From contig CAWCKY010000002.1 of NCBI GenBank assembly GCA_963796275.1, positions 128,001-192,000 of the forward strand: 64,000 bases of DNA, in the 5' to 3' direction. A program made the translations under genes and the position numbers. Every line of letters begins with the position of its first letter. Position 1 is the first letter of the stretch. This stretch comes from an uncultured Acidobacteriota bacterium (GTDB taxonomy: Bacteria > Acidobacteriota > Blastocatellia > RBC074). Positions 1 to 64,000 of the stretch are shown piece by piece. Below the pieces are notes generated by a model. That model was not told the origin of the DNA. It saw only the letters and a list, made by a program, of their open reading frames with translations, and did no database searches.

Positions 1-522
1 CAGGAATTTCTCTCCAGCAATCGTCCGGAGAGATCCGGCTGCCTGATTCTTGATGTGCGGCTGCCGGGATTGAGCGGACTCGATCTGCAGAGCGGACTGA
101 CCGAAGCAAACATCCACCTCCCGATCATCTTCATCACCGGCCATGGCGACATCCCGATGACGGTGCGGGCGATGAAAGCGGGGGCGGTGGAGTTTCTCAC
201 CAAGCCCTTCCGCGATAAGGACCTGTTGGATGCCATCTCTCAGGCGATCGATCTCGACCGCCATCAGCGACAACAGCGAGGGGACCTGGCAGAGTTGCGC
301 AGCCGGTACGACCACCTCACGTCGCGCGAGCGGGAGGTGATGGCGTTGGTCGTGACGGGGCTGCTCAATAAGCAGGTCGCTGCTGAACTCGGGACGAGCG
401 AGATCACGGTCAAGCTCCATCGCCATCAGGTCATGCAAAAGATGCGGGCAGACTCGCTGGCAAAACTGGTCAGGATGGCCGAAAAACTGGGAATTCCCGC
501 CACAAAGACGCAAGAGTCGTGA
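1..522 (+). CDS. FixJ/NodW-family response regulator (REC + LuxR HTH), 5'-truncated by the window edge
   Basis: Frame is open from base 1 (QEFLSSNRPERSGCLILDVRLPGLSG). Motifs IFITGHGDIPMTVRAMKAGAVEFLTKPF and HTH LTSREREVMALVVTGLLNKQVAAELGTSEITVKLHR. Confidence 0.93.
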   Translation, partial: QEFLSSNRPERSGCLILDVRLPGLSGLDLQSGLTEANIHLPIIFITGHGDIPMTVRAMKAGAVEFLTKPFRDKDLLDAISQAIDLDRHQRQQRGDLAELRSRYDHLTSREREVMALVVTGLLNKQVAAELGTSEITVKLHRHQVMQKMRADSLAKLVRMAEKLGIPATKTQES

Positions 523-542
523 AGGCGGCGACCACTATGGCG

Positions 543-1643
543 CTATTGCGTACCCTTTTTAAACTCGACTTTAAGCTCGACGAGCTCTTGAATCCGCTTG
601 CGCATGGTATTCACATAAGACGCCACTTCGCTGTCACTAAAACCGCCAGCGCGGAACGCATCTGAAAGCTGCTCCACCGACAACCGGGCGAGCAGGCCTC
701 CGATCCAGAGCGCATTTTCGACCGATACATTCTTGAGCAGCAACCGCCCTCGCGTTCGCCCGAGATAGAATTTGATCTGGCCGTTTCGATTCTCGGTGAT
801 GAACTTCTCGCTAGCGTAAGCTTCCGGGTCTCCCTTCGCCTTTCGTTTACCGGGCCCGCGATCTGCCGGCACATCGCCCGTAAATGGAATTCCGCCGTAG
901 CCAGACCTGGTTCGCCCTAATGTCGCTCCCAGGTCGGAGACATAGTAGATCAATCTCCCTTGCTCCTCCTCACTGCTGGGGCGCTCTACCTTATTATTCA
1001 GTTCTTTAAGGTCCCAGTTGTTGAGCAGGGCCATGAGCGTCTTCAGCCCCTCGAGCTCGCGCGTTCCTACGAAAGGGTTTGATTCCCACGACCAGTTCCC
1101 GATGGTCTTGTATCCGTCGTCTCGCCGTTGAAAGCGCACATTGTAGATGACCGGTTCCGAATAACCTTCGATGCGCGCATCTTTAATGAAATAGTCCTGG
1201 TTGGCGTGGTAACCGACGGCCCACGCGATCCGAGAGGCCACGGTCTCCGGCCCCGCCTCGGGCCCGAATTTCACCGTCCAGTTTCTACCTCGATCGTCCT
1301 TCACAATTATCTTCTTCTGCATACCGGTCGGCTGATCCCTAACATATATGAATTTGCTCACGGGATCGGGAGAACCGGTTTTTCCGCCGAGTCCATAGAA
1401 CAAATCCCGTTGCTCGATCTCTCCTGGATCTCGCCACAAAACCGGGGTGTTAGCGCCCACATCGACTTCACGCGGCTGTTCGTGGACCTCTCTCTTTTTA
1501 CTTTCGCCGGGTTTCTGATCCTTACCTCGTAGATTTGGTTCTGCATTCCGTTGCGTGGCAGTCTGTGCCTCGGCTATCGAAGACGAAATTGAGATAACCA
1601 GAAACGAGGCAATAACTGCTACCATCATTATTCGTTTCTTCAT
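543..1643 (-). CDS. Secreted hypothetical protein with atypical protein-kinase-like motifs
   Basis: ATG at 1643 with GGGAG RBS. Sec signal peptide MKKRIMMVAVIASFLVISISSSIAEA. Motifs WTVKFGPE, NWDLKELN and VSDLG. Confidence 0.7.
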   Translation of the reverse strand: MKKRIMMVAVIASFLVISISSSIAEAQTATQRNAEPNLRGKDQKPGESKKREVHEQPREVDVGANTPVLWRDPGEIEQRDLFYGLGGKTGSPDPVSKFIYVRDQPTGMQKKIIVKDDRGRNWTVKFGPEAGPETVASRIAWAVGYHANQDYFIKDARIEGYSEPVIYNVRFQRRDDGYKTIGNWSWESNPFVGTRELEGLKTLMALLNNWDLKELNNKVERPSSEEEQGRLIYYVSDLGATLGRTRSGYGGIPFTGDVPADRGPGKRKAKGDPEAYASEKFITENRNGQIKFYLGRTRGRLLLKNVSVENALWIGGLLARLSVEQLSDAFRAGGFSDSEVASYVNTMRKRIQELVELKVEFKKGTQ

Positions 1644-1665
1644 TGTTTTACTCCCCGCAATCGTT

Positions 1666-4600
1666 TCAGTCTCCCGCGGCCGGCTCAGTCGCTTTCGGCG
1701 CGGCTCCCGGAGCGCGCTTCTTCGCTGCGCCCGAGAGCTTCTCAATCACATAGAAGCTCACCGGGATAATGAAAATAGCGATCATCGTGGCGGCCAGCAT
1801 CCCGACGATCACGACTGTTCCCAGTATCCGCCTCCCCGCCGCGCCAGAACCCGACGCGATCCACAACGGCACGCATCCACCGATGAACGCGAACGAGGTC
1901 ATCAGGATTGGGCGCAGACGAACACGCGCTCCCTCGAGTGCTGCGTCCACCACGCTACGTCCCTTCTCCAACTCGACCTTGGCGAACTCGACAATCAGGA
2001 TCGCGTTCTTCGCCGAAAGGCCGATGAGCACGATCAGTCCGATCTGGGCATAGACGTTCAGTTCGTAGCCGCGCAGCAAGAGTCCGGCAAAGGCGCCAAG
2101 GACCGCAATCGGCACCGTCAGGAGCACCGAGAAAGGCAGCGACCAGCTCTCATAGAGTGCCGCCAGGATCAGGAAGACGAAGACCAGCGACAGGGCGAAC
2201 GACGTCATCGCGGCTCCTGAAGCCTGCCTCTCCTGATAAGAGAGATCAGCCCAGTCGAAGCCCATCTCGGGCGGCAGGACTTCTTTAGCGACTTCTTCTA
2301 GTGCGGCCATGGCTTGCCCGGAGCTGTAACCGGGCGCAGCTGTACCGATGATTTGGGCGGCGCGGAAGAGATTGAAACGGTTGGTGTATTCCGGGCCGCT
2401 TATGCTGCGTGTGGTCACCAGCGCCGAGAGCGGGACCATGTTGCCGTCGTTATTCCGCACATAGTAATTCCGGATGTCCTGATCGCTCCGGCGCTCTTCC
2501 CCTTCCGCCTGCAGGAAGACGCGCCATTGCCGGCCGAAGCGGTTGAACTGGTTCAGAAAGAGGCCGCCCAGAAATGCCTGCAGCGTTTGATATACGTCCG
2601 CTACGGCAACTCCCTGCTTCAGCACCTTGTCGCGATCCACTTCAGCGAAGATTTGCGGAACGTCGGAGGAGAACTGTGAAGTGACTCCGGCCAGCTCCGG
2701 ACGCTTGCGGCACGCGGCGAGGAAATTCTGCAGATTCTGGTCGAGGAATTCGACCGTCCCGCCACTGCGATCCTGCAGCCAGAACGAGAAACCACCCGCA
2801 CTGCCAAGTCCGGGAATCGAAGGCGGCATGAAAGCGAATGCGATCGCCTCCGGCACCTGGGAGGCCAGAGCCAGATTAACGCGATCAATAATCGCACGCG
2901 CTCCCAACTGCCGCTCGGTGCGCTCATCCCATGGCTTAAGAGCGACGAAGAAGAATCCCTGGTAAGTGGCGGATGTGCGAGTCAGCAGACTGAAGCCGCC
3001 AATCGTATTATAAGACTGCACTCCTTCGGTCTTACCGAGAATCCCCTCGATCTTTTTCAACACCTCATCTGTCCTCGACAGTGATGCCGCCGCTGGCAGC
3101 TGGACGTTGAGGAATGCGTAGCCGTAGTCTTCTTCGGGCAAAAAACCCGTCGGTAGCCGTCTTCCGATGAGGCCATCGGCAACGGCGAAAGCGGCGAGAA
3201 TCAGCATTCCCACAACCGCCTTGCGAATCAGGGCGTGGCTCCATTTGACATATCCGTGCGTCGCCTTCGCAAACACACGGTTGAAGGCGGCGAAGAAGCG
3301 GGCGAGAATGCCGCGCGATTCCTTCCGCGGCCTGAGCAGGAGCGCAGAGAGCGCGGGCGAGAGTGTCAGCGCGTTGAATGCGGAGATGAGCACGGAGATC
3401 GCAATCGTCACTGCGAACTGATTGTTAAGCCGGCCCTGGATGCCGCCCATAAACGCCACCGGCAGGAAGACCGAAGCGAGGATCAGCGCAATGCCGATCA
3501 CCGGCCCCGAGACCTCCTTCATCGCCTGGATCGTGGCCTCGCGCGGCGACATTCCCTCCTCGATGTGATGTTCGACCGCTTCTACGACCACAATCGCGTC
3601 ATCTACGACCAGACCGATCGCGAGCACCAGGCCGAAGAGCGACAACGTGTTGATCGAGAAACCCAACAATGGAAAGACGGCGAAGGTACCGATGAGCGAG
3701 ACCGGCACGGCAATCGCCGGGATAAGTGTAGCTCGCCAGTTCTGCAGGAAGAGGAAGACGACGATGATGACAAGTATCAGAGCCTCAATCAGCGTCTGGA
3801 CGATATCGCGGATTCCCTCGGTCACCGACAGCGTCGTGTCCAGGCTAATAACGTAATCGAGATCGGATGGAAACCGCCCCTTCAGCTCCGCAATCGTCTT
3901 TTTGACCCCGTCGGCGACCTCCAACGCATTTGAGCCTGGAACCTGAAAGACCGCGATGATCGCGCCGGGCTGGCCGTTTATGCGCGACGTCTGCTGATAG
4001 TTGAGGGCACCGAGCTCGATCCTGGCGACATCCTTCATCCGCACGACTGAGCCGTCCGGGTTGGAGCGGACGACGATCTGGCCGAACTCTTCCGGCGTCT
4101 GGAGCCGCCCCTGGGCGCGAACGGTATAGGTCTTCTCCATTTTCTCCGACACAGGCTCAGCCCCTACGCGACCACTGGGGTTGACGGTGCTCTGCTGCTG
4201 GACCGCATTGGCGAGGTCGGGAACCGCGAGACCGAGTTTGGAGAGCCGATCCGGCATAACCCAGATCCGCATCGCATAATCCGTAGCCCCAAAAAGAAGC
4301 ACCTGCCCGACGCCTGGGACTCGGTAGAGCGTGTCATTGATGTTGATATTGGCGTAGTTTGCCAGGAAGAGCGAGTCGTATGTCTTGTTTGGCGAGAAGA
4401 TCGAAATGACGAGCATCGGAATTCCCGTGGACTTGCGCAAACTGATCCCAAACTGGTTGACGTCGGTGGGCAGGTTCGGTTGCGCCTGCGCGATGCGGTT
4501 CTGGACGTTCACCTGATCGATGTTGACGTCGGTATCGATGCCGAACGTCACAGTCAACTGCATCGTCCCATCATTGGCGTTGGTCGACTGCATATAGAGC

Positions 4601-4827
4601 ATATTGTCCACGCCGTTCATCTGCTGTTCGATAGGAGTGGCGACCGATTGCTCGATAGTGACGGCATCTGCTCCCGTATAGGTAGTGGAAGCGATGATCT
4701 GGGGTGGTACGATCTCGGGGAACTGAGCCAACGGTAGACCGCGCATGGCGATGACACCGACGACGACAGTCAAAATGGCGATGACCATCGCGACGATCGG
4801 CCGATTAATGAAAAAGTTGGAAATCAT
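1666..4827 (-). CDS. RND efflux permease, HAE1/AcrB family
   Basis: 1053 aa; [13 protein letters not shown] start, [38 protein letters not shown]. Confidence 0.96.
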
Positions 4828-4842
4828 CGATAAATCCCTCTC

Positions 4843-6132
4843 CTATTGCGCCGGAGCTGTTGAGTCAAACGGTTTCGGGTCGACTATCCCGTCCGGTCTG
4901 ACATTTTGAGTGCCGTCCGCGACGACTCTTTCAGACGGATTCAGCCCTTTCTCAATAATCCACATTGCGCCGACGCGATTGCCGACCTTGACTGGTCGAA
5001 TGCTCACCTTGTTGTCACTGCCCACAACGGCGACCCGGTAGCTGCCCTGCAACTCAGTGACGGCCCGCTGCGGCACAAGTAACGCGTCTTCTCTTATGCT
5101 GGTTACCGCGCGGACTCGGCCATACTGGCCGGGGCGAAGAGTGTTCCCCGGGTTCGGGAAGAGTCCGGCAACTCTGATCGCTCCCGTCTGCTGATCGACT
5201 TGCCGGTCCGCCACGAAGAACCGCCCTTTCTGGGGATAAGTCGTGCCATCAACCAGGATCAGCTCCAGTTGAAGCCTGCTGCTTGCCGCGTCACGCTGGC
5301 TCTGCGTCGGATTGATTCTGGTGAAGTTGAGATAATCCTGTTCCGTTGGGGTGAAATAGACCTTGATCGGATCCACTGTTGAGACCGTGGTGAGAGCCCC
5401 GCTGGTAGGGCTGACCAGGTTGCCGACCTGAGCCTGGGCGATGCCGGCGATCCCGTCTATCAGAGAAGTGATGTTAGTGAAACTAAGGTTGAGCTGAGCA
5501 GTCTCCACCGCAGCATCGGCCGCGGCGACCGCGGCTTTGGCCGCAACGATTGCGGCTTTGGCCGTCTCGACTCCGGCGCTCGAAGCCTTGACCTGGGCCT
5601 GAGCAGCGAGATTGGCTTGGACGGCATTGTCGAGTTCCTGATCGGTGATCGCTTGCTGCCTGGCGAGCGGGGTGTAGCGATTTACATCGAGCTGAGTCTT
5701 GCCCTGATTCGCCTCGTCCTGTGCGAGTTGCGCCTGCGACCCCAGGAGTTGCCCATCAGCCTGTGTGAGCTGCGCTTGAGCTTTTGCCAGATCCCCTTTG
5801 ACTTGATCGAGCGTCGCCTGAAACGGCCTCGGATCGATCTCAAAGAGCAACTGGCCCTTCCTGACGAAAGAGCCTTCCCTGTAAACCTGTCTGAGCATGT
5901 AGCCTGAGACTTGTGCCCTGATCTCAGCGTTGACCATGCCGTCCATCGTCCCAATCCATTCGCTATAGATCGGGACATCCTTTTGCTCGACTTCGACTAC
6001 TTCGACTTCTGGCGCCGGCATCGCCTTCGCCGCGGGCTTGGTCTTTGAAACTCGGAGAGCGATGAACAGGGTGAGGCATGCCAGGCCAATTGAACCCACA
6101 ATGATCAGTTTGCGTTTCGAAAGTGATTTCAT
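4843..6132 (-). CDS. RND periplasmic adaptor (membrane fusion protein)
   Basis: N-terminal TM helix; AEIRAQVSG...EGSFVRKGQLLFEIDPRPF; FPNPGNTLRPGQY; LLVPQRAV. Lies directly upstream of the RND permease. Confidence 0.95.
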   Translation of the reverse strand: MKSLSKRKLIIVGSIGLACLTLFIALRVSKTKPAAKAMPAPEVEVVEVEQKDVPIYSEWIGTMDGMVNAEIRAQVSGYMLRQVYREGSFVRKGQLLFEIDPRPFQATLDQVKGDLAKAQAQLTQADGQLLGSQAQLAQDEANQGKTQLDVNRYTPLARQQAITDQELDNAVQANLAAQAQVKASSAGVETAKAAIVAAKAAVAAADAAVETAQLNLSFTNITSLIDGIAGIAQAQVGNLVSPTSGALTTVSTVDPIKVYFTPTEQDYLNFTRINPTQSQRDAASSRLQLELILVDGTTYPQKGRFFVADRQVDQQTGAIRVAGLFPNPGNTLRPGQYGRVRAVTSIREDALLVPQRAVTELQGSYRVAVVGSDNKVSIRPVKVGNRVGAMWIIEKGLNPSERVVADGTQNVRPDGIVDPKPFDSTAPAQ

Positions 6133-6279
6133 CTCCTTCTCCGATCTGTCTAGCCGGCGACACTAACTCATACCGGCAGCCGGTATCTTTCACGCATTTG
6201 TTGGGTTCTTCTGGATTTTGCTCAATAAGCCGGACTGAAGCTGGAGGGTGAAATAAGTACCAATCCTATGTGCATTCGT

Positions 6280-7287
6280 TTAAGGCAATCTCTTTTTGGA
6301 GTCGAGGGCGAGAGACCCGAGGTTTAGATGGCCGTGTTCCAACATCTCTTTCAATATGCCTTCATCCGAAAGGTCGAGCTGGCGCGAGTTCTCCCAGTCC
6401 TGGTTGAATGTGCGCTCCAAAGTCTTGACGATGCTCTCGTCCGTTACCTCGATTCCCAGTTCGCGGCGCTCATCAAAGCTGCCCGGGGCGATATTCATAG
6501 AGCCAACGATTGCACGTTTACCGTCGGCCAGCATCATCTTGGCGTGGAGGTGTAATCCTTTCAGTCTGTGTATTTTGATCCCGACGTCGTCCATGAAGCG
6601 CAGCCCGTTTACGCCTTCGAAGAGTTTCTTCTCTTTGAGCGAATGAGGCGCGAGCGACATCACCCGCACGTGCACCCCGCGGCGTTTGGCGCGCACCAGA
6701 TGCTCGATAATAGTCATATCCTGATAGCGCTCGTTTTGCAGATACAAATAGTGTTTGGCCTTGTCGATCAGGCGCGCGATCCGCAGCCGGCCGTTGCTGG
6801 GACACCAGACGAGGCGGGCATTCTTCCCGCCATCGAACTGGGACCGATCCCAATCGGCGTTAAAGCAGTCGATCACCTCCTCCACCTCCTCCCTTATTGC
6901 AGTCGCCACGGCGTAGTCGCGCGTCTCAGTAAAGTTCTTGACCGCCCAGTTCATCGATTTGACGAAAGCCAATCTCCCGTCGACTACCATCGATTTCTCG
7001 TGACTGACAGGGAATTGCGGGGGCGTATCTCTGACTTCGACGCCGGCGGCAGTCAGCAATTTGATGGTATCGGCGTTATCCGACTCCCCATCGCGACGGG
7101 CGGGATTGAGCATGATTCTCGTCCTAACACCGCGCCGATGCACAGCAATCACCGCATTGATCAGAGCAGGCTCGGTGAAAAGAAACATTTTGACATCGAG
7201 TGAGCCCTGTGCGGATTCGATTGCCTCCGCGATCGGTCTTACCCCGTCCTCCGGTAGAACGATCAGTTTTCGTTCGGCAGTACTCAT
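6280..7287 (-). CDS. Phospholipase D family protein (cardiolipin synthase-like, two HKD motifs)
   Basis: HEKSMVVD and HAKMMLAD motifs, GSMN after the second, no TM segments evident. Confidence 0.88.
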   Translation of the reverse strand: MSTAERKLIVLPEDGVRPIAEAIESAQGSLDVKMFLFTEPALINAVIAVHRRGVRTRIMLNPARRDGESDNADTIKLLTAAGVEVRDTPPQFPVSHEKSMVVDGRLAFVKSMNWAVKNFTETRDYAVATAIREEVEEVIDCFNADWDRSQFDGGKNARLVWCPSNGRLRIARLIDKAKHYLYLQNERYQDMTIIEHLVRAKRRGVHVRVMSLAPHSLKEKKLFEGVNGLRFMDDVGIKIHRLKGLHLHAKMMLADGKRAIVGSMNIAPGSFDERRELGIEVTDESIVKTLERTFNQDWENSRQLDLSDEGILKEMLEHGHLNLGSLALDSKKRLP

Positions 7288-7569
7288 AATTCGAGATTAG
7301 CGGGAAATGCCAATCTATATTTTTCTTCTTCCAGGTTTCTCATTTCAACTACCTGGCTAATTAAATTACTTTGCAGACAATTATACAGTGATACCGTCAT
7401 AGAAGCGTGCGAGTTCGGAGCACGAGCTAAGGAAGGAAGGCAGCAGGTGTCTTACGTTTTGCGGAAGACTTCGGTTATTTGCCAGAAAAGTGATTATTTG
7501 CCCTTATTTATGCGGGGTATTCCCAACCCAAAACTGGCTTCCTTTTTGCGCCCGAGCCACCAGACCAAA

Positions 7570-7840
7570 ATCACCGAGCGCAAGCGGGCCGAGGATGCGC
7601 TGCAGAAGGCGCAAGCCGAACTCGCGCACGTGACATGTGTCACGACAATGGGTGAGCTGACGTCTTCCATTGTCCACGCGGTCAACCAACCGCCCGCTGC
7701 GGTCACCACCAACGGGAACCTTTACCTGCGCTGGCTCGCGGGCGAACCGCCCAATCTCGATGAGGCATGAGTCTCTGCGGCGGATCATCCGAGATGGGAA
7801 TCGTGCCAGCGAAGTGATAACGCGGATTCGCTCGCTCGTC
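7570..7840 (+). pseudogene. Fragment of a FixL/NodV-type sensor histidine kinase (HisKA region)
   Basis: ITERKRAEDALQKAQAELAHVTCVTTMGELTSSIVHAVNQP...LRWLAGEPPNLDEA, then a frame change to ESLRRIIRDGNRASEVITRIRSL. H-box degenerate; no sensor or ATPase domain. Confidence 0.8.
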
Positions 7841-7848
7841 GTGGGCGG

Positions 7849-8490
7849 CTACAGCGGGAGGCTCGTGCCGCTACTCGCGTTGAGTGTTGCGGCGAAGGTC
7901 AGGTACATGAGCCAGGCGCCTGTGGCGAGCCGGGAGAAGCCGACCGCCCGCTCTCCGAAGACGTTCACAGACCTCAGCCGCGCGTCGGGTTTGGGATGGC
8001 GCAAGAACAGCCCGGCGAAGAGCTCGCTGACATAGACGCAGGTGAGGCCGACGAAGAGCACCCCAACGGGCCAGTCACCGGCCTTGAAGAACACGACCAT
8101 CCCGAGCACCGAGATCACCGTGAATGCGATCGCCATGAACTCGTTCGGGCGCGGGTCGCCGCCTAGCGCTCTAGTCAGCCCCAGCGAGAACCAGTGCACC
8201 CCGTAGGCGGTGAACGCGAGCGCTGCCATATACAGCGCCGGAGCGCGGTAGGAGTGAAACCAGGCAAGACCGACCCAGAGGAAGACACCGGTCAGGAACT
8301 GCATGAAGCCGGGCATGCATATCCCCCAGATCCCGGTCGTGAGATCCACCGGCCGGCTGCGTTCCGGAAGCCCGAGGAACTCCTGAGCGCCGTAGATCAG
8401 ATAGCCGGTCCCGAGACCGAAGAAGCCGACAGCCAGCGGAACGAAGGCTGATTCCGGAAACGCGACCGTGGTCTGGGCAAGAATGATCAT
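7849..8490 (-). CDS. Small multi-pass membrane protein resembling SatP/GPR1/FUN34/YaaH or AmiS/UreI channels
   Basis: About six hydrophobic helices. PGFMQFLTG and FTAYGVHWF resemble GxxQxxxG and FxxYGxFW motifs. Overlaps the ydeP-like stop (ATGA). Confidence 0.55.
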   Translation of the reverse strand: MIILAQTTVAFPESAFVPLAVGFFGLGTGYLIYGAQEFLGLPERSRPVDLTTGIWGICMPGFMQFLTGVFLWVGLAWFHSYRAPALYMAALAFTAYGVHWFSLGLTRALGGDPRPNEFMAIAFTVISVLGMVVFFKAGDWPVGVLFVGLTCVYVSELFAGLFLRHPKPDARLRSVNVFGERAVGFSRLATGAWLMYLTFAATLNASSGTSLPL

Positions 8491-10859
8491 TGGTCTGCTC
8501 CTTTCGTGCGAGCTGGTGTCACCTCGACGACCAGGTGCTTGGTGACCGGCTGCTCGCTCTGCGTGCTGAAGTCGGCGATGCCGCAGAGGACGTTCAACTC
8601 TGGCATGTAACCGGCTGTGCAGCCGGGCGGGATCTCATAGCGGACGGCGCGGTAACCGTATACGGTCCGCTGCGTCCCGTCTCGCGAGTAGCTCGTGATG
8701 TCGACGAGATCGAACTCGCCGAGGCCGCGGTTCTTCATGTCGTCATCGTTCATGAACACGACCGTGCGCAGGCCTTTCAGACCCCGGTAGCGGTCGTCGT
8801 TCGAGTAGATTGTGGTGTTGAACTGGTCGTGCGAGCGGACCGTCGTCAGCAGCAGCCGGCCCTCGCCCGGATCTACGTCTGCCGGTAGCGGCACCGCCGA
8901 GAACTCCGCCCGACCCGACGGAGTTTTGAAGACTCGCTCTCGTGCCGGCTGCGCGATCCGGAAGCCATGCGGATGGCGGGCACGGCGATTGAAGTCCTCG
9001 AAGCCCTCCAGCACACGCTCCATCGTGTCGCGGATCCGGTCGTAATTATTGACGTAGTCCTGCCATGGCGTCTTACTGTCCGGCAGCGTCGCCTGGGCCA
9101 TGGAGGTGAGGATCGCGCATTCCGAGCGCTGGTGCGGCGAGTCGGGCTCCTTCATCCCGTGGGAGATGTGCACCATCGATATCGCGTCCTCGACCGTCAC
9201 CCCCTGCTCGCCGCTCGCCTGGCGGTCTTTGTCGGTGCGAGCGAGGCATGGCAGGATCAGAGCGCGCTTGCCGTGCACGATGTGGCTGCGGTTGAGCTTC
9301 GTGCTCACCTGAACGGTCAACTCGCAATTCCTCAGCGCTTCAGCCGTGTAAGGAATGTCGGGCGTACAGAGCGCAAAGTTCCCCCCGAGCGCGACGAAGA
9401 CCTTCACGTCGCCGCGATGCATCGCCTCGATCGTCGCAACCGTGCCGAGCCCGCGCTCGCGCGGCGGGTCGATCCCGCAGACCTCGGCGAGACGGTCGAG
9501 AAATGCCGCGTCCGGATGATGGTTAACCCCACAGGTGCGGTTGCCTTGTACGTTGCTGTGGCCCCGGACTGGACACGGGCCCGCTCCCTCGCGCCCGATG
9601 TTGCCGCGCAGAAGCAGCACGTTGACGAACTCGCGTACCGTGTCGACGCCGTGTTCGTGCTGCGTGATGCCGAGGCACCGGGCCATGATCACGCGCTTCG
9701 ACGCCATGTATGAGTCCGCGAGCTTCCGGATGTCGGGCTCGGCGATGCCTGAGCCCTCGACCAGGTCGGACCACGGGGTGGACTCGACAAGCGCACGGTA
9801 CTCGTCGAAGCCATGCGTGTGGTATTCGATGAACTCTCGGTCGAGCACAGCCGGGTCTATCGCCGCCGCCTCGAAGACCGCCTTGGCGACGCCACGCATC
9901 AGCGCCATGTCGCCGCCAATCCGCACCTGAACATTCATCGTCCCGATCTCGGTCGTGTGGAAAGTGGCCATGTCGACGAACTCGTGCGGGACGATCGTTC
10001 GTCTCGAAGCCGCTTCGACCAGCGGGTTGATGTGGATGAGCTGCGCGCCGCGCCGGTCGGCCTCGGCGAGCCAGGTGAGCATCCGCGGCGCGGTCGTGGC
10101 GGCGTTGTCGCCCAGCAGCCAGATCGCGTCGGCGGCCGCCCAGTCGCGCATGTCGACGGTGCCCTTGCCACTCCCGAGTGCCGCCGTCAGCGCCCGGCCA
10201 CTGGCCTCGTGGCACATGTTCGAGCAGTCCGGCAGGTTGTTCGTGCCGAATTCGCGCACCCAGAGCTGGTAGAGGAAGGTCGCCTCGTTGCTAAGCCGCC
10301 CGGAGGTGTAGAACGAGGCCTGGTGCGGGCTCTCCAGAGCTCGCAGCGTGTCGCCTACCAATGCGAACGCGTCCTCCCAGGAGATCGGCTCGTATTTGTC
10401 GGTCGCGAGGTTGTAGCTCAGCGGCTCCGCGAGCCGTCCCACCGCCTCGAGGTCGTAGTCGCTCCACTCGGCCAGCTCGCTGACGGTATGGGCGGCAAAA
10501 AAGTCGCGGTCGGCCTTAGCATGCTCGAGTTCCCACGTGGCGTGCTTGACGCCGTTCTCGCAGATGTCGAGGCGGAGTCCGTCGGGGTCGTCTGGCCAGG
10601 CGCAACCCGGGCAGTCGAAGCCCCCGTTCTGGTGGTTCATCACGAAGAGCGAGCGCATGCCGTGCAGAGGCTCCCCCGCGCGCTGGAGTACGCTGGCCAC
10701 GCTGCGCGCAGCACCCCACCCGGCGGCAGGGTGGTGGTATTCGTGCCGCGAGTAGTCGCCGCTCGGTGCCGGGCCGCGGCCGAGCGCGGGTTCGCCCGGT
10801 ATTGCGCCGAGCATCCGCTGCTCCGCGTCGTGTGTCTTTTTCGATGGTGATGTCATCAT
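8487..10859 (-). CDS. FdhF/YdeP-family molybdopterin oxidoreductase
   Basis: GFDCPGCAWPD, ICENGVK, FYTSGRLSNE, FGTNNLPDCSNMCHEAS, PVRGHSNVQG, RSHDQFNTTIY. Confidence 0.93.
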   Translation of the reverse strand: MMTSPSKKTHDAEQRMLGAIPGEPALGRGPAPSGDYSRHEYHHPAAGWGAARSVASVLQRAGEPLHGMRSLFVMNHQNGGFDCPGCAWPDDPDGLRLDICENGVKHATWELEHAKADRDFFAAHTVSELAEWSDYDLEAVGRLAEPLSYNLATDKYEPISWEDAFALVGDTLRALESPHQASFYTSGRLSNEATFLYQLWVREFGTNNLPDCSNMCHEASGRALTAALGSGKGTVDMRDWAAADAIWLLGDNAATTAPRMLTWLAEADRRGAQLIHINPLVEAASRRTIVPHEFVDMATFHTTEIGTMNVQVRIGGDMALMRGVAKAVFEAAAIDPAVLDREFIEYHTHGFDEYRALVESTPWSDLVEGSGIAEPDIRKLADSYMASKRVIMARCLGITQHEHGVDTVREFVNVLLLRGNIGREGAGPCPVRGHSNVQGNRTCGVNHHPDAAFLDRLAEVCGIDPPRERGLGTVATIEAMHRGDVKVFVALGGNFALCTPDIPYTAEALRNCELTVQVSTKLNRSHIVHGKRALILPCLARTDKDRQASGEQGVTVEDAISMVHISHGMKEPDSPHQRSECAILTSMAQATLPDSKTPWQDYVNNYDRIRDTMERVLEGFEDFNRRARHPHGFRIAQPARERVFKTPSGRAEFSAVPLPADVDPGEGRLLLTTVRSHDQFNTTIYSNDDRYRGLKGLRTVVFMNDDDMKNRGLGEFDLVDITSYSRDGTQRTVYGYRAVRYEIPPGCTAGYMPELNVLCGIADFSTQSEQPVTKHLVVEVTPARTKGADQ

Positions 10860-10967
10860 ATCTCCTTTCCTATTGTTCGCCTTCGCCCGGCTGCCGGCAC
10901 CCCTTCGGGGGCCAGCGTCGTGCGGTGTTCAGCGCCACGATCGCACGTCGGCTCGAGAGTCATACGC

Positions 10968-12884
10968 CTAAAAGGTGAATAACGTGGCAAGCTCCGAGCG
11001 CAAGTTATGGGTAGCGCGACTTGGAATGCCCCGAAATAGCGGCAACCCGCCGAAGCTGTCAGCTGTGTTGTTAGCGGCGCGCGTGCGGTAATACCCTTGC
11101 TCGAAGGCGAAGGTGACGAACGTATTCAATTTATATTGAATATTACCCGAGAAGAGATCGCTTCGGCCGCGAACGGGAGAGAACTGTCTGGCGTCGCGCG
11201 CATTCGCCTGATCATAACCGTAATACAAATATGCTGTCCAGCCTGCGTTCCGCCCCTCAGGATTGGCCCCGAAGATGCGCGAGAGTGGGAACCCTAATTG
11301 GACGAATCCCCCCTGCGCGCGAACCGGTCTCTGTGGCGCGACGGTGGAAACCCCGTTGAGTAAACCGAACGCGACGGTTGACGCCCCATCAATCGAAATG
11401 CCCGTGGCTATGTTCGACAGCCCTGCCGTGTCGTTAAAGTTTGAGATCAGTTGTCCGCCGAAGTAAAAGCGGAGATCCGAACCGTTGTAATACTTGCCGA
11501 CCAGGGTGATGGCCCGCGTCGGCAGTTGCAGCTCGGCGGTGTAGCCGATACTGCTGCTACCCACTTCCGCGCCGTTGGGGAAGGCCGATTGGAAAGCGGT
11601 GGGCACACCGGCAGCCGTAACAATCGCTTTGCGCCGCGCCTGCTCAAAACTGACGATGAACTGTGCGGGCTCAACCCCTGGCGTCTTATCAAGCTGCCAT
11701 TGTGTGACCATGCGAGCGTCAATCCCCGGGCGCCGCGAATCAGCGCCTTGTCGCTCGCCGAAACCCAACTGGTCGGCGACATTTGCGGGCAGATTGCCGA
11801 AGGCCGGAAAGACGACGGCGAATTCAGGCTGCAATTTCACCGAGCGCGAGCCGCCCAAGTTGTAGTTGAGACCAAAGCGAGTCTGGGGGGAGCGTTCGTA
11901 GATCGTCCCATAACCGAAGCCACCAAAATTGGTATTTTCAATCATGTTCGGCAGAGTTGAGGAAGCGAAGGCGGTATAGTCCTGACCGAAGAGGGCGAAG
12001 CCGGTAAGATTCTCGGTGAGCTGACGATCAATGCGCCCCCAGGCGAGGCGGAGCGAGGGTTGGCTGGAGCGAATCGAAGATATATTACGATTATCGACCC
12101 TGGTAAAGTCGCCCTCGAAATCGAACTCAAGGCGGCCCGTGATGATTGTCTTCGGAGCCGGATCGAGCCACTCGAACTGAGTACCCAAACGAAGGCCGCG
12201 CGCCCTGAGATGAAACTCCGGTGAACCCTTTGGCCCAGTATCTGTGGCCAACAACGGTAATGGGAAGTCATTGCCCTGCGGCGATGATGAAGCATAGATA
12301 ACACTGACCTTGAAGAACCCGTAGGGCTTGAGACGCACACCGGAGCTGAGCTTGATGTCAGGAATAAGACCTTCGCGTTTCGGCGGCTCGACTTGCAAGA
12401 GGCGTATAGGCGCCACAGCGGCGATTACTGGTGGCGAGGCTTCTGATTTCTGGGTGGCCGCTAATGCAGCCGGTTTCTCAATCATAGTTTGCTCAGCCGA
12501 CGGGGTGCCGGCCGGCCCCACGAAAGTTCCAGAGGTGCCATCTCCTGATGGAACGGCGGTTCGGAGGGCATCAAACTCGGCATCAGAGATCATTCCTTTC
12601 GCATGCAACAGGACGATTAAGCGATTGCGTTCCTCATCAGGTTTGCTGCCGGAGGCAATAAGACGCGCCTCTTCGGTGGTCAACAACTCTTTGGACACCA
12701 TTAGGCGGATCAGTGGATCGTTGATGACCGGGCCCGAATCGTCGGTTTTCTCTGACTGCGCGCGTGTCAGCGGAGCAGTCACAAGCAACAAAATGAGAGT
12801 TAATAGTAGGCCGAAAGCTCGCGACATTGCCCCGGCGCCTTTGATGAGCGTCGTCCTGATAAGTTTTATCCTTAACACATCCAT
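10968..12884 (-). CDS. Outer-membrane beta-barrel porin-like protein (DcaP-like)
   Basis: Strong AAGGAGG RBS, signal peptide, helical N-terminal region, alternating beta-strand pattern (LKPYGFFK, GRLEFDFEG), C-terminal FTF. Confidence 0.65.
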   Translation of the reverse strand: MDVLRIKLIRTTLIKGAGAMSRAFGLLLTLILLLVTAPLTRAQSEKTDDSGPVINDPLIRLMVSKELLTTEEARLIASGSKPDEERNRLIVLLHAKGMISDAEFDALRTAVPSGDGTSGTFVGPAGTPSAEQTMIEKPAALAATQKSEASPPVIAAVAPIRLLQVEPPKREGLIPDIKLSSGVRLKPYGFFKVSVIYASSSPQGNDFPLPLLATDTGPKGSPEFHLRARGLRLGTQFEWLDPAPKTIITGRLEFDFEGDFTRVDNRNISSIRSSQPSLRLAWGRIDRQLTENLTGFALFGQDYTAFASSTLPNMIENTNFGGFGYGTIYERSPQTRFGLNYNLGGSRSVKLQPEFAVVFPAFGNLPANVADQLGFGERQGADSRRPGIDARMVTQWQLDKTPGVEPAQFIVSFEQARRKAIVTAAGVPTAFQSAFPNGAEVGSSSIGYTAELQLPTRAITLVGKYYNGSDLRFYFGGQLISNFNDTAGLSNIATGISIDGASTVAFGLLNGVSTVAPQRPVRAQGGFVQLGFPLSRIFGANPEGRNAGWTAYLYYGYDQANARDARQFSPVRGRSDLFSGNIQYKLNTFVTFAFEQGYYRTRAANNTADSFGGLPLFRGIPSRATHNLRSELATLFTF

Positions 12885-13085
12885 GCCGGCATCCTCCTTT
12901 GAGAGTATTTTTACAAATTCGAAAACAGCAAAATGACTTTAGTTGAAACGCTGGGGACGAGTGGCAAACATGGCTTGCGTCGCGTAGCCACCGGGCGCCT
13001 TGATACATCCGGCTAAAATCGGGCGCCGCTATGCGGCGATGCAGCTAGGAGGAGCCTTACATTTTCATCGTTACACTTTGAATAT

Positions 13086-13112
13086 GGCGGAGCTTACCTG
13101 AGTCGCTCCGCC
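13086..13112. terminator. GC-rich hairpin, possible terminator
   Basis: GGCGGAGC-N11-GCTCCGCC followed by a T-rich tract on +. Confidence 0.35.
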
Positions 13113-13582
13113 TGGTCTTTTCATATTTTGCTCATTTTATCTGTTTTTTGCCCATCTCTTCGTCTGTCTTTTGAGAGAAGATGCTTCGTTGATACTTGGC
13201 GGGCTTGTCCTCCCAGGTAATCATATTTTTCGAAAATTTTGGTGGATTTTGTGCGAATCGTGCCCGTCATTGCAGTCGGAGATTGCCTTCGCCTTCTGTC
13301 ACCTGCTCGGCACCGTACGTCTTATGCCAGGCTCAAGCGCATTAAGAGCGCAACTCTTCGGAAAAAATGTTTCGTCTTGGCCAGCCTTGATTGCCGTAGT
13401 GATGGACCGCCTCTAAAGGGAAGAGCCCCGAACGTCTTTCCACATTTTGCTGAAAAATGCTCGATCTTGCGCAATTGTATTGATCGTCGATTTCCGGGGG
13501 ACGGAAATCAATTATTTCTTTTGGAGGCTTCCAGGCCCTATTACTATAAATGACGGGGTTTGCTGTGTCTCATGTTTGCTCA

Positions 13583-15088
13583 TTATTTTGTCAGCTCATG
13601 CTGCGTGGGCAACTTCGCAGTGTTCCAACTACCTCCCAGCGCCAGGATTAATTGGACGCTTTCCGTTATCTGTTGCATTCGAATATTCACCGCGGTTTGT
13701 TGATTGTTTAACAACGTTGTTTGAGCCGTGATCACATTAAGGTAGCTATCGATCCCGAGTCTGTACCGGTCGACGGCTAGCACCAAAAATCTCTCCGATG
13801 ATTTGACCGCGGCGTCCTGTTGCTGCCGTTCTTGCGACAGAATTCGCAACGCTGCGAGGCTGTCTTCCACCTCCTGAAAGGCCGTCAGTACGGTCTCCCG
13901 GTAGTTCGCAACCGTTAAATCATAGTTGGCCCGAGCCTGTTGGGAGACCGCCTTTCGCTCCCCGGCGTCAAAGAGCGTTTGCGCCAGCGAAGGACCCACA
14001 GACCAGATACGACTCGGCCAGATCAACCAATCGGCTATTGATGAGCTTTGGAATCCCGTTGAGCTATTTAGCAAAAGCGCCGGGAAGTATGCTGCTTTCG
14101 CCACTCCGATCCCGGCGTTCGCCTCAGCCACGCGGCGCTCTGCTGCACCGATATCCGGACGTCGCTCGAGAAGCTCAGAGGGAACGCCGAAGGGGATCGC
14201 CGGAGGAGTTGCTTTCAGCGGCTCGACTGGAATCGAGAACGTCGGAGCGGGGTGGCCGATGAGAAGTGCGATCGCATGCCCATATTGAGCCCGCAGTATA
14301 CCGAGATCGGTGGCCTGCGCCTGAGTGGTTTGGAGTTGAGTCTCAGCCTGGGCGACGTCCTGGTCCGATGCGATACCGGTATCGTAGAGAACCTTCGTCA
14401 GGTCGAGCGACTCCCGAAAAGCGATGACAGTTTCATCCAATAGCTGTCTGAGAGCGTCCTGCCCGCGAAGCTGATAATAAACAGTAGCGACCTGCGCGTG
14501 GATGCTGAGACGCGTGTTTTCCAGATCGGCAGCAGTGGCCTGAGCCTCATAGGCGTTCTCCTTGACAATGTTCCGAATACGACCCCAAAGATCAGGCTCC
14601 CAGGAGATATCGATCGGCAGCGCAAGATTTGTGGTTGTAATGCCGGTCGAAATATTTATTTGTCTTCCTGTCGATGATGACCGCGATCTTGTATAGGACG
14701 GAGTTGTCGTCACGAGCGGGAAATACTGTGACCGGGCTTGTTTGACCAGTGCCCGTGCCACCTCATAATTTGCTGCTGCCGCAGCAATGGTCTGGTTTGA
14801 AATATCTACTTGCTCTTCGAGGGCATTCAAGTTCGGATCACCGAACATTTCCCACCAGTTATCGCGAATCTGGTCCTCCTTCGGCTGGGCCACTTTCCAG
14901 CCATCTGTTTCTTTGAAATTCCCCGGTGTGAGCTCCTTGTAGGCCACGGGAGCCTGCACAGTCGGCTTACGATACTTTGGGCCGGTAGTACAAGAATTAA
15001 GTAAACCCAGGGTAAATAGAGAATACGAAACAATCAGTACCGCGAGCGGTAACGAGCGAGTCGTGATTGTTTCGGATTCTCTATTCAT
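13583..15088 (-). CDS. RND outer-membrane factor lipoprotein (NodT/OprM family)
   Basis: Lipobox LNSC; WWEMFGDPNLNAL; SWEPDLWGRIR; ELLERRPDIGAAER; LILALGGSW. Confidence 0.95.
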   Translation of the reverse strand: MNRESETITTRSLPLAVLIVSYSLFTLGLLNSCTTGPKYRKPTVQAPVAYKELTPGNFKETDGWKVAQPKEDQIRDNWWEMFGDPNLNALEEQVDISNQTIAAAAANYEVARALVKQARSQYFPLVTTTPSYTRSRSSSTGRQINISTGITTTNLALPIDISWEPDLWGRIRNIVKENAYEAQATAADLENTRLSIHAQVATVYYQLRGQDALRQLLDETVIAFRESLDLTKVLYDTGIASDQDVAQAETQLQTTQAQATDLGILRAQYGHAIALLIGHPAPTFSIPVEPLKATPPAIPFGVPSELLERRPDIGAAERRVAEANAGIGVAKAAYFPALLLNSSTGFQSSSIADWLIWPSRIWSVGPSLAQTLFDAGERKAVSQQARANYDLTVANYRETVLTAFQEVEDSLAALRILSQERQQQDAAVKSSERFLVLAVDRYRLGIDSYLNVITAQTTLLNNQQTAVNIRMQQITESVQLILALGGSWNTAKLPTQHELTK

Positions 15089-15130
15089 CTTCTAGTAACC
15101 GTAAACTCAAACGATAGGCGCCCTAGTGAT

Positions 15131-18100
15131 CTACTGATAGTCTGTTGCGACACCTCCCGAAATTCGATTTGCCCGTATGCGTGTAACCCACAACCTCAGC
15201 CGATCGAGGTAAAGGTACACAACCGGGGTTGTGTAGAGCGTGAGCATCTGGCTTACGATCAGTCCCCCGACGATGGTGATACCGAGCGGGCGTCTCAACT
15301 CCGACCCGGTCCCGGTGCCCAGTGCGAGCGGCAACGCGCCGAAGATGGCTGCCATAGTCGTCATCATGATTGGACGAAAACGCAGCACGCAGGCCTGATA
15401 GATGGCATCCGCGGGTCTTTTACCTTCATTGCGCTCGGCCGCCAGGGCAAAATCGATCATCATGATCGCATTCTTCTTGACGATACCGATGAGCAGAATG
15501 ATGCCGATCAGTGCGATTACACTGAGGTCTGTCCGGGTGATCAACAACGCCAGCACCGCGCCGACGCCCGCCGATGGGAGGGTCGAAAGAATCGTGATAG
15601 GGTGAACGTAGCTTTCATAAAGAATGCCCAGCACGATATAGACCGCCACCAGCGCCATTGCAATCAGGAGCGGTTCATTCGCCAGTGATGCCTGGAATGC
15701 CTGCAGTGTTCCGGAAAAGCTTCCGTGGATTGTTTCAGGCACACCTATGCCCTGCTTCATCTCCTCTATAACCCTGACAGCATCGCTGAGCGCCACACCC
15801 GGCGCGAGGTTGAATGACAGCGTCACCGAGGGAAACTGCCCTTGATGGTTGACGGCGAGCGGAGCTGTTGTCGGTTCGTAATGTGCGAATGCGCTCAAGG
15901 GAACCATTCCACCGGTACTTGTGGGAAGGTAAATCTCCTTCAACCCCGCAGGGCTCTGCCAGAACCTTGGCTCGACGCCCATCACGACGTAATACTGGTT
16001 CAGTTGCGTATACATGGTCGATACCTGCCTTTGTCCAAAGGCATCGTAGAGCGTATTGTCAATCATCTGCGGCGTGATCCCCATTCTCGACGCCGTCGAT
16101 CGGTCATAGACGAGTGAGGCTTGCAGGCCATTGTTCTGTTGATTGGTATTGACGTCGGTCAGACCGGGCAGCTTCCTCACCTGCTCGAGCAGGACAGGGC
16201 CCCATTTATTCAAATCCTGCAGGTTTTCGCTCTGAATAGTGTATTGATACTGCGCGTTGCTCTGAATCCCACCGATGCGCAAATCCTGCGAGGATTGCAG
16301 GAAGAGCGATGCCCCGGGCACCTGCGCCAGTTGCGGGCGTAATCGGTTGATGACCTGGTCCGCGCTGATCCATCGCTCATTGAGCGGCTTCAACGCGATG
16401 AACATTCGTCCGGTATTCGTTGTGAGGCCTGAGGGACCGCCGCTACCGGTGAAGGCCACTACGTTGGCTACCGCCGGATCGGCTTTAACGATGTCGACGA
16501 ATCGCACCATCCTTAATCGCATCGCCTGAAACGAAGTGTCCTGCGAACCCTGCATGCCGCCATTGATTCGCCCGGTATCCTGCTGCGGAAAGAATCCCTT
16601 GGGCACAATCATGAAGAGATAGATATTCACGCCGACCGTGATCAGAAGAACAACAAGCGTGAAGGCCGGATGTCGCAGCACCAGCCTCAGGCTGCGCTCA
16701 TAGACATCCAATATCCAGGCAAACACCTTTTCGCTTGCCCGATAGAGTCTTCCAAAATCTTCCTCTCGCTGATGCTTGAGCAGCATGGAACACATCATAG
16801 GCGTTGTGGTCAGAGAAATGACGAGAGAAACGAGAATTGCCGCCGAGAGCGTCACGGCAAATTCGCGGAACAAACGCCCGACGATACCCCCCATCAGTAA
16901 GATCGGAGTGAAAACGGCGACCAGCGAAATACTGATCGAGAGCACCGTGAAACCGATCTCCTTTGCCCCCGTCAAGGCAGCTTCCATAGGGCGCATTCCC
17001 TGCTCCAGATGGCGCGCCACGTTTTCGATGACCACAATTGCGTCATCCACCACGAATCCTGTCGAAATAGTAAGCGCCATCAGTGAGAGGTTATCAAGGC
17101 TGTACCCGAACAGATACATCACGCCGAATGTACCGATTAGTGAGACGGGGACCACCACGCCGGGGATAAATGTCGCTCGTACATTTCGCAGAAAGATAAA
17201 GACGACTATGATCACGAGCCCAATTGAGATAACCAGCGTGCGTTCCACATCCTGGACCGATGCTCGGATTGTAGTCGTCTGATCGAGTACGATCGTGAAA
17301 TCGACACCCGCGGGGATGGAGGCTTCTAACTGAGGAAGGGCTTGTCGAACGCCTTCAACGGTCTCGATGATATTTGCACCGGGCTCGCGGAATATAATCA
17401 CCAGGGCCGCCGGCTTTCCATTCGTTATTCCGGCCGATCGTAAATCCTGCACCGAATCTTGCACGTTGGCGATGTCCGACAGCTTGACGGCGGCGCCATC
17501 ACGGAAGCTGATGATCAGCGGACGGTAGTTTTCGGCCCTGAGCAGCTGGTCGTTCGCCGCCAGATCCGAGGTAGTCGTCTCATCCGACATCTGTCCCTTC
17601 GGCCGATTCGCATTCTGTTGGCTCAGCATCGCGCGAACGTCTTCGAGGCTGAGCCCATAGGCATTAAGTTGGGTAGGATTGACGTCGACGCGCACGGCAG
17701 GCAGTGAACTGCCGCCCACAACTACCTGGCCCACGCCCTCAACCTGCGAGAGCTTCTGCTGTACTAGTGTCGATGCAATATCGTAGAGGCGCCCCTGATC
17801 GTAGACCTCCGATGTCAGCGCCACGATCATAATCGGCGCATCGGCGGGATTTATTTTCCGATAGGTCGGATTGTTCGGCAGGTTGGTCGGCAGATACCCC
17901 CTGGCGGCATTGATGGCGGCCTGAACGTCTCTGGCAGCCGCGTCGATATCACGGTTGAGGTCAAACTGAAGTGTGATGCTGGTCGAGCCGAGAGTACTGG
18001 TGGAAGTCATCTCCGTCACCCCGGCGATGCGGCCGAATTGCCGCTCCAACGGTGTGGCGACCGAAGAAGCCATAATTTCAGGGCTTGCTCCCGGCAAACT

Positions 18101-18247
18101 CGCCTGGACTGAAATAGTCGGGAAGTCGATCTGCGGGAGCGGCGATACCGGCAGCACGTTGTATGCGACCACCCCTGCAAGCGCGACTGCCGCCGTCAGG
18201 AGAACGGTGGCCACCGGCCGATGAATGAATGGAGAGGATATGTTCAT
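15131..18247 (-). CDS. mdtC: Multidrug RND permease MdtC
   Basis: MNISSPFIHRPVAT; LPVSPLPQIDFPTI; [13 protein letters not shown]; [15 protein letters not shown]. Follows the mdtB-like paralogue. Confidence 0.9.
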   Translation of the reverse strand: MNISSPFIHRPVATVLLTAAVALAGVVAYNVLPVSPLPQIDFPTISVQASLPGASPEIMASSVATPLERQFGRIAGVTEMTSTSTLGSTSITLQFDLNRDIDAAARDVQAAINAARGYLPTNLPNNPTYRKINPADAPIMIVALTSEVYDQGRLYDIASTLVQQKLSQVEGVGQVVVGGSSLPAVRVDVNPTQLNAYGLSLEDVRAMLSQQNANRPKGQMSDETTTSDLAANDQLLRAENYRPLIISFRDGAAVKLSDIANVQDSVQDLRSAGITNGKPAALVIIFREPGANIIETVEGVRQALPQLEASIPAGVDFTIVLDQTTTIRASVQDVERTLVISIGLVIIVVFIFLRNVRATFIPGVVVPVSLIGTFGVMYLFGYSLDNLSLMALTISTGFVVDDAIVVIENVARHLEQGMRPMEAALTGAKEIGFTVLSISISLVAVFTPILLMGGIVGRLFREFAVTLSAAILVSLVISLTTTPMMCSMLLKHQREEDFGRLYRASEKVFAWILDVYERSLRLVLRHPAFTLVVLLITVGVNIYLFMIVPKGFFPQQDTGRINGGMQGSQDTSFQAMRLRMVRFVDIVKADPAVANVVAFTGSGGPSGLTTNTGRMFIALKPLNERWISADQVINRLRPQLAQVPGASLFLQSSQDLRIGGIQSNAQYQYTIQSENLQDLNKWGPVLLEQVRKLPGLTDVNTNQQNNGLQASLVYDRSTASRMGITPQMIDNTLYDAFGQRQVSTMYTQLNQYYVVMGVEPRFWQSPAGLKEIYLPTSTGGMVPLSAFAHYEPTTAPLAVNHQGQFPSVTLSFNLAPGVALSDAVRVIEEMKQGIGVPETIHGSFSGTLQAFQASLANEPLLIAMALVAVYIVLGILYESYVHPITILSTLPSAGVGAVLALLITRTDLSVIALIGIILLIGIVKKNAIMMIDFALAAERNEGKRPADAIYQACVLRFRPIMMTTMAAIFGALPLALGTGTGSELRRPLGITIVGGLIVSQMLTLYTTPVVYLYLDRLRLWVTRIRANRISGGVATDYQ

Positions 18248-18250
18248 ATA

Positions 18251-18318
18251 TTCAGTTTTCATTTTTCAGTTTCAGTTGGGACGGCTTTATCACTGAAAAC
18301 TGAAACTGAAAACTAAAA
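18251..18318. repeat. Palindromic element (TTTTCAG)n-spacer-(CTGAAAA)n
   Basis: ttcagttttcatttttcagtttcagtt ... actgaaaactgaaactgaaaactaaaa fills the mdtB-mdtC gap. A related copy is at 26633-26710. Confidence 0.75.
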
Positions 18319-21300
18319 CCTCCTCGCAAGCCGATCAAAAAAGAGGTAGATAACCGGCGTCGTATACAAAGTAAGCAGCTGGCTCACCATCAGTCCGCCA
18401 ACGATGGTGATACCGAGTGGCCGGCGTAACTCCGATCCGATTCCCGACCCGAAAGCCAACGCCAGGCCAGCCAGAAGAGCGGCCATAGTGGTCATCATGA
18501 TCGGGCGAAATCGCAGCAGACAGGCTTCATAGATCGCATCGAGCGGGCTCTTGCCGCCATTTCGCTCCGCATCGAGAGCGAAATCGATCATCATGATGGC
18601 GTTCTTTTTAACGATACCTATCAGCAGGATGATGCCAATGATCGCAACCACATCCAGTTCCGACCGGCTGACCATCAGGGCAAGAATGGCTCCAACTCCA
18701 GCCGATGGGAGTGTCGACAGAATCGTAATCGGATGAATGTAGCTTTCATAAAGAACCCCCAGCACAATATAGACTGTCACCAGTGCCGCCAGAATGAGGA
18801 GAGGCTGGTTGGACAGTGAAGCCTGGAACGCTGCAGCCGCGCCCTGGAAGGCGGGCTGAATACTCGCCGGCATACCGATCTCTTTTTGAGCCCCTTCGAT
18901 CGCAGTTATGGCCTCACCCAATGCAGCGCCGGGGGCCAGGTTGAATGAGATGGTGACGACGGGGAATTGCCCTTGATGGTTGATAGACAGGGGCGCGGTC
19001 CCCGACTCAAAATGAGCGAACGCGCTAAGCGGCACTGCTCCATTCGAAGTGAAGGCAGAAGCCTGAGTAAAGACGGAAGCCTGAGCAACTGAAGTTCCAG
19101 TCGCAGATGACGTGGCGAAACCCGGAGCCGGCGCCGGCGCTGCGACTAAACTGGAAGCCTGCACAGCTGAAGTTGTAATCGCAGCCGACGCGGCTAGACC
19201 GGTAGCCGGCATCGGTGTTGCGACTATGCCGGATGACTGCGCAGTTGAAGTTGCAATCGCAGCCGACGCGGCAAGGCTTGTAGCCGGGGTCGCTGCCGGG
19301 ACTATGCTGGATACCTGAGGAGCTGAACCTCCAGCCCCAGAACCTACGCCGGCGAGACTTGCAGCCGGCGTTGCCGCCGGGGCAGCAGAGCGAACATAGA
19401 TGTCATGCAATTTAGCCGGGTTCTTTTGAAAGTCCGGCATCGTTTCCAGAATGACGTGGTACTGGTTCAGCTGTGTGAAAAGCGTCGAGACTTGGCGTTG
19501 ACCGAAGGCGTCGTAGAGCGTGTCAACGATCAAAAGTGGCGTAATCCCCATCCGCGAGGCCGTCACACGGTCGATGACGAGTGATGTTTGCAGGGCACGA
19601 GTCTGCTGGTCGGTGGCCACATCGCGGAGTTGAGCCAGCGCCTTCAGCTTGTCGACTATCTTCGTTGCCCAGGCGTTCAACTCATTCGAGTCGGGGGCTT
19701 CCAGCGTGTACTGATATTGTGTTCGGCTGACCCGATCTTCAATCGTCAAATCCTGCACCGGCTGCATGTAGAGCGTGATGCCGTCGACCTTCGCCAGTTC
19801 CGGCTGCAGGCGGCGGATCACCTCGGCGGCGCTTATTTTGCGATCTTCCAACGGCTTGAGATTGATCAGAATGCGACCGCTATTGAGCGTGGTGTTTGTG
19901 CCATCTACGCCGATGAACGAAGAAAGACTCGCGACCGCCGGGTCTTTCAGAACGACCTGGACGAGCGCCTGTTGTCTCTGTGACATCGCAGGGAACGAGA
20001 TCGATTGCTGTGCCTCCGAGATGCCCTGGATCACGCCTGTGTCCTGCACGGGGAAGAAGCCTTTCGGTACGATGATGTAAAGCCAGATAGTGAGGCCAAG
20101 CATCGCTACAGCTATGAGCAGAGTCGCCGCTTGATACTTCAGAACCCACTGAAGAGTCTTCCCATAGAATCCGATGATGCTTTGAAAGACATGTTCCGAT
20201 GCTCGATAGAGCCGCCCATGATGCGCCTCGGGTTTGTGGCGTAACAATTTGGCGCACATCATCGGCGTGAGCGTCAGGGAGACGATGGCAGAGATGAGAA
20301 TGGTCACGGCGAGGGTGATGGCAAACTCGCGGAATAACCGCCCGACGATGTCTCCCATGAAGAGCAGCGGAATCAGGACGGCGATCAGCGAAATCGTCAA
20401 AGACACAATAGTGAATCCGATCTGCTCAGCCCCCTTCAACGCAGCAGCGAGAGGGTTCTCGCCTGCCTCGACATAGCGAATGATGTTCTCGATCATAACG
20501 ATCGCATCGTCTACTACAAAGCCCGTCGAAATAGTCAACGCCATAAGAGTCAGGTTGTTGAGGCTATAGCCGAGCATATACATCACGGCAAGCGCCCCCA
20601 CGAGAGAGAGCGGCACCGCGACGCCCGGAATGATCGTCGCCGACAGGTTACGTAAAAAGAGAAAGATCACCATCACCACGAGCGCCACGGTTAGCATGAG
20701 ATCGAACTGAACATCCTTGACCGATGCGCGGATCGTAACGGTGCGATCAGTCAGAACCGAAACCTCAATGGAAGATGGCAGGGTCGTCTGCAGCTGCGGC
20801 AAAAGCGCTTTGATCCGGTCGACAACCTCGATGATATTGGCGCCAGGTTGCCGCTGGATGTTGACGATCACTGCCGGAACGTCATTCATCCATGCCGCCT
20901 GCTTGACGTTTTCTACATCGTCAATTACGGTCGCCACGTCCGACAGCACGACCGGCGCCCCGTTGCGATAGGCAACCAAAACGGACCGGTAATCCTTACT
21001 CGTCAAAATCTGATCGTTCGCGTTGATCTGATATGATTGGTGCGGCCCGTCGAGGTTCCCCTTGGCCAGGTTGACGCTCGTCTGTTGCACCGCGGACCGC
21101 AGATCCTCGAGATTGATGCCGTACGATGAGAGTGCCGTGGGGTTCGCCTGAATCCGGACAGCCGGTTTCTGGCCGCCGCTGATGCTCACCAGTCCCACCC
21201 CCGGCAACTGCGATATCTTCTGAGCGAGCCGTGTATCCGCCAGGTCCTGTACCTTTGATAACGGGATGGAGTTCGATGTCAGCGCCAATGTCAGAACCGG

Positions 21301-21711
21301 CGTGTCGGCCGGATTTGTTTTGCTGTAAATGGGCGGAGTAGGGAGATCAGCAGGCAGATAGGTCTGCGCCGCGTTGATCGCCGCCTGCACCTCTTGCGCT
21401 GCCACATCAATATTGATGTCGAGCGAAAACTGCAGAATGATGACGGAGCTGCCGCCCGAACTCGTCGACGTCATCTGATTCAGTCCCGGCAACTGCCCTA
21501 ATTGCCGTTCGAGCGGCGCGGTGACGCCGGTGGCCATGACATCGGGACTGGCCCCGGGAAAGAAAGTCAGGATTTGAATTGTGGGGTAGTCCACTTCGGG
21601 CAACGCCGAAACAGGCAGTTGCCTATATGCCACGATGCCGGCGAGCAGAATGGCCGCCATCAGCAGCGATGTCGCGACCGGCCGAAGGATGAACTGGCGA
21701 GAAGGACTCAC
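18313..21711 (-). CDS. mdtB: Multidrug RND permease MdtB with an Ala/Ser/Thr/Pro-rich insertion
   Basis: [18 protein letters not shown]; [15 protein letters not shown]; [18 protein letters not shown]. Low-complexity insert at about 19046-19390. Confidence 0.9.
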
Positions 21712-22943
21712 AGGCCCGCCCTTCGATTCGTATTCTCAGGCTGCCTGCGCCCGACTACCTTGACTCCGTCTTGCAGCTTGTCAAACCCATCAACAGCGAC
21801 GATGTCGCCTGGGCTCACTCCCTCTACCGCTGTCACATTGCCCTCCGTTGTACCTACCGAGATATTGCGCATCGCAGCAGTCTGGTCGTGGTTCACCACG
21901 AACACATAGGCGCTCTGGGCGTTGCGCTGAATGGCCGCCGTTGGAACCAGAGTTGCTCCGCGTTGCGTCTCGATCAGGAGTCTCGCGTTCACGAACTGGT
22001 TCGGAAAAAGAGAATTGTCCTTATTCGGAAAGATCGACTTGAGCCTAATCGTCCCGGTGGTTGTGTCGATCAGATTGTCCAGGGTTAAGAGGGATCCGGT
22101 CGCAAGCCTCTTCTGTTGTGTGCGGTCAAACGCTTCAACCTCCAGACGGTGTCCCCGCCGCAACTGTTGCTGGATATTCGGCAGGTAGTCCTGAGCCACA
22201 CTGAAAATCACAGTGATCGGCTGAAGCTGTGTGATGACCAGTAGACCGCCTGTACCGCTCGCGGAGACGATATTGCCAGGGTCTACCAGTCGAAGGCCCA
22301 CGCGGCCTGAAATGGGCGAGGTGATGCGGCAATATGCAAGCTGTACCTTTGCGCTATCAACCTGCCCCTGATCGAACTTGACCGTACCTTCTAACTGGTG
22401 GACTGTTGCAACCTGGGTATCGAGCGTTTGTCTGGGTATCGCTTTCCTGGCATATGCCTCCTTGTAACGATCCAGGTCGATGTATGCGTTCTCCAACAAT
22501 GCTTTGTCGCGCGCAAATTGTCCTTCTGCTTGAGTCAGCTGTGCTTGAAAAGGCCTGGGATCGATCTCCGCCAAAAGATCGCCTTCGCGAACCATCTGCC
22601 CTTCTTGGTAGTTCACGCTCATGAGCTGTCCATCCACCCGGCTTTGGACTGTCACGGTATAGACCGGCGTCACCGTACCGAGGGCGTTGAGATAAACCCC
22701 GATATTGCCTTTCTCCGCAGCGGCTATAACGACAGCCACTGCCGGCCGGCTCGGAGCCGGATTGGCTTTCTTCATTTGCTCAGCCCTCTGACGTTGGAAG
22801 AGAAAGAACCCGCCGCCCCCTAAAAGGAGAGCTACGAGAAGCCAACCCCACCTGTGCCTCCTTCGTCGGGAAGGTTTATCCGGTGCTGTGTTGGGGACCG
22901 GAGGTGGCGATTGGTTGGAATCTGTTTGTGTGTCTTCGGGCAT
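21708..22943 (-). CDS. mdtA: MdtA-type periplasmic adaptor
   Basis: [21 protein letters not shown]; [18 protein letters not shown]; [15 protein letters not shown] overlap with mdtB. Start placed at MPEDTQ. Confidence 0.9.
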
Positions 22944-22984
22944 CTTCACAAAATTGAAGAGTGCGCAAATTAAGATGACTGGAA

Positions 22985-23548
22985 TCAACTACTTATTTCA
23001 TAGAGAAACCAGATACGACGCTCCGTTTGATCCAGGATTTCCTGTAACAAGTTGCTGGTCGGCGTATCACGGTTCTGCTCGCAGATTTCTATCGCCGCCC
23101 GCTGCATCTCAGCAATATGACGGTTATCATTGAGTAACTCTTCGATCATTTTGTCCGGAGGCACGAAATCCTGGTTGTCGTCCTCGATGGTCTGCAGCTG
23201 GCTGATGTGAGTGATGCTGCGGATCGTAGTCCCGCCTATTCGGCGCATCCTCTCAGCCAGAGGGTCGATAGATTCGAAGATGGCATCCGCTTGCTCGTCA
23301 AGCAGCAGGTGGTAGTCCCGATAATGCGAACTCGCAATGTGCCAGTGAAAGTTCTTTGTCTTGGCGTAAAGCGCAAACGCGTCGGCGATCAGCGGATTGA
23401 CCGCCTCGACAATTCGTTTCACTTCTTCCGGCTTGAGGTCGGTCGGTGTAGCGAGCTGCTTGGGGGCCGGATAGGATTTGACCTGTTCACCCTTTCTGGT
23501 TGATGCAGCCTGTTGAGATGTCGTTTTGTTTGCTGTACCGGTAGCCAT
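22985..23548 (-). CDS. dps: Dps family DNA protection during starvation protein
   Basis: KTKNFHWH, YHLLLDEQ, DPLAERMRRIGG, ERRIWFL ferroxidase signature. Confidence 0.93.
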   Translation of the reverse strand: MATGTANKTTSQQAASTRKGEQVKSYPAPKQLATPTDLKPEEVKRIVEAVNPLIADAFALYAKTKNFHWHIASSHYRDYHLLLDEQADAIFESIDPLAERMRRIGGTTIRSITHISQLQTIEDDNQDFVPPDKMIEELLNDNRHIAEMQRAAIEICEQNRDTPTSNLLQEILDQTERRIWFLYEISS

Positions 23549-23578
23549 GTCTTCTCCTCTCTATTGTGCGTGGTCTCT

Positions 23579-24151
23579 TTACATCTTCTCCGGTGGGGGC
23601 GGAAACTTCTCGAACATCTTCTTCACCCCCTCATCGATAGTCTTCGCGTTTTTCTGAGGGTTGCTGCTGACCGTCTTGGTAGAAGTCCCGCGCCAGATAT
23701 ATCTCTTCTCTGCCGTATCTCCGATGTCTACTATCAAATGACCCACCGGAATTTGTTCCACCTGAGTGATAGAATTGCCCATGCCTCCTCCCCAGCGTCC
23801 CCATCCTCGTCCCCAGCCCCAGCCGCCCAGGTAACTGGTGTTGAGCTGGGTTTGTTTGTCGACGGCGCAGTGATAGACGACGATCAAATCCGGATTACTC
23901 TCAACCATTGTCAATCCCTTCGCAGCAAGCTGACTCTCGATTGCCTCATGAATCCGCTGGTTCGTAAGCGTCTCCGGCGCGGGCGTGCCCTCGCCAAAGG
24001 AGTAAGTCTTGTACTTCGAGAAGTCGGTGTTCCTGTCGAAGTCTATGGTCACTTTTTGTGCGAATGCCGTCCCGGTCATCAGCCAGAAGCAGATGCCGAG
24101 CACGACTGTTAGAGAACTAATTACCTGCCTTCTATTCTTTGTTACATTCAT
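23579..24151 (-). CDS. DUF4136 domain secreted protein
   Basis: Signal peptide ending AFA-Q; DFDRNTDFSKYKTY; G/W-rich loop; GHLIVDIGD...WRG; KKMFEKFPP. Confidence 0.8.
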   Translation of the reverse strand: MNVTKNRRQVISSLTVVLGICFWLMTGTAFAQKVTIDFDRNTDFSKYKTYSFGEGTPAPETLTNQRIHEAIESQLAAKGLTMVESNPDLIVVYHCAVDKQTQLNTSYLGGWGWGRGWGRWGGGMGNSITQVEQIPVGHLIVDIGDTAEKRYIWRGTSTKTVSSNPQKNAKTIDEGVKKMFEKFPPPPEKM

Positions 24152-24302
24152 CGCAAACCGTTCCCTTTCTTTAAGTTCTGCGGCCTCGCCGCAAATTGTC
24201 AATACAGTTAACTTCACCGATGATCCTATCAGAGGGAACGCGAGGCATCTTTCTGAATTTTGTCGAGAGTTGCTGTTTCTTGCGAGATACTTAGATGTAT
24301 TG

Positions 24303-24722
24303 TCATTTCTGAGCAGGTTTGGCTGTTCGAGATAACGAAGTGAATATCTCGCCAATGAGAAATAGATCAGTGAGCAGAGCGCGGAGATGAATCGATGCGT
24401 TCAGGTTGTCAATCAACTGCGAACTGATGGCGGGTTGGGCCAGAACCAGCTCGATGGCGGCGAGCGAGTCGCGTGCGTCACGGTCTAAAACCCCAAGGAA
24501 CGCCTCGTATCGTTCGATCGGCTCAAGGCCCACCTCTTCGACTGCCCGCGCACAGCTAACAGCCAGCCCGGATAGCGCTTTGACGGCGCGCTGCAGGTAT
24601 TCGCGGGCTTGCCCACCTGACTTGCCGCTCTCGTCACCCGGAAGCCCTTGCGCAGCGTAAGCCAGCATGAACTCATAGCATTCTTCGATCGCGTTACAGC
24701 GCTCTCCAATTTCGGCTAACAT
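24303..24722 (-). CDS. Small helical hypothetical protein at the end of the molybdoenzyme operon
   Basis: ATG 1 nt after the cytochrome b stop. IEECYEFMLAYAAQG...ISSQLIDNLNASIHLRALLTDLFL. Confidence 0.7.
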   Translation of the reverse strand: MLAEIGERCNAIEECYEFMLAYAAQGLPGDESGKSGGQAREYLQRAVKALSGLAVSCARAVEEVGLEPIERYEAFLGVLDRDARDSLAAIELVLAQPAISSQLIDNLNASIHLRALLTDLFLIGEIFTSLSRTAKPAQK

Positions 24723-24723
24723 C

Positions 24724-25602
24724 TTATGGATTGCCCTCCGCCTCCCCCGCCCCCCCTGCTCTTTTGAAGGAAGTCGATGATGAAGTTGTAGTCTCGATGG
24801 CCCATCGCTCCGGATCGTGCTCTTCCAGATAAAATTCACGGCTCATCGAACCTACGATCATTGATTTCGTGATGGGGAGCTTTTCCGGTCGAACGGCAAA
24901 GTAGACGTGCACCATAACCAACGCGATCAGTCCCACGCCCGCCAGCCCGTGCATCACATAGATCAGCCCCCAGGTCATATCGCTGAAGAGATACGGATTG
25001 CGTGGGAAGAAGATCGTACGCACGCGAAACATCATAAACACTCCCGTGATGATCGCCGACAGGCCGGTGGCGATTATCGCGAGATGATAGAGCTTGTTGT
25101 CCAGGGGATATTTGGCGAATTTCCGCGGCGGCGGATATGCATATCCCAAAAACCGCCGAATCCTTCTCCAGGCGTCTCGCAAATCTATTTTGTCCGGCCA
25201 GATAGACCAGAAGTCCAGCCAAAAGGAGGCATGGATGATGTGAAAGAGAATGGAAGCGGTCAACACGGTCCCCGCGATCCAATGATAGGTCACCCAGTCA
25301 AACTGGTACCCCACTTTAGGCAGGAAGGCGGTGACCAGCAGCGTGAGCATTGAGGCTGCCATAATCCAGTGAAACAGCCGCGCGGCCAGCGAGTGCCTGG
25401 GAATCCGATCTGGTAACCGGTCCGCGAACTCCAGCGACTCACCTTCAGCAAACTCCCTATCCTTGGCGAAATACCGCACGTAGATGGCGTGAACGACGAG
25501 GAAGATCAATCCAGCGATCGCTGCCGCCCAGATCAAGAACCATGCAATGTGGATGGGTACATTCTCACCCCACGGACTAGTGGCCCACTCTATGATGTCC
25601 AT
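24724..25602 (-). CDS. FdnI-like di-heme cytochrome b membrane subunit
   Basis: TM helices carrying histidines: RHSLAARLFHW, YHWIAG, KYPLDNKLYH, VMHGLAG, MVHVYFA. Confidence 0.85.
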   Translation of the reverse strand: MDIIEWATSPWGENVPIHIAWFLIWAAAIAGLIFLVVHAIYVRYFAKDREFAEGESLEFADRLPDRIPRHSLAARLFHWIMAASMLTLLVTAFLPKVGYQFDWVTYHWIAGTVLTASILFHIIHASFWLDFWSIWPDKIDLRDAWRRIRRFLGYAYPPPRKFAKYPLDNKLYHLAIIATGLSAIITGVFMMFRVRTIFFPRNPYLFSDMTWGLIYVMHGLAGVGLIALVMVHVYFAVRPEKLPITKSMIVGSMSREFYLEEHDPERWAIETTTSSSTSFKRAGGAGEAEGNP

Positions 25603-26615
25603 GTTACTTCCTCCACTCCGCCGATGGCGCGTTTCACCAGATTCCTCATCAGCGGGATCTTGTAAGCGTTGAACTGTAACGGGATTGCTCCCTGCACGGC
25701 TAGTCTCCCCGCCATCTCACCGGTCTCCGCGCTCGGCGGCTTGCCGCGAACTGCGTCTTCGACCGCCTTCAACCGCAGCGGACGAGCGGCCGCGCCGTTC
25801 ACCGCTATGCGGATTCGCTCGATCCTCTCTCCTGCTACCACCATGGCCGAGGCCACGTTCAACAAGGGAAAGTCCCACACGTTCCGGTCTCGCACTTTCT
25901 CAAAATAGAATTTCGCACCGTTCCCTGCGGACCATGTCGATGGAATCCTAATGGCTGTCAGAAGATCTCCCGGCTGCAAGATGTGCATTCGGGTGATGTC
26001 GATCTCCGGTCCGATGAAGTAGTCCTCGGCATCCACGACGCGCTCACCCTTCGGCGTCCGGATGGCGAATTTAGCGTCCAGTGCGATGAGTGCCGGAGCA
26101 GAATCGGACGGATTGACGGCCACGCAGCGGTCCGCGTGGAGAATCGCGTGCTCGCGGTTCCGGGCCGTCGGTGTGTCGGCATAGCAAATGTTCCCTCCGG
26201 CACGATAGCACGGCCAACCCGCCCGGTAATACCAGCAACGTGCGTCCTGCGACACATTGCCGCCGATCGTGCCCTGGTTCCTGATCTGCGGCGATGCTAC
26301 CAATTCCGCTCCCTGCGCCAGCAGACCGTAGTTTTGTTTGATGATCGGATTCTTCACCACTTCGGTGAGTGTGGTCATCGCGCCGATCTCGATGCCGTCA
26401 CGGGTTGTACGAACTCCCTTGAGTTCACCGATTCCGCTCAGATCGATCACCACCTTCGGTCTCTTGATACGATCCTTGAGCCAGTCGAAGCTATCCATCC
26501 CTCCGGCCAGTATCCAGGCATCTTGCCCATATTGTTCGAGAAGCTTCTGGGCATCAGCTACTGAGGCCGGTTGAAGCAGCTCGAAAGCGGGCATGACATC
26601 TCGTATTACAGCCAT
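25590..26615 (-). CDS. Xanthine dehydrogenase family FAD subunit (PaoB/YagS-like, with a 4Fe-4S Cys cluster)
   Basis: ILAGGMD; ASPQIRNQGTIGGN; RCWYYR..PCYRAGGNIC...CVAVNPSD; NAYKIPL. Confidence 0.9.
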   Translation of the reverse strand: MAVIRDVMPAFELLQPASVADAQKLLEQYGQDAWILAGGMDSFDWLKDRIKRPKVVIDLSGIGELKGVRTTRDGIEIGAMTTLTEVVKNPIIKQNYGLLAQGAELVASPQIRNQGTIGGNVSQDARCWYYRAGWPCYRAGGNICYADTPTARNREHAILHADRCVAVNPSDSAPALIALDAKFAIRTPKGERVVDAEDYFIGPEIDITRMHILQPGDLLTAIRIPSTWSAGNGAKFYFEKVRDRNVWDFPLLNVASAMVVAGERIERIRIAVNGAAARPLRLKAVEDAVRGKPPSAETGEMAGRLAVQGAIPLQFNAYKIPLMRNLVKRAIGGVEEVTWTS

Positions 26616-26632
26616 GGCTCTCCTCAGGAAAT

Positions 26633-26710
26633 ATTTTTCAGTTTTCAGTTTTCAGTTTTCAGTTGCCGATCGAGACATCCCAAATGAAAACTGAAACTGA
26701 AAACGGGAAA
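26633..26710. repeat. Palindromic element (TTTTCAG)n-spacer-(CTGAAAA)n, second copy
   Basis: atttttcagttttcagttttcagttttcagtt ... aaatgaaaactgaaactgaaaacgggaaa between the Mo and FAD subunit genes. Confidence 0.75.
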
Positions 26711-26712
26711 CT

Positions 26713-29223
26713 TTAAATGAATGCCATCAAGGGATGCTGCATGGGCCGCCCCGCCTCCAACGATGTCAGAATGGTGTCGGCATTGACGGGGGCGCGCCGG
26801 AAGATATCGTCCCCTAGCGCATCCGAGAGGGCATTTAAGATAGAAGCACATCCGCCTCCAACAGGTGGTTCGCCTATACCGCGAGCGCCAACTGGCGTCT
26901 CCGGATCCGGGATATCCAGCGCCATCCATTGCATAGTGTGTGGTACATCCAGAATCGTCGGCGGCTTGTTTTGGTAGAAACGTGTGGAGACCATGATGCC
27001 GTAATGGGGATCGAAGACCCACTTCTGGCCGATCGCATGACCAATACCCAGCGTCGAGCGACCAAGCACCTGACCGCCGTGCGCGGCTGGGTGGATCACA
27101 GTCCCGGTGTCGGCAGATGCAAGGAAATCCACTATATAGTAATTGCCGGTCTCGAGATCGACCTCGACTTCGGCAAAGCTGGCGACATATGAATAGGTCA
27201 TACCGTCTCGCCCATAGTTGTCGCGAGCGGCCACAACCAGGCCCTGGCCAGCGAGTGCAGCCACCGACGCCCTGGTAAAACTGTTCACATCCGCGCTGGC
27301 TTCGTGTCCGTCGTAGATGCCACCCAGTTGAATGGCGCGCTGGGCAGCATGCGCCAAAGTCATGCCGGCGCCGCCCTTCCGAAAAACACGCTCGTTCGCG
27401 ACCTCGTAATCCTCCGGCCTGCCGCCGAGACTCATGGCGGCGATCTCCCGGAGCCGCTTCCTTGCCTCCATCGCCACCGCGTGTGCCGCCCGTGTCATCG
27501 CGTGAGTCGTCTGGCTGCCGCCGGAGACGCAGGTATACGGAAAGTTTTTCGAGGTGTCGCCCCAGACGACGTCGCACTTCTCCCACGGCACGCCGAGAAC
27601 CTCCGCGCCCACACGGTGAACGTCGATCACCGACTCCGTACCCAGGTTGCCGATTCCGGACAGGAATGAAACCCTGCCATCAGGATTGATAACTAACAGC
27701 CCGTCGAAGCCGATCGTGCCACCGACGTAACAGCTAAGCGATACACCGACACCACGCGCCTTCGAGCCGATTCGTTTAGGGTTGCGCGCTGCTCTCTCCT
27801 TCCATTTGAACTGTTCTGCGCCGCGGTCGAGCGCCTCCTTGAGGAATGCGCTCGTTGCATGCTGCCGCTTTCCCTGCACCTGGGGTCCGAACTCCGCCTT
27901 GCCCTCCGGACAGTTGATTCGGCGGATGGCGACCTGGTCGATCCCGAGCTTGCGCGCAGCATGCGCGATAATCGGTTCGATGATGGTAATCCCCTGCATT
28001 CCGCCAGGTGCGCTCTGCGCGCTCCGTGGCGGCGTGTTCGTCAGAACCGTCACACCGCGCCAGCGCATCGCTTGCGGTTGATACAGAAGAGAGACGATAC
28101 GACCCGACGTGGGAGCATCGCCCTGCGCGTCGTAGGGACCGTTATTGGAAATTACGAACATGTCGAGCGCCGTGATCCTCCCCTCCCTGGAGAAGCCCAC
28201 TTTCATTCGGCCTTGAAAACCGGGGCGCGCGCGTCCGATGAAGGTCTCCTCCTCGCGGCTAATGCGCATCATTACCGGGGCGTTGGCCTTCTTCGACAGG
28301 AGCGCTGGGATGATCATCGTGACTCCGCCGGTTATCTTGCTGCCGAAACCGCCACCTGTATATTCGCTGATAAAGACGACTTTGCTCTGGTCCATGTTCA
28401 ACCATCGGGCGAGGACAGGTAGTGTCCGAGCCGTGCTCTGAGTGCCCGAGTGAACGTAGACCTTGCCGTTCTGCCAGTAAGCCATTGCACTGCGCGGTTC
28501 GAGGGTCTGATGGCTGGTGTCCGGAGTAACGAACGTTTCATCGAGTATAAGCGCAGCATTCTTGAAACCCGCATCGAGGTCGCCGTACGCCCATTCGTCT
28601 GGCGCCTTGCCCATCGGCAACCGGCCGTCCTTGTACTCAGCGAAGTCCGCCTCGGTCCACTTGAGTTCCGCGACCAGGGGTAGCGATTGACCCTGCGGGG
28701 GGAGCCAGATGTTGCCGTCGGTTCTCGCGTTCGGCCCACCGGGACGAAGAGTCTCCAGTGGGTCGACGACGAACGGAAGACGCTCAAAATCGATGCGAAT
28801 TTTTTCGATCGCTTCCGCGGCTGTGAGCTCGTCAATCGCGGCCACAGCGAGGATCGGTTCACCCTGGTAGAGCGGCTCCATGGTGAGCGCCCGTTCAACC
28901 CACTTGCTGGCCTTGATCACTGTTCCATTATCTGTGAGCGTATCAGCTGGAGGTGGCAGATCATCCGCCGTCAGAATCGCTTTGACGCCGGGCATAGCGA
29001 GCGCCTCGCTCGTATCGATGCGCTTGATACGCGCATGCGGCAACGGGCTGAGCAATAGCTTGCAGAACAGCATGCCTTCGGCGCGATAGTCTTCGGCGTA
29101 CTTCGCCTTCCCCGTGACCTTCGCATAGAGATCGGCGGTCGTGTAGTTTTTGCCGATCAACTTGTACTGAGGCGCGTCTTTAGAACGCGCCGCTTTGACA
29201 GGCTCTCTTACCTTATCCGGCAC
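26713..29223 (-). CDS. Xanthine dehydrogenase family molybdopterin-binding subunit (PaoC-like)
   Basis: KVTGKAKYAED; GGGFGSK; SGGSQTT; EVEVDLETG; GARGIGEPP with catalytic Glu. GTG start. Confidence 0.92.
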   Translation of the reverse strand: MPDKVREPVKAARSKDAPQYKLIGKNYTTADLYAKVTGKAKYAEDYRAEGMLFCKLLLSPLPHARIKRIDTSEALAMPGVKAILTADDLPPPADTLTDNGTVIKASKWVERALTMEPLYQGEPILAVAAIDELTAAEAIEKIRIDFERLPFVVDPLETLRPGGPNARTDGNIWLPPQGQSLPLVAELKWTEADFAEYKDGRLPMGKAPDEWAYGDLDAGFKNAALILDETFVTPDTSHQTLEPRSAMAYWQNGKVYVHSGTQSTARTLPVLARWLNMDQSKVVFISEYTGGGFGSKITGGVTMIIPALLSKKANAPVMMRISREEETFIGRARPGFQGRMKVGFSREGRITALDMFVISNNGPYDAQGDAPTSGRIVSLLYQPQAMRWRGVTVLTNTPPRSAQSAPGGMQGITIIEPIIAHAARKLGIDQVAIRRINCPEGKAEFGPQVQGKRQHATSAFLKEALDRGAEQFKWKERAARNPKRIGSKARGVGVSLSCYVGGTIGFDGLLVINPDGRVSFLSGIGNLGTESVIDVHRVGAEVLGVPWEKCDVVWGDTSKNFPYTCVSGGSQTTHAMTRAAHAVAMEARKRLREIAAMSLGGRPEDYEVANERVFRKGGAGMTLAHAAQRAIQLGGIYDGHEASADVNSFTRASVAALAGQGLVVAARDNYGRDGMTYSYVASFAEVEVDLETGNYYIVDFLASADTGTVIHPAAHGGQVLGRSTLGIGHAIGQKWVFDPHYGIMVSTRFYQNKPPTILDVPHTMQWMALDIPDPETPVGARGIGEPPVGGGCASILNALSDALGDDIFRRAPVNADTILTSLEAGRPMQHPLMAFI

Positions 29224-29869
29224 CGTTAGTCCTCCTCATTATCTCCGCGCCGCGCATTATCGCGGTGAGTATCTTGTCATAGTCCTGGCACCGGCAAAGG
29301 TTACCTGAAATGCCATGCGCCAATTCTGAGCGCGTGGGATTGGTGTTTGTTTTCAGGAACCCGACCGCCGACATAATGAAGCCCGACATACAGAATGCGC
29401 ACTGAAACCCTTGTTCCTCGACGATCCCCTGCTGCACCGGGTGCAGTGTTCCGTCGACGCGCGCCAGGCCCTCGATCGTCACAACTTTTCGGCCGCGCAC
29501 CGTGTGTGTGAGTATCGAGCACGAATAGTGGGGCACATCTTCAATGAGAACAGTACAGGCGCCGCATTCAGCGCGGTCGCAGCCGAGCTTGGTGCCAGTG
29601 AGGCCCAGCTTGTAACGCAGCGTCCACGCCAGCGTCTCTTGCTTCATAACATCGACTCGCCGCTGCTGGCCGTTGACGTTTACCGTGATCAGTCGCTCTC
29701 CTGCACCAGCGGCCGGTCTCTGGCCCGGTCCCTGGCTATGGATAAGAGTGGAGGCGCGGAACAGATAACTCGCTGAAGAAACTGCCGCGCCTCCAGCAAT
29801 GACCCCTTTGATGAAATTGCGTCTCGAAACTGACTTCGGAGTGTCATCGATTATCTTATCTGTCTTCAT
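29213..29869 (-). CDS. (2Fe-2S)-binding subunit with Tat signal (PaoA-like)
   Basis: SRRNFIK twin-arginine motif; GTKLGCDRAECGACTV; FQCAFCMSG; GNLCRC. Confidence 0.92.
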   Translation of the reverse strand: MKTDKIIDDTPKSVSRRNFIKGVIAGGAAVSSASYLFRASTLIHSQGPGQRPAAGAGERLITVNVNGQQRRVDVMKQETLAWTLRYKLGLTGTKLGCDRAECGACTVLIEDVPHYSCSILTHTVRGRKVVTIEGLARVDGTLHPVQQGIVEEQGFQCAFCMSGFIMSAVGFLKTNTNPTRSELAHGISGNLCRCQDYDKILTAIMRGAEIMRRTNGAG

Positions 29870-30031
29870 ATCTGGTTCATGTCTATCAATTCTGCCGTTT
29901 CAAAGCTTATTTCTAGCAGAGGCAGGGTACCCGGGTCTTACATAAATTTGCGGCTAATTGCTCTCTTTTGCTAGCTATCAATGGAGGACGCTTCTTTTGA
30001 AGGATGCTGGGGAAACAGGTAGGTAAGGTAG

Positions 30032-30110
30032 AAACAAAAAAGGCAGAAAAAAACAAAGGGAGAAAAAGGCTCTTTTTTCATTCTCTTTGCTTCTTTTTGC
30101 CTTTTTTTAC
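30032..30110. repeat. Imperfect A-rich/T-rich palindromic element
   Basis: aaacaaaaaaggcagaaaaaaacaaagggagaaaaag ... cttttttcattctctttgcttctttttgccttttttt immediately downstream of the TIGR03118 gene. Confidence 0.55.
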
Positions 30111-30130
30111 TTATGAAAGTATGCGCCTTG

Positions 30131-31258
30131 TCACCTGGCACTTTCAGCTGCGCCGCCCGGTGCTGAGACAGCTTCGATGCGTCCATAAAGTCCGCCATTC
30201 CCCTCATTGGGACCAGCGGTGAAGAACAGCACGTTGGTTGACTGCGCTAGAATCCCATTGCCGAAAGCAATCCCCCACAAACCTTCAATCCTGATCGGTT
30301 CGCCATTGCTATCGCGGAGTTGATCGATGAACTCGCCGGTCGCTACGTCAAACGCATTGATCCAGCCATCACCGAAATTTCCGACCAACAGTCGATTGCT
30401 GAAGCGTCCGAAATCGGCTGGAGCAATCGTAACTCCCCACGGTGCGTTGAGCGCACCGCGCGAAGCCACACGACGGATCAGATTTCCATTGGCATCGAAA
30501 ACATTGACGAATCCTAGCCCTGGACCCGGGACATCTTGCTCGGCATTCTCGTCCTGTTTGGCATAGGTCACGTAAAGATTGCCGTTGAGATTTTGAATGC
30601 CGAACGGCGCGAAGCCTTCGGGAATTTCGCTATCCTGGAATGAGCCGGTAAGCGTAGCCGGTTGAAAATTCGCATCGAAGACATCAATTTTGGCGTTGTG
30701 AAAATCGGCCGCGTAAAGGAAATTCGCATCGCCGTTGGACGCCAGCGCCAGTCCTGTATAAATAGCTCCTGAAGCCGAATTATTCACCGCCAGGATAGCA
30801 TTGGTGGGATTAACGCTCGGCGCCCAGCCAGAAATCGTGCCATCCAGGCTGGCGAAAATAAACACGCTCGTTGCAGGAGCGCCATCTCCTTGCTGCACGG
30901 CAAAATCGCCGGAGCCGTTGAAAACAATTCCGGTCGGTCGGCCTGGCGTCCCACCACCTGCGGCTGACGGGATTGCTACCACCAGCGTTTGCGGATTCCC
31001 CAGGCCATCATACAGAGATGCTTGGCCTGTGCCATTATCAGCCACCCAGACGAAGCCAGCCGGATTGAAAGACACGCCCCAGCCATTGATCAAATTCGGG
31101 TCAGTGTGAACAGCAGCAACGCTGCCGTCGGAAACGAGATTCTCGACGCGATACACATTCGGGCGATTATCAGTGACAAACTGCAAGACCAGACTCAACA
31201 GCAAAGACGAGGTTAGAACGGTTCGGTTTCTTACGAAAAAATTGGTGATTCGAGTCAT
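30131..31258 (-). CDS. TIGR03118 family secreted beta-propeller protein
   Basis: NLVSDG...DPNLINGWG; WVADNGTG; PTGIVFN; FAPFGIQN; LNAPWG; LLVGNFGDG; GLWGIAFGNG. Confidence 0.88.
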   Translation of the reverse strand: MTRITNFFVRNRTVLTSSLLLSLVLQFVTDNRPNVYRVENLVSDGSVAAVHTDPNLINGWGVSFNPAGFVWVADNGTGQASLYDGLGNPQTLVVAIPSAAGGGTPGRPTGIVFNGSGDFAVQQGDGAPATSVFIFASLDGTISGWAPSVNPTNAILAVNNSASGAIYTGLALASNGDANFLYAADFHNAKIDVFDANFQPATLTGSFQDSEIPEGFAPFGIQNLNGNLYVTYAKQDENAEQDVPGPGLGFVNVFDANGNLIRRVASRGALNAPWGVTIAPADFGRFSNRLLVGNFGDGWINAFDVATGEFIDQLRDSNGEPIRIEGLWGIAFGNGILAQSTNVLFFTAGPNEGNGGLYGRIEAVSAPGGAAESAR

Positions 31259-31446
31259 AGATTCCTCCTTTGGATATATGTATTGTTTTTACGCAATCGG
31301 CTCGATCGCAGCGTGGGAATCCATCGCTAGTAAAACCAACAAACGAAAGAAACTCACAGCATTTTTTGGAAATGCAATATTGATGCGAAGGAGCCCATTG
31401 CTATTGGAGGTTGGCTCTACGCTAGGGATTGGCACGGTCTGCTACG

Positions 31447-31461
31447 GCAACGTCCGTGCCA
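31447..31461 (-). promoter_or_regulatory. sigma-54 (-24/-12) promoter for the TIGR03118 gene
   Basis: Minus strand TGGCACGGACGTTGC = GG-N10-GC, about 190 nt upstream of the ATG. Confidence 0.7.
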
Positions 31462-31643
31462 TCCTCACTGAAGCTTCGCTCTCCTTCAATGTGAGAGTAG
31501 AAAATGGCGAGGTCCGGCGTCTAAAGTTATGGGTGGAGCAGGCGAACAACGAATACGTTTAAAGAATGTTGGCTATAAACAAAATCGACAGTTGGATCCC
31601 CCATCCCCTCAAGTGGTCGGCAGCATGAACCAGTGGCTTGAGA

Positions 31644-31687
31644 CAGGCTTGACTCATTCTTACATCAGGCTTGACTCATTCTTACAT
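31644..31687. repeat. Perfect 22-nt tandem duplication
   Basis: CAGGCTTGACTCATTCTTACAT twice (31644-31665, 31666-31687). Confidence 0.9.
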
Positions 31688-31830
31688 AAAGCTGCCACAG
31701 ACGCAGACAGCGATGGGTGAACGGTACATCAAGATGCCACAGATGCGGACAGCGGACGCGGACAGTGATAGATGCTAAAGGGATCGCTTTCATAGTAATA
31801 AGTTGGTATGAATGTTTGTGCATTGTCTAA
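31683..31830 (+). repeat. Non-coding segment with 42-nt-period repeats, homologous to 33732-33870
   Basis: Units resembling TACATCAAGATGCCAYAGATGCGGACAGCGATAGA start at 31683 and 31725, and again at 33732 and 33774. Similarity continues through gatgctaa...ggatc...gaatgtt. Confidence 0.75.
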
Positions 31831-31860
31831 ATCGATACATGCGAGATTGGAACAGCGGCA

Positions 31861-31937
31861 ACCACGGATTTTTACAGATGCAATGGATAGTCACGGATTA
31901 GTCGGGTTGATTCATCGCATCGGTAAAAATTCGTGGT
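31861..31937. repeat. 28-bp inverted repeat element (CCACGGAT family)
   Basis: ACCACGGATTTTTACAGATGCAATGGAT versus the reverse complement of 31910-31937, 24/28 matches. Confidence 0.75.
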
Positions 31938-32096
31938 GAATTTACTCCTCCATTTCCCCCAGTGTGACATTATTGAGTCACATGACCATAAATTCACTAT
32001 CGCATAGTGAATTCCTCATCAGCGAAATAGCCAACCTCATTCTTGCAACTCGCTGTAATTCATCAATTTATCCGGTTCGCTTGTTCGGATCTGGTG

Positions 32097-32111
32097 TGGC
32101 AAGGCAATTGC
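32097..32111 (+). promoter_or_regulatory. sigma-54 promoter for the FecR-like gene
   Basis: TGGCAAGGCAATTGC = GG-N10-GC, about 85 nt before the ATG at 32198. Confidence 0.65.
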
Positions 32112-32197
32112 GATTATTCATTGCGTGAGGTCGGATCCGCAGTGCCATCAATTAGACAGGCATGCACGATACACGATCGGCCTCGCGAGGAGGAGTT

Positions 32198-33313
32198 ATG
32201 AAAGAACATATGTTGAGATTTTGGACGCTGAGTCTCATAGGTTTGTTAGTACTTTGGATAACCTTTATTCCTGTCAACGCCCAATCAGCGGGCGGAGCCA
32301 ATCCGGGGCGGCCAGGCAGTATCAATTACATTGAGGGCCAGGTCTCGATCGGAACACAGTCTGTAGACCCAAAGTCGATTGGCTCAGCCGCGCTTGAGGC
32401 GGAGCAATCGATCATGACTGAACAGGGCAAAGCGGAGATACTGCTGACACCCGGCGCGTTCTTGAGACTCGGAGACAACACATCAGTGGAGATGATTTCA
32501 CCTAACCTGACGAACATCCAGGTGGAGGTGCAGAGGGGGCACGCGATAGTTGAAGTCACTGATGTTTATCAGGAGAACAATCTTCGCGTTGATTTAAATG
32601 GCGCGACTGCCCTGCTACTGAAGACGGGCTTGTACGATTTCGACGCGGATCGTAATCTGGTTCGTGTAATTGAGGGCAAGACCGAAGTGCAGGAAAACGG
32701 TGGGCAAATCGAGGTGAAGGAGGGACGTGAGCTCTATCTCAATGCCAGCGGCTCGCTGAAAGCGGAGAAGTTCGACAAGAAAAAGTATCAGGACGATTTA
32801 TATAGCTGGAGCAGTCTGCGGGCCGAGTATCTGGCGAGAGCCAACGCCGATGCGGCGCAGGTATATGCCGGCGGCGGAGGCGGATGGATAGGCGCTGGCT
32901 GGTACTGGAATCCCTGGTACGATGCATATACATTCATTCCGGGATCTGGATTCCTTTACAGCCCGTTCGGCTTTGGATTCTATTCACCGGGGGTTGTGTT
33001 TCTATCTCCGTTTATCGGATTCGGCCACTTTCACCATAACTTTGTCGGCCTTCGAGGCCGTGGCTTTGTAGCAGGCGGATTTCATGGTCACGGATTTCAC
33101 AGTCACGGATTCCATGGCGGATTCCACGGTGACGGATTCCATGGCGGTGGCTTCCACAGTGGCGGATTCCATGGCGGTGGATTCCACAGTGGCGGATTCC
33201 ATGGCGGTGGATTCCACAGTGGCGGATTCCATGGCGGTGGCTTCCACGGCGGCGGATTCCATAGTGGCGGTTTGGGGGGTGTTGGGTTTCACGGTGGCGG
33301 GCGAGGCCGCTAA
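32198..33313 (+). CDS. Secreted FecR-domain protein with an aromatic-rich region and a Gly/Phe/His repeat tail
   Basis: GAGGAGGAG RBS; signal peptide; PGSINYIEGQV...GKAEILLTPGAFLRLG FecR-like fold; YSWSSLRAEYLA; 14 GFH units at the C-terminus. Confidence 0.8.
   Translation: MKEHMLRFWTLSLIGLLVLWITFIPVNAQSAGGANPGRPGSINYIEGQVSIGTQSVDPKSIGSAALEAEQSIMTEQGKAEILLTPGAFLRLGDNTSVEMISPNLTNIQVEVQRGHAIVEVTDVYQENNLRVDLNGATALLLKTGLYDFDADRNLVRVIEGKTEVQENGGQIEVKEGRELYLNASGSLKAEKFDKKKYQDDLYSWSSLRAEYLARANADAAQVYAGGGGGWIGAGWYWNPWYDAYTFIPGSGFLYSPFGFGFYSPGVVFLSPFIGFGHFHHNFVGLRGRGFVAGGFHGHGFHSHGFHGGFHGDGFHGGGFHSGGFHGGGFHSGGFHGGGFHSGGFHGGGFHGGGFHSGGLGGVGFHGGGRGR
33075..33270 (+). repeat. 15/30-nt coding tandem repeat encoding (GGGFH/SGGFH)n
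   Basis: ggcggattccatggcggtggattccacagt-type units in tandem. Confidence 0.9.
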
Positions 33314-33342
33314 CGAGTGGTCTTCTCATGAAGAGGAAGAGG

Positions 33343-33371
33343 AACGGCGGGCACGTTCGCGTCCCGCCGTT
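33343..33371 (+). terminator. Hairpin after the FecR-like gene
   Basis: AACGGCGGG-CACGTTCGCGT-CCCGCCGTT, 30 nt after the stop. Confidence 0.5.
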
Positions 33372-33731
33372 ATTCATTTCACCTCACAGCTATCGAAATA
33401 CTCATTTCTACTTCGAACCCTCCTCTTCCCCCATGCAAGTATGACGGGTTTGAATTAGGCCAAGCTGAGTGTGGTAACAAACCTGGAGAACCTTGTTTCC
33501 GTTGAGGTAAATGCATCGATGAGTCGTTCAACGGCTATCACTCTCTGAACTGGACCATCAACTGTTACGCCGATCTTACCAATAGGACTTCCCTCTATAT
33601 TCTCATAGTACTTCCCTTTATATCATCTCTAAATTTCCTGGTTCCATAGCACCTCTCCATGCGTCTCGCTCTGCTTTAATAAGTATTTCCTTTTACATAT
33701 ACCGGGCGCCGAAGGGCAAAGCTCGACCTCT

Positions 33732-33870
33732 TACATCACGATGCTCCATGCGCGGACAGCGATAGACGAAAGATACATCAAGATGCCATAGATGCGGACA
33801 AACGATAGATGCTAAGCAAAAGGATCATCTTCCTGGTGACAATTTGATGCGAATGTTCAGCGCTTTGCCA
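33732..33870 (+). repeat. Second copy of the 42-nt-period non-coding segment
   Basis: tacatcacgatgctccatgcgcggacagcgataga and tacatcaagatgccatagatgcggacaaacgataga, 42 nt apart. Confidence 0.75.
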
Positions 33871-33914
33871 AACGGTTCCATTCAATGTCGATGCGTAACA
33901 TCCACAAATCATCA

Positions 33915-33929
33915 CGGCACTCGGCTTGC
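33915..33929 (+). promoter_or_regulatory. sigma-54 promoter for the PQQ beta-propeller gene
   Basis: CGGCACTCGGCTTGC = GG-N10-GC, about 100 nt upstream of the ATG at 34033. Confidence 0.6.
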
Positions 33930-34032
33930 GGTCGGGAATGAATGGCTACATTTGCAATAGCCATATCGCCTATAGGTGCGAATCAATTCAGCAAGAATTA
34001 CGTATCAAATGAGATTGGAGGGTTAAAAGAGT

Positions 34033-35718
34033 ATGCGAGTACTATATCTCGGAGTAGCAGTTTTGCTTTGTATTGGACTCGCGATGGCAGCATTCGACAA
34101 TGACAGTGGCGACCAAACATCGAACGGTCCCGCAGGTTGGCGAATTGCCGGACGCGATCCGGACAACTCCAGAAATCAGCCGTCGGAGCGGCATATAAGT
34201 GCTGCGAATGTGCATCAACTCGTCGCCAAGTGGGTGTTTACGACTGGAAGCGATGTATCAGCCACTCCAACGGTCGCCGGAAACACAGTCTATTTTCCGG
34301 ATTGGGCTGGAAACTTATACGCGGTTCGGGCCGACAATGGAGACCTCCTCTGGTCGCGGAAGATATCCGACTACAACGGCAGGGCGGGAAGCATGTCGCG
34401 TGTCAGTCCGGCGATTTTCGAGGACTTGTTGATTATCGGCGACCACACAGGAGTAGGATGGCTCTCCGATGACGCGCCACTAGTTGGACATAACGGCGCG
34501 CATGTAATCGCCGTCGACCGCCACAGCGGTGAGTTACGCTGGATTACAAAAGTCGAATCGCATCCATCCGCGCTCATCACAGGATCGCCGGTCTTCTATG
34601 GGACCACAGTCTATGTGGGCGTCTCATCGGAGGAGGAGACGCTCGCCGTGAATCCCGCATATCCGTGTTGCACGTTTCGCGGGAGCATGGTGGCGCTGGA
34701 CATCTTCACCGGAGCGATGTTGTGGAAGACCTACACAGTGCCAGATAACGAAGGTCGGACGGATCGCTACAGCGGCAATGCGATATGGTCGCCGCCCGCA
34801 ATCGATCCCAGCCGTGGATCTCTATACATCGGCATTGGAAACAACTACACCGTACCGGATGATGTCCTGCAGTGTCAGGAGGAGGCGATCGAGACCGGCA
34901 ATCCAAACCCAAACTGTTCCGTGCCGGATAACTACTTCGACACTGTATGGGCGCTGGATTTGACGACTGGCGCGATCAAATGGGCGCGCAGGTTATCAGG
35001 CTTCGACGTCTGGACGGTGGCCTGTGTCTCATTGCCACCCGGCGTGAACTGCCCTTCGCCTCACGGATCCGACTTCGATTTCCCCGGCTCAGGCCCGAAC
35101 CTGCTGCACGTGCGCGACAATGGGCAACACGGACGCGATCGGCAGGCCGGGCATGCGGGAGAACACGATAGAGATCTCGTCGGCATAGGACAAAAGAGCG
35201 GGATGTACTGGGCGCTCAATCCCGACAACGGCGAGGTCGTCTGGAGCACCGTAGTCGGCCCCGGCGGCACCACCGGAGGCATTCAATGGGGTACGGCGAC
35301 TGATGGGACCCGCATCTACGTGGCGATTACAAACAGTCAGCACATGACCTACACGCTCGCGAACAATGGTCCCACGATCGACTGGGGCTCGTGGGCAGCT
35401 CTCGATCCACGGACTGGCAGAATTCTGTGGCAGGTCCCAGATCCGACGCCGGGCGCAATCGACCCCGGCGCGGTGAGCGTCGCAAATGGTGTCTTATATG
35501 CTGGGTCATACTCCGGAGCGATGTACGCGCTCGACGCGCGGACTGGAAATCTCCTTTTCACCTTCGACAGTGGCGGCTCGGTAATCGATGCTCCGTCAAT
35601 TGTGAATGGAACCGTGTATTGGGGCTCCGGATACCGAAACATTGCGCCTGGTATCGGCAACAATAAAGTGTATGCCTTCACCCTTCCGAAGGCCGGAACG
35701 TCAGTTGATTCCAAATAG
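34033..35718 (+). CDS. Secreted PQQ-binding beta-propeller protein, polyvinyl alcohol dehydrogenase-like, no heme c domain
   Basis: Signal peptide; KWVFTTGSDVSATP; vicinal CCTFRGS; IWSPPAID; GQKSGMYWAL; GGIQWG. No CxxCH. Confidence 0.82.
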   Translation: MRVLYLGVAVLLCIGLAMAAFDNDSGDQTSNGPAGWRIAGRDPDNSRNQPSERHISAANVHQLVAKWVFTTGSDVSATPTVAGNTVYFPDWAGNLYAVRADNGDLLWSRKISDYNGRAGSMSRVSPAIFEDLLIIGDHTGVGWLSDDAPLVGHNGAHVIAVDRHSGELRWITKVESHPSALITGSPVFYGTTVYVGVSSEEETLAVNPAYPCCTFRGSMVALDIFTGAMLWKTYTVPDNEGRTDRYSGNAIWSPPAIDPSRGSLYIGIGNNYTVPDDVLQCQEEAIETGNPNPNCSVPDNYFDTVWALDLTTGAIKWARRLSGFDVWTVACVSLPPGVNCPSPHGSDFDFPGSGPNLLHVRDNGQHGRDRQAGHAGEHDRDLVGIGQKSGMYWALNPDNGEVVWSTVVGPGGTTGGIQWGTATDGTRIYVAITNSQHMTYTLANNGPTIDWGSWAALDPRTGRILWQVPDPTPGAIDPGAVSVANGVLYAGSYSGAMYALDARTGNLLFTFDSGGSVIDAPSIVNGTVYWGSGYRNIAPGIGNNKVYAFTLPKAGTSVDSK

Positions 35719-35768
35719 AGTAAGAACAATTCAAGGTCTTTATTGAAGCAGCCCCGGGTTGGAAATAA

Positions 35769-35873
35769 AACCACGGGGAATACTGGAACACAGGAGAATG
35801 AGGGAAATTCTTTGTCCGATGCTTCTCCGCTCTTTTCACGACCGTTTCCGTGTTCCCCGTGTTCCTCGTGGTT
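35769..35873. repeat. Palindromic element with 9-nt periodic arms (CCACG.../...CGTGG)
   Basis: aaccacggggaatactggaacacagg ... ttccgtgttccccgtgttcctcgtggtt. It abuts the broken end of the hydrolase fragment. Confidence 0.7.
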
Positions 35874-35874
35874 G

Positions 35875-36392
35875 ACCATTCAACTGATCAATGTTCCGGT
35901 ACCAGTTCAATGGGCCGCGGAAGCCGCTCTGCTCGAACTGTGCGACGTAATAATCAAGGTCTTCTTCGCTAAGCCAAGCGGGCAGACGCTCCGGATCGAT
36001 CATCCCATCGAGCGGTTTCGCTGTAGAAGGTTTGCGGACAAACCACGCCCCTTCGGGAGCATCGCTGGAAGCCGCGAAATAGATCGTTCGCAATGATTTC
36101 ATCGTGTCAGCTCCTAGTTCGTCCTCTGCCACACCTGGTTGCTGGAAGTAGACCATGTACAAGAGATTGTCACCGAGGTTTTTCTGCCTTGTGAAGGTTC
36201 CAACCCGCCCGCGTATATACGGGACGCTCATGCCGGCGAGCGCGCGCACTTGCTCTATATGCAAAAGCGTCGTGTGCCAGGCGATCGGCGCGCCCCAATC
36301 ATGACCCACAACGATGAACTACTCGTGGCCCAATGCCCGGGAGAGCCCGACGACGTTGCCGGTCAGCTCAATGATGTTGTAGCTTTCGACCG
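35875..36392 (-). pseudogene. Epoxide hydrolase-like alpha/beta hydrolase fragment
   Basis: VESYNIIELTGNVVGLSRALGHE*FIVVGHDWGAPIAW...YMVYFQQPGVAE...GFRGPLNWYRNID. Internal stop; both ends missing. Confidence 0.85.
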
Positions 36393-36399
36393 AGGATTC

Positions 36400-36495
36400 T
36401 CGGTCTTGAAACCGAGAGCGCTGCCACCCTTCGCGGTAATTTCCTTGACGAGGGCATCGATCCGATCCTTCCGTCTCGCTCCGAGCACGACTGGC
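36400..36495 (-). pseudogene. Short SDR oxidoreductase fragment
   Basis: Minus-strand translation VVLGARRKDRIDALVKEITAKGGSALGFKT, typical of the SDR beta2-alpha region. Confidence 0.6.
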
Positions 36496-36617
36496 GCGGG
36501 CTCAGCCCAAAAAGGACTAGTTTAAAAGATTTCGACTCCGGGTTTTACTATAGCTTGTTGTCGCTTGTCTTCACCGACGACGGCAGTCGAGTCATCTCCT
36601 TGTCTCCTTGTTTTTTT

Positions 36618-37738
36618 TCAAATCGGTTGCGCCATCACATCCAGCATCTTTCTGATCAACCCCGGTCGGTCGGCATCGGGGGTCGAGTGCATCTCCCATT
36701 CGCCGAGTTGGAGCGAACCTTCGACAATGAATTTGCAGCGCTCGTAGCGGCGCCGCATAAATTGTCGAGCAAGTCCGCCAGCGGCTCATCGCGCGGGAGC
36801 AATTCGCCCAGCACCACGCCGTCTTCAACGGCTTGCGCGGCCCCCTGCCCCAGATGCGGCGTGGTTGAATGTGCGGCGTCGCCGATCAACAGCACGCGGC
36901 CCCGGTACCAGGGCGCGGGCATGAGCAGGGTTTTGAGTGGACGATAGATGACTAAAGACGAATCCGTGATTTGATCTCGCAAATCGGCCATGATTCCGGT
37001 GCAGGGGGCGAGGCGTTCCCGAAAAATCTCCGCGAGCCGATCCGAGGGATGACTTGGGTTACCGGGTTCGGCCTGCACCAGCAGCACATAGCCCGTATCC
37101 CGCGAGAGCGGGATGAAGCCGCAGGTGCCGCCTTCCAGCCCCGCACACAAAAAGGCGTAATCGATCACCTCCGGACGCCGCACGTTGTAACGCCACACCC
37201 CCTGACCGGTGAATCGGGGCTGAGGCTGATCGCCGAAGATTGTGCCGCGGACCTCGGAGTACAGGCCATCCGCGCCGATCACCAGATCGTATTCGCCGAT
37301 GACTCCGTCAGTGAAGGCCACCATCACGTTCTTCTCGTTCTGCCGGATTTCAGCGAAGGTGACGCCGATCCTGACCTTCGTTCCGGCCCCAATCGCCGCT
37401 TCCGAAAGGATCCGGTGCAGGGCCGGACGCGCCAAACCGAGATCGGTCGGATACTGCGGCCCCGCCATCGGGATGCCCGGAATCTCCGCCACCGTTTGCC
37501 CGTCCAACGTTTTAATTTTCAAGCCGGAATACGGGAAGCCAGCGGCGACGACTTGATCCGCAATGCCGAGCGCCGCCATGGCGCGGATGAAATTGCCTTG
37601 CACGACGATGCCGACGTGATAGACCTTCCATTCGGCCTTGATTTCGACGAGGTCCACGCTGATTCCCGCCCGACGCAGCGCAATAGCAGTGGACAAGCCT
37701 CCGATACCGCCGCCGACGATAAGAACTTTTTTGACCAT
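36618..37738 (-). pseudogene. FAD-dependent aromatic monooxygenase with a 1-nt frameshift near the 3' end
   Basis: GGGIGG, DLVIGADG, IGDAAHSTTPHLGQGAAQAVED. After about 36762 the natural C-terminus (FMRRRYERCKFIVEGSLQLGEWE...AQPI*) is in another frame. Confidence 0.8.
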
Positions 37739-37739
37739 G

Positions 37740-37858
37740 GCATTTCACCTTTTGTGGCCACCAGATCATGGTTGCCGAAGCGGCACTTCCATTCGCGCGG
37801 CACCCAGTTTTCATCCGGATAATTGCTGTTGGTGCCGTACTCGGCCTCGGCCCGGCCG
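37740..37858 (-). pseudogene. C-terminal remnant of a VOC-family (extradiol dioxygenase-like) gene
   Basis: Minus-strand EAEYGTNSNYPDENWVPREWKCRFG resembles the E-Y-G...D..WVPR.W tail of such enzymes and lies directly upstream of the monooxygenase. Confidence 0.5.
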
Positions 37859-38003
37859 GTCCCAAGAATAATCGATCTTGACTGAATCCAGAGTTTCAGC
37901 CATCCATTATGTTCGATTCTACTTTGAAATCGGCTGTATCCGTAACTGAGTTAGCTTATCAATGAGGACAAATATTTCTCATCTCATCGACAACATTAGG
38001 CCT

Positions 38004-38315
38004 TGAAGACGGGTTCCACAGCTAATTGGATATGTCGTGAATTTGGCAGTTGAGCAAACTCATCAACAACTTAAAGACGGTTTCCTCACATCTAATTCGA
38101 CCTGATTTCAAAGCTGAAGTGACACGTGTCTATTGGCGAAAACCTATCATTTGTCATCGATCAATTGCGTTATCACCACGGGTGGTGCTCCAATAGAGAT
38201 GTTGCGTCGATATATTGAGGAACAAGCTGTACCAGAGGATTAATGGCGGGCGAAGCGCCCTCGATACAAAATTCATCTCCAGCCAAGCTCGCAAAGATGC
38301 ACGCTACGGATGGAG
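38004..38315 (+). mobile_element. tnpA: IS200/IS605-family tnpA (Y1 HUH transposase) remnant with end hairpin
   Basis: LSKLINNLKTVSSHLIR...VYWRKP, frameshift, then CVITTGGAPIEMLRRYIEEQ, stop at 38243. HUH region degenerate. Followed by ttcatCTCCAGCC...GGATGGAGtattc imperfect hairpin. Confidence 0.8.
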
Positions 38316-38858
38316 TATTCTTTCGCGAACTTCAGATAAAAAAGCGAGAAATCAGGATACTTTAAGGAGTTTGGAGAAACATAACCATGCAATCAGTTCT
38401 CATTCGATTCTGCAAGATTTGAGCGTCGTATCAGCCAAGAGCCGCCCGTGTGGCGGAATTACTCAGGCGTGAGTTAGGAGTACAACCGGAATTAATCGAA
38501 GGCGACCGCGGTGAGTTCAGCGTCTGGGTAGGCAATCAGATAGTAGCCAAAAAGAGGTGGCTGAGATTTCCATCGGACAAGAAGGTACTTACAGCGGTGC
38601 GGCAATCCATCGCGGGTTAGACTCGTCAGCGTCAGTACTATCTAAATATCGGAGAATTGTACGATCAGTTTCCTGAAACCCGTGGTATACAAGACCTGGA
38701 GAGTTGGGAGCAAGATCATTCATTAATAATAGAGTGATAAGGATCGCTCCCTGAACCTTGGAGATGTGTGTAGGCTGCTCAGCAACTCAAAATACCATCA
38801 AGGTACACAGAAAACCTAACACACCGACAACACGTTTAAGCTATTTGGAGGACGGCTT

Positions 38859-39030
38859 ATGGCAATACCTACTAGCGAAATTGCTGTTGCAGATAGGTTG
38901 GCCATTGAAAAGAACGCTAAAAGCGTGCTGGACCGAGTTTGTTCAGGTGCAGCCCTTGATCCGCATTATCGTTATGACAGCCCAAACTTTGTCGATCACG
39001 TCAACGATTTGCAGTTTTATGGGCTCGAAG
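38859..39030 (+). pseudogene. SnoaL/NTF2-like (ester cyclase) N-terminal fragment
   Basis: GGAGG RBS; EKNAKSVLDRV...YDSPNFVDHVNDLQFYGLE, after which the ORF continues in sequence that does not look homologous. Confidence 0.4.
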
Positions 39031-39376
39031 CAAATCCGGGAAAATTTATACGAGCGTTGTGCTTCGCCAAAACCCCATCCGGCTTGTATTTCAATAACTT
39101 TCGTCAAGCTGTGATGAAGTCCACCAATATTTCTCGATCACTGCCCCCAACTCCGGCGGCTGCTCTACTTTCGGCTCAGGTGCATCCTTGGCGAGCGATA
39201 AATCTTCGTATACTGCCGAGAGAGCCGACTGAGAAGTCGATTGATTTCTTCATTTTCGGAATTGTGGGGAGGGACAACTACCGGGTGCATATATCAAGAT
39301 TCTGGTAAAATGTAAAAGGAAGGCTGGTTTCGACTAGCTCCGCTTGAGGACACGTTTCCACTAAGGAGGGAACACA

Positions 39377-39706
39377 ATGACCTTTCTACTATGGTTGCTC
39401 TTTACTGCGCTGGCAGTCGGCATTCCGCCGGGCCTCATCGCGCGACAGCTCACCAAAGGCCGAGGCCAGCGCGTGGAGATTCCCGGAAAAGCAGTAACCT
39501 GGGGCGTAGGCTCCTTTTTGCTGGTATACCTCGCCGTCACAGTACCTTGGCTGGTAATAAGCTGGACTGGTATCATCGACGCGCCCTGGCTGATTACAGG
39601 GCTTATTCTGGGCACCCCGGCTTCAGCCTGGGCCAGTAAGAAATGGTACCGCTCTTTTAAAGACGGTAACCTGATGGGAAGTGTAAGCAATAGATATCTT
39701 CCGTAA
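39377..39706 (+). CDS. Small three-TM hypothetical membrane protein
   Basis: AAGGAGG RBS, three hydrophobic segments, 109 aa. Confidence 0.6.
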   Translation: MTFLLWLLFTALAVGIPPGLIARQLTKGRGQRVEIPGKAVTWGVGSFLLVYLAVTVPWLVISWTGIIDAPWLITGLILGTPASAWASKKWYRSFKDGNLMGSVSNRYLP

Positions 39707-40034
39707 TCACAACGCCCCAGTTCGCACGATGCAAAATGCCTCGTAACGACTGCCACCAAAAATACAATATACTTCCCGACTTTCCCGATCATCGGCGCCC
39801 TCCTCCTCTTCGACCACAGGAAGTACGCCCGGCAAGCGGCCCTCGAATCAGAGCACGCGCATCTCATTTGGGAACCCATCGTTGCCCCGAATACGACGTC
39901 ATCGAGCTGCGCCAATTGCTCGAGCAAAATGGCAAATGCTTGCCCCGGATCCAAGTCGCACTATTTTTAGAAGTAAAGATTTTGTATATCTTGCATGTGA
40001 TTGATGTAGTGCGCGGCGCTCACAGTTGAATGCC

Positions 40035-40997
40035 ATGAACGAGGAACTCAACTCTGTCTGTAACTTCGCCACGGGGCTGCGATTCGAGCCTTACGGCATT
40101 GACCATCTGGTGGATGCCATTGGCCATCACCGCCTGCCGCTGGACCCGGAGTTTCCTTTCACCATCAAAGCCTTCTTCTACGAATCCTTCTCGCCCGGCG
40201 AACGGCTGACCTGGCACAACCGGCTGGAACTTTTCTGTCCCGTCAGCGGCTCCGGCAGCTTTCAGATGGGCGAGCGAGTCATTGACTTCAAGAACGGCGA
40301 TCTGCTGGTGGTGGACAATTTGAAGCTGCACGGCGCGCGCAGTTTTGCAGGCCCACGGAGCCAGGCGGCGGTCATCTACTTCCGGGGGGAATTGTTTTAT
40401 AATCTCGGCTCGGCTGTTTGCGATTACGCTTATCTGACGCCGTTCTACGGCCTGTCCGAAACGATTTCTCCGGTGCTACGCGCCGCTGATCCTGCAGCAG
40501 CGGCAGTCCACGAGGCCTTAGGCAAAATGATCCGCTGTTATTTCGAGGCTCCCGCCGACCAGTATTCGCGTATCGGCTGCAAAGCCTATCTGTCGGAAAT
40601 CCTCTACCTGTTGTCGAAGCATTTCGGCGCGTCGGATCTGGCGCGGGCTGAATACGTGCGCCGCCGTGAACAGGCGCGGCGGCTGGGTGCGCTGGTGGAA
40701 TACCTGAACACCAACTATGCTGAAAAGATTGCCGTCCCGCAGGCTGCGGCAATGGTCGGCATGAGCCAATCCACATTCAACCGCTTTTTCAAGCAAGCCG
40801 CCGGAATGACCTTCGTGGATTACCTGACGCATTTGCGCGTGACCAAAGCTCGCCAGATGTTACGCGACCAGAGCCTGAGCATCGCCGAAATTTCCAACCT
40901 GGTGGGCTACACCGATCAGAGCTATTTCGATAAACGCTTCAAGGAACATTTCGGTAAATCGCCGCGCGAATGCCGGGAAATGACAAAATCGTCGTAG
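40035..40997 (+). CDS. AraC family transcriptional regulator (cupin + dual HTH)
   Basis: WHNRLEL cupin motif; FNRFFKQAAGMTFVDYLTHLRV; VGYTDQSYFDKRFKEHFGKSP. Confidence 0.92.
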   Translation: MNEELNSVCNFATGLRFEPYGIDHLVDAIGHHRLPLDPEFPFTIKAFFYESFSPGERLTWHNRLELFCPVSGSGSFQMGERVIDFKNGDLLVVDNLKLHGARSFAGPRSQAAVIYFRGELFYNLGSAVCDYAYLTPFYGLSETISPVLRAADPAAAAVHEALGKMIRCYFEAPADQYSRIGCKAYLSEILYLLSKHFGASDLARAEYVRRREQARRLGALVEYLNTNYAEKIAVPQAAAMVGMSQSTFNRFFKQAAGMTFVDYLTHLRVTKARQMLRDQSLSIAEISNLVGYTDQSYFDKRFKEHFGKSPRECREMTKSS

Positions 40998-41172
40998 AAA
41001 AAAGCAAAATCTTTCTAGCCGCGATTGCCTCTCGCCCTCAATACTCGGCCTCATCAAAAATGCGCAGCGAATTCGCAAGCGTCAGCTGGCGCGCATAAAT
41101 TCCGCATGCGCATCTCTCGAACTGTCAGCGGCAGTTGCGGCTGAACCAAGCAAACCTGAATAGGAGATAACC

Positions 41173-44100
41173 ATGAGTATCAGAATCGCCGCAGTCCATC
41201 GGCTTGTCGCCGTTCTTTACGCACTCTGCCTACTCGCTTCGCTCGCATGGGCGCAATCCACCGGCGGCGCGCAGCTTTCCGGCACGGTGCTGGACGAAAG
41301 CGGCGGTGCCGTCGCGGGCGCGGAAGTCACGGTCACGCAAACCGCCACCGGGGGCTCGCGCACCGTCACGACCGATGCCGACGGGAGCTATACCTTCCCC
41401 AATCTGCCGGTCGGGCCCTATCAATTGCAGGTCAGGAAGCAGGGCTTCAGCGCTCACCTGCAAACTGGCATTGTTTTGCAGGTCAACGTCAACCCGACGA
41501 TCAATGCGACGCTCAAAGTCGGCGCGGTGACGGAACAGGTGCAGGTGACTTCGGATGCCGCGCTGGTCGAAACGCATAGCAACGGCGTAGGCCAGGTGAT
41601 TGATCAGCAGCGCGTTGTCGAATTGCCGCTCAACGGGCGGGTGGCGACCGAATTGATTTTCCTTTCGGGCCTGGCGACGGCGGCTCCGGTGGGGGATTTG
41701 AATACGAATAAAAACTATCCGACCGTCACCATCTCAGTCGCGGGCGGACTGGCGAACGGGATGACGTATGTGATGGACGGCGGCACGCATAACGACCCGT
41801 TCAATAACCTCAATCTGCCGATGCCCTTCCCTGACGCCTTGCAAGAATTCAAGGCCGAGACCAGCGCCCTGCCGGCGCGCTACGGCCATCATGCCGCGTC
41901 GACCGTCAACATCGTCACTAAATCGGGGACGAATAAATTTCATGGCGACTTGTTCGAGTTCGTGCGCAATTACAAATTCAACGCGCGGAACTTCTTTGCC
42001 GCGCAACGCGATAGTCTGAAACGCAATCAGTTCGGCGGGACGCTGGGCGGCCCGATCAGACAGAACAAGCTGTTTTTCTTCGGCGGCTATCAGGGGAAGA
42101 TAGAGAAATCGAATCCGGGCACGACCATCAGTTATGCGCCGACGGCGGCGATGCGCGCGGGTGATTTCACGGCATTCGCGTCGGCGGCCTGCAACGGCGG
42201 CGCGGCGCGCACGCTGGCTGCGCCCTTCGTCGACAACAGGCTCGATCAGTCGATGATCAATCAGCAGTCCTTGAACTTTTTGAACTACGTGCCCACGCCG
42301 ACCGACGCTTGCGGCAGGTTGCAATACGGCATTCTTGCCAACAACAACGAGCATCAGGCGATCGGCAAAATTGACTATTCGCTCAACGACAGGCACACGT
42401 TGTTCGGTCGTTACTTCTTTGCCGATTATGCCAGTCCCAATCCGTTTGACGGCGTGAACGTATTAGCCATGAGCCGCGTCGCCCAATTCAATCGTGCGCA
42501 TTCATTCGTGCTGGGCGATACCTATCTGCTCAGCGCAAACACGATCCTCTCGACGCGCGCGACGCTCAACCGCACGCGCAATCTTCGCGTAGTTGATCCG
42601 TACTTTTCGCCCGCCGATCTGGGTATTCAGGTCTACAGCCCGGTCACAGGTTTCACCGGCTTCACGGTCACTGGCAACGGATTTGCGATTGGCGCTGTCG
42701 CGACAAATCCCGGCTATTTCAATTCGACGAATTATCAGCTTGCCGAAGACGTTGATCTGATTCGTGGCTCGCATCAGATATCCCTGGGCGTAAATTTCAT
42801 TCACAACAACATCAACACCTCGAACAATCGACCGACCAATGGGCAATTTACTTTCAACGGCCAGGTGACGGGCTTGCCGATGGCGGATTTCATGGCGGGC
42901 ATTCTAAGCGGCGGGTTCTTGCAGGGCAATCCGATCTTTGACAACCAACGGCAGAATTACATCGGCGTTTACGTGCAGGATTCGTGGAAGCTGAATCCTC
43001 GGCTGACGATCAACGGAGGCGTACGCTGGGAGCCCTACCTGCCGATGGAACATCCATTCGGCTGGGTGAGCCACTTCGATCAGGCGGCTTTCGTCGCGGG
43101 CGCAAAGAGCGCGGTCTATAAAAACGCGCCAGCCGGATTGCGCTTCCCCGGCGACGCCGGCTATCCGGGGAAGTCGACAACATTCTCGCGCAAAGCGCAA
43201 TTTGCGCCGCGTCTGGGACTGGTCTTCGATCCGAAAGGCGACGGCAAGATGACGGTGCGCGCATCCTACGGCATTTTCTATGACAACCCGCATCTATTCT
43301 TCAACACGCGTTTTGCGAACAATCCGCCATGGGGCGCGCAGATCACACTCACTAATCCGGCGGGCGGTTTGACCAACCCCTATCAAACATACCCCGGCGG
43401 CAATCCTTTCCCCGGGCTGGCCAATATCTCCGCGGACAGCTTCTTCCCTTTGGCGGGGGTTTATGTCAACGCGCCGCTCGAGATCAAGCCGACTTACCTG
43501 CAGCAGTGGAATCTGAGCGTGCAGCGCCAGGTCGGCGAATGGCTTTTTGCGGGCACCTATCTCGGCAACAAATCCACGCACCTATGGACGGGACGCGAAG
43601 CGAACCCGGCGGTCTTCGGTGCGGGGGCGACGCTGGGCAATACCAATCAACGCCGCGTGCTTTCCCTGCTGAATCAAATGCAGGGGCAGTATTACGGCAC
43701 CATCGGACAGATTGATGACGGCGGCACGTCGAGTTACAACGGCATGCTGCTGTCGGCGCAGCGCCGCCTGGCGAACAGCTTCAGCGTGCTGGCGAATTAC
43801 ACTCTGTCGCATTGCATCAGCGATCCGGCGACGACCGAAATCACCGGCCCGACATACGTCAATCCCAACAATCGCCGCGCTGACCGGGCGAATTGCGATT
43901 CGGACCGGCGCCACGTCGTCAATCTTTCGTTTGTCGCGCGCACGCCGCGATTTGCTAATCGCGCGCTGAACCTGATCGCTTCGGGCTGGCAGCTTTCGGG
44001 CATCGTGCGCCGGCAAAGCGGGAACTATTCAACAGTCATGACCGGCGTGGACAACGCGCTCACAGGCGTCGTCGGCCAACGCGCTGTGCAGCTGCTGGCC

Positions 44101-44418
44101 GTTCCTTACGACGCGAGCCCGACAGTGGATCATTATTTGAATCGTGCGGCGTTCGGTTCACCCACGATGGGAACGTATAGCTCGCTCGGCGCATTCACGA
44201 TTGTGAATCCGAGCACCCTGCAGATTGATACGGGACTGTCGCGCACCTTCCGCGTGTTCGAAGGGCAAAGCATTCAGTTCCGTTGGGAACTCTTCAACGT
44301 CCCGAACCGGCTGAATGCGAATGCGCCGGTTACCGCACTGAACGATGCGAACTTCGGCAGGATTCTGAGCGCGCAAGACCCGCGTATTATGCAGTTTGCG
44401 CTGAAGTACGTGTTTTAG
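41173..44418 (+). CDS. TonB-dependent receptor, Oar/Acidobacteria type, with a carboxypeptidase-regulatory-like N-domain
   Basis: Signal peptide; GTVLDESGGAVAGAEVT; LPLNGR; KSGTNKFHGDLFEF; RNQFGGTLGGP; YVQDSWK; PRIMQFALKYVF end. Confidence 0.92.
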   Translation: MSIRIAAVHRLVAVLYALCLLASLAWAQSTGGAQLSGTVLDESGGAVAGAEVTVTQTATGGSRTVTTDADGSYTFPNLPVGPYQLQVRKQGFSAHLQTGIVLQVNVNPTINATLKVGAVTEQVQVTSDAALVETHSNGVGQVIDQQRVVELPLNGRVATELIFLSGLATAAPVGDLNTNKNYPTVTISVAGGLANGMTYVMDGGTHNDPFNNLNLPMPFPDALQEFKAETSALPARYGHHAASTVNIVTKSGTNKFHGDLFEFVRNYKFNARNFFAAQRDSLKRNQFGGTLGGPIRQNKLFFFGGYQGKIEKSNPGTTISYAPTAAMRAGDFTAFASAACNGGAARTLAAPFVDNRLDQSMINQQSLNFLNYVPTPTDACGRLQYGILANNNEHQAIGKIDYSLNDRHTLFGRYFFADYASPNPFDGVNVLAMSRVAQFNRAHSFVLGDTYLLSANTILSTRATLNRTRNLRVVDPYFSPADLGIQVYSPVTGFTGFTVTGNGFAIGAVATNPGYFNSTNYQLAEDVDLIRGSHQISLGVNFIHNNINTSNNRPTNGQFTFNGQVTGLPMADFMAGILSGGFLQGNPIFDNQRQNYIGVYVQDSWKLNPRLTINGGVRWEPYLPMEHPFGWVSHFDQAAFVAGAKSAVYKNAPAGLRFPGDAGYPGKSTTFSRKAQFAPRLGLVFDPKGDGKMTVRASYGIFYDNPHLFFNTRFANNPPWGAQITLTNPAGGLTNPYQTYPGGNPFPGLANISADSFFPLAGVYVNAPLEIKPTYLQQWNLSVQRQVGEWLFAGTYLGNKSTHLWTGREANPAVFGAGATLGNTNQRRVLSLLNQMQGQYYGTIGQIDDGGTSSYNGMLLSAQRRLANSFSVLANYTLSHCISDPATTEITGPTYVNPNNRRADRANCDSDRRHVVNLSFVARTPRFANRALNLIASGWQLSGIVRRQSGNYSTVMTGVDNALTGVVGQRAVQLLAVPYDASPTVDHYLNRAAFGSPTMGTYSSLGAFTIVNPSTLQIDTGLSRTFRVFEGQSIQFRWELFNVPNRLNANAPVTALNDANFGRILSAQDPRIMQFALKYVF

Positions 44419-44428
44419 TTCGCACCGC

Positions 44429-44511
44429 ATCAGTATCGCGAGCAGTGGCGAGCGTGGCTCCTGCAAAAGGCTACTAACGGAAGCCACGTTCGCCGAGCTC
44501 GCGGTACTGAT
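44429..44511. repeat. REP-like inverted repeat
   Basis: ATCAGTATCGCGAGCAGTGGCGAGCGTGGCT ... AGCCACGTTCGCCGAGCTCGCGGTACTGAT between the receptor gene and the next gene. Confidence 0.75.
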
Positions 44512-44531
44512 TCACTGCTTCATTCAAACCT

Positions 44532-45419
44532 ATGTCGACTCAACACAACCGCGAAGCCATTGCCGACGCCACCAACCCGTTGGGGCTGGACGGCATCGAG
44601 TACATCGAATATGCGACCAGCAAGCCGCAGGCCCTGGGGCAGGTTCTGGAGATGATGGGCTTTCGTCCGATCGCGCAGCATCGTTCCCGCGAAGTAATGC
44701 TTTATCGGCAAGGCCGGATGAACGTCATAGTCAACGCCCATGTAAGCGCCTTGCCGCGTGCCGTGCAGCCGGTTGAAACACCTGCGATTTCGGCGCTGGC
44801 CTTGCGCGTGCGTTCGGCAGCGGCGGCCTATCATCACGTCATTGAAAAAGGCGCATGGGCCGCGCCGACGCACGTGGAAGTGATGGAATTGAACATCCCC
44901 GCGATTCACGGAGCAGGCAACAGCCGCATCTATTTTGTTGATCGTTACCACGATTTTTCAATCTACGACGTTGATTTCACACTGATCCCGACCGTCGATC
45001 CGCATCCGACTGCGCTTGCGGGAATGCATTTGTTCGGCATCGTGCAATACATCGGTACGGAGCGAATGGAAGATTGGACGGAGTTTTATACGATGCTCTT
45101 TGCTTTCCAACTATTGCCGGACAACGAACGCTTCGGCATTCTGCACCAAGGCCGAGTCCTGCGCAGTCCCTGCGGTTCGTTTTACCTGCAACTGATCGGC
45201 CCCGATTCTGATATCGGCAACGTGGAGGGGGACGAATTACTGCAGCGGGTCGGCTTCGGCGTGCCCGACGTGCCCGACGCCATCGCCGCCTTGCGCGCGC
45301 GCGGCATCAGCTTCGTCTCCGCCAGCGACCACCAGACAAACGCACACGGCGCGTTGACTCAAAGTTATCTGGGCGGCTTGATGTTCGAGATTGTTCACGA
45401 CGAGCGTAACGGCATATGA
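44532..45419 (+). CDS. HppD-like (VOC) protein lacking the metal-binding histidines
   Basis: NPLGLDGIEYIEY, HRSREVMLYRQG, MELNIPAIHGAGNSRIYFVDR. The usual DH and IQHIA sites read FGIVQY and LQRVG. Confidence 0.8.
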   Translation: MSTQHNREAIADATNPLGLDGIEYIEYATSKPQALGQVLEMMGFRPIAQHRSREVMLYRQGRMNVIVNAHVSALPRAVQPVETPAISALALRVRSAAAAYHHVIEKGAWAAPTHVEVMELNIPAIHGAGNSRIYFVDRYHDFSIYDVDFTLIPTVDPHPTALAGMHLFGIVQYIGTERMEDWTEFYTMLFAFQLLPDNERFGILHQGRVLRSPCGSFYLQLIGPDSDIGNVEGDELLQRVGFGVPDVPDAIAALRARGISFVSASDHQTNAHGALTQSYLGGLMFEIVHDERNGI

Positions 45420-46327
45420 AACAGTTCAGCAGCAGCATCGACGATTTTGGGATGGATACAATTACGCTCACCGGGCCATTGCCCGCCAAGTTACAGGCTG
45501 TGCGCGCTGCCGGGTTCTCCCAAATCATGTTGCTGGCGCGCGATATTGTGGGCCACGATGCGGGCGTCGAAGCGGCTATCCGCGCCGTGCGCGAAAGCGG
45601 TTTGCGCGTGACGGGCTTTCAGGTGCTGCGCGATTTTGAAGGGCTGTCCGGCCACTTGCACGAATACAAAATTGATGTAGCGAAATCCATGCTGGAAATG
45701 TGCGGGGCGCTCGGCGCGCGCGTGTTGCTGGTCTGTTCATCGATTTCGACCCACGCGACGGACGACCGAGATGCGCTCGCGCGCGATTTGCGCAAGCTGG
45801 CGATGCTGGCCGTGCCGCTCGGCATCAGGATCGCTTACGAAGGATTGTCGTGGGGGCGCACGATCAACGAATTTCATGACGCCTGGGATATCGTTTGCCG
45901 CGCAAACGCGCCGAATCTCGGCATTGGGATTGATTCGTTTCACATCTTCGCCACGAAAACGCCGCTCGATAAGCTGGATGCGCTCGACCCGAAAAAGATT
46001 TTCCTCGTGCAGTTGGCCGATTTTATGTGGAACGAAATTCGTTCGGTCGAGGAGCGCATCACCACGGCGCGCCACTTCCGCGTCTTTCCCGGCGAAGGCG
46101 TGCATAGCGATCAAGTTGCCGAGTTAGTGATGCGTCTTGACAAACTGGGCTATCGCGGCGATTACAGCTTCGAGGTCTTCAACGACGATTACCAGCAAAT
46201 GCCGATGGACCGCGTCTGCGCGCGCGCCTTCCGCGCGGCGGAATGGTTGGGTGAAGATGTGCTGCGACGCTCCGTGCCGCTGCCCAATCGCATGCGGCTC
46301 AAATCCAGTGAACCGTTATCCCCTTAA
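45416..46327 (+). CDS. 3-dehydroshikimate dehydratase-like TIM barrel (QuiC1/QsuB N-domain, AP endonuclease 2 fold)
   Basis: FQVLRDFEG, YEGLSWG, DSFH, VQLAD, RHFRVFPGEG, FEVFND. ATGA overlap with the HppD-like gene. Confidence 0.8.
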   Translation: MKQFSSSIDDFGMDTITLTGPLPAKLQAVRAAGFSQIMLLARDIVGHDAGVEAAIRAVRESGLRVTGFQVLRDFEGLSGHLHEYKIDVAKSMLEMCGALGARVLLVCSSISTHATDDRDALARDLRKLAMLAVPLGIRIAYEGLSWGRTINEFHDAWDIVCRANAPNLGIGIDSFHIFATKTPLDKLDALDPKKIFLVQLADFMWNEIRSVEERITTARHFRVFPGEGVHSDQVAELVMRLDKLGYRGDYSFEVFNDDYQQMPMDRVCARAFRAAEWLGEDVLRRSVPLPNRMRLKSSEPLSP

Positions 46328-46473
46328 AGAAAGAAGGCAAAGGAGTCAAAACCTAGCTGCTCATTGTTCCTGACGTCGGGGGCAAGGTTACCCGAAGCTA
46401 CTCACGCCGATACTGATCAGGCGCTCAAGAAAACGCTCGAATTCATCGAGGCCATTGAGGGAGGGATGGCGAA

Positions 46474-48390
46474 ATGAAACGACGGCTTTTATTGTTGGTT
46501 ATTGCTATCGGCTTGTTGCTCCCGTCCGTGCGGGGACAGAAGAGAACGGCAACCGACTGGCCGACTTTCGGCAATGATCACGGCGGACAGCGTTACGCTC
46601 CGCTAACGCAGATCAACGCCGACAACGTAACGAAGCTCGTGCGCGCGTGGACATATCACATGAAACCCGCCGGCGCCGCGCCGCCCATCGCCGAAAGCCG
46701 CCCATCCGCGCGCGGCCCGCGTCGCCGCGGCAATCCAGAATCGCAAGCCGTGCCGCTAGTGGTCAACGGTGTGATGTATCTGACGACGGCTTATCGCCGC
46801 GTCGTCGCGCTCGAACCCGAAACGGGCAAGTGCCTGTGGGAATACATGCTCAAGAGCGGCTCGCCTGCCACGCGAGGTTTGGAGTACTGGGCGGGGGATG
46901 CGCAAACGCCGCCGCGCTTGTTCTTCGGCACGTCCAACGGCGAACTGATCGCACTCGATGCCAGGACGGGACAGCCTGCGACGAGCTTCGGCGCGGGCGG
47001 CATCGTGGATATGAAAATCGGGGTGATGAATGGTTACGATCAGATTCCTTATGGTCTGTCGTCGCCGCCGATTATGTACAAAAGCCTCGTGATCACGGGC
47101 GCGCATACACAGGAGTCACCGATGCTGGGTTCTTCGGGCGACGTGCGCGCTTGGGATGCGCGGACGGGCAAGCTGGTCTGGACGTTTCACACAGTGCCGC
47201 GTCCAGGCGAAGCGGGGCACGGGACATGGGAAGGCGACAGTTGGAAAGACCGTTCCGGCGCGAATGTCTGGAGTATGATGACCGTTGACGTAGCGCGCGG
47301 CCTGGTTTTTCTGCCGCTCGGTTCGCCGACATACGATTATTACGGCGGCGACCGCAAAGGCGCGAACCTTTACGGCGACACGCTGGTTGCGCTCGATGCC
47401 AACACCGGCCAAATGAAATGGCATTTCCAAGCCGTGCATCATGACTTGTGGGATTATGATCTTTGCACGCCGCCAACTTTGTTTGATGCCACGGTCAAAG
47501 GCCGAAAGATTCCGGCTGTGGCGGTGATGTCGAAAATGGGTCTGCTCTTCATTCTGGATCGCAGCGACGGCAATCCGATTTATGGCATCGAGGAAAGACC
47601 GATTCCAAAAACTGACGTGCCTGGCGAAGCGAGCTGGCCCACGCAACCCTTTCCGCTCAAGCCAGCGGCGCTCGCGCGCAACAGCTTCAAGCGCGAAGAA
47701 CTCGCCAATCTGACGCCTGAACACCGCAAATATTGCGAAGCAATGTTCGACCGCGACGGGGGCATGCACAACGAAGGGCCGTACACGCATTACACTACCA
47801 AACCTTCGGTCGTCTTCCCCGGCACGCTCGGCGGCGGCAATTGGAATCCGATGTCGTTCGATCCGAAGCTGGGCTACCTGTTCATCAACACACAGGATTT
47901 GGGCGGCATCGGACAGATGCAGCGGAATCTTGAAGGTGGGCGCACGCCGTGGTCACGCACGAGTCCGCTGGGGCCGGCCGGCCGATTCTGGAATCCCGAT
48001 ACGCGCTGGCCTTGCCAGCAACCGCCCTGGGGCAGATTGTTCGCGGTCAATGTCAATACCGGCGAAATCGTCTGGCAAGCCGTGTTGGGAATTACGGAAG
48101 GATTGCCTGAGGACCAGCAAAAAACCGGCAGGCCGAATATCGGCGGCTCGCTCGCCACGGCCAGCGGATTGGTCTTCATCGGTGCGACCGATGACAGCCG
48201 CTTCCGTGCCTTCGACGCCAAGACCGGGAAGGAATTATGGGTGACGAAAATTGACGCGGGCGCGCATTCCGCGCCGATCACATACTATGGTAGAGACGGC
48301 AAGCAATACGTGGTGATTACGGCAACCGGTGGCGGCTTCATCGCAGACCCTTCAAGCGCCGACACGGTGATTGCGTTTGCCTTGCCGTAA
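46474..48390 (+). CDS. Secreted PQQ-dependent dehydrogenase (glucose/quinate/shikimate family), no N-terminal membrane anchor
   Basis: Signal peptide; RYAPLTQINADNV; GANVWSMMTVD; YYGGDRKGANLY; HHDLWDYD; FPGTLGGGNW; PCQQPPWG; GKQYVVI. Confidence 0.88.
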   Translation: MKRRLLLLVIAIGLLLPSVRGQKRTATDWPTFGNDHGGQRYAPLTQINADNVTKLVRAWTYHMKPAGAAPPIAESRPSARGPRRRGNPESQAVPLVVNGVMYLTTAYRRVVALEPETGKCLWEYMLKSGSPATRGLEYWAGDAQTPPRLFFGTSNGELIALDARTGQPATSFGAGGIVDMKIGVMNGYDQIPYGLSSPPIMYKSLVITGAHTQESPMLGSSGDVRAWDARTGKLVWTFHTVPRPGEAGHGTWEGDSWKDRSGANVWSMMTVDVARGLVFLPLGSPTYDYYGGDRKGANLYGDTLVALDANTGQMKWHFQAVHHDLWDYDLCTPPTLFDATVKGRKIPAVAVMSKMGLLFILDRSDGNPIYGIEERPIPKTDVPGEASWPTQPFPLKPAALARNSFKREELANLTPEHRKYCEAMFDRDGGMHNEGPYTHYTTKPSVVFPGTLGGGNWNPMSFDPKLGYLFINTQDLGGIGQMQRNLEGGRTPWSRTSPLGPAGRFWNPDTRWPCQQPPWGRLFAVNVNTGEIVWQAVLGITEGLPEDQQKTGRPNIGGSLATASGLVFIGATDDSRFRAFDAKTGKELWVTKIDAGAHSAPITYYGRDGKQYVVITATGGGFIADPSSADTVIAFALP

Positions 48391-48413
48391 CCTCTGACTT
48401 TCAAAGACCCATT

Positions 48414-48989
48414 ATGAACTCTATCAGAATTCTTCTGCTCGCGGCGTTACTCGGCATGCCGATGCTCGCTTCCGATGTTCAATCAAAGATGCAAAACAAC
48501 CAAAATGCGCGGTTGAAAATCCTGGTCGTTCACGGCCCGAATCTGAACCTGCTCGGAAGGCGCGAGCCGAATATTTACGGCGTGACGACGCTACCGCAAA
48601 TCAACGAGCAGTTGCAGAAACTGGCGGCGGAACTGAATGTCGAGCTGATCATCGTGCAATCCAATCACGAAGGCGTCATCGTGGACACGTTCCAACAACA
48701 CATTGATGATGTGGCCGGCGCGATTATCAACCCGGCAGGGCTGAGCTTTCACAGTGTTGCATTGCACGACGTCATCAAAGCGGTGCCGTTTCCAGTGATC
48801 GAAACGCACATCTCTAACCTCGGCACGCGTGATGCGATCCACCAGGGTTCGATCATCACGCCCGCGGCGCGGGCTTCGATTATGGGGCTGGGCTGGCGAT
48901 CTTACACGGCGGGCTTGCGCGCGCTGGTCGAGCTTGTACGCGAAGAAAAAAACGCCAAGGAAGTGGGAAAAGAAGGGAGTAAGAAGTGA
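48414..48989 (+). CDS. aroQ: Type II 3-dehydroquinate dehydratase with an N-terminal signal peptide
   Basis: HGPNLNLLGRREPNIYG, QSNHEG, IINPAG, ETHISN, preceded by MNSIRILLLAALLGMPMLA. Confidence 0.9.
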   Translation: MNSIRILLLAALLGMPMLASDVQSKMQNNQNARLKILVVHGPNLNLLGRREPNIYGVTTLPQINEQLQKLAAELNVELIIVQSNHEGVIVDTFQQHIDDVAGAIINPAGLSFHSVALHDVIKAVPFPVIETHISNLGTRDAIHQGSIITPAARASIMGLGWRSYTAGLRALVELVREEKNAKEVGKEGSKK

Positions 48990-49846
48990 TGCGTTACCTG
49001 ATTTGTCTGTTTGCGATTGTTTTACTGTTCAGCCTGTCGCCGGCGCAATCGGCCCAACAAGCTCCGCCGCAACGTCGGCCACAGCCGCGTCCTACGCGCA
49101 AACAGGTGTTGGCGTGGGGCGATGTGCGTTACGGCTTCCAACACGATTCCGTCTCGCACGCGATGGCTACGATTGAACGTCTGGGCCGCGAATCGGGTAT
49201 GTACGATACGTACATCCGCACCGATTCGCAGCTCATCACGAAACAGCCGATTATAACGGGTGGCCGTCCCAGCAATGCCAAAAATCTGAATTACTTCGAC
49301 GCTATCTTCTTTTTCGGGCTGCGCGAAATTGAGCTGAGCGCCCAGCAAAAGGTCGACCTGATGACTTTCATCAAAGAGGACGGCAAGGGATTCGTCGGCG
49401 CGCACACGGCGACGACCGCGTTTTTCTCGTGGCCGGAGTTCGGCGAAATGATCGGCGCGCGCTTTGACGAACATCCCTGGAATGTCATTGACGGAAGCGT
49501 CGTGATTGACGACCCGCTGTTTCCCGCCATGAAGCATTTCCCCGGCGTTTCGGTCATCAAGGACGAGCATTACCAGCACAAGGATTTTGCGCGCGATAAA
49601 ATCCGCGTGCTGGCGCATCTGGATGTGAGCAATTTGGATATGAAAAATCCTCGCGTCCATCGAACCGACGGCGACTATCCCGTCGCCTGGTCGAAGATGC
49701 ACGGCAAAGGCCGCGTCTTTTACGCCACGCTCGGACACGCGCCGGAAAGCTGGGACAACCCGCAAATCCAGAAAATGTATTTCGAGGCGCTCAAATGGGC
49801 CATGGGCTTGAGCGAAGGTGAGACCACACCGCTCCCGGGAAAGTGA
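48986..49846 (+). CDS. Secreted ThuA-like (class I glutamine amidotransferase-like fold) protein
   Basis: Signal peptide; FQHDS; GKGFVGAHTA; FDEHPW; DEHY; GKGRVFYATLGH. Confidence 0.85.
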   Translation: MMRYLICLFAIVLLFSLSPAQSAQQAPPQRRPQPRPTRKQVLAWGDVRYGFQHDSVSHAMATIERLGRESGMYDTYIRTDSQLITKQPIITGGRPSNAKNLNYFDAIFFFGLREIELSAQQKVDLMTFIKEDGKGFVGAHTATTAFFSWPEFGEMIGARFDEHPWNVIDGSVVIDDPLFPAMKHFPGVSVIKDEHYQHKDFARDKIRVLAHLDVSNLDMKNPRVHRTDGDYPVAWSKMHGKGRVFYATLGHAPESWDNPQIQKMYFEALKWAMGLSEGETTPLPGK

Positions 49847-50334
49847 TGCGTAAGGTCATCAAAATTGCCTTAGCGGCAATCGCCATCTCCGTCGGAATTC
49901 TGGCGCAAACGCCCGAAACGCCGAAGCAGCCGCTACCATTCAGCCACAAGCTGCACGTCGCGCAGGGGCTGAATTGCCAAACCTGCCACGTCAATCCCGA
50001 CCCCGGCGAACAGATGGCCTTTCCGGCGACGGCCGAATGCATGACCTGTCACGCCGAGATCGCCACGGACAAAGCCGCGATCCAGGAACTCGCCAAATAT
50101 CATCAGGACAAAGCCGCTATCCCGTGGGTGCGGATTTATCAAAACCCCGACTGGGTCTGGTTCAGTCACCGCGTACATTTGGAGGCGGGTGCGAAATGTG
50201 AGCGCTGTCACGGCGCGGTCGCCGAGCGCGACGCGCTCTGGAAAGAGAAGCCACTCACGATGGAAAGCTGCATGAATTGCCACCGCGAAACCAACGCCAG
50301 CAACGCATGCAATTATTGCCATCAAGCGCATTGA
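49843..50334 (+). CDS. Pentaheme cytochrome c (c3/ActA/QrcA-like)
   Basis: Signal peptide; five CxxCH motifs (CQTCH, CMTCH, CERCH, CMNCH, CNYCH); PFSHKLH and FSHRVH distal ligands. Confidence 0.9.
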   Translation: MMRKVIKIALAAIAISVGILAQTPETPKQPLPFSHKLHVAQGLNCQTCHVNPDPGEQMAFPATAECMTCHAEIATDKAAIQELAKYHQDKAAIPWVRIYQNPDWVWFSHRVHLEAGAKCERCHGAVAERDALWKEKPLTMESCMNCHRETNASNACNYCHQAH

Positions 50335-50343
50335 AGTCGTGGT

Positions 50344-51201
50344 ATGGAAAAACACTTTCCCAAATCGTTGCAGGTTGGTTTAATCGGCGCAGGCATTCAG
50401 GCTTCGCGCTCGCCACATCTCCACGAATGCGAGGCCCGCGCGGCAGGCATCGTCTGCTCCTATCGATTGATCGATCTGGTGCAACTCGGCGTCGGCGTCG
50501 AATCCTTGCCGCAGCTGCTGGACGCTGTCCAGCAGCAGGGATTCGCCGGAGTCAATATCACACATCCCTGCAAACAATCGGTCATTCCGCTGCTAGACGA
50601 ACTGTCGGAGGATGCCACCATCATCGGTGCGGTCAACACGGTGGTTTTTTCCGCAGGCAAACGAATCGGGCACAATACCGATTGCTGGGGGTTTGCCGAA
50701 AGTTTCCGGCGAGGCCTTGCCGATGTTGCACGCAACCAAGTAGTCCTGCTCGGCGCGGGCGGCGCGGGATCCGCCGTAGCCAGCGCCGCACTACAAGTCG
50801 GTGTCACAAGGTTGGTGATTCACGATGTGATTTATTCGCGCGCCATTGCGCTTGCCGAACGATTGCGCCCACGTTTTGGCGCGGATCGCATCGCCATCGT
50901 CACTGACCTCTCGTCGGCAATGGCCGCGGCTGATGGATTGATTCAAGCGACACCCATCGGTATGCTCGGCCATCCTGGATTGCCGTTGCCCATTGAATTG
51001 CTGCGGCCTGCACATTGGGTCGCCGAGATCATTTACTTTCCGCTCGAGACAGAATTGCTGAAGTTAGCGCGCCTGCTGGGTTGCCGCACACTGGACGGTA
51101 GCGGAATGGTTGTCTTTCAGGCCGCCGAAGCGTTCCGCCTATTTACTGGCGTGGCGCCGGATTACGAAAGGATGCTGAGATGTTTCGCCATCCTGAGCTA
51201 A
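50344..51201 (+). CDS. Shikimate/quinate dehydrogenase (AroE family, QsuD/YdiB-like)
   Basis: SRSPHLH, GVNITHPCK, GAVNT, GHNTD, GAGGAG. An Asp (IHDV) replaces the NR motif of NADP-dependent AroE. Confidence 0.88.
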   Translation: MEKHFPKSLQVGLIGAGIQASRSPHLHECEARAAGIVCSYRLIDLVQLGVGVESLPQLLDAVQQQGFAGVNITHPCKQSVIPLLDELSEDATIIGAVNTVVFSAGKRIGHNTDCWGFAESFRRGLADVARNQVVLLGAGGAGSAVASAALQVGVTRLVIHDVIYSRAIALAERLRPRFGADRIAIVTDLSSAMAAADGLIQATPIGMLGHPGLPLPIELLRPAHWVAEIIYFPLETELLKLARLLGCRTLDGSGMVVFQAAEAFRLFTGVAPDYERMLRCFAILS

Positions 51202-51249
51202 TCACGGCCGTAGAACAAATAAAGTATGGGCTTCCGGACAGCATTAAGT

Positions 51250-51281
51250 CCAGGTGTGGAGCGCAAAGCGCTCCCACCTGG
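51250..51281. repeat. Strong hairpin (REP-like or bidirectional terminator) between convergent genes
   Basis: CCAGGTG-T-GGAGCGC-AAA-GCGCTCC-CACCTGG. Confidence 0.6.
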
Positions 51282-51314
51282 CTGTTATCTGTGCGACCCG
51301 CTGGGGGCTCGTCG

Positions 51315-53537
51315 CTAACGATAACGAAGGTTACCAACTTTTGTAATGAAAGCATCATCGGAGACGCCTCGAAGTTCCTTCTGAAAAGCCTCCGGCGTAG
51401 TCGGGAAGTCGGCCGAGCTTGTGCTCCCAACTACATAGGCATTCCCACGAATATCCAATGCAATTCCCTGCCCGAATTCCGAGGCGCTCCCGCCCAGGTG
51501 TGTGGAATAGACAAAACCATATCCATCGTCCTTCAACTTGCTCACGAAAGCATTTAGAGATGGTGTGACCGGAGCAGGCTGTACGGGATTGAGAGTCGGG
51601 AAGTCATTCGAATTAGTCGAACCTATGACGTAGGCGTTGCCTCGCGCATCCACCGCTATGCCTGTTCCACCATCGAGGAGGCTTCCACCTAGATAGGTAG
51701 AGTAGTGAATTTTCGTTCCAGATTGATCTATCTTGGCCACGAAGGCATCGTTGCCACCGGCCAAAGATGGTTGCCAGGGATTCATTGTGGGAAAATTGGT
51801 TGAACTGGTGGTCCCAGTAACATAAACATTACCACGAGCGTCCAAGGCGAGGCCATTCCCTATATCCGCGCCGTTACCTCCGAAGTAGGTTGAATAGATG
51901 AAGGCCGTGCCGCTGACGTCCAGCTTCGTCACGAAGGCATCTCCCCCTCGAATAAACTCTGAGTCGGCGAGCCTGGGCTGCAGCGGATCGGCGGTCGGGA
52001 AATCCATGGAAAAGGTCCCACCCACCAGATAGATGTTGCCGCTGCGATCTACCGCGATGTCACTGCCGAGATCGGCATCGCTGCCTCCGAGGTAGGTCGA
52101 GTAGACGAGCGCCGAACCCGCAGAGTTCAACTTGGTCACGAATGCATCCTGGGAGTTTGCGCGAGCCGGTTGCAGAGGATTCATCGTCGGGAAGTCGATC
52201 GACAGGGTAGAACCAGTCAGGTAGACGTTCCCCTGCCTATCAATCGCCAGGCCCAGACCTCGTTCTATTGAGCTGCCTCCCAGATAGGTCGAATAGATGA
52301 GCGCTGACCCGACAGGGTTCAACTTGGTTACAAAGACGTCTACAGCGCCTGAGAGAGCCGGTTGCAGAGGATTCATCGTCGGGAAATCGCCCGAGGCAGT
52401 ATAACCGGTCAGATAGGCATTTCCTTCCCGGTCAACCTCAATGTCAAGACCCTCTTCGCTGCCGTTGCCCCCGAGATAGGTCGAGTAGACCAGCGCCGAC
52501 CCATTCGCGTTGAGTTTGGTCACAAAAACATCAGAAGCCAGGCCCCCGCCGGGAGCCGGCTGTAGAGGATCGGCTGTCGGGAAGTCCGGTGAAAAGGTAA
52601 GCCCGCTGACATAGGCATTTCCGGCGGCATCGACGGCAACCCCCTGAGCGACATCAGACGCGGTGCCTCCGAGGTAGGTGGAGTAGCCCAGGACAGGATC
52701 GATCACCAGTGACTGGGCCGTATCATAAGCAGCCACCTCGAATCCGACATGTTGCCCTCCTCTCAGCACATAACGGCTGAGTATCTCCCGTCTACGGCCA
52801 TTCATTTCCTGATAGGTCACAGGTTTGCGCTGACGCAGCTCACCGCCCTCTATGTGCAGGATGAGATCACCTTGCCCATCCACCTCCATCCGGTCCGCCC
52901 CATCAAAGGTGAGCGTGATGGCATTGGGATCGGCGCCGGGCGATACGACGAAGTCATACTCGAGTTGCTGCTGGTTGCCATAGTAGATCAGATCGATTCC
53001 GGGATAGACACTACTGTAACGCACCTGTGCATAGTTCGTAACATTCCTGCGCCATCGGCTCGGATCGTTGCCGATGAAATAGTTGCTCTTACCCGGAAGC
53101 GCATCCACCCCTTCGATATGCGGTGCAGAGTTGGCGCCGGTGAGCTTCATTCGGACCACCGATCGCAGATCGGCACAGCTCACCGCTCTTTCACTTCGTA
53201 GCGCCAGTACGGCCTCGGTTGGAGTCAGAAACAGGTTGTAGCCATTGCCGCGGGAGAAAAATTTAACCCGCGCATCAGTCTGGCCCGCATTGGCTTCGAA
53301 CCTCATGGGCAGGTTGCCGTATGCCTCAGTCGTGCGAGCCCTGGACTGTTGATCGGCACCTGACAACGGTGTGCGGAAACTATATTTTTCGGTATTCACT
53401 GTAGGGGCAACGGAGAATCGGTCAGGCGCCCCTGACCGGCGCCAGGCAAATGCCGGTCCTGCCGGAAGATGGAAAAGGCCAATCATGATCAGAGTGAGCG
53501 TGATTATCCGCCGAACGGAATTTCCCGAAAGTTGCAT
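51315..53537 (-). CDS. SBBP (beta-propeller) repeat secreted protein
   Basis: AGGAG RBS; signal peptide; LPMRFEANAGQ, YPGIDLIYYG N-domain; repeated YSTYLGG...IAVD..GN.Y..G.T.S.DFPT...DAFVTKL units. Confidence 0.88.
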   Translation of the reverse strand: MQLSGNSVRRIITLTLIMIGLFHLPAGPAFAWRRSGAPDRFSVAPTVNTEKYSFRTPLSGADQQSRARTTEAYGNLPMRFEANAGQTDARVKFFSRGNGYNLFLTPTEAVLALRSERAVSCADLRSVVRMKLTGANSAPHIEGVDALPGKSNYFIGNDPSRWRRNVTNYAQVRYSSVYPGIDLIYYGNQQQLEYDFVVSPGADPNAITLTFDGADRMEVDGQGDLILHIEGGELRQRKPVTYQEMNGRRREILSRYVLRGGQHVGFEVAAYDTAQSLVIDPVLGYSTYLGGTASDVAQGVAVDAAGNAYVSGLTFSPDFPTADPLQPAPGGGLASDVFVTKLNANGSALVYSTYLGGNGSEEGLDIEVDREGNAYLTGYTASGDFPTMNPLQPALSGAVDVFVTKLNPVGSALIYSTYLGGSSIERGLGLAIDRQGNVYLTGSTLSIDFPTMNPLQPARANSQDAFVTKLNSAGSALVYSTYLGGSDADLGSDIAVDRSGNIYLVGGTFSMDFPTADPLQPRLADSEFIRGGDAFVTKLDVSGTAFIYSTYFGGNGADIGNGLALDARGNVYVTGTTSSTNFPTMNPWQPSLAGGNDAFVAKIDQSGTKIHYSTYLGGSLLDGGTGIAVDARGNAYVIGSTNSNDFPTLNPVQPAPVTPSLNAFVSKLKDDGYGFVYSTHLGGSASEFGQGIALDIRGNAYVVGSTSSADFPTTPEAFQKELRGVSDDAFITKVGNLRYR

Positions 53538-54043
53538 GAAACGTCTCCTATTGTAGATGGGAAAACCTAAACCAACGCACACCGGACCGATACAGTGGTG
53601 ATTGACCGAAGATCGACATTCACCAGACTACCTGCGCCGATCTGCAAGATCAGCGTCGATCCGAGGTTTCACCGACATTCAACTATCTTCAGATGTACCA
53701 ATCCATGGTGTTCTAATTTAGGTTCAAAAAGGGGTATTCATTGGCATAAAGTTGCTGACTGAGGATGGATATTACCATGAGGTAAAATATTCTGGCATTT
53801 CTAAACCTGATACCATAGCCCGGCATTAGTTCTAAATGGTTTTCAAAAGAACGTCACACTTCATCCCTGCCCTTCGCCAAAATTCGTTTTTGCCCTGGCG
53901 ACATCTCTTTTTCTTCAGTATTTTTTGTCACCCTGGAATAGAATGAAACATGACTGAGCTGATTATAAACGTCTTCGGATTAATCGGTTCATTAAAACTT
54001 CACATTGGCTTTGACGTTGGAAGTGCCGGTACAACTAAGCTGA

Positions 54044-55282
54044 ATGAAATCTGAGATCATCACCACCCACCTACATCTCACGCTGAGCGAGGCGCGTCGA
54101 ATCGCGTTATCGGCACAGGGCTTTGATCGCCCACGTCCGAAAAGAAAAGTGAATGCGAATCATATCAGCGACGCGATACGCCGGCTCGGCCTTGTGCAGA
54201 TCGATTACGTCAACGTCCTGACGCCAGCGCACTATCTGGTACTCTTCTCGCGGCTCGGCCCATACGAAAATTCGATCTTCGATGATCTTATTTACCGGCG
54301 GCGCGTATTCACCGAGCAGTGGGCGCACGAGGCGTCGATCCTGCCGATGGAGAGTTGGCCATTGTTGCGCCATCGTATGGAAACGCACAGAGTACGCCCG
54401 TGGGGTTTTGAATCGTTTATAAAAGAGCGTGGGGATTACGTCGATCGGGTGCTCGACGAAGTGCGTTCGCGCGGGCCGCTCGGCGCCGACGATCTGCAGG
54501 CGCCGGAAGGAATGTCTCATCGTCTTCCTGTGACCTGGGGAGGGACAGTTAGCAGGGCCTCCAGGGCCGTGCTCGAAGCGCTGTTCGGACGTGGCAAGCT
54601 TGCGGTAGCGGAAAGGCGTCCCAATTTCTCGCGTACCTATGACCTGGCGGAGCGCGTGATCCCGACTGAGCATCACGGCCGCAAGATAGAACGCGATGAA
54701 GCTCAGCGTGAATTGCTGCGACTGGCTACCCGTTCGCACGGCGTCGGCACGGCCGGCGATCTGGCCGATTATTACCGCATGCCAATTCGAGAAGCCCGTC
54801 AGCGCATTTCCGAACTGGTCGAGGCGGGAGAATTACACGAGGCGCGCGTCGAAGGCTGGCGTGAACCGGCTTATCTTCACCCCAAGGCGCAAGCGCCCAA
54901 GCGAATCAATTCCTCGGCGTTGCTGTCGCCGTTCGATCCAGTGGTTTGGAATCGCCAGCGCGCGGCGCGGCTCTTTGGATTTGATTATCGCATAGAGATA
55001 TACACACCGCAGGAGAAGCGCCGTTGGGGTTACTACGTATTACCTTTTCTGCTCGGCGAGCGCATTGCCGCTCGCGTTGACCTTAAAGCTGACCGTGCCG
55101 CGCGCCGATTGCTAGCACCAGCGGCCTACCTTGAGCCTGGAGCCGATCCTGGCGAGGCTGCCGATGCGCTCGCGACGGAGTTGCTTAGAATGGCGATCTG
55201 GCTAGGGCTCGACTCCGTCCATGTTGAAAATCGCAACGGTTTTGCCCGGAGGCTCGCCGCCGCCGTTCGCGCTCGCGTTTGA
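54044..55282 (+). CDS. ycaQ: YcaQ/AlkZ-family winged-helix DNA glycosylase (crosslink repair)
   Basis: ARRIALSAQGF, LVQIDYVNV (QxD), FSRLGPY, EQWAHEAS, LLSPFDPVVW, YRIEIYTP..KRRWGYYVLPFL. Confidence 0.88.
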   Translation: MKSEIITTHLHLTLSEARRIALSAQGFDRPRPKRKVNANHISDAIRRLGLVQIDYVNVLTPAHYLVLFSRLGPYENSIFDDLIYRRRVFTEQWAHEASILPMESWPLLRHRMETHRVRPWGFESFIKERGDYVDRVLDEVRSRGPLGADDLQAPEGMSHRLPVTWGGTVSRASRAVLEALFGRGKLAVAERRPNFSRTYDLAERVIPTEHHGRKIERDEAQRELLRLATRSHGVGTAGDLADYYRMPIREARQRISELVEAGELHEARVEGWREPAYLHPKAQAPKRINSSALLSPFDPVVWNRQRAARLFGFDYRIEIYTPQEKRRWGYYVLPFLLGERIAARVDLKADRAARRLLAPAAYLEPGADPGEAADALATELLRMAIWLGLDSVHVENRNGFARRLAAAVRARV

Positions 55283-55407
55283 TTAAGCAGGATGGATAGA
55301 TGACGATTATCACAAATGCCGAGAACTATTGTCCTTACCTGCGCAGGTATCGAAAGAACTCAAAAAAAAGACCAGTGGTTAAGTAGTAATCAGCTTGCTA
55401 TAAGTTG

Positions 55408-57393
55408 TTAATAATCTATCTTGACCGTCAGGTTCCTTGTCTCCTCGGTGTTGCCGGCGCGGTCGACCGACCGGTAATTGACGGTAGTGATGCCTTCATT
55501 GCTGATTACCAGCCTGCCGGCATAAGGCAGCCAGGTCGCTCCGCCGTCGGTCGAAAACTCTGTTCCGGCTACGCCTGAGCAATTGTCTATCCCCCTCAAC
55601 GTTACAGTAACATCCCGGGTGTACCACCCGTTAGCATCATTCGGTGCGGCTGGCGAGATAGTGGCACTGGTCACCGGTGCGATCTTTTCCGGCTGCAGAT
55701 CGGCATTCGCCACAGTCCCGGCTGTTACCGAGATGAGGCACGAATGAAGACTCTCTGATCCCAGTTCAGCTCTCACCAGATATCGGCCGGGAGTTAAATC
55801 GACACCACCAAAAAATCCGCCGCCGTCCGTCGCAGTTATGTGTCTGGCGGAGTTATCCAGATTCTCAATGGTCACCTTTGCCGTATCGAGCGGCGTTCCG
55901 CCAGGTCGTTTCGCAAAGCCCATCAGATGGCCGAGCGCCGGTGAGGCTTTCCAGGGGAGAGTCGGGATAGCGGCTGTTTGCTCGAAAACGGGAGCATGGT
56001 AAGTAGCGGGGTTTTCGTAGAGTCGGCTGCCGTCGATCGATTTGCCTGTGGTCAGTCCCGCGGCCAGCTCGGTGAATGGGCGCGGCGGCGGCTTCTTCTC
56101 CGTGGGGATCGAACGCAGATTCGCGGAAACCGCGGCGTTCGAACTCGCCATTGAATAGAAGATCGTTCCGAGGGTGCTTTTTCCTGTAGTCGATGGCGAG
56201 AGCGCGCGCCGGGTCTGTCTCAGGGTTCCCTCGATCGAGTTGAGATAAACGCCGATCCCAACCAGCGCGGAGCGGTTGTATTGGTGATTCTTCACCCATT
56301 CGCTCCACCGATCGAATTGCCTCACACCGGATGAAGCATTCTCGCGTTTATAGTTCATCGGCATGGCGATGTCCAGAACGCCCTCCTCGATCCATGCCCT
56401 CCAATCCTGAAAGACACGCCAATAGGGTTCTGCCGCCCGCCATGATGTTTCCGTGGTTGGGCGGCCGCCGAATGCGATGAGCGCCGCAGATACTTTCACG
56501 CGAGGCTTGAGAGCGACGGTGTTGAGATAGATGCGACGAACCAGATTGGTCACCTGATCACGGCGCCACTGGCTCCAGCGCGGATCGTTCTGAGCCGGCG
56601 GCGGAGATCCTGCGGCGATGCCATGGCGCCGCTGAAACCGCGCCACGTTGGTTTCGTTATAACCGATATTCGTCCCCGTAGACGGCGTTTGACCCGAGAT
56701 GGATATTTCAGGATATCGAATTCGATCCAGATGCAGACCATCTATATCGTAGCTGCGGACGAGATGCATCAGCGCATTGACGGTGTAGGCCGCCGCGTCC
56801 GGGTGGCCCGGCTCCATCCAGAATTCCGATCCGATGCGATGCCCCTGAAAGGTGACACCGCCGGCCCCATCCGGGAGAAGCGTGCGGGTCAGCCAGTTGT
56901 TCGGTCCGGGTATCACTTGCATCGTAATCGGATCATAGCCGCCGTGCAGGTTGAAGATATGATTCGGATTGGTCGGCGGCCCCAGGGTGGCGGTCGGAGC
57001 AAAGGTTGGATTCTTGTTCCAGACCGCACCGATGATGACGAAGGCATGTACTTCGATACCGTGGGCGTGAGCGTGGGTAATCAGATCGTGCAGAGGATCG
57101 AAGCCGGGCGCAATCGGAATAAAGTCCGGCAGAGGCTCGAGCGATTCTAGGTACCAGGAATCGCCGCGCCGCCGCACCTGTGCGATGATCGCGTTTGCTT
57201 TGGCCATCCGGGCATTATTCACTACCGCGACGATATCGTCGTGGTTGTTGAGCGCTGTATTGAAGGTGTCGACCCAGAATGCGCGATACCGGCTGAGGGA
57301 TTTTGCCGGTGTCGAAGGAACGATCAGGATAACGCCGATTAAAAGTCCAATGAAATGCCGGTAAAAATGATAAATATTAATCGAGATGGCCAT
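55408..57393 (-). CDS. GHL10 (YddW/DigH-like) glycoside hydrolase with C-terminal carboxypeptidase-regulatory and Ig-like domains
   Basis: Signal/TM segment; RAFWVD; QVRRRGDSWY; FDPL; HGIEVHA; YDIDGLHLD; QDWRAW; PMNY; C-terminal YRSVDRAGNTE. Confidence 0.85.
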   Translation of the reverse strand: MAISINIYHFYRHFIGLLIGVILIVPSTPAKSLSRYRAFWVDTFNTALNNHDDIVAVVNNARMAKANAIIAQVRRRGDSWYLESLEPLPDFIPIAPGFDPLHDLITHAHAHGIEVHAFVIIGAVWNKNPTFAPTATLGPPTNPNHIFNLHGGYDPITMQVIPGPNNWLTRTLLPDGAGGVTFQGHRIGSEFWMEPGHPDAAAYTVNALMHLVRSYDIDGLHLDRIRYPEISISGQTPSTGTNIGYNETNVARFQRRHGIAAGSPPPAQNDPRWSQWRRDQVTNLVRRIYLNTVALKPRVKVSAALIAFGGRPTTETSWRAAEPYWRVFQDWRAWIEEGVLDIAMPMNYKRENASSGVRQFDRWSEWVKNHQYNRSALVGIGVYLNSIEGTLRQTRRALSPSTTGKSTLGTIFYSMASSNAAVSANLRSIPTEKKPPPRPFTELAAGLTTGKSIDGSRLYENPATYHAPVFEQTAAIPTLPWKASPALGHLMGFAKRPGGTPLDTAKVTIENLDNSARHITATDGGGFFGGVDLTPGRYLVRAELGSESLHSCLISVTAGTVANADLQPEKIAPVTSATISPAAPNDANGWYTRDVTVTLRGIDNCSGVAGTEFSTDGGATWLPYAGRLVISNEGITTVNYRSVDRAGNTEETRNLTVKIDY

Positions 57394-57670
57394 GTCGAAG
57401 ACACTTGGGACCAGTGCGATCTTGCATTCTTTCTCTTCTTCAATCTCCTTTCAATGGTGTGATTCAATTGTTCGATTGTTCAATTAAGGTCTGAAAGCAG
57501 GGGAAGTCGTGAGATCGGGCAGAGTCTATGGTAGTGAGAGACGTTCGGTCAATAGAACATGGGCCGAATTATCAGCATTTCATCTAAAATTGCGATACGC
57601 GATCTCGTCGGGTTTTCAACAGAAGCGAAATCTACAAATCAGACTGCAGGCGATATTTGACTCCCAGCTC

Positions 57671-57767
57671 CAGTACTCCGATGATCTTTTATGGCCTCCC
57701 ATCCAGGTGTGTCACGACCGATGACGCAGGGATCAGAGCCGAATCGCTCGCACCAGAGCCGAGACTA
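57671..57767 (-). pseudogene. Tiny remnant of an ADOP/MacB-like ABC permease
   Basis: Minus strand LWCERFGSDPCVIGR, frameshift, HLDGRP*KIIGVL, matching the W..RFG.DP..IGR...LDG.P..IIGV pattern. Confidence 0.55.
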
Positions 57768-58383
57768 TCGGTCCAAGCCTTCAAATCGTATTTGGCACGC
57801 GAGCGGTCGTTGCGACGTGAAATGGCAGGGTTCGAAAAAATCTTGTGACTAAGCGAAGCTTTTTCGCTTTTCGTGTGTATTAAGTAACGAGCAGATTTTT
57901 CAGACTACTGGTCAGGCAATTACTGGTATTGTTCTCCGTTACCGTTGATTAAACTTGTTTCAGGTATCCCACTCCGTATGCCATCATTGCCTATCCTCTA
58001 GCCACTCATCTGACGTCTGGTTCTCTGTCTAAACCGTCAGATATTTCTAGAGCTGCGACCTGATGTTATTCCCCGCAGGTCCGCGAGGGCCGTGGCGCGT
58101 CTGTGAGCATAGCCGCAAAAACACTTGGCCGGACGAAGCTTCTCTCTTAAGGGCCGAATTTGTGAAACGCGTTTTACCACGATCGCTAGCTGGCGATCCT
58201 GAGATCAAGGCCGCAGTGAACATGAGATCAAGCTTCCAACTTTCTAGTTGGTCCGCCTCGGACGTCTGTGATCGGCATCGTATGCAGGCGCCAGAGCCGG
58301 GAATTCTAAATCAACGATGCTATCTCTTACGCTATAGGGTCAGAGTGACTACCAGATTTCGATGAAGGAAAGGAGGCGATTGA

Positions 58384-59274
58384 GTGGCGAAAGATTTCAA
58401 TATTATTCAATGGGTTGTCCCGTTGGCGCTGATCCTCGGTGGCCCGATCCTCGGCGTGTTCGTTGACAAATTTGTCCTCGGCAGGGTCCGGAAGTCCCTT
58501 GCACGGACCGGGTGGGGCGGGGATGAGTTTGTCGTCAACGCGCTGCGTGGCATGCCGATACTGTGGCTGACGCTGCTCGGCGCATATTCAGCTCTGCAAA
58601 GCCTGCCGCTCAGCCCGTCGTTGCAAAGCCTCGCGATGAACGCGTTGCTCGTCGGCGCCATTCTGTCGGTCACGATCACTGCGGCGAAGGTCGCCGCCGG
58701 GCTGGTCGGGGTATATGCGCGTCACATCGAGGGGGCGCTGCCCGCCACAACGCTCTTCACAAATTTGACGAAGCTGCTCGTCTTTTTAATCGGCTCGATG
58801 ATCATCCTTCAGACGCTGAACATCTCGATCACACCGATTCTCACAACGCTGGGTGTGGGCGGGCTGGCGGTCGCTCTGGCGTTACGGGACACGCTTTCGA
58901 ATCTCTTCTCGGGCCTGCAAGTCGTCGCCTCGAGGCAGGTCAAGCCGGGCGATTACGTTAAGCTCGAGTCCGGCGAGGAAGGGTATGTCAATGACATCAC
59001 CTGGCGCAACACGGCGATTCGCGCGCTGCCGAACAACATGGTGATCGTGCCCAACTCCAAGCTGGCTTCCGGCCTTGTCACCAATTACTACCAGCCCGAA
59101 AAAGAGATGTCCGTGCCTGTACAGATCGGGATCAGCTACCAGAGCGATCTGAATAAGCTCGAGCAGGTTACGATTGATGTGGCGAAAGAAGTGACCGGAA
59201 ACACCGTAGATGCCGAACTCCTGCTTCAGCAAGAATATCCACCAACAAGTCCGTCACTTTTTACTTCGCCATAG
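58384..59274 (+). pseudogene. MscS-family mechanosensitive channel, C-terminally truncated
   Basis: LGVGGLAVALALRDTLSNLFSG; VKPGDYV; GYVNDITWRNT; VPNSKL. Similarity stops after VTIDVAKEV (about 59195) and the terminal alpha/beta domain is incomplete. Confidence 0.75.
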
Positions 59275-59306
59275 GGCTATCCTCTCCGAGGGAATGGAAG
59301 TAGATT

Positions 59307-59855
59307 TCACTTTTTCCCCGAATGCGTGTCTTCCCTCTCCGGCAACACCTTCGCTAACACCAGCGCCACTCCAATTCCGATAGAAACCTCGGCGAACCGA
59401 TGAAAGGCGATTCGCCATGAAGGAATCTCCGTCCGCGGCACCATCAACACAATCGCCAGCGTAATGCCTCCGAACCGATATGCAGTAAGATCCGCGCGCG
59501 CCACGGCGCAAAGCAGTCCCAGGATGAACACGCAAGTGCCGAATACAAGCATGTATGGCCCGAAGTAACTTGCCGCAATCGCGCCAACTACCGCACCAAG
59601 CCCCGTCCCGACAAAACGCTGTCGGGAAACGGCTAGCGCCGAACCCAGCGATGACTGTGTAATTGCCAGGGTGGTAATCGGCGCCCAGTATGATTCCGGC
59701 AGCCGGAACAACCGCGCTACCAACAGCGAAGCTACACACGCCATGGCTGTCCGCACGGATTGCACCAAAACCGGCCACTTGACTCTATTATTACTCTGCA
59801 CATTTCCTCTCACCGCCGTGACGACCTTCACTTCTCGTGAGTAAGAACCTGTCAT
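59307..59855 (-). CDS. FUSC / aromatic acid exporter family membrane protein
   Basis: ESYWAPITTLAITQS...RQRFVGTGLGA...RFAEVSIGIGVAL. Confidence 0.8.
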   Translation of the reverse strand: MTGSYSREVKVVTAVRGNVQSNNRVKWPVLVQSVRTAMACVASLLVARLFRLPESYWAPITTLAITQSSLGSALAVSRQRFVGTGLGAVVGAIAASYFGPYMLVFGTCVFILGLLCAVARADLTAYRFGGITLAIVLMVPRTEIPSWRIAFHRFAEVSIGIGVALVLAKVLPEREDTHSGKK

Positions 59856-60019
59856 CTCTCACCACTTAGCAGCCGCGAGGTACGATTGGCGGTCCTACAA
59901 CAATCCACGCCCACAATGCGAAACTTTATGTATGGTCGTAAGCCGCCGACCTGTGCTTACTTCAACCCCAACTTCTCTCAAATTCTCGATGTCAATTTGC
60001 ATGTCTCATCGTTTGAGGG

Positions 60020-60034
60020 GCAAGCTCTGTGCCA
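60020..60034 (-). promoter_or_regulatory. sigma-54 promoter upstream of the FUSC gene
   Basis: Minus strand TGGCACAGAGCTTGC = GG-N10-GC. Confidence 0.65.
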
Positions 60035-60969
60035 CTTGCAGGTAATTTGAACCACCAGTCCTCCTGAGTCATCAGCTCGTGTTCGATTTCGGCAATCGCG
60101 GTTTCGGCATATCTCGGTAGGACTTCGCAGACGGATTGCGGGAAGAAAAGGGGAGTACAACGGATAATATGTCGGTAGATGATTGGTGTACGGCTGATGC
60201 TAAGACATTTTGATGGGCTCGGTCATCCTTATCGGCGATGAAATCAACGCTGAGATCGCCCACTCCGCGGACAAACCCATAATTCCAAAGAGTCCTCCGA
60301 GCAACCGCATGCTGCCTCAAGGAATGTCCCGGCAATCTCACGCCTATTCCCGAAAAGTTTGACACCCGGCAGTCCCAGCAATTACGTTCCTAACCTCATT
60401 GTCACGGAAGCTGTTACCAAGGCAAATGTTCCCACAACTAAGTATATTATAGAAGCGTGTATTCTTGAGTTCACCGCTCGGCGTAAAGATTCGTCGCCGC
60501 AGTTGCCATTCGCTGGTGTCTTATGGCAGTGGCCCATGTAATCCCGGCGGCTTGAGAGGCCGTCAGATATTTGTTGACGACGCCGAGCGAAAGACGGAGC
60601 GTTATCACCGCTCCCTGTCGCCAGCCGCATCCCTCGGGTGAGAAGGCCACTGAAATAACGCCGCAGCTTGAATGATGTACTAATGATTATGTAAACGTTG
60701 GCTGAATCTCCCAAAAGCCTACAGAAATGATAGGCGGGCGTAACACAAGAAAACGTTCGGCGCATAAAAACCATCGCAACAGCAGAAAAGCTGAAGGAGC
60801 TTTGTTCACTGAGTCTTCTTCCCTCCCCTCCCATAAACTGTCTATGCTTAGCACATCCACAACCAAGTTAACAACGAGTCGCTGGGGATGTGAAGTCCTT
60901 GTCTCACCTGGAAGCGATGAATGCGCATGGTCTAAAATGGGCCCTTCAGGTTATCAATGAGGACAGCAT

Positions 60970-62443
60970 ATGCCCCAGGTTATGCGCTCAATGCTGCTGC
61001 GCTACGGGACTTCAGTTTTGGCCGTAGTGCTTGCCTTGCTACTCACACTCCTGCTCAAGCCGCTGCTGGAACATGGTATCTTCGTGCTGTTTTTACCAGC
61101 CGTGATGGTGGGCGCCTGGTATGGAGGTCTGGGATCAGGTCTTCTCGCCACTCTCCTATCTGTCCTGTCCATCGACTACTTCTTGCTATCCCCACCCGGA
61201 AGGCTGACTCCAGGTTGGAGCGATATCCCGCAGCTGGCCATCTTTGTGTTGATCGCGGTCTTGATTAACTGGCTCGACGAAGCGCGTCATCGAGCCGAGG
61301 AAAGGTTGCGCGAAAGCGAGGCTCGCTACCGCGTCGTGGCCGAATCAGCAATTGATGCCGTCGTTTCCGCTGACAGCGCGGGCAGAATTATCTCCTGGAA
61401 TAGAGCGGCACAGCACATGTTTCTATTCACAGAAGATGAGGTGTTGGGCCGCCCGCTAACTATGATCATGCCCGGAACGCTATCGACAAGCTCATCAGCA
61501 AGGTTGGGAGCGATATCGGCGCACCGGCATTCAGCACATCATGGGGAGAGCGGTGGAACTGCATGGACTGAGAAAGGATGGCAGCGAATTCCCATTAGAG
61601 CTGTCCTTATCGTCTTGGGAAACAGAACGTGGCGTATTGTTCAGTGGGATCATCCGCGATATCACCGAGCGCAAGCGAAATGACCAAGCGCTGCGCGCGC
61701 TCTCTGACTCGCTCAAGAAGAGCGATGAGCTGAAGTCAGCCTTGCTCGCCTCGGTCTCCCACGACCTGCGATCCCCGCTCACTTCAATCCGCGCCGCGGC
61801 CGACAGCTTACTCAACCGGGATTTAACTTTGGATCCGGCCACACTTCACGAGCTTCACCTCATCGTCAGCGAGGGAGTCAGCCGCCTGACGCGATTGGTC
61901 GAGGACCTGCTGGCGATGGCTAGAGTTGAAGCGGGCGCTCTACACCTATCTATGCAGTGGGCATCACCCGAGGAGATATGCAGCGATGTGCTCGACCGCT
62001 GTGCCACCGAACTTCGCGACCACAGGGTGAGCGTCGAGTGTGCTGAAGACTTGCCTTCAGTCAAGGTCGATCCGCGGCTGGTGGCAGAGGCCCTGACTCA
62101 CCTGGTCGAGAACGCAGCCAAGTATTCGCCGAGAGGCAGTGAAATTACCGTGCGGGCGCAATTCCGGGGTGATGAACTCCTGATGAGCGCCACGGATCAG
62201 GGGCCGGGGATCGCTCCGGAGGAGAGGGAGCGCATCTTTGACAAGTTCTACCGCAGCACTCTTCGGTCTACGCAACAGAGCGATGGAACGGGGATGGGGC
62301 TGGCCATCGCCCGTGGGATTATCGAGGCGCACGGAGGAAGAATCTGGGTGGAGAGTACGCCGAACAGGGGAGCCACTTTCACCTTTGCGTTGCTGGCAGA
62401 GCATAAGACAGAACCCAGAGAGGCCGGTAACAAACCATGGTGA
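60970..62443 (+). pseudogene. Sensor histidine kinase (DUF4118 TM + PAS + KdpD-like HisKA/HATPase) split by a +1 frameshift
   Basis: Removing one C from ATGCCCGGA (about 61472) restores MPERYRQAHQQGWERYRRTGIQHIMGRAVELHGLRKDGSEFP. H-box SHDLRSPL, NAAKYS, DQGPGI, GTGMGL. Confidence 0.85.
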
Positions 62444-62461
62444 GAAATTCGATCACTCCGC

Positions 62462-63901
62462 CTATTCGATGAGGGTCTCAATCATTGTTTGAATCATGCG
62501 GATGAGTGGCGCTGGATAGACTCCCAGCCACACCAGCAAAAAGGTCAGCCCGGCCAGCGCTATGCTCCCTGCAAGCGATAAAGATGGAACAGCAACTGAA
62601 ATCTCTCTGGTTGTATCTCTATACATAGCGACCACGATGCGCAGGTAATAGTAGAGCCCGATGGCGCTGTTCGATATCAAGATGATGACTAACAACCAGA
62701 GAGCCGACCCGGTGCCGGCGGCCAGGACGTAAAATTTCCCTACAAACCCGGCGGTCAGTGGGAGGCCCGCCAATGAGAGCAACGACGCAATGAAGATGCT
62801 GGCCAACCAGGGCCGGCGCCAGAGCAGCCCCCGGAAATCATCCATAGTATCTGCATCGCGTTCCGGCCCGGACAACACAGTGATGACGCCGAAGGCGCTC
62901 AAGGTCGTCACGAAATATGCTACGAGATAGAAGGTCACGGCCGTCGCCCCCCTCCTCTCTCCTGCCAGAAAAGCGACGAGTAAGTAACCGAGGTGCGCGA
63001 TAGATGAGTAGGCCAGAATCCGTTTGACATTATTTTGCATCAAGGCCAGCAGGTTGCCGACGAACATCGAGGCGATAGCAATGAGGGTGAAGGCCAGATA
63101 TAACGAACCAGAGGCCTGTATCCTAATTTCAGTGAAGTACCGCAACAAGATGGCAAATACCGCCCCCTTAGATACGGTCGCGACGAAAGCGGCCACCGGT
63201 GCAGGAGCGCCCTCGTACACATCCGGCGTCCACATATGAAATGGCACCACCGCCAACTTGAATCCAGCGCCGATGACAATCATTGCCAGACCTGCCAGGA
63301 ACATCTCCTGGTTAGTACTACTACTCAGGCTTTCCGACGGCATCCGAGCGAACTCCAGCGTCCCAAGATCGGCGTAGACCAGTGCCATGCCAAAGAGTAA
63401 AAATGCGGCCGAGACCGCCGCCAGGATCAGGTACTTGATCCCGGCTTCGATACTTCGCTCGCTGGTCCCCAAGTAGGCGATCAGGGCATAAAGAGCCACG
63501 CTGAGTGTCTCCAGACCGAGAAAGAAAGAGACGAAATGGCTGCTCGCAACCAACACTGCCGAGCCCAGGGTCACCAGGAGTAATAGAAGATAGAACTCCT
63601 CAGGATTATCTTGGCGCCTCGCGAGATAGCCATAAGACAGCAAAGCTACAAAAAAACTAGCTGCAAGGAGCAAGCCAATATAGAAGAGCGCATAACTGTC
63701 GAGAACCAGAAGCGGCGTTATTTGGCGTGGTACTTTAGCTGACACAAGTGGGAGCATAATGAATGCCAGGGCGAGTCCGATCAGCGTTATGACGGCTGTA
63801 ATTCTATGATTACGATAGAAAGCGATCACCAGCAGGAGCGCGACAGAGGCAACAGCTACCACAATCAGAGGTAACAGAGCGACTAAATCGCCGGAGGTCA
63901 T
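62462..63901 (-). CDS. nuoN: NADH-quinone oxidoreductase subunit N
   Basis: EAGIKYLIL; FKLAVVPFHMWTPDVYEGAP; KRILAYSSIAHLGY; SLAGLPLTAGFVGK; YYYLR. Confidence 0.93.
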   Translation of the reverse strand: MTSGDLVALLPLIVVAVASVALLLVIAFYRNHRITAVITLIGLALAFIMLPLVSAKVPRQITPLLVLDSYALFYIGLLLAASFFVALLSYGYLARRQDNPEEFYLLLLLVTLGSAVLVASSHFVSFFLGLETLSVALYALIAYLGTSERSIEAGIKYLILAAVSAAFLLFGMALVYADLGTLEFARMPSESLSSSTNQEMFLAGLAMIVIGAGFKLAVVPFHMWTPDVYEGAPAPVAAFVATVSKGAVFAILLRYFTEIRIQASGSLYLAFTLIAIASMFVGNLLALMQNNVKRILAYSSIAHLGYLLVAFLAGERRGATAVTFYLVAYFVTTLSAFGVITVLSGPERDADTMDDFRGLLWRRPWLASIFIASLLSLAGLPLTAGFVGKFYVLAAGTGSALWLLVIILISNSAIGLYYYLRIVVAMYRDTTREISVAVPSLSLAGSIALAGLTFLLVWLGVYPAPLIRMIQTMIETLIE

Positions 63902-64000
63902 GGCTTACCTCCGTGATCCGATTTGCCGGATCGTGTTGCCATCATCAAGTCTCTTTGAGATAAACCGGAGCTACTCGCAGTTCCCTGCACCCTGACTGGA
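63898..64000 (-). CDS. 3' end of the upstream gene, probably nuoM (partial)
   Basis: Open frame ...SDHGGKP* ends in an ATGA overlap with the nuoN start. Identity inferred only from the usual gene order. Confidence 0.5.
   Translation of the reverse strand, partial: PVRVQGTASSSGLSQRDLMMATRSGKSDHGGKP

Follow-up and report, generated by a model that had tools for sequence, protein, structure and literature searches.

The nine genes at 40026-51201 of the window (the whole stretch of DNA that was analysed, 64 kb) raise the question of whether they serve the use of quinate and, if so, on which side of the inner membrane the pathway would begin. The earlier note had read them as a PUL-like, largely periplasmic quinate/shikimate utilisation locus, an interpretation that was partly supported. 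The ORF check found nine co-oriented plus-strand genes, all where they had been placed before; the AraC start annotated previously, 40035, is an in-frame ATG, and the TTG start gives 40026.

40026-40997, +, AraC-family regulator; TTG start, HTH_18 86.8 bits, weak AraC_binding match
41173-44418, +, TonB-dependent receptor (TBDR); PF25183 650.5 bits, PF13620 80.8 bits, signal peptide
44532-45419, +, HPPD-like protein; NF042435 QuiC positions 288-498, without signal peptide
45416-46327, +, putative 3-dehydroshikimate dehydratase catalytic TIM barrel; NF042435 positions 5-267, 171.4 bits, without signal peptide
46474-48390, +, PQQ dehydrogenase (PQQDH), soluble, predicted signal peptide; PF01011 656.7 bits
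48414-48989, +, type II 3-dehydroquinate dehydratase (AroQ), predicted exported; PF01220 156.6 bits
48986-49846, +, ThuA-like protein, predicted exported; PF06283 131.1 bits
49843-50334, +, pentahaem c-type cytochrome, ActA-related; five CXXCH motifs
50344-51201, +, AroE family, QsuD-type quinate/shikimate dehydrogenase, cytoplasmic; NF009201 428.6 bits

Pfam and NCBIfam agreed with the family previously named for each product. The term PUL-like holds only loosely, there being no SusD and a SusC model score of 19.7 against a cut-off of 368. The overlapping stop and start codons described earlier were seen at three junctions (ATGA at HPPD-like/TIM barrel, GTGATG at both AroQ/ThuA and ThuA/cytochrome), and the remaining gaps of the distal block are 23 nt (PQQDH/AroQ) and 9 nt (cytochrome/AroE). 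Signal peptides, called by eye and hydropathy, were again counted in five of the nine products: TBDR, PQQDH, AroQ, ThuA and the cytochrome all have signal-peptide-like N-termini (charged, hydrophobic, then small residues). Neither a transporter nor a ring-cleavage gene was found in the locus, as had been stated, or in the rest of the 64-kb window, and promoter and terminator scans of the locus gave matches at chance level only. Four of the nine products have counterparts by family in the route from quinate to protocatechuate known from Corynebacterium (qsu) and Pseudomonas (qui); these are the dehydroshikimate dehydratase barrel, the HPPD-like half, the type II dehydroquinase and the QsuD-like dehydrogenase.

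The co-conservation expected by the earlier note was found in every related contig reaching far enough; the counts take in only contigs long enough to cover the position. PQQDH stands upstream of AroQ in 10 of 10 contigs, ThuA downstream of AroQ in all 14 loci with AroQ at least 80% identical, the cytochrome downstream of ThuA in 13 of 13 loci and AroE after the cytochrome in 12 of 13. The core order PQQDH-AroQ-ThuA-cytochrome was thus kept in all sufficiently long related contigs (10 to 14), ThuA being a constant part of the periplasmic block, and the complete nine-gene order in three (L116, L119, L123). Ka/Ks values of 0.07-0.25 across all nine genes indicate purifying selection (0.10-0.13 for the AraC gene). 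Chance does not account for the arrangement, given its recurrence in related contigs and the Ka/Ks range of the nine genes.

With moderate confidence, the locus is one for hydroaromatic (quinate, probably also shikimate) utilisation whose first two steps would take place in the periplasm. Quinate would cross the outer membrane through the dedicated TBDR and be oxidised in the periplasm to 3-dehydroquinate by the soluble PQQDH, whose electrons would pass through the pentahaem cytochrome, which is ActA-like but stands alone, to the aerobic respiratory chain. The exported AroQ would convert 3-dehydroquinate to 3-dehydroshikimate, also in the periplasm; a transporter encoded outside the locus would take this up, and a cytoplasmic split QuiC1/QsuB-type dehydratase would turn it into protocatechuate. 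The QsuD-like NAD(P) dehydrogenase may act on imported shikimate or connect dehydroshikimate with shikimate. We infer substrate, electron path and export entirely from sequence and context, and likewise the importer encoded elsewhere and all that is said of ThuA. If true, breakdown of the plant acid quinate in a soil acidobacterium begins outside the cytoplasm.

For the cytoplasmic steps, the families of the HPPD-like protein and the barrel were confirmed, but the reading of them as separate proteins had to be corrected to two halves of a QuiC1/QsuB-type two-domain enzyme. The TIM barrel aligns to 5hmq residues 8-270 (E 2.9e-44), with the common motifs YE.L.WG, DSFH, VQ.AD and E.FND, and the HPPD-like protein to residues 294-499. 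The best matches of the latter are true HPPDs (9qmf, 1cjx), which have 357-361 aa against its 295 aa; its gene is single-copy in the genome. Judged from these alignments, the HPPD-like protein corresponds to the C-terminal domain in dehydroshikimate dehydratases of the two-domain kind, and the pair is such an enzyme split into two genes in swapped order. At E<=1e-25 the barrel was found in one of 401 Acidobacteriota genomes, namely this genome (G000). As neither half of the dehydratase carries a signal peptide, the pathway requires import of dehydroshikimate; an MFS gene adjoins the locus in L122 and L013, and its 61% homologue in this genome lies next to genes for a receptor and for a regulator that includes a shikimate-kinase-like domain.

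The AroE product exceeds the NF009201 cut-off of 235. Among solved structures it comes closest to 3jyo, the quinate/shikimate dehydrogenase of C. glutamicum, with 258 bits, whereas chains that bear the name shikimate dehydrogenase reach at most 140 bits. Its identity to the genome's housekeeping AroE domain is 34%. Separate housekeeping genes, on which the earlier note had made a non-biosynthetic role depend, are present as a type I AroD-AroE fusion elsewhere in the genome (C1:425345-426829), so the locus is extra to biosynthesis. A complete protocatechuate pathway was not found in this genome; pcaB gave no match reaching the cut-off, the one intradiol dioxygenase is a weak match, and the sole LigB-type enzyme belongs to a cluster that looks to be of the gallate type. 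This would suit respiration combined with salvage, quinate being oxidised for energy in the periplasm and the dehydroshikimate formed being taken up and reduced by the AroE paralogue to shikimate for aromatic amino acids, with protocatechuate optional. The dehydratase pair is also missing in five of nine related loci (L117, L118, L122, L124, L013), four of which retain AroE, and in L124 the HPPD-like gene is reduced to a 69-residue remnant; a leak of catabolic dehydroquinate or dehydroshikimate into aromatic biosynthesis has been proposed, in the available part of the paper, for A. baylyi (PMC4213383). Salvage is nevertheless rather unlikely as the main role, as both dehydratase halves are intact in this window (Ka/Ks 0.12-0.19), the AroE paralogue is nearest to a catabolic Corynebacterium enzyme and the AroD-AroE fusion looks complete.

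For the periplasmic steps of the hydroaromatic reading, PQQDH belongs to the glucose/quinate/shikimate family (TIGR03074 positions 150-783, 486 bits, under the cut-off of 832) and shares 32% identity with residues 167-792 of E. coli Gcd. The soluble PQQ enzyme of the earlier note fits its lack of the N-terminal membrane domain of Gcd, its predicted signal peptide, the retention of residues aligned with Gcd D466, K493 and D730, and the presence in the genome of pqqB, pqqC and pqqE, each above cut-off; conservation does not extend to the positions matching Gcd H262 and H775. PQQDH is presumably a quinate dehydrogenase, its substrate being read from the neighbouring genes only. Around its nearest relatives outside the clade (36-66% identity) no quinate genes were found at 79 of 80 genome loci, and the plasmid matches included no named quinate dehydrogenase. 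All 19 aligned homologues of the cytochrome keep its five CXXCH motifs without variation. Its best solved relatives are ActA subunits of Alternative Complex III (8k9e, 3.9e-30; 6f0k, 6lod, 6btm), and its two paralogues in the genome are ActA genes within full act operons. The proposed pairing with PQQDH recurs in five further loci of 80 (L038, L040, L043, L049, L075), where a cytochrome homologue directly follows a PQQDH homologue, and the cytochrome is presumably the electron acceptor for PQQDH.

AroQ scores 163.7 bits with NF003807 (cut-off 130) and stays under the TIGR01088 equivalog cut-off (150 against 169.85). It keeps the lid Arg/Tyr and the SNHEG and E-x-H-x-S-N motifs, and has Phe for the His of 'THT' and His for the Arg of 'FR', positions at which solved type II enzymes presumably contact the substrate. 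The altered motif was absent from the solved structures among the top matches; it occurs also in non-exported homologues in unrelated contexts. A signal-peptide-like extension of about 33 aa at the N-terminus is present in all 16 loci of at least 65% identity with an intact N-terminus, its sequence diverging and its character kept, and among homologues of at most 57% only a doubtful one was seen (L162); the predicted signal peptide is accordingly confined to this clade. Several orthologues (L116, L119, L122, L123, L124, L127) have no internal Met, so that the extension must be translated, which upholds the earlier proposal of an exported AroQ.

All structures matched by the ThuA model (pLDDT 85) are uncharacterised ThuA-like proteins. 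Elsewhere in the Acidobacteriota, ThuA orthologues (46-57%) have PQQ dehydrogenases, Gfo/Idh/MocA oxidoreductases and xylose-isomerase-like barrels as neighbours, without quinate genes, and AroQ is not near the closest PQQDH relatives. These neighbourhoods would agree with two unrelated units, one of PQQDH, ThuA and cytochrome for general sugar or polyol oxidation and the other, of AroQ, AroE and the dehydratase halves, an ordinary cytoplasmic qsu-type pathway, the AroQ extension then being no export signal. Such a division is quite improbable: AroQ lies inside the block, 23 nt past PQQDH and overlapping ThuA, a position kept in all related contigs of sufficient reach; the hydrophobic character of its N-terminus is conserved, and in several orthologues this segment cannot be skipped; and a cytoplasmic qsu pathway requires a cytoplasmic dehydroquinase, the sole remaining one being the housekeeping type I enzyme.

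The receptor is of the acidobacterial CarboxypepD_reg + OMP_b-brl_4 type, with orthologues (80-93%) in L116-L120, L123 and L124, a truncated copy (71%) in L013, and a best paralogue in the genome only about 30% identical. AraC orthologues (76-93%) stand upstream of it in L116 (cut), L118, L119, L123 and L124. The import of plant esters suggested by the earlier note is hinted at by exported esterases in the loci of relatives, of which this genome has no counterparts. A receptor suggests a substrate bigger or scarcer than free quinate, and the periplasmic block might act on chlorogenic acid and other acyl-quinates in place of free quinate, with elimination steps catalysed by ThuA or by the variant AroQ; oxidation at C3 by PQQDH would make the C5 acyl group a beta leaving group, so that the ester would be cleaved by elimination and not by hydrolysis. 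The two altered AroQ positions, which we take to be contacts to the C4/C5 side of the ring, would fit this, as would a group of invariant ThuA residues (His, Asp and Glu), such as a catalytic or metal site might have. ThuA proteins moreover accompany enzymes making 3-keto sugars, in the part of the source available (PMC8121099). This chemistry is highly doubtful, however, given that the relatives' esterases argue for ordinary hydrolysis, the AroQ motif is shared with non-exported homologues in unrelated contexts, and TBDRs are a general uptake route here, with 169 TBDR-like places in the genome.

That aroQ and aroE of the locus are the organism's biosynthetic genes has next to no probability, even with AroQ the genome's only type II dehydroquinase, in view of the type I fusion elsewhere, the occurrence of the type II enzyme in just 22 of 401 sampled Acidobacteriota genomes (this one included, and none of those sampled in the same class or family), the predicted export signal of AroQ and the QsuD type of AroE. 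The locus serves catabolism or salvage rather than biosynthesis.

Among known quinate systems, that of A. baylyi has a type I dehydroquinase, QuiB, and a porin-like QuiX; here the exported dehydroquinase is type II and a TBDR stands in place of QuiX. The periplasmic idea is not new but already described for A. baylyi ADP1, where, in the available part of the source, QuiA, QuiB and QuiC convert quinate to protocatechuate in the periplasm and QuiA is reported to reduce ubiquinone (PMC4213383). The succession of a PQQ quinate dehydrogenase and a dehydroquinase, both periplasmic there (PMC4213383), is what is proposed for the equivalents here. The present locus differs in a PQQDH without membrane domain and with a pentahaem cytochrome, in a dehydroshikimate dehydratase without signal peptide and of the split QuiC1/QsuB type, and in its additional ThuA and QsuD-like dehydrogenase.

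In Gluconobacter, the quinate dehydrogenase is reportedly membrane-bound (Yakushi 2018), and the dehydroquinase lies in the periplasm or membrane. The available parts of the sources describe for acetic acid bacteria a PQQ-dependent system leading from quinate over dehydroquinate to dehydroshikimate (PMC9171043), and for Gluconobacter an NAD(P)-independent PQQ enzyme followed by a type II dehydroquinase (PMC9171043, PMC8102297). The likeness thus lies in a PQQ enzyme and a type II AroQ taking quinate to 3-dehydroquinate and 3-dehydroshikimate; a receptor, ThuA and a multihaem cytochrome, present here, are not described in those parts.

Compared with C. glutamicum qsuABCD and P. putida QuiC1, the dehydratase here is divided between two genes that stand in swapped order, export is predicted for the dehydroquinase and the PQQ/cytochrome branch is extra. 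Both of those pathways are cytoplasmic, with an MFS importer. Common to them and the present locus, as far as the available text of PMC7442255 goes, are the two-domain dehydratase, the type II dehydroquinase and the NAD-type quinate/shikimate dehydrogenase.

With the ThuAB trehalose 3-dehydrogenase system and the ThuA-like structures 4jqs, 4e5v and 1t0b, the locus ThuA shares Pfam family and fold. ThuA of that system is tied to a dehydrogenase with a 3-keto product, in the available part of PMC8121099, and is likewise dehydrogenase-associated here; the locus ThuA is, however, predicted to be exported and is paired with a PQQ propeller instead of a Gfo/Idh/MocA enzyme. The cytochrome is clearly homologous to ActA of Alternative Complex III and has the five haem motifs in the order found there, but lies outside any act operon, has 163 aa instead of 219-229 and carries a short signal-peptide-like N-terminus in place of a long hydrophobic anchor. 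Most likely, then, the pathway is the known one of Acinetobacter and Gluconobacter, and what is new is its combination of a soluble PQQDH, a predicted exported type II AroQ and a five-haem cytochrome of its own.

The ORF check recovered nine ORFs on the + strand between window positions 40026 and 51201, at the places where the earlier note had put them, and Pfam and NCBIfam assigned all nine to the families named there: in order, an AraC regulator, a TonB-dependent receptor, an HPPD-like protein, a TIM barrel protein, a PQQ dehydrogenase (PQQDH), a type II dehydroquinase (AroQ), a ThuA-like protein, a pentahaem cytochrome and a QsuD-like AroE paralogue. Overlapping stop and start codons, as had been reported, were present at three junctions. 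The HPPD-like and TIM barrel genes overlap as ATGA (4 nt), and GTGATG is found at the AroQ/ThuA and ThuA/cytochrome junctions, both times within the identical 11-nt string AAGTGATGCGT. At the latter two junctions (window 48976-48998 and 49833-49855) GTGATG contains the TGA stop codon and leaves two possible starts. The gaps between PQQDH and AroQ (23 nt) and between the cytochrome and AroE (9 nt) are short; wider gaps before the receptor (175 nt), the HPPD-like gene (113 nt) and PQQDH (146 nt) suggest up to three transcription units. Promoter and terminator scans remained at chance level (7 hits against 6.1 expected and 14 against 15.4, respectively).

Read by eye, the N-termini of the receptor, PQQDH, AroQ, ThuA and the cytochrome are basic, hydrophobic and small-residue in turn, in line with the five signal peptides proposed earlier, and the remaining four products have no signal-peptide-like N-terminus. 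The reported absence of transporter and ring-cleavage genes from the locus extends to the whole window. The description of the locus as PUL-like did not hold in the sense of a Bacteroidota-type SusC/SusD pair: the SusC model gave 19.7 bits against a cut-off of 368, and no SusD-like product was found by Pfam or NCBIfam among the nine products.

PQQDH belongs to the glucose/quinate/shikimate family, but it matches TIGR03074 only over profile positions 150-783 (486.4 bits against a cut-off of 832.65) and not over the full length, which includes an N-terminal membrane domain. It aligns with residues 167-792 of Gcd, the membrane-bound PQQ glucose dehydrogenase of E. coli, at 32% identity, and a signal peptide replaces the membrane domain, as expected for the soluble enzyme that had been claimed. 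The positions aligned with Gcd D466, K493 and D730, which we take to be catalytic or PQQ-site residues, are identical, and those aligned with H262 and H775 differ. Around the position of D466 (window 47439-47462, PQQDH residues 322-329) the sequence reads HHDLWDYD, and across 34 aligned homologues only L325 varies, being kept in at least 90% of them; the second Asp stands two residues past the first, likewise in E. coli Gcd. The gene sits between the dehydratase genes and AroQ, and these neighbours name quinate as the likely substrate. Also pqqB, pqqC and pqqE are present in the genome, each above cut-off. A tblastn search of plasmids gave no match named quinate dehydrogenase, the best match being an unnamed Sphingobium PQQ dehydrogenase with 47% identity.

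Other PQQ-type propellers are found in the same assembly. One, of 561 aa, is encoded 4 kb upstream of the locus (window 34033-35718, +) and scores weakly for PQQ families (PF01011 65 bits, PQQ_2 124 bits). Another, a 732-aa PQQDH paralogue on a different contig (C4:366000-385000), has a c551/c550-like cytochrome c domain within the propeller (residues 498-566); about 5 kb from it a ThuA paralogue (194 bits) adjoins a xylose-isomerase-like barrel, and an MFS gene is also present.

AroQ exceeds the type II profile cut-offs of PF01220 (156.6 against 23.3 bits) and NF003807 (163.7 against 130), but not that of the stricter equivalog TIGR01088 (150 against 169.85). Aligned with solved type II enzymes it keeps GPNLNLLGRREPNIYG, QSNHEG and IETHISN; we take the lid Arg/Tyr, the Asn of SNHEG and the Glu/His/Ser of E-x-H-x-S-N to be the catalytic residues of type II dehydroquinases. 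At two sites, presumably substrate contacts in characterised type II enzymes, the residue differs, with Phe in place of the THT His (SFHS) and His in place of the FR Arg (RDAIH), so that AroQ is probably, though not certainly, an active dehydroquinase. The pattern SF[TH]S ... RD.xH is common to the exported clade and a wider set of non-exported AroQ homologues, and is absent from the solved structures among the top matches. Where checked, homologues with the pattern lie in accessory contexts, two of the seven coming after TRAP transporter genes, and type II dehydroquinases that carry the motif may form a catabolic subclass. On two metagenome contigs (L151 and L156) such non-exported homologues directly follow the TRAP genes DctP and DctM, a non-housekeeping context.

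The enzyme core of AroQ begins at residue 34-35. The segment preceding it is signal-peptide-like in the 16 related loci with at least 65% identity and an intact N-terminus, its sequence diverging while its signal-peptide character stays; among homologues with at most 57% identity such a segment was detected only in locus L162, doubtfully. Since no internal Met precedes the core in the related loci L116, L119, L122, L123, L124 and L127, the extension must be translated there.

What the earlier note called an HppD-like protein and a dehydratase-like barrel was right as to both families, but the two are really the two domains of one QuiC1/QsuB-type 3-dehydroshikimate dehydratase. The TIM barrel matches positions 5-267 of the QuiC model NF042435 and is homologous to the DSD domain of P. 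putida QuiC1 (5hmq residues 8-270, E 2.9e-44), and the HPPD-like protein matches model positions 288-498 and 5hmq residues 294-499. QuiC1 and QsuB are single polypeptides with the barrel first, whereas here the domains are divided between two ORFs with the HPPD-like one first, the barrel reaching 171 bits and the HPPD-like half 86 for NF042435, whose cut-off is 1200. One study of QsuB places the activity in the N-terminal domain and proposes that the C-terminal domain aids oligomerisation (PMC7442255). The three periplasmic steps to protocatechuate of the Acinetobacter qui type were not found in the locus: as neither dehydratase half has a signal-peptide-like N-terminus, the periplasm could presumably host only the first two steps of the quinate pathway. 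The AroE paralogue is, as in the QsuD/YdiB type, closer to catabolic quinate/shikimate dehydrogenases than to biosynthetic AroE, with 258 bits for the C. glutamicum enzyme 3jyo and at most 140 bits for chains named shikimate dehydrogenase; it reaches the cut-off of NF009201 and misses the equivalog NF010631 (276 against 515).

For the conservation of the locus, the PQQDH scan was restricted to one genome per species and the best 80 of 598 relatives were taken. Among these, AroQ, ThuA and the cytochrome were present only in L013, from an Acidobacteriota MAG (PQQDH 82% identical). A metagenome scan with AroQ added 13 contigs with at least 80% identity and six with 65-74%. Gene order was counted in the former group together with L013, limited to loci reaching far enough, and the co-conservation expected in the earlier note was recovered, the order PQQDH-AroQ-ThuA-cytochrome being present in every sufficiently long related contig.

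Gene order in related loci (AroQ at least 80% identical, and L013)
PQQDH before AroQ: 10/10 loci
ThuA after AroQ: 14/14 loci
Cytochrome after ThuA: 13/13 loci
AroE after cytochrome: 12/13 loci (exception L013)
Dehydratase pair (HPPD-like and TIM barrel genes) before PQQDH: 4/9 loci

The receptor was found in seven of the nine loci reaching far enough upstream and as a truncated copy in L013, and the complete nine-gene order in L116, L119 and L123. In L124 an exported BD-FAE-type esterase (L124:6640-7680 and nearby) occupies the position of the dehydratase pair beside what remains of the HPPD-like gene, a stretch of 69 residues (62% identity), which suggests module replacement. Upstream in L013 there are a BD-FAE-type esterase, a tannase/feruloyl-esterase domain and an MFS protein, and another exported alpha/beta hydrolase follows AroE in L115, L116, L117 and L122, in the last together with an MFS protein. 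Within the group of 65-74% AroQ identity, ThuA is kept only in L133 (50%), and the AroQ genes of L125 and L127 lie in other contexts. Ka/Ks against L119, L123, L124 and L013 was 0.07-0.25 for each gene. Judged from the order counts, the conserved unit is PQQDH-AroQ-ThuA-cytochrome, usually with AroE, and the receptor, regulator, dehydratase pair and esterases are exchangeable modules. Among the at most 80 loci kept per scan, the carriers found were all close relatives, and the distribution is thus narrow.

In sequencing runs only small shares (at most 0.12) were found, in metagenomes of soil and rhizosphere, and no RNA run was listed. The contigs of four sequencing runs, some 90-95% alike, come from relatives. 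In a run carrying the label RNA-Seq, its RNA nature being a guess, there were a 1398-nt contig leading from PQQDH into AroQ (47300-48698) and a 606-nt contig spanning the ThuA/cytochrome junction, contigs that cannot show a transcript.

The five CXXCH motifs of the cytochrome are invariant in all 19 aligned homologues, and among solved structures the protein is closest to the pentahaem ActA subunits of Alternative Complex III (8k9e, 6f0k, 6lod and 6btm). Its neighbours are ThuA and AroE instead of ActB-F, and the two cytochrome paralogues of the assembly are ActA genes in complete act operons (C2 near 208 kb and 668 kb). In comparison to ActA, the locus cytochrome stands alone and is shorter, with a short signal-peptide-like N-terminus instead of the long anchor.

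ThuA reaches 131.1 bits for PF06283 (cut-off 33.4). With its structure model (pLDDT 85), Foldseek found 4pxy, 4jqs and 1t0b at probability 1.00, and beyond uncharacterised ThuA-like entries the fold search gave just generic proteins with the amidotransferase fold. In the sequence alignment H53, D80, H140, H163, D193, E194, D213 and H251 are invariant. The family is large, with 6873 proteins at E<=1e-10, and orthologues (46-57%) were found at E<=1e-40 in 35 of 401 Acidobacteriota genomes, including the present one, mostly outside its class. In three of 29 Acidobacteriota loci (L200, L201 and L208) a PQQDH homologue (46-54%) adjoins ThuA, and in three more a weaker PQQ propeller does; the other neighbours were Gfo/Idh/MocA oxidoreductases, xylose-isomerase-like barrels and other cytochromes, two of each. 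A fixed ThuA-cytochrome pair was rejected, as none of the 29 ThuA loci of other Acidobacteriota had a homologue of the locus cytochrome within about 1.5 kb. Cytochrome homologues (37-47%) directly follow PQQDH homologues (39-50%) without ThuA in five further loci of the best 80 of 598. Together these contexts indicate that ThuA and the cytochrome each associate independently with the dehydrogenase family, not with each other, as far as gene neighbourhood tells. The complex prediction of PQQDH, cytochrome and ThuA, run without controls, gave a score of 0.00 for ThuA as partner, which counts neither for nor against a complex.

The reading that best fits the locus, and one we hold to be fairly probable, is periplasmic oxidation and dehydration of quinate, followed by import and aromatisation to protocatechuate. 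The receptor would take up quinate, or an ester that would be hydrolysed in the esterase-carrying relatives. The soluble PQQDH would convert quinate to 3-dehydroquinate, reducing the pentahaem cytochrome, and the exported AroQ would convert this to 3-dehydroshikimate, which would be imported and turned into protocatechuate by the split dehydratase; the QsuD-like enzyme would serve shikimate. A salvage role of the locus is considerably less probable. Slightly less credit still is given to two unrelated units lying side by side. It is improbable that plant acyl-quinates such as chlorogenic acid are cleaved oxidatively, by elimination, through PQQDH, the variant exported AroQ, ThuA and the cytochrome. 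Oxidation at carbon 3 would then activate the loss of the C1 hydroxyl and the C5 acyl group, and ThuA would be the so-far-missing lyase-type enzyme. If true, this would give a first function for exported ThuA proteins and a first substrate for the soluble PQQ/ThuA/cytochrome cassettes that are widespread in soil bacteria.

A biosynthetic role, the case that the earlier note had set against its own reading, can practically be dismissed. AroQ is the sole type II dehydroquinase in the 9.46-Mb assembly (94.7% complete), and the search for housekeeping genes proposed in the earlier note found a type I dehydroquinase-shikimate dehydrogenase fusion in one 528-codon frame at C1:425345-426829. The pathway is rare in the sampled phylum: the dehydratase barrel was detected at E<=1e-25 in one of 401 Acidobacteriota genomes, namely the present assembly, and any type II dehydroquinase at E<=1e-10 in 22 of the 401, the present one included, with none among sampled members of its class or family and a best non-self identity of 44%. 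The separate fusion, this rarity and the presence of pqqB, pqqC and pqqE make the locus an accessory, lineage-specific acquisition and not a biosynthetic pathway.

The import and ring-cleavage steps of quinate catabolism were sought elsewhere in the assembly. L122 and L013 encode MFS proteins that are 85% alike, and the best match to them in the assembly (61%, C7:563626-564993) adjoins a TonB-dependent receptor, a quinohaemoprotein and a regulator with HTH and shikimate-kinase-like domains; from this context it is a candidate importer, nothing more. In the surrounding region (C7:555000-573000) the regulator scores 209 bits for NF006015 against 204 and the quinohaemoprotein PQQ dehydrogenase is placed divergently; a second locus for the uptake of hydroaromatic or aromatic compounds may lie here. 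The search for pca and lig genes found no pcaB above cut-off in the assembly and one lone intradiol dioxygenase with weak PcaH/PcaG scores. This enzyme, on contig C3, was rejected as PcaHG (121 bits against 296, with no partner subunit and no pcaB found). The single LigB-family enzyme, of the fused type (435 aa), adjoins a LigK-type aldolase (334.8 bits against 179), a PIG-L-family protein, an SDR and a receptor. This cluster (C4:918000-937000), in which the receptor is TonB-dependent and DUF6282 and GntR-type regulator genes are also present, is presumably closer in make-up to the gallate (gal) cluster of P. putida than to the protocatechuate 4,5 pathway. Within the window, a three-subunit molybdenum hydroxylase of the xanthine dehydrogenase family (2Fe-2S, Mo-binding and FAD subunits), with a cytochrome b561-type membrane protein after it, lies at 24724-29869 (-). 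An RND efflux operon at 13583-22988 (-) encodes two AcrB-type pumps in succession (1132 and 1043 aa) together with a membrane-fusion protein and an outer-membrane factor; a third AcrB-type gene is at 1666-4827.

Plants supply soil and rhizosphere with quinate, shikimate and their hydroxycinnamoyl esters as a major form of carbon; Acidobacteriota are abundant there, and their metabolism is poorly understood. Soil genomes commonly encode soluble PQQ dehydrogenases of the mGDH family together with ThuA-like proteins and cytochromes, and we know of no substrate for such systems. The main value of the locus is that it points to a likely one: with a likely substrate named by the neighbours, it is a practical entry point for assaying PQQDH, its cytochrome partner and ThuA. 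If true, periplasmic quinate conversion here would also mean that a type II dehydroquinase naturally acts in the periplasm and that an ActA-like cytochrome standing alone serves a dehydrogenase.

The locus is real and conserved, and it is a variation on already described periplasmic quinate conversion. The earlier note knew of no described locus with this layout, and none was found in open-access papers and bioRxiv. In A. baylyi ADP1, quinate is converted in the periplasm by QuiA, QuiB and QuiC, according to PMC4213383, and in acetic acid bacteria a PQQ enzyme and a type II AroQ convert quinate through dehydroquinate to dehydroshikimate (PMC9171043 and PMC8102297). Compared to these known systems, the present locus replaces the ubiquinone-linked membrane enzyme by a soluble dehydrogenase that has a multihaem cytochrome of its own, and it has a type II dehydroquinase that is exported, a split dehydratase that is predicted to be cytoplasmic, and, in addition, a TonB-dependent receptor and ThuA.
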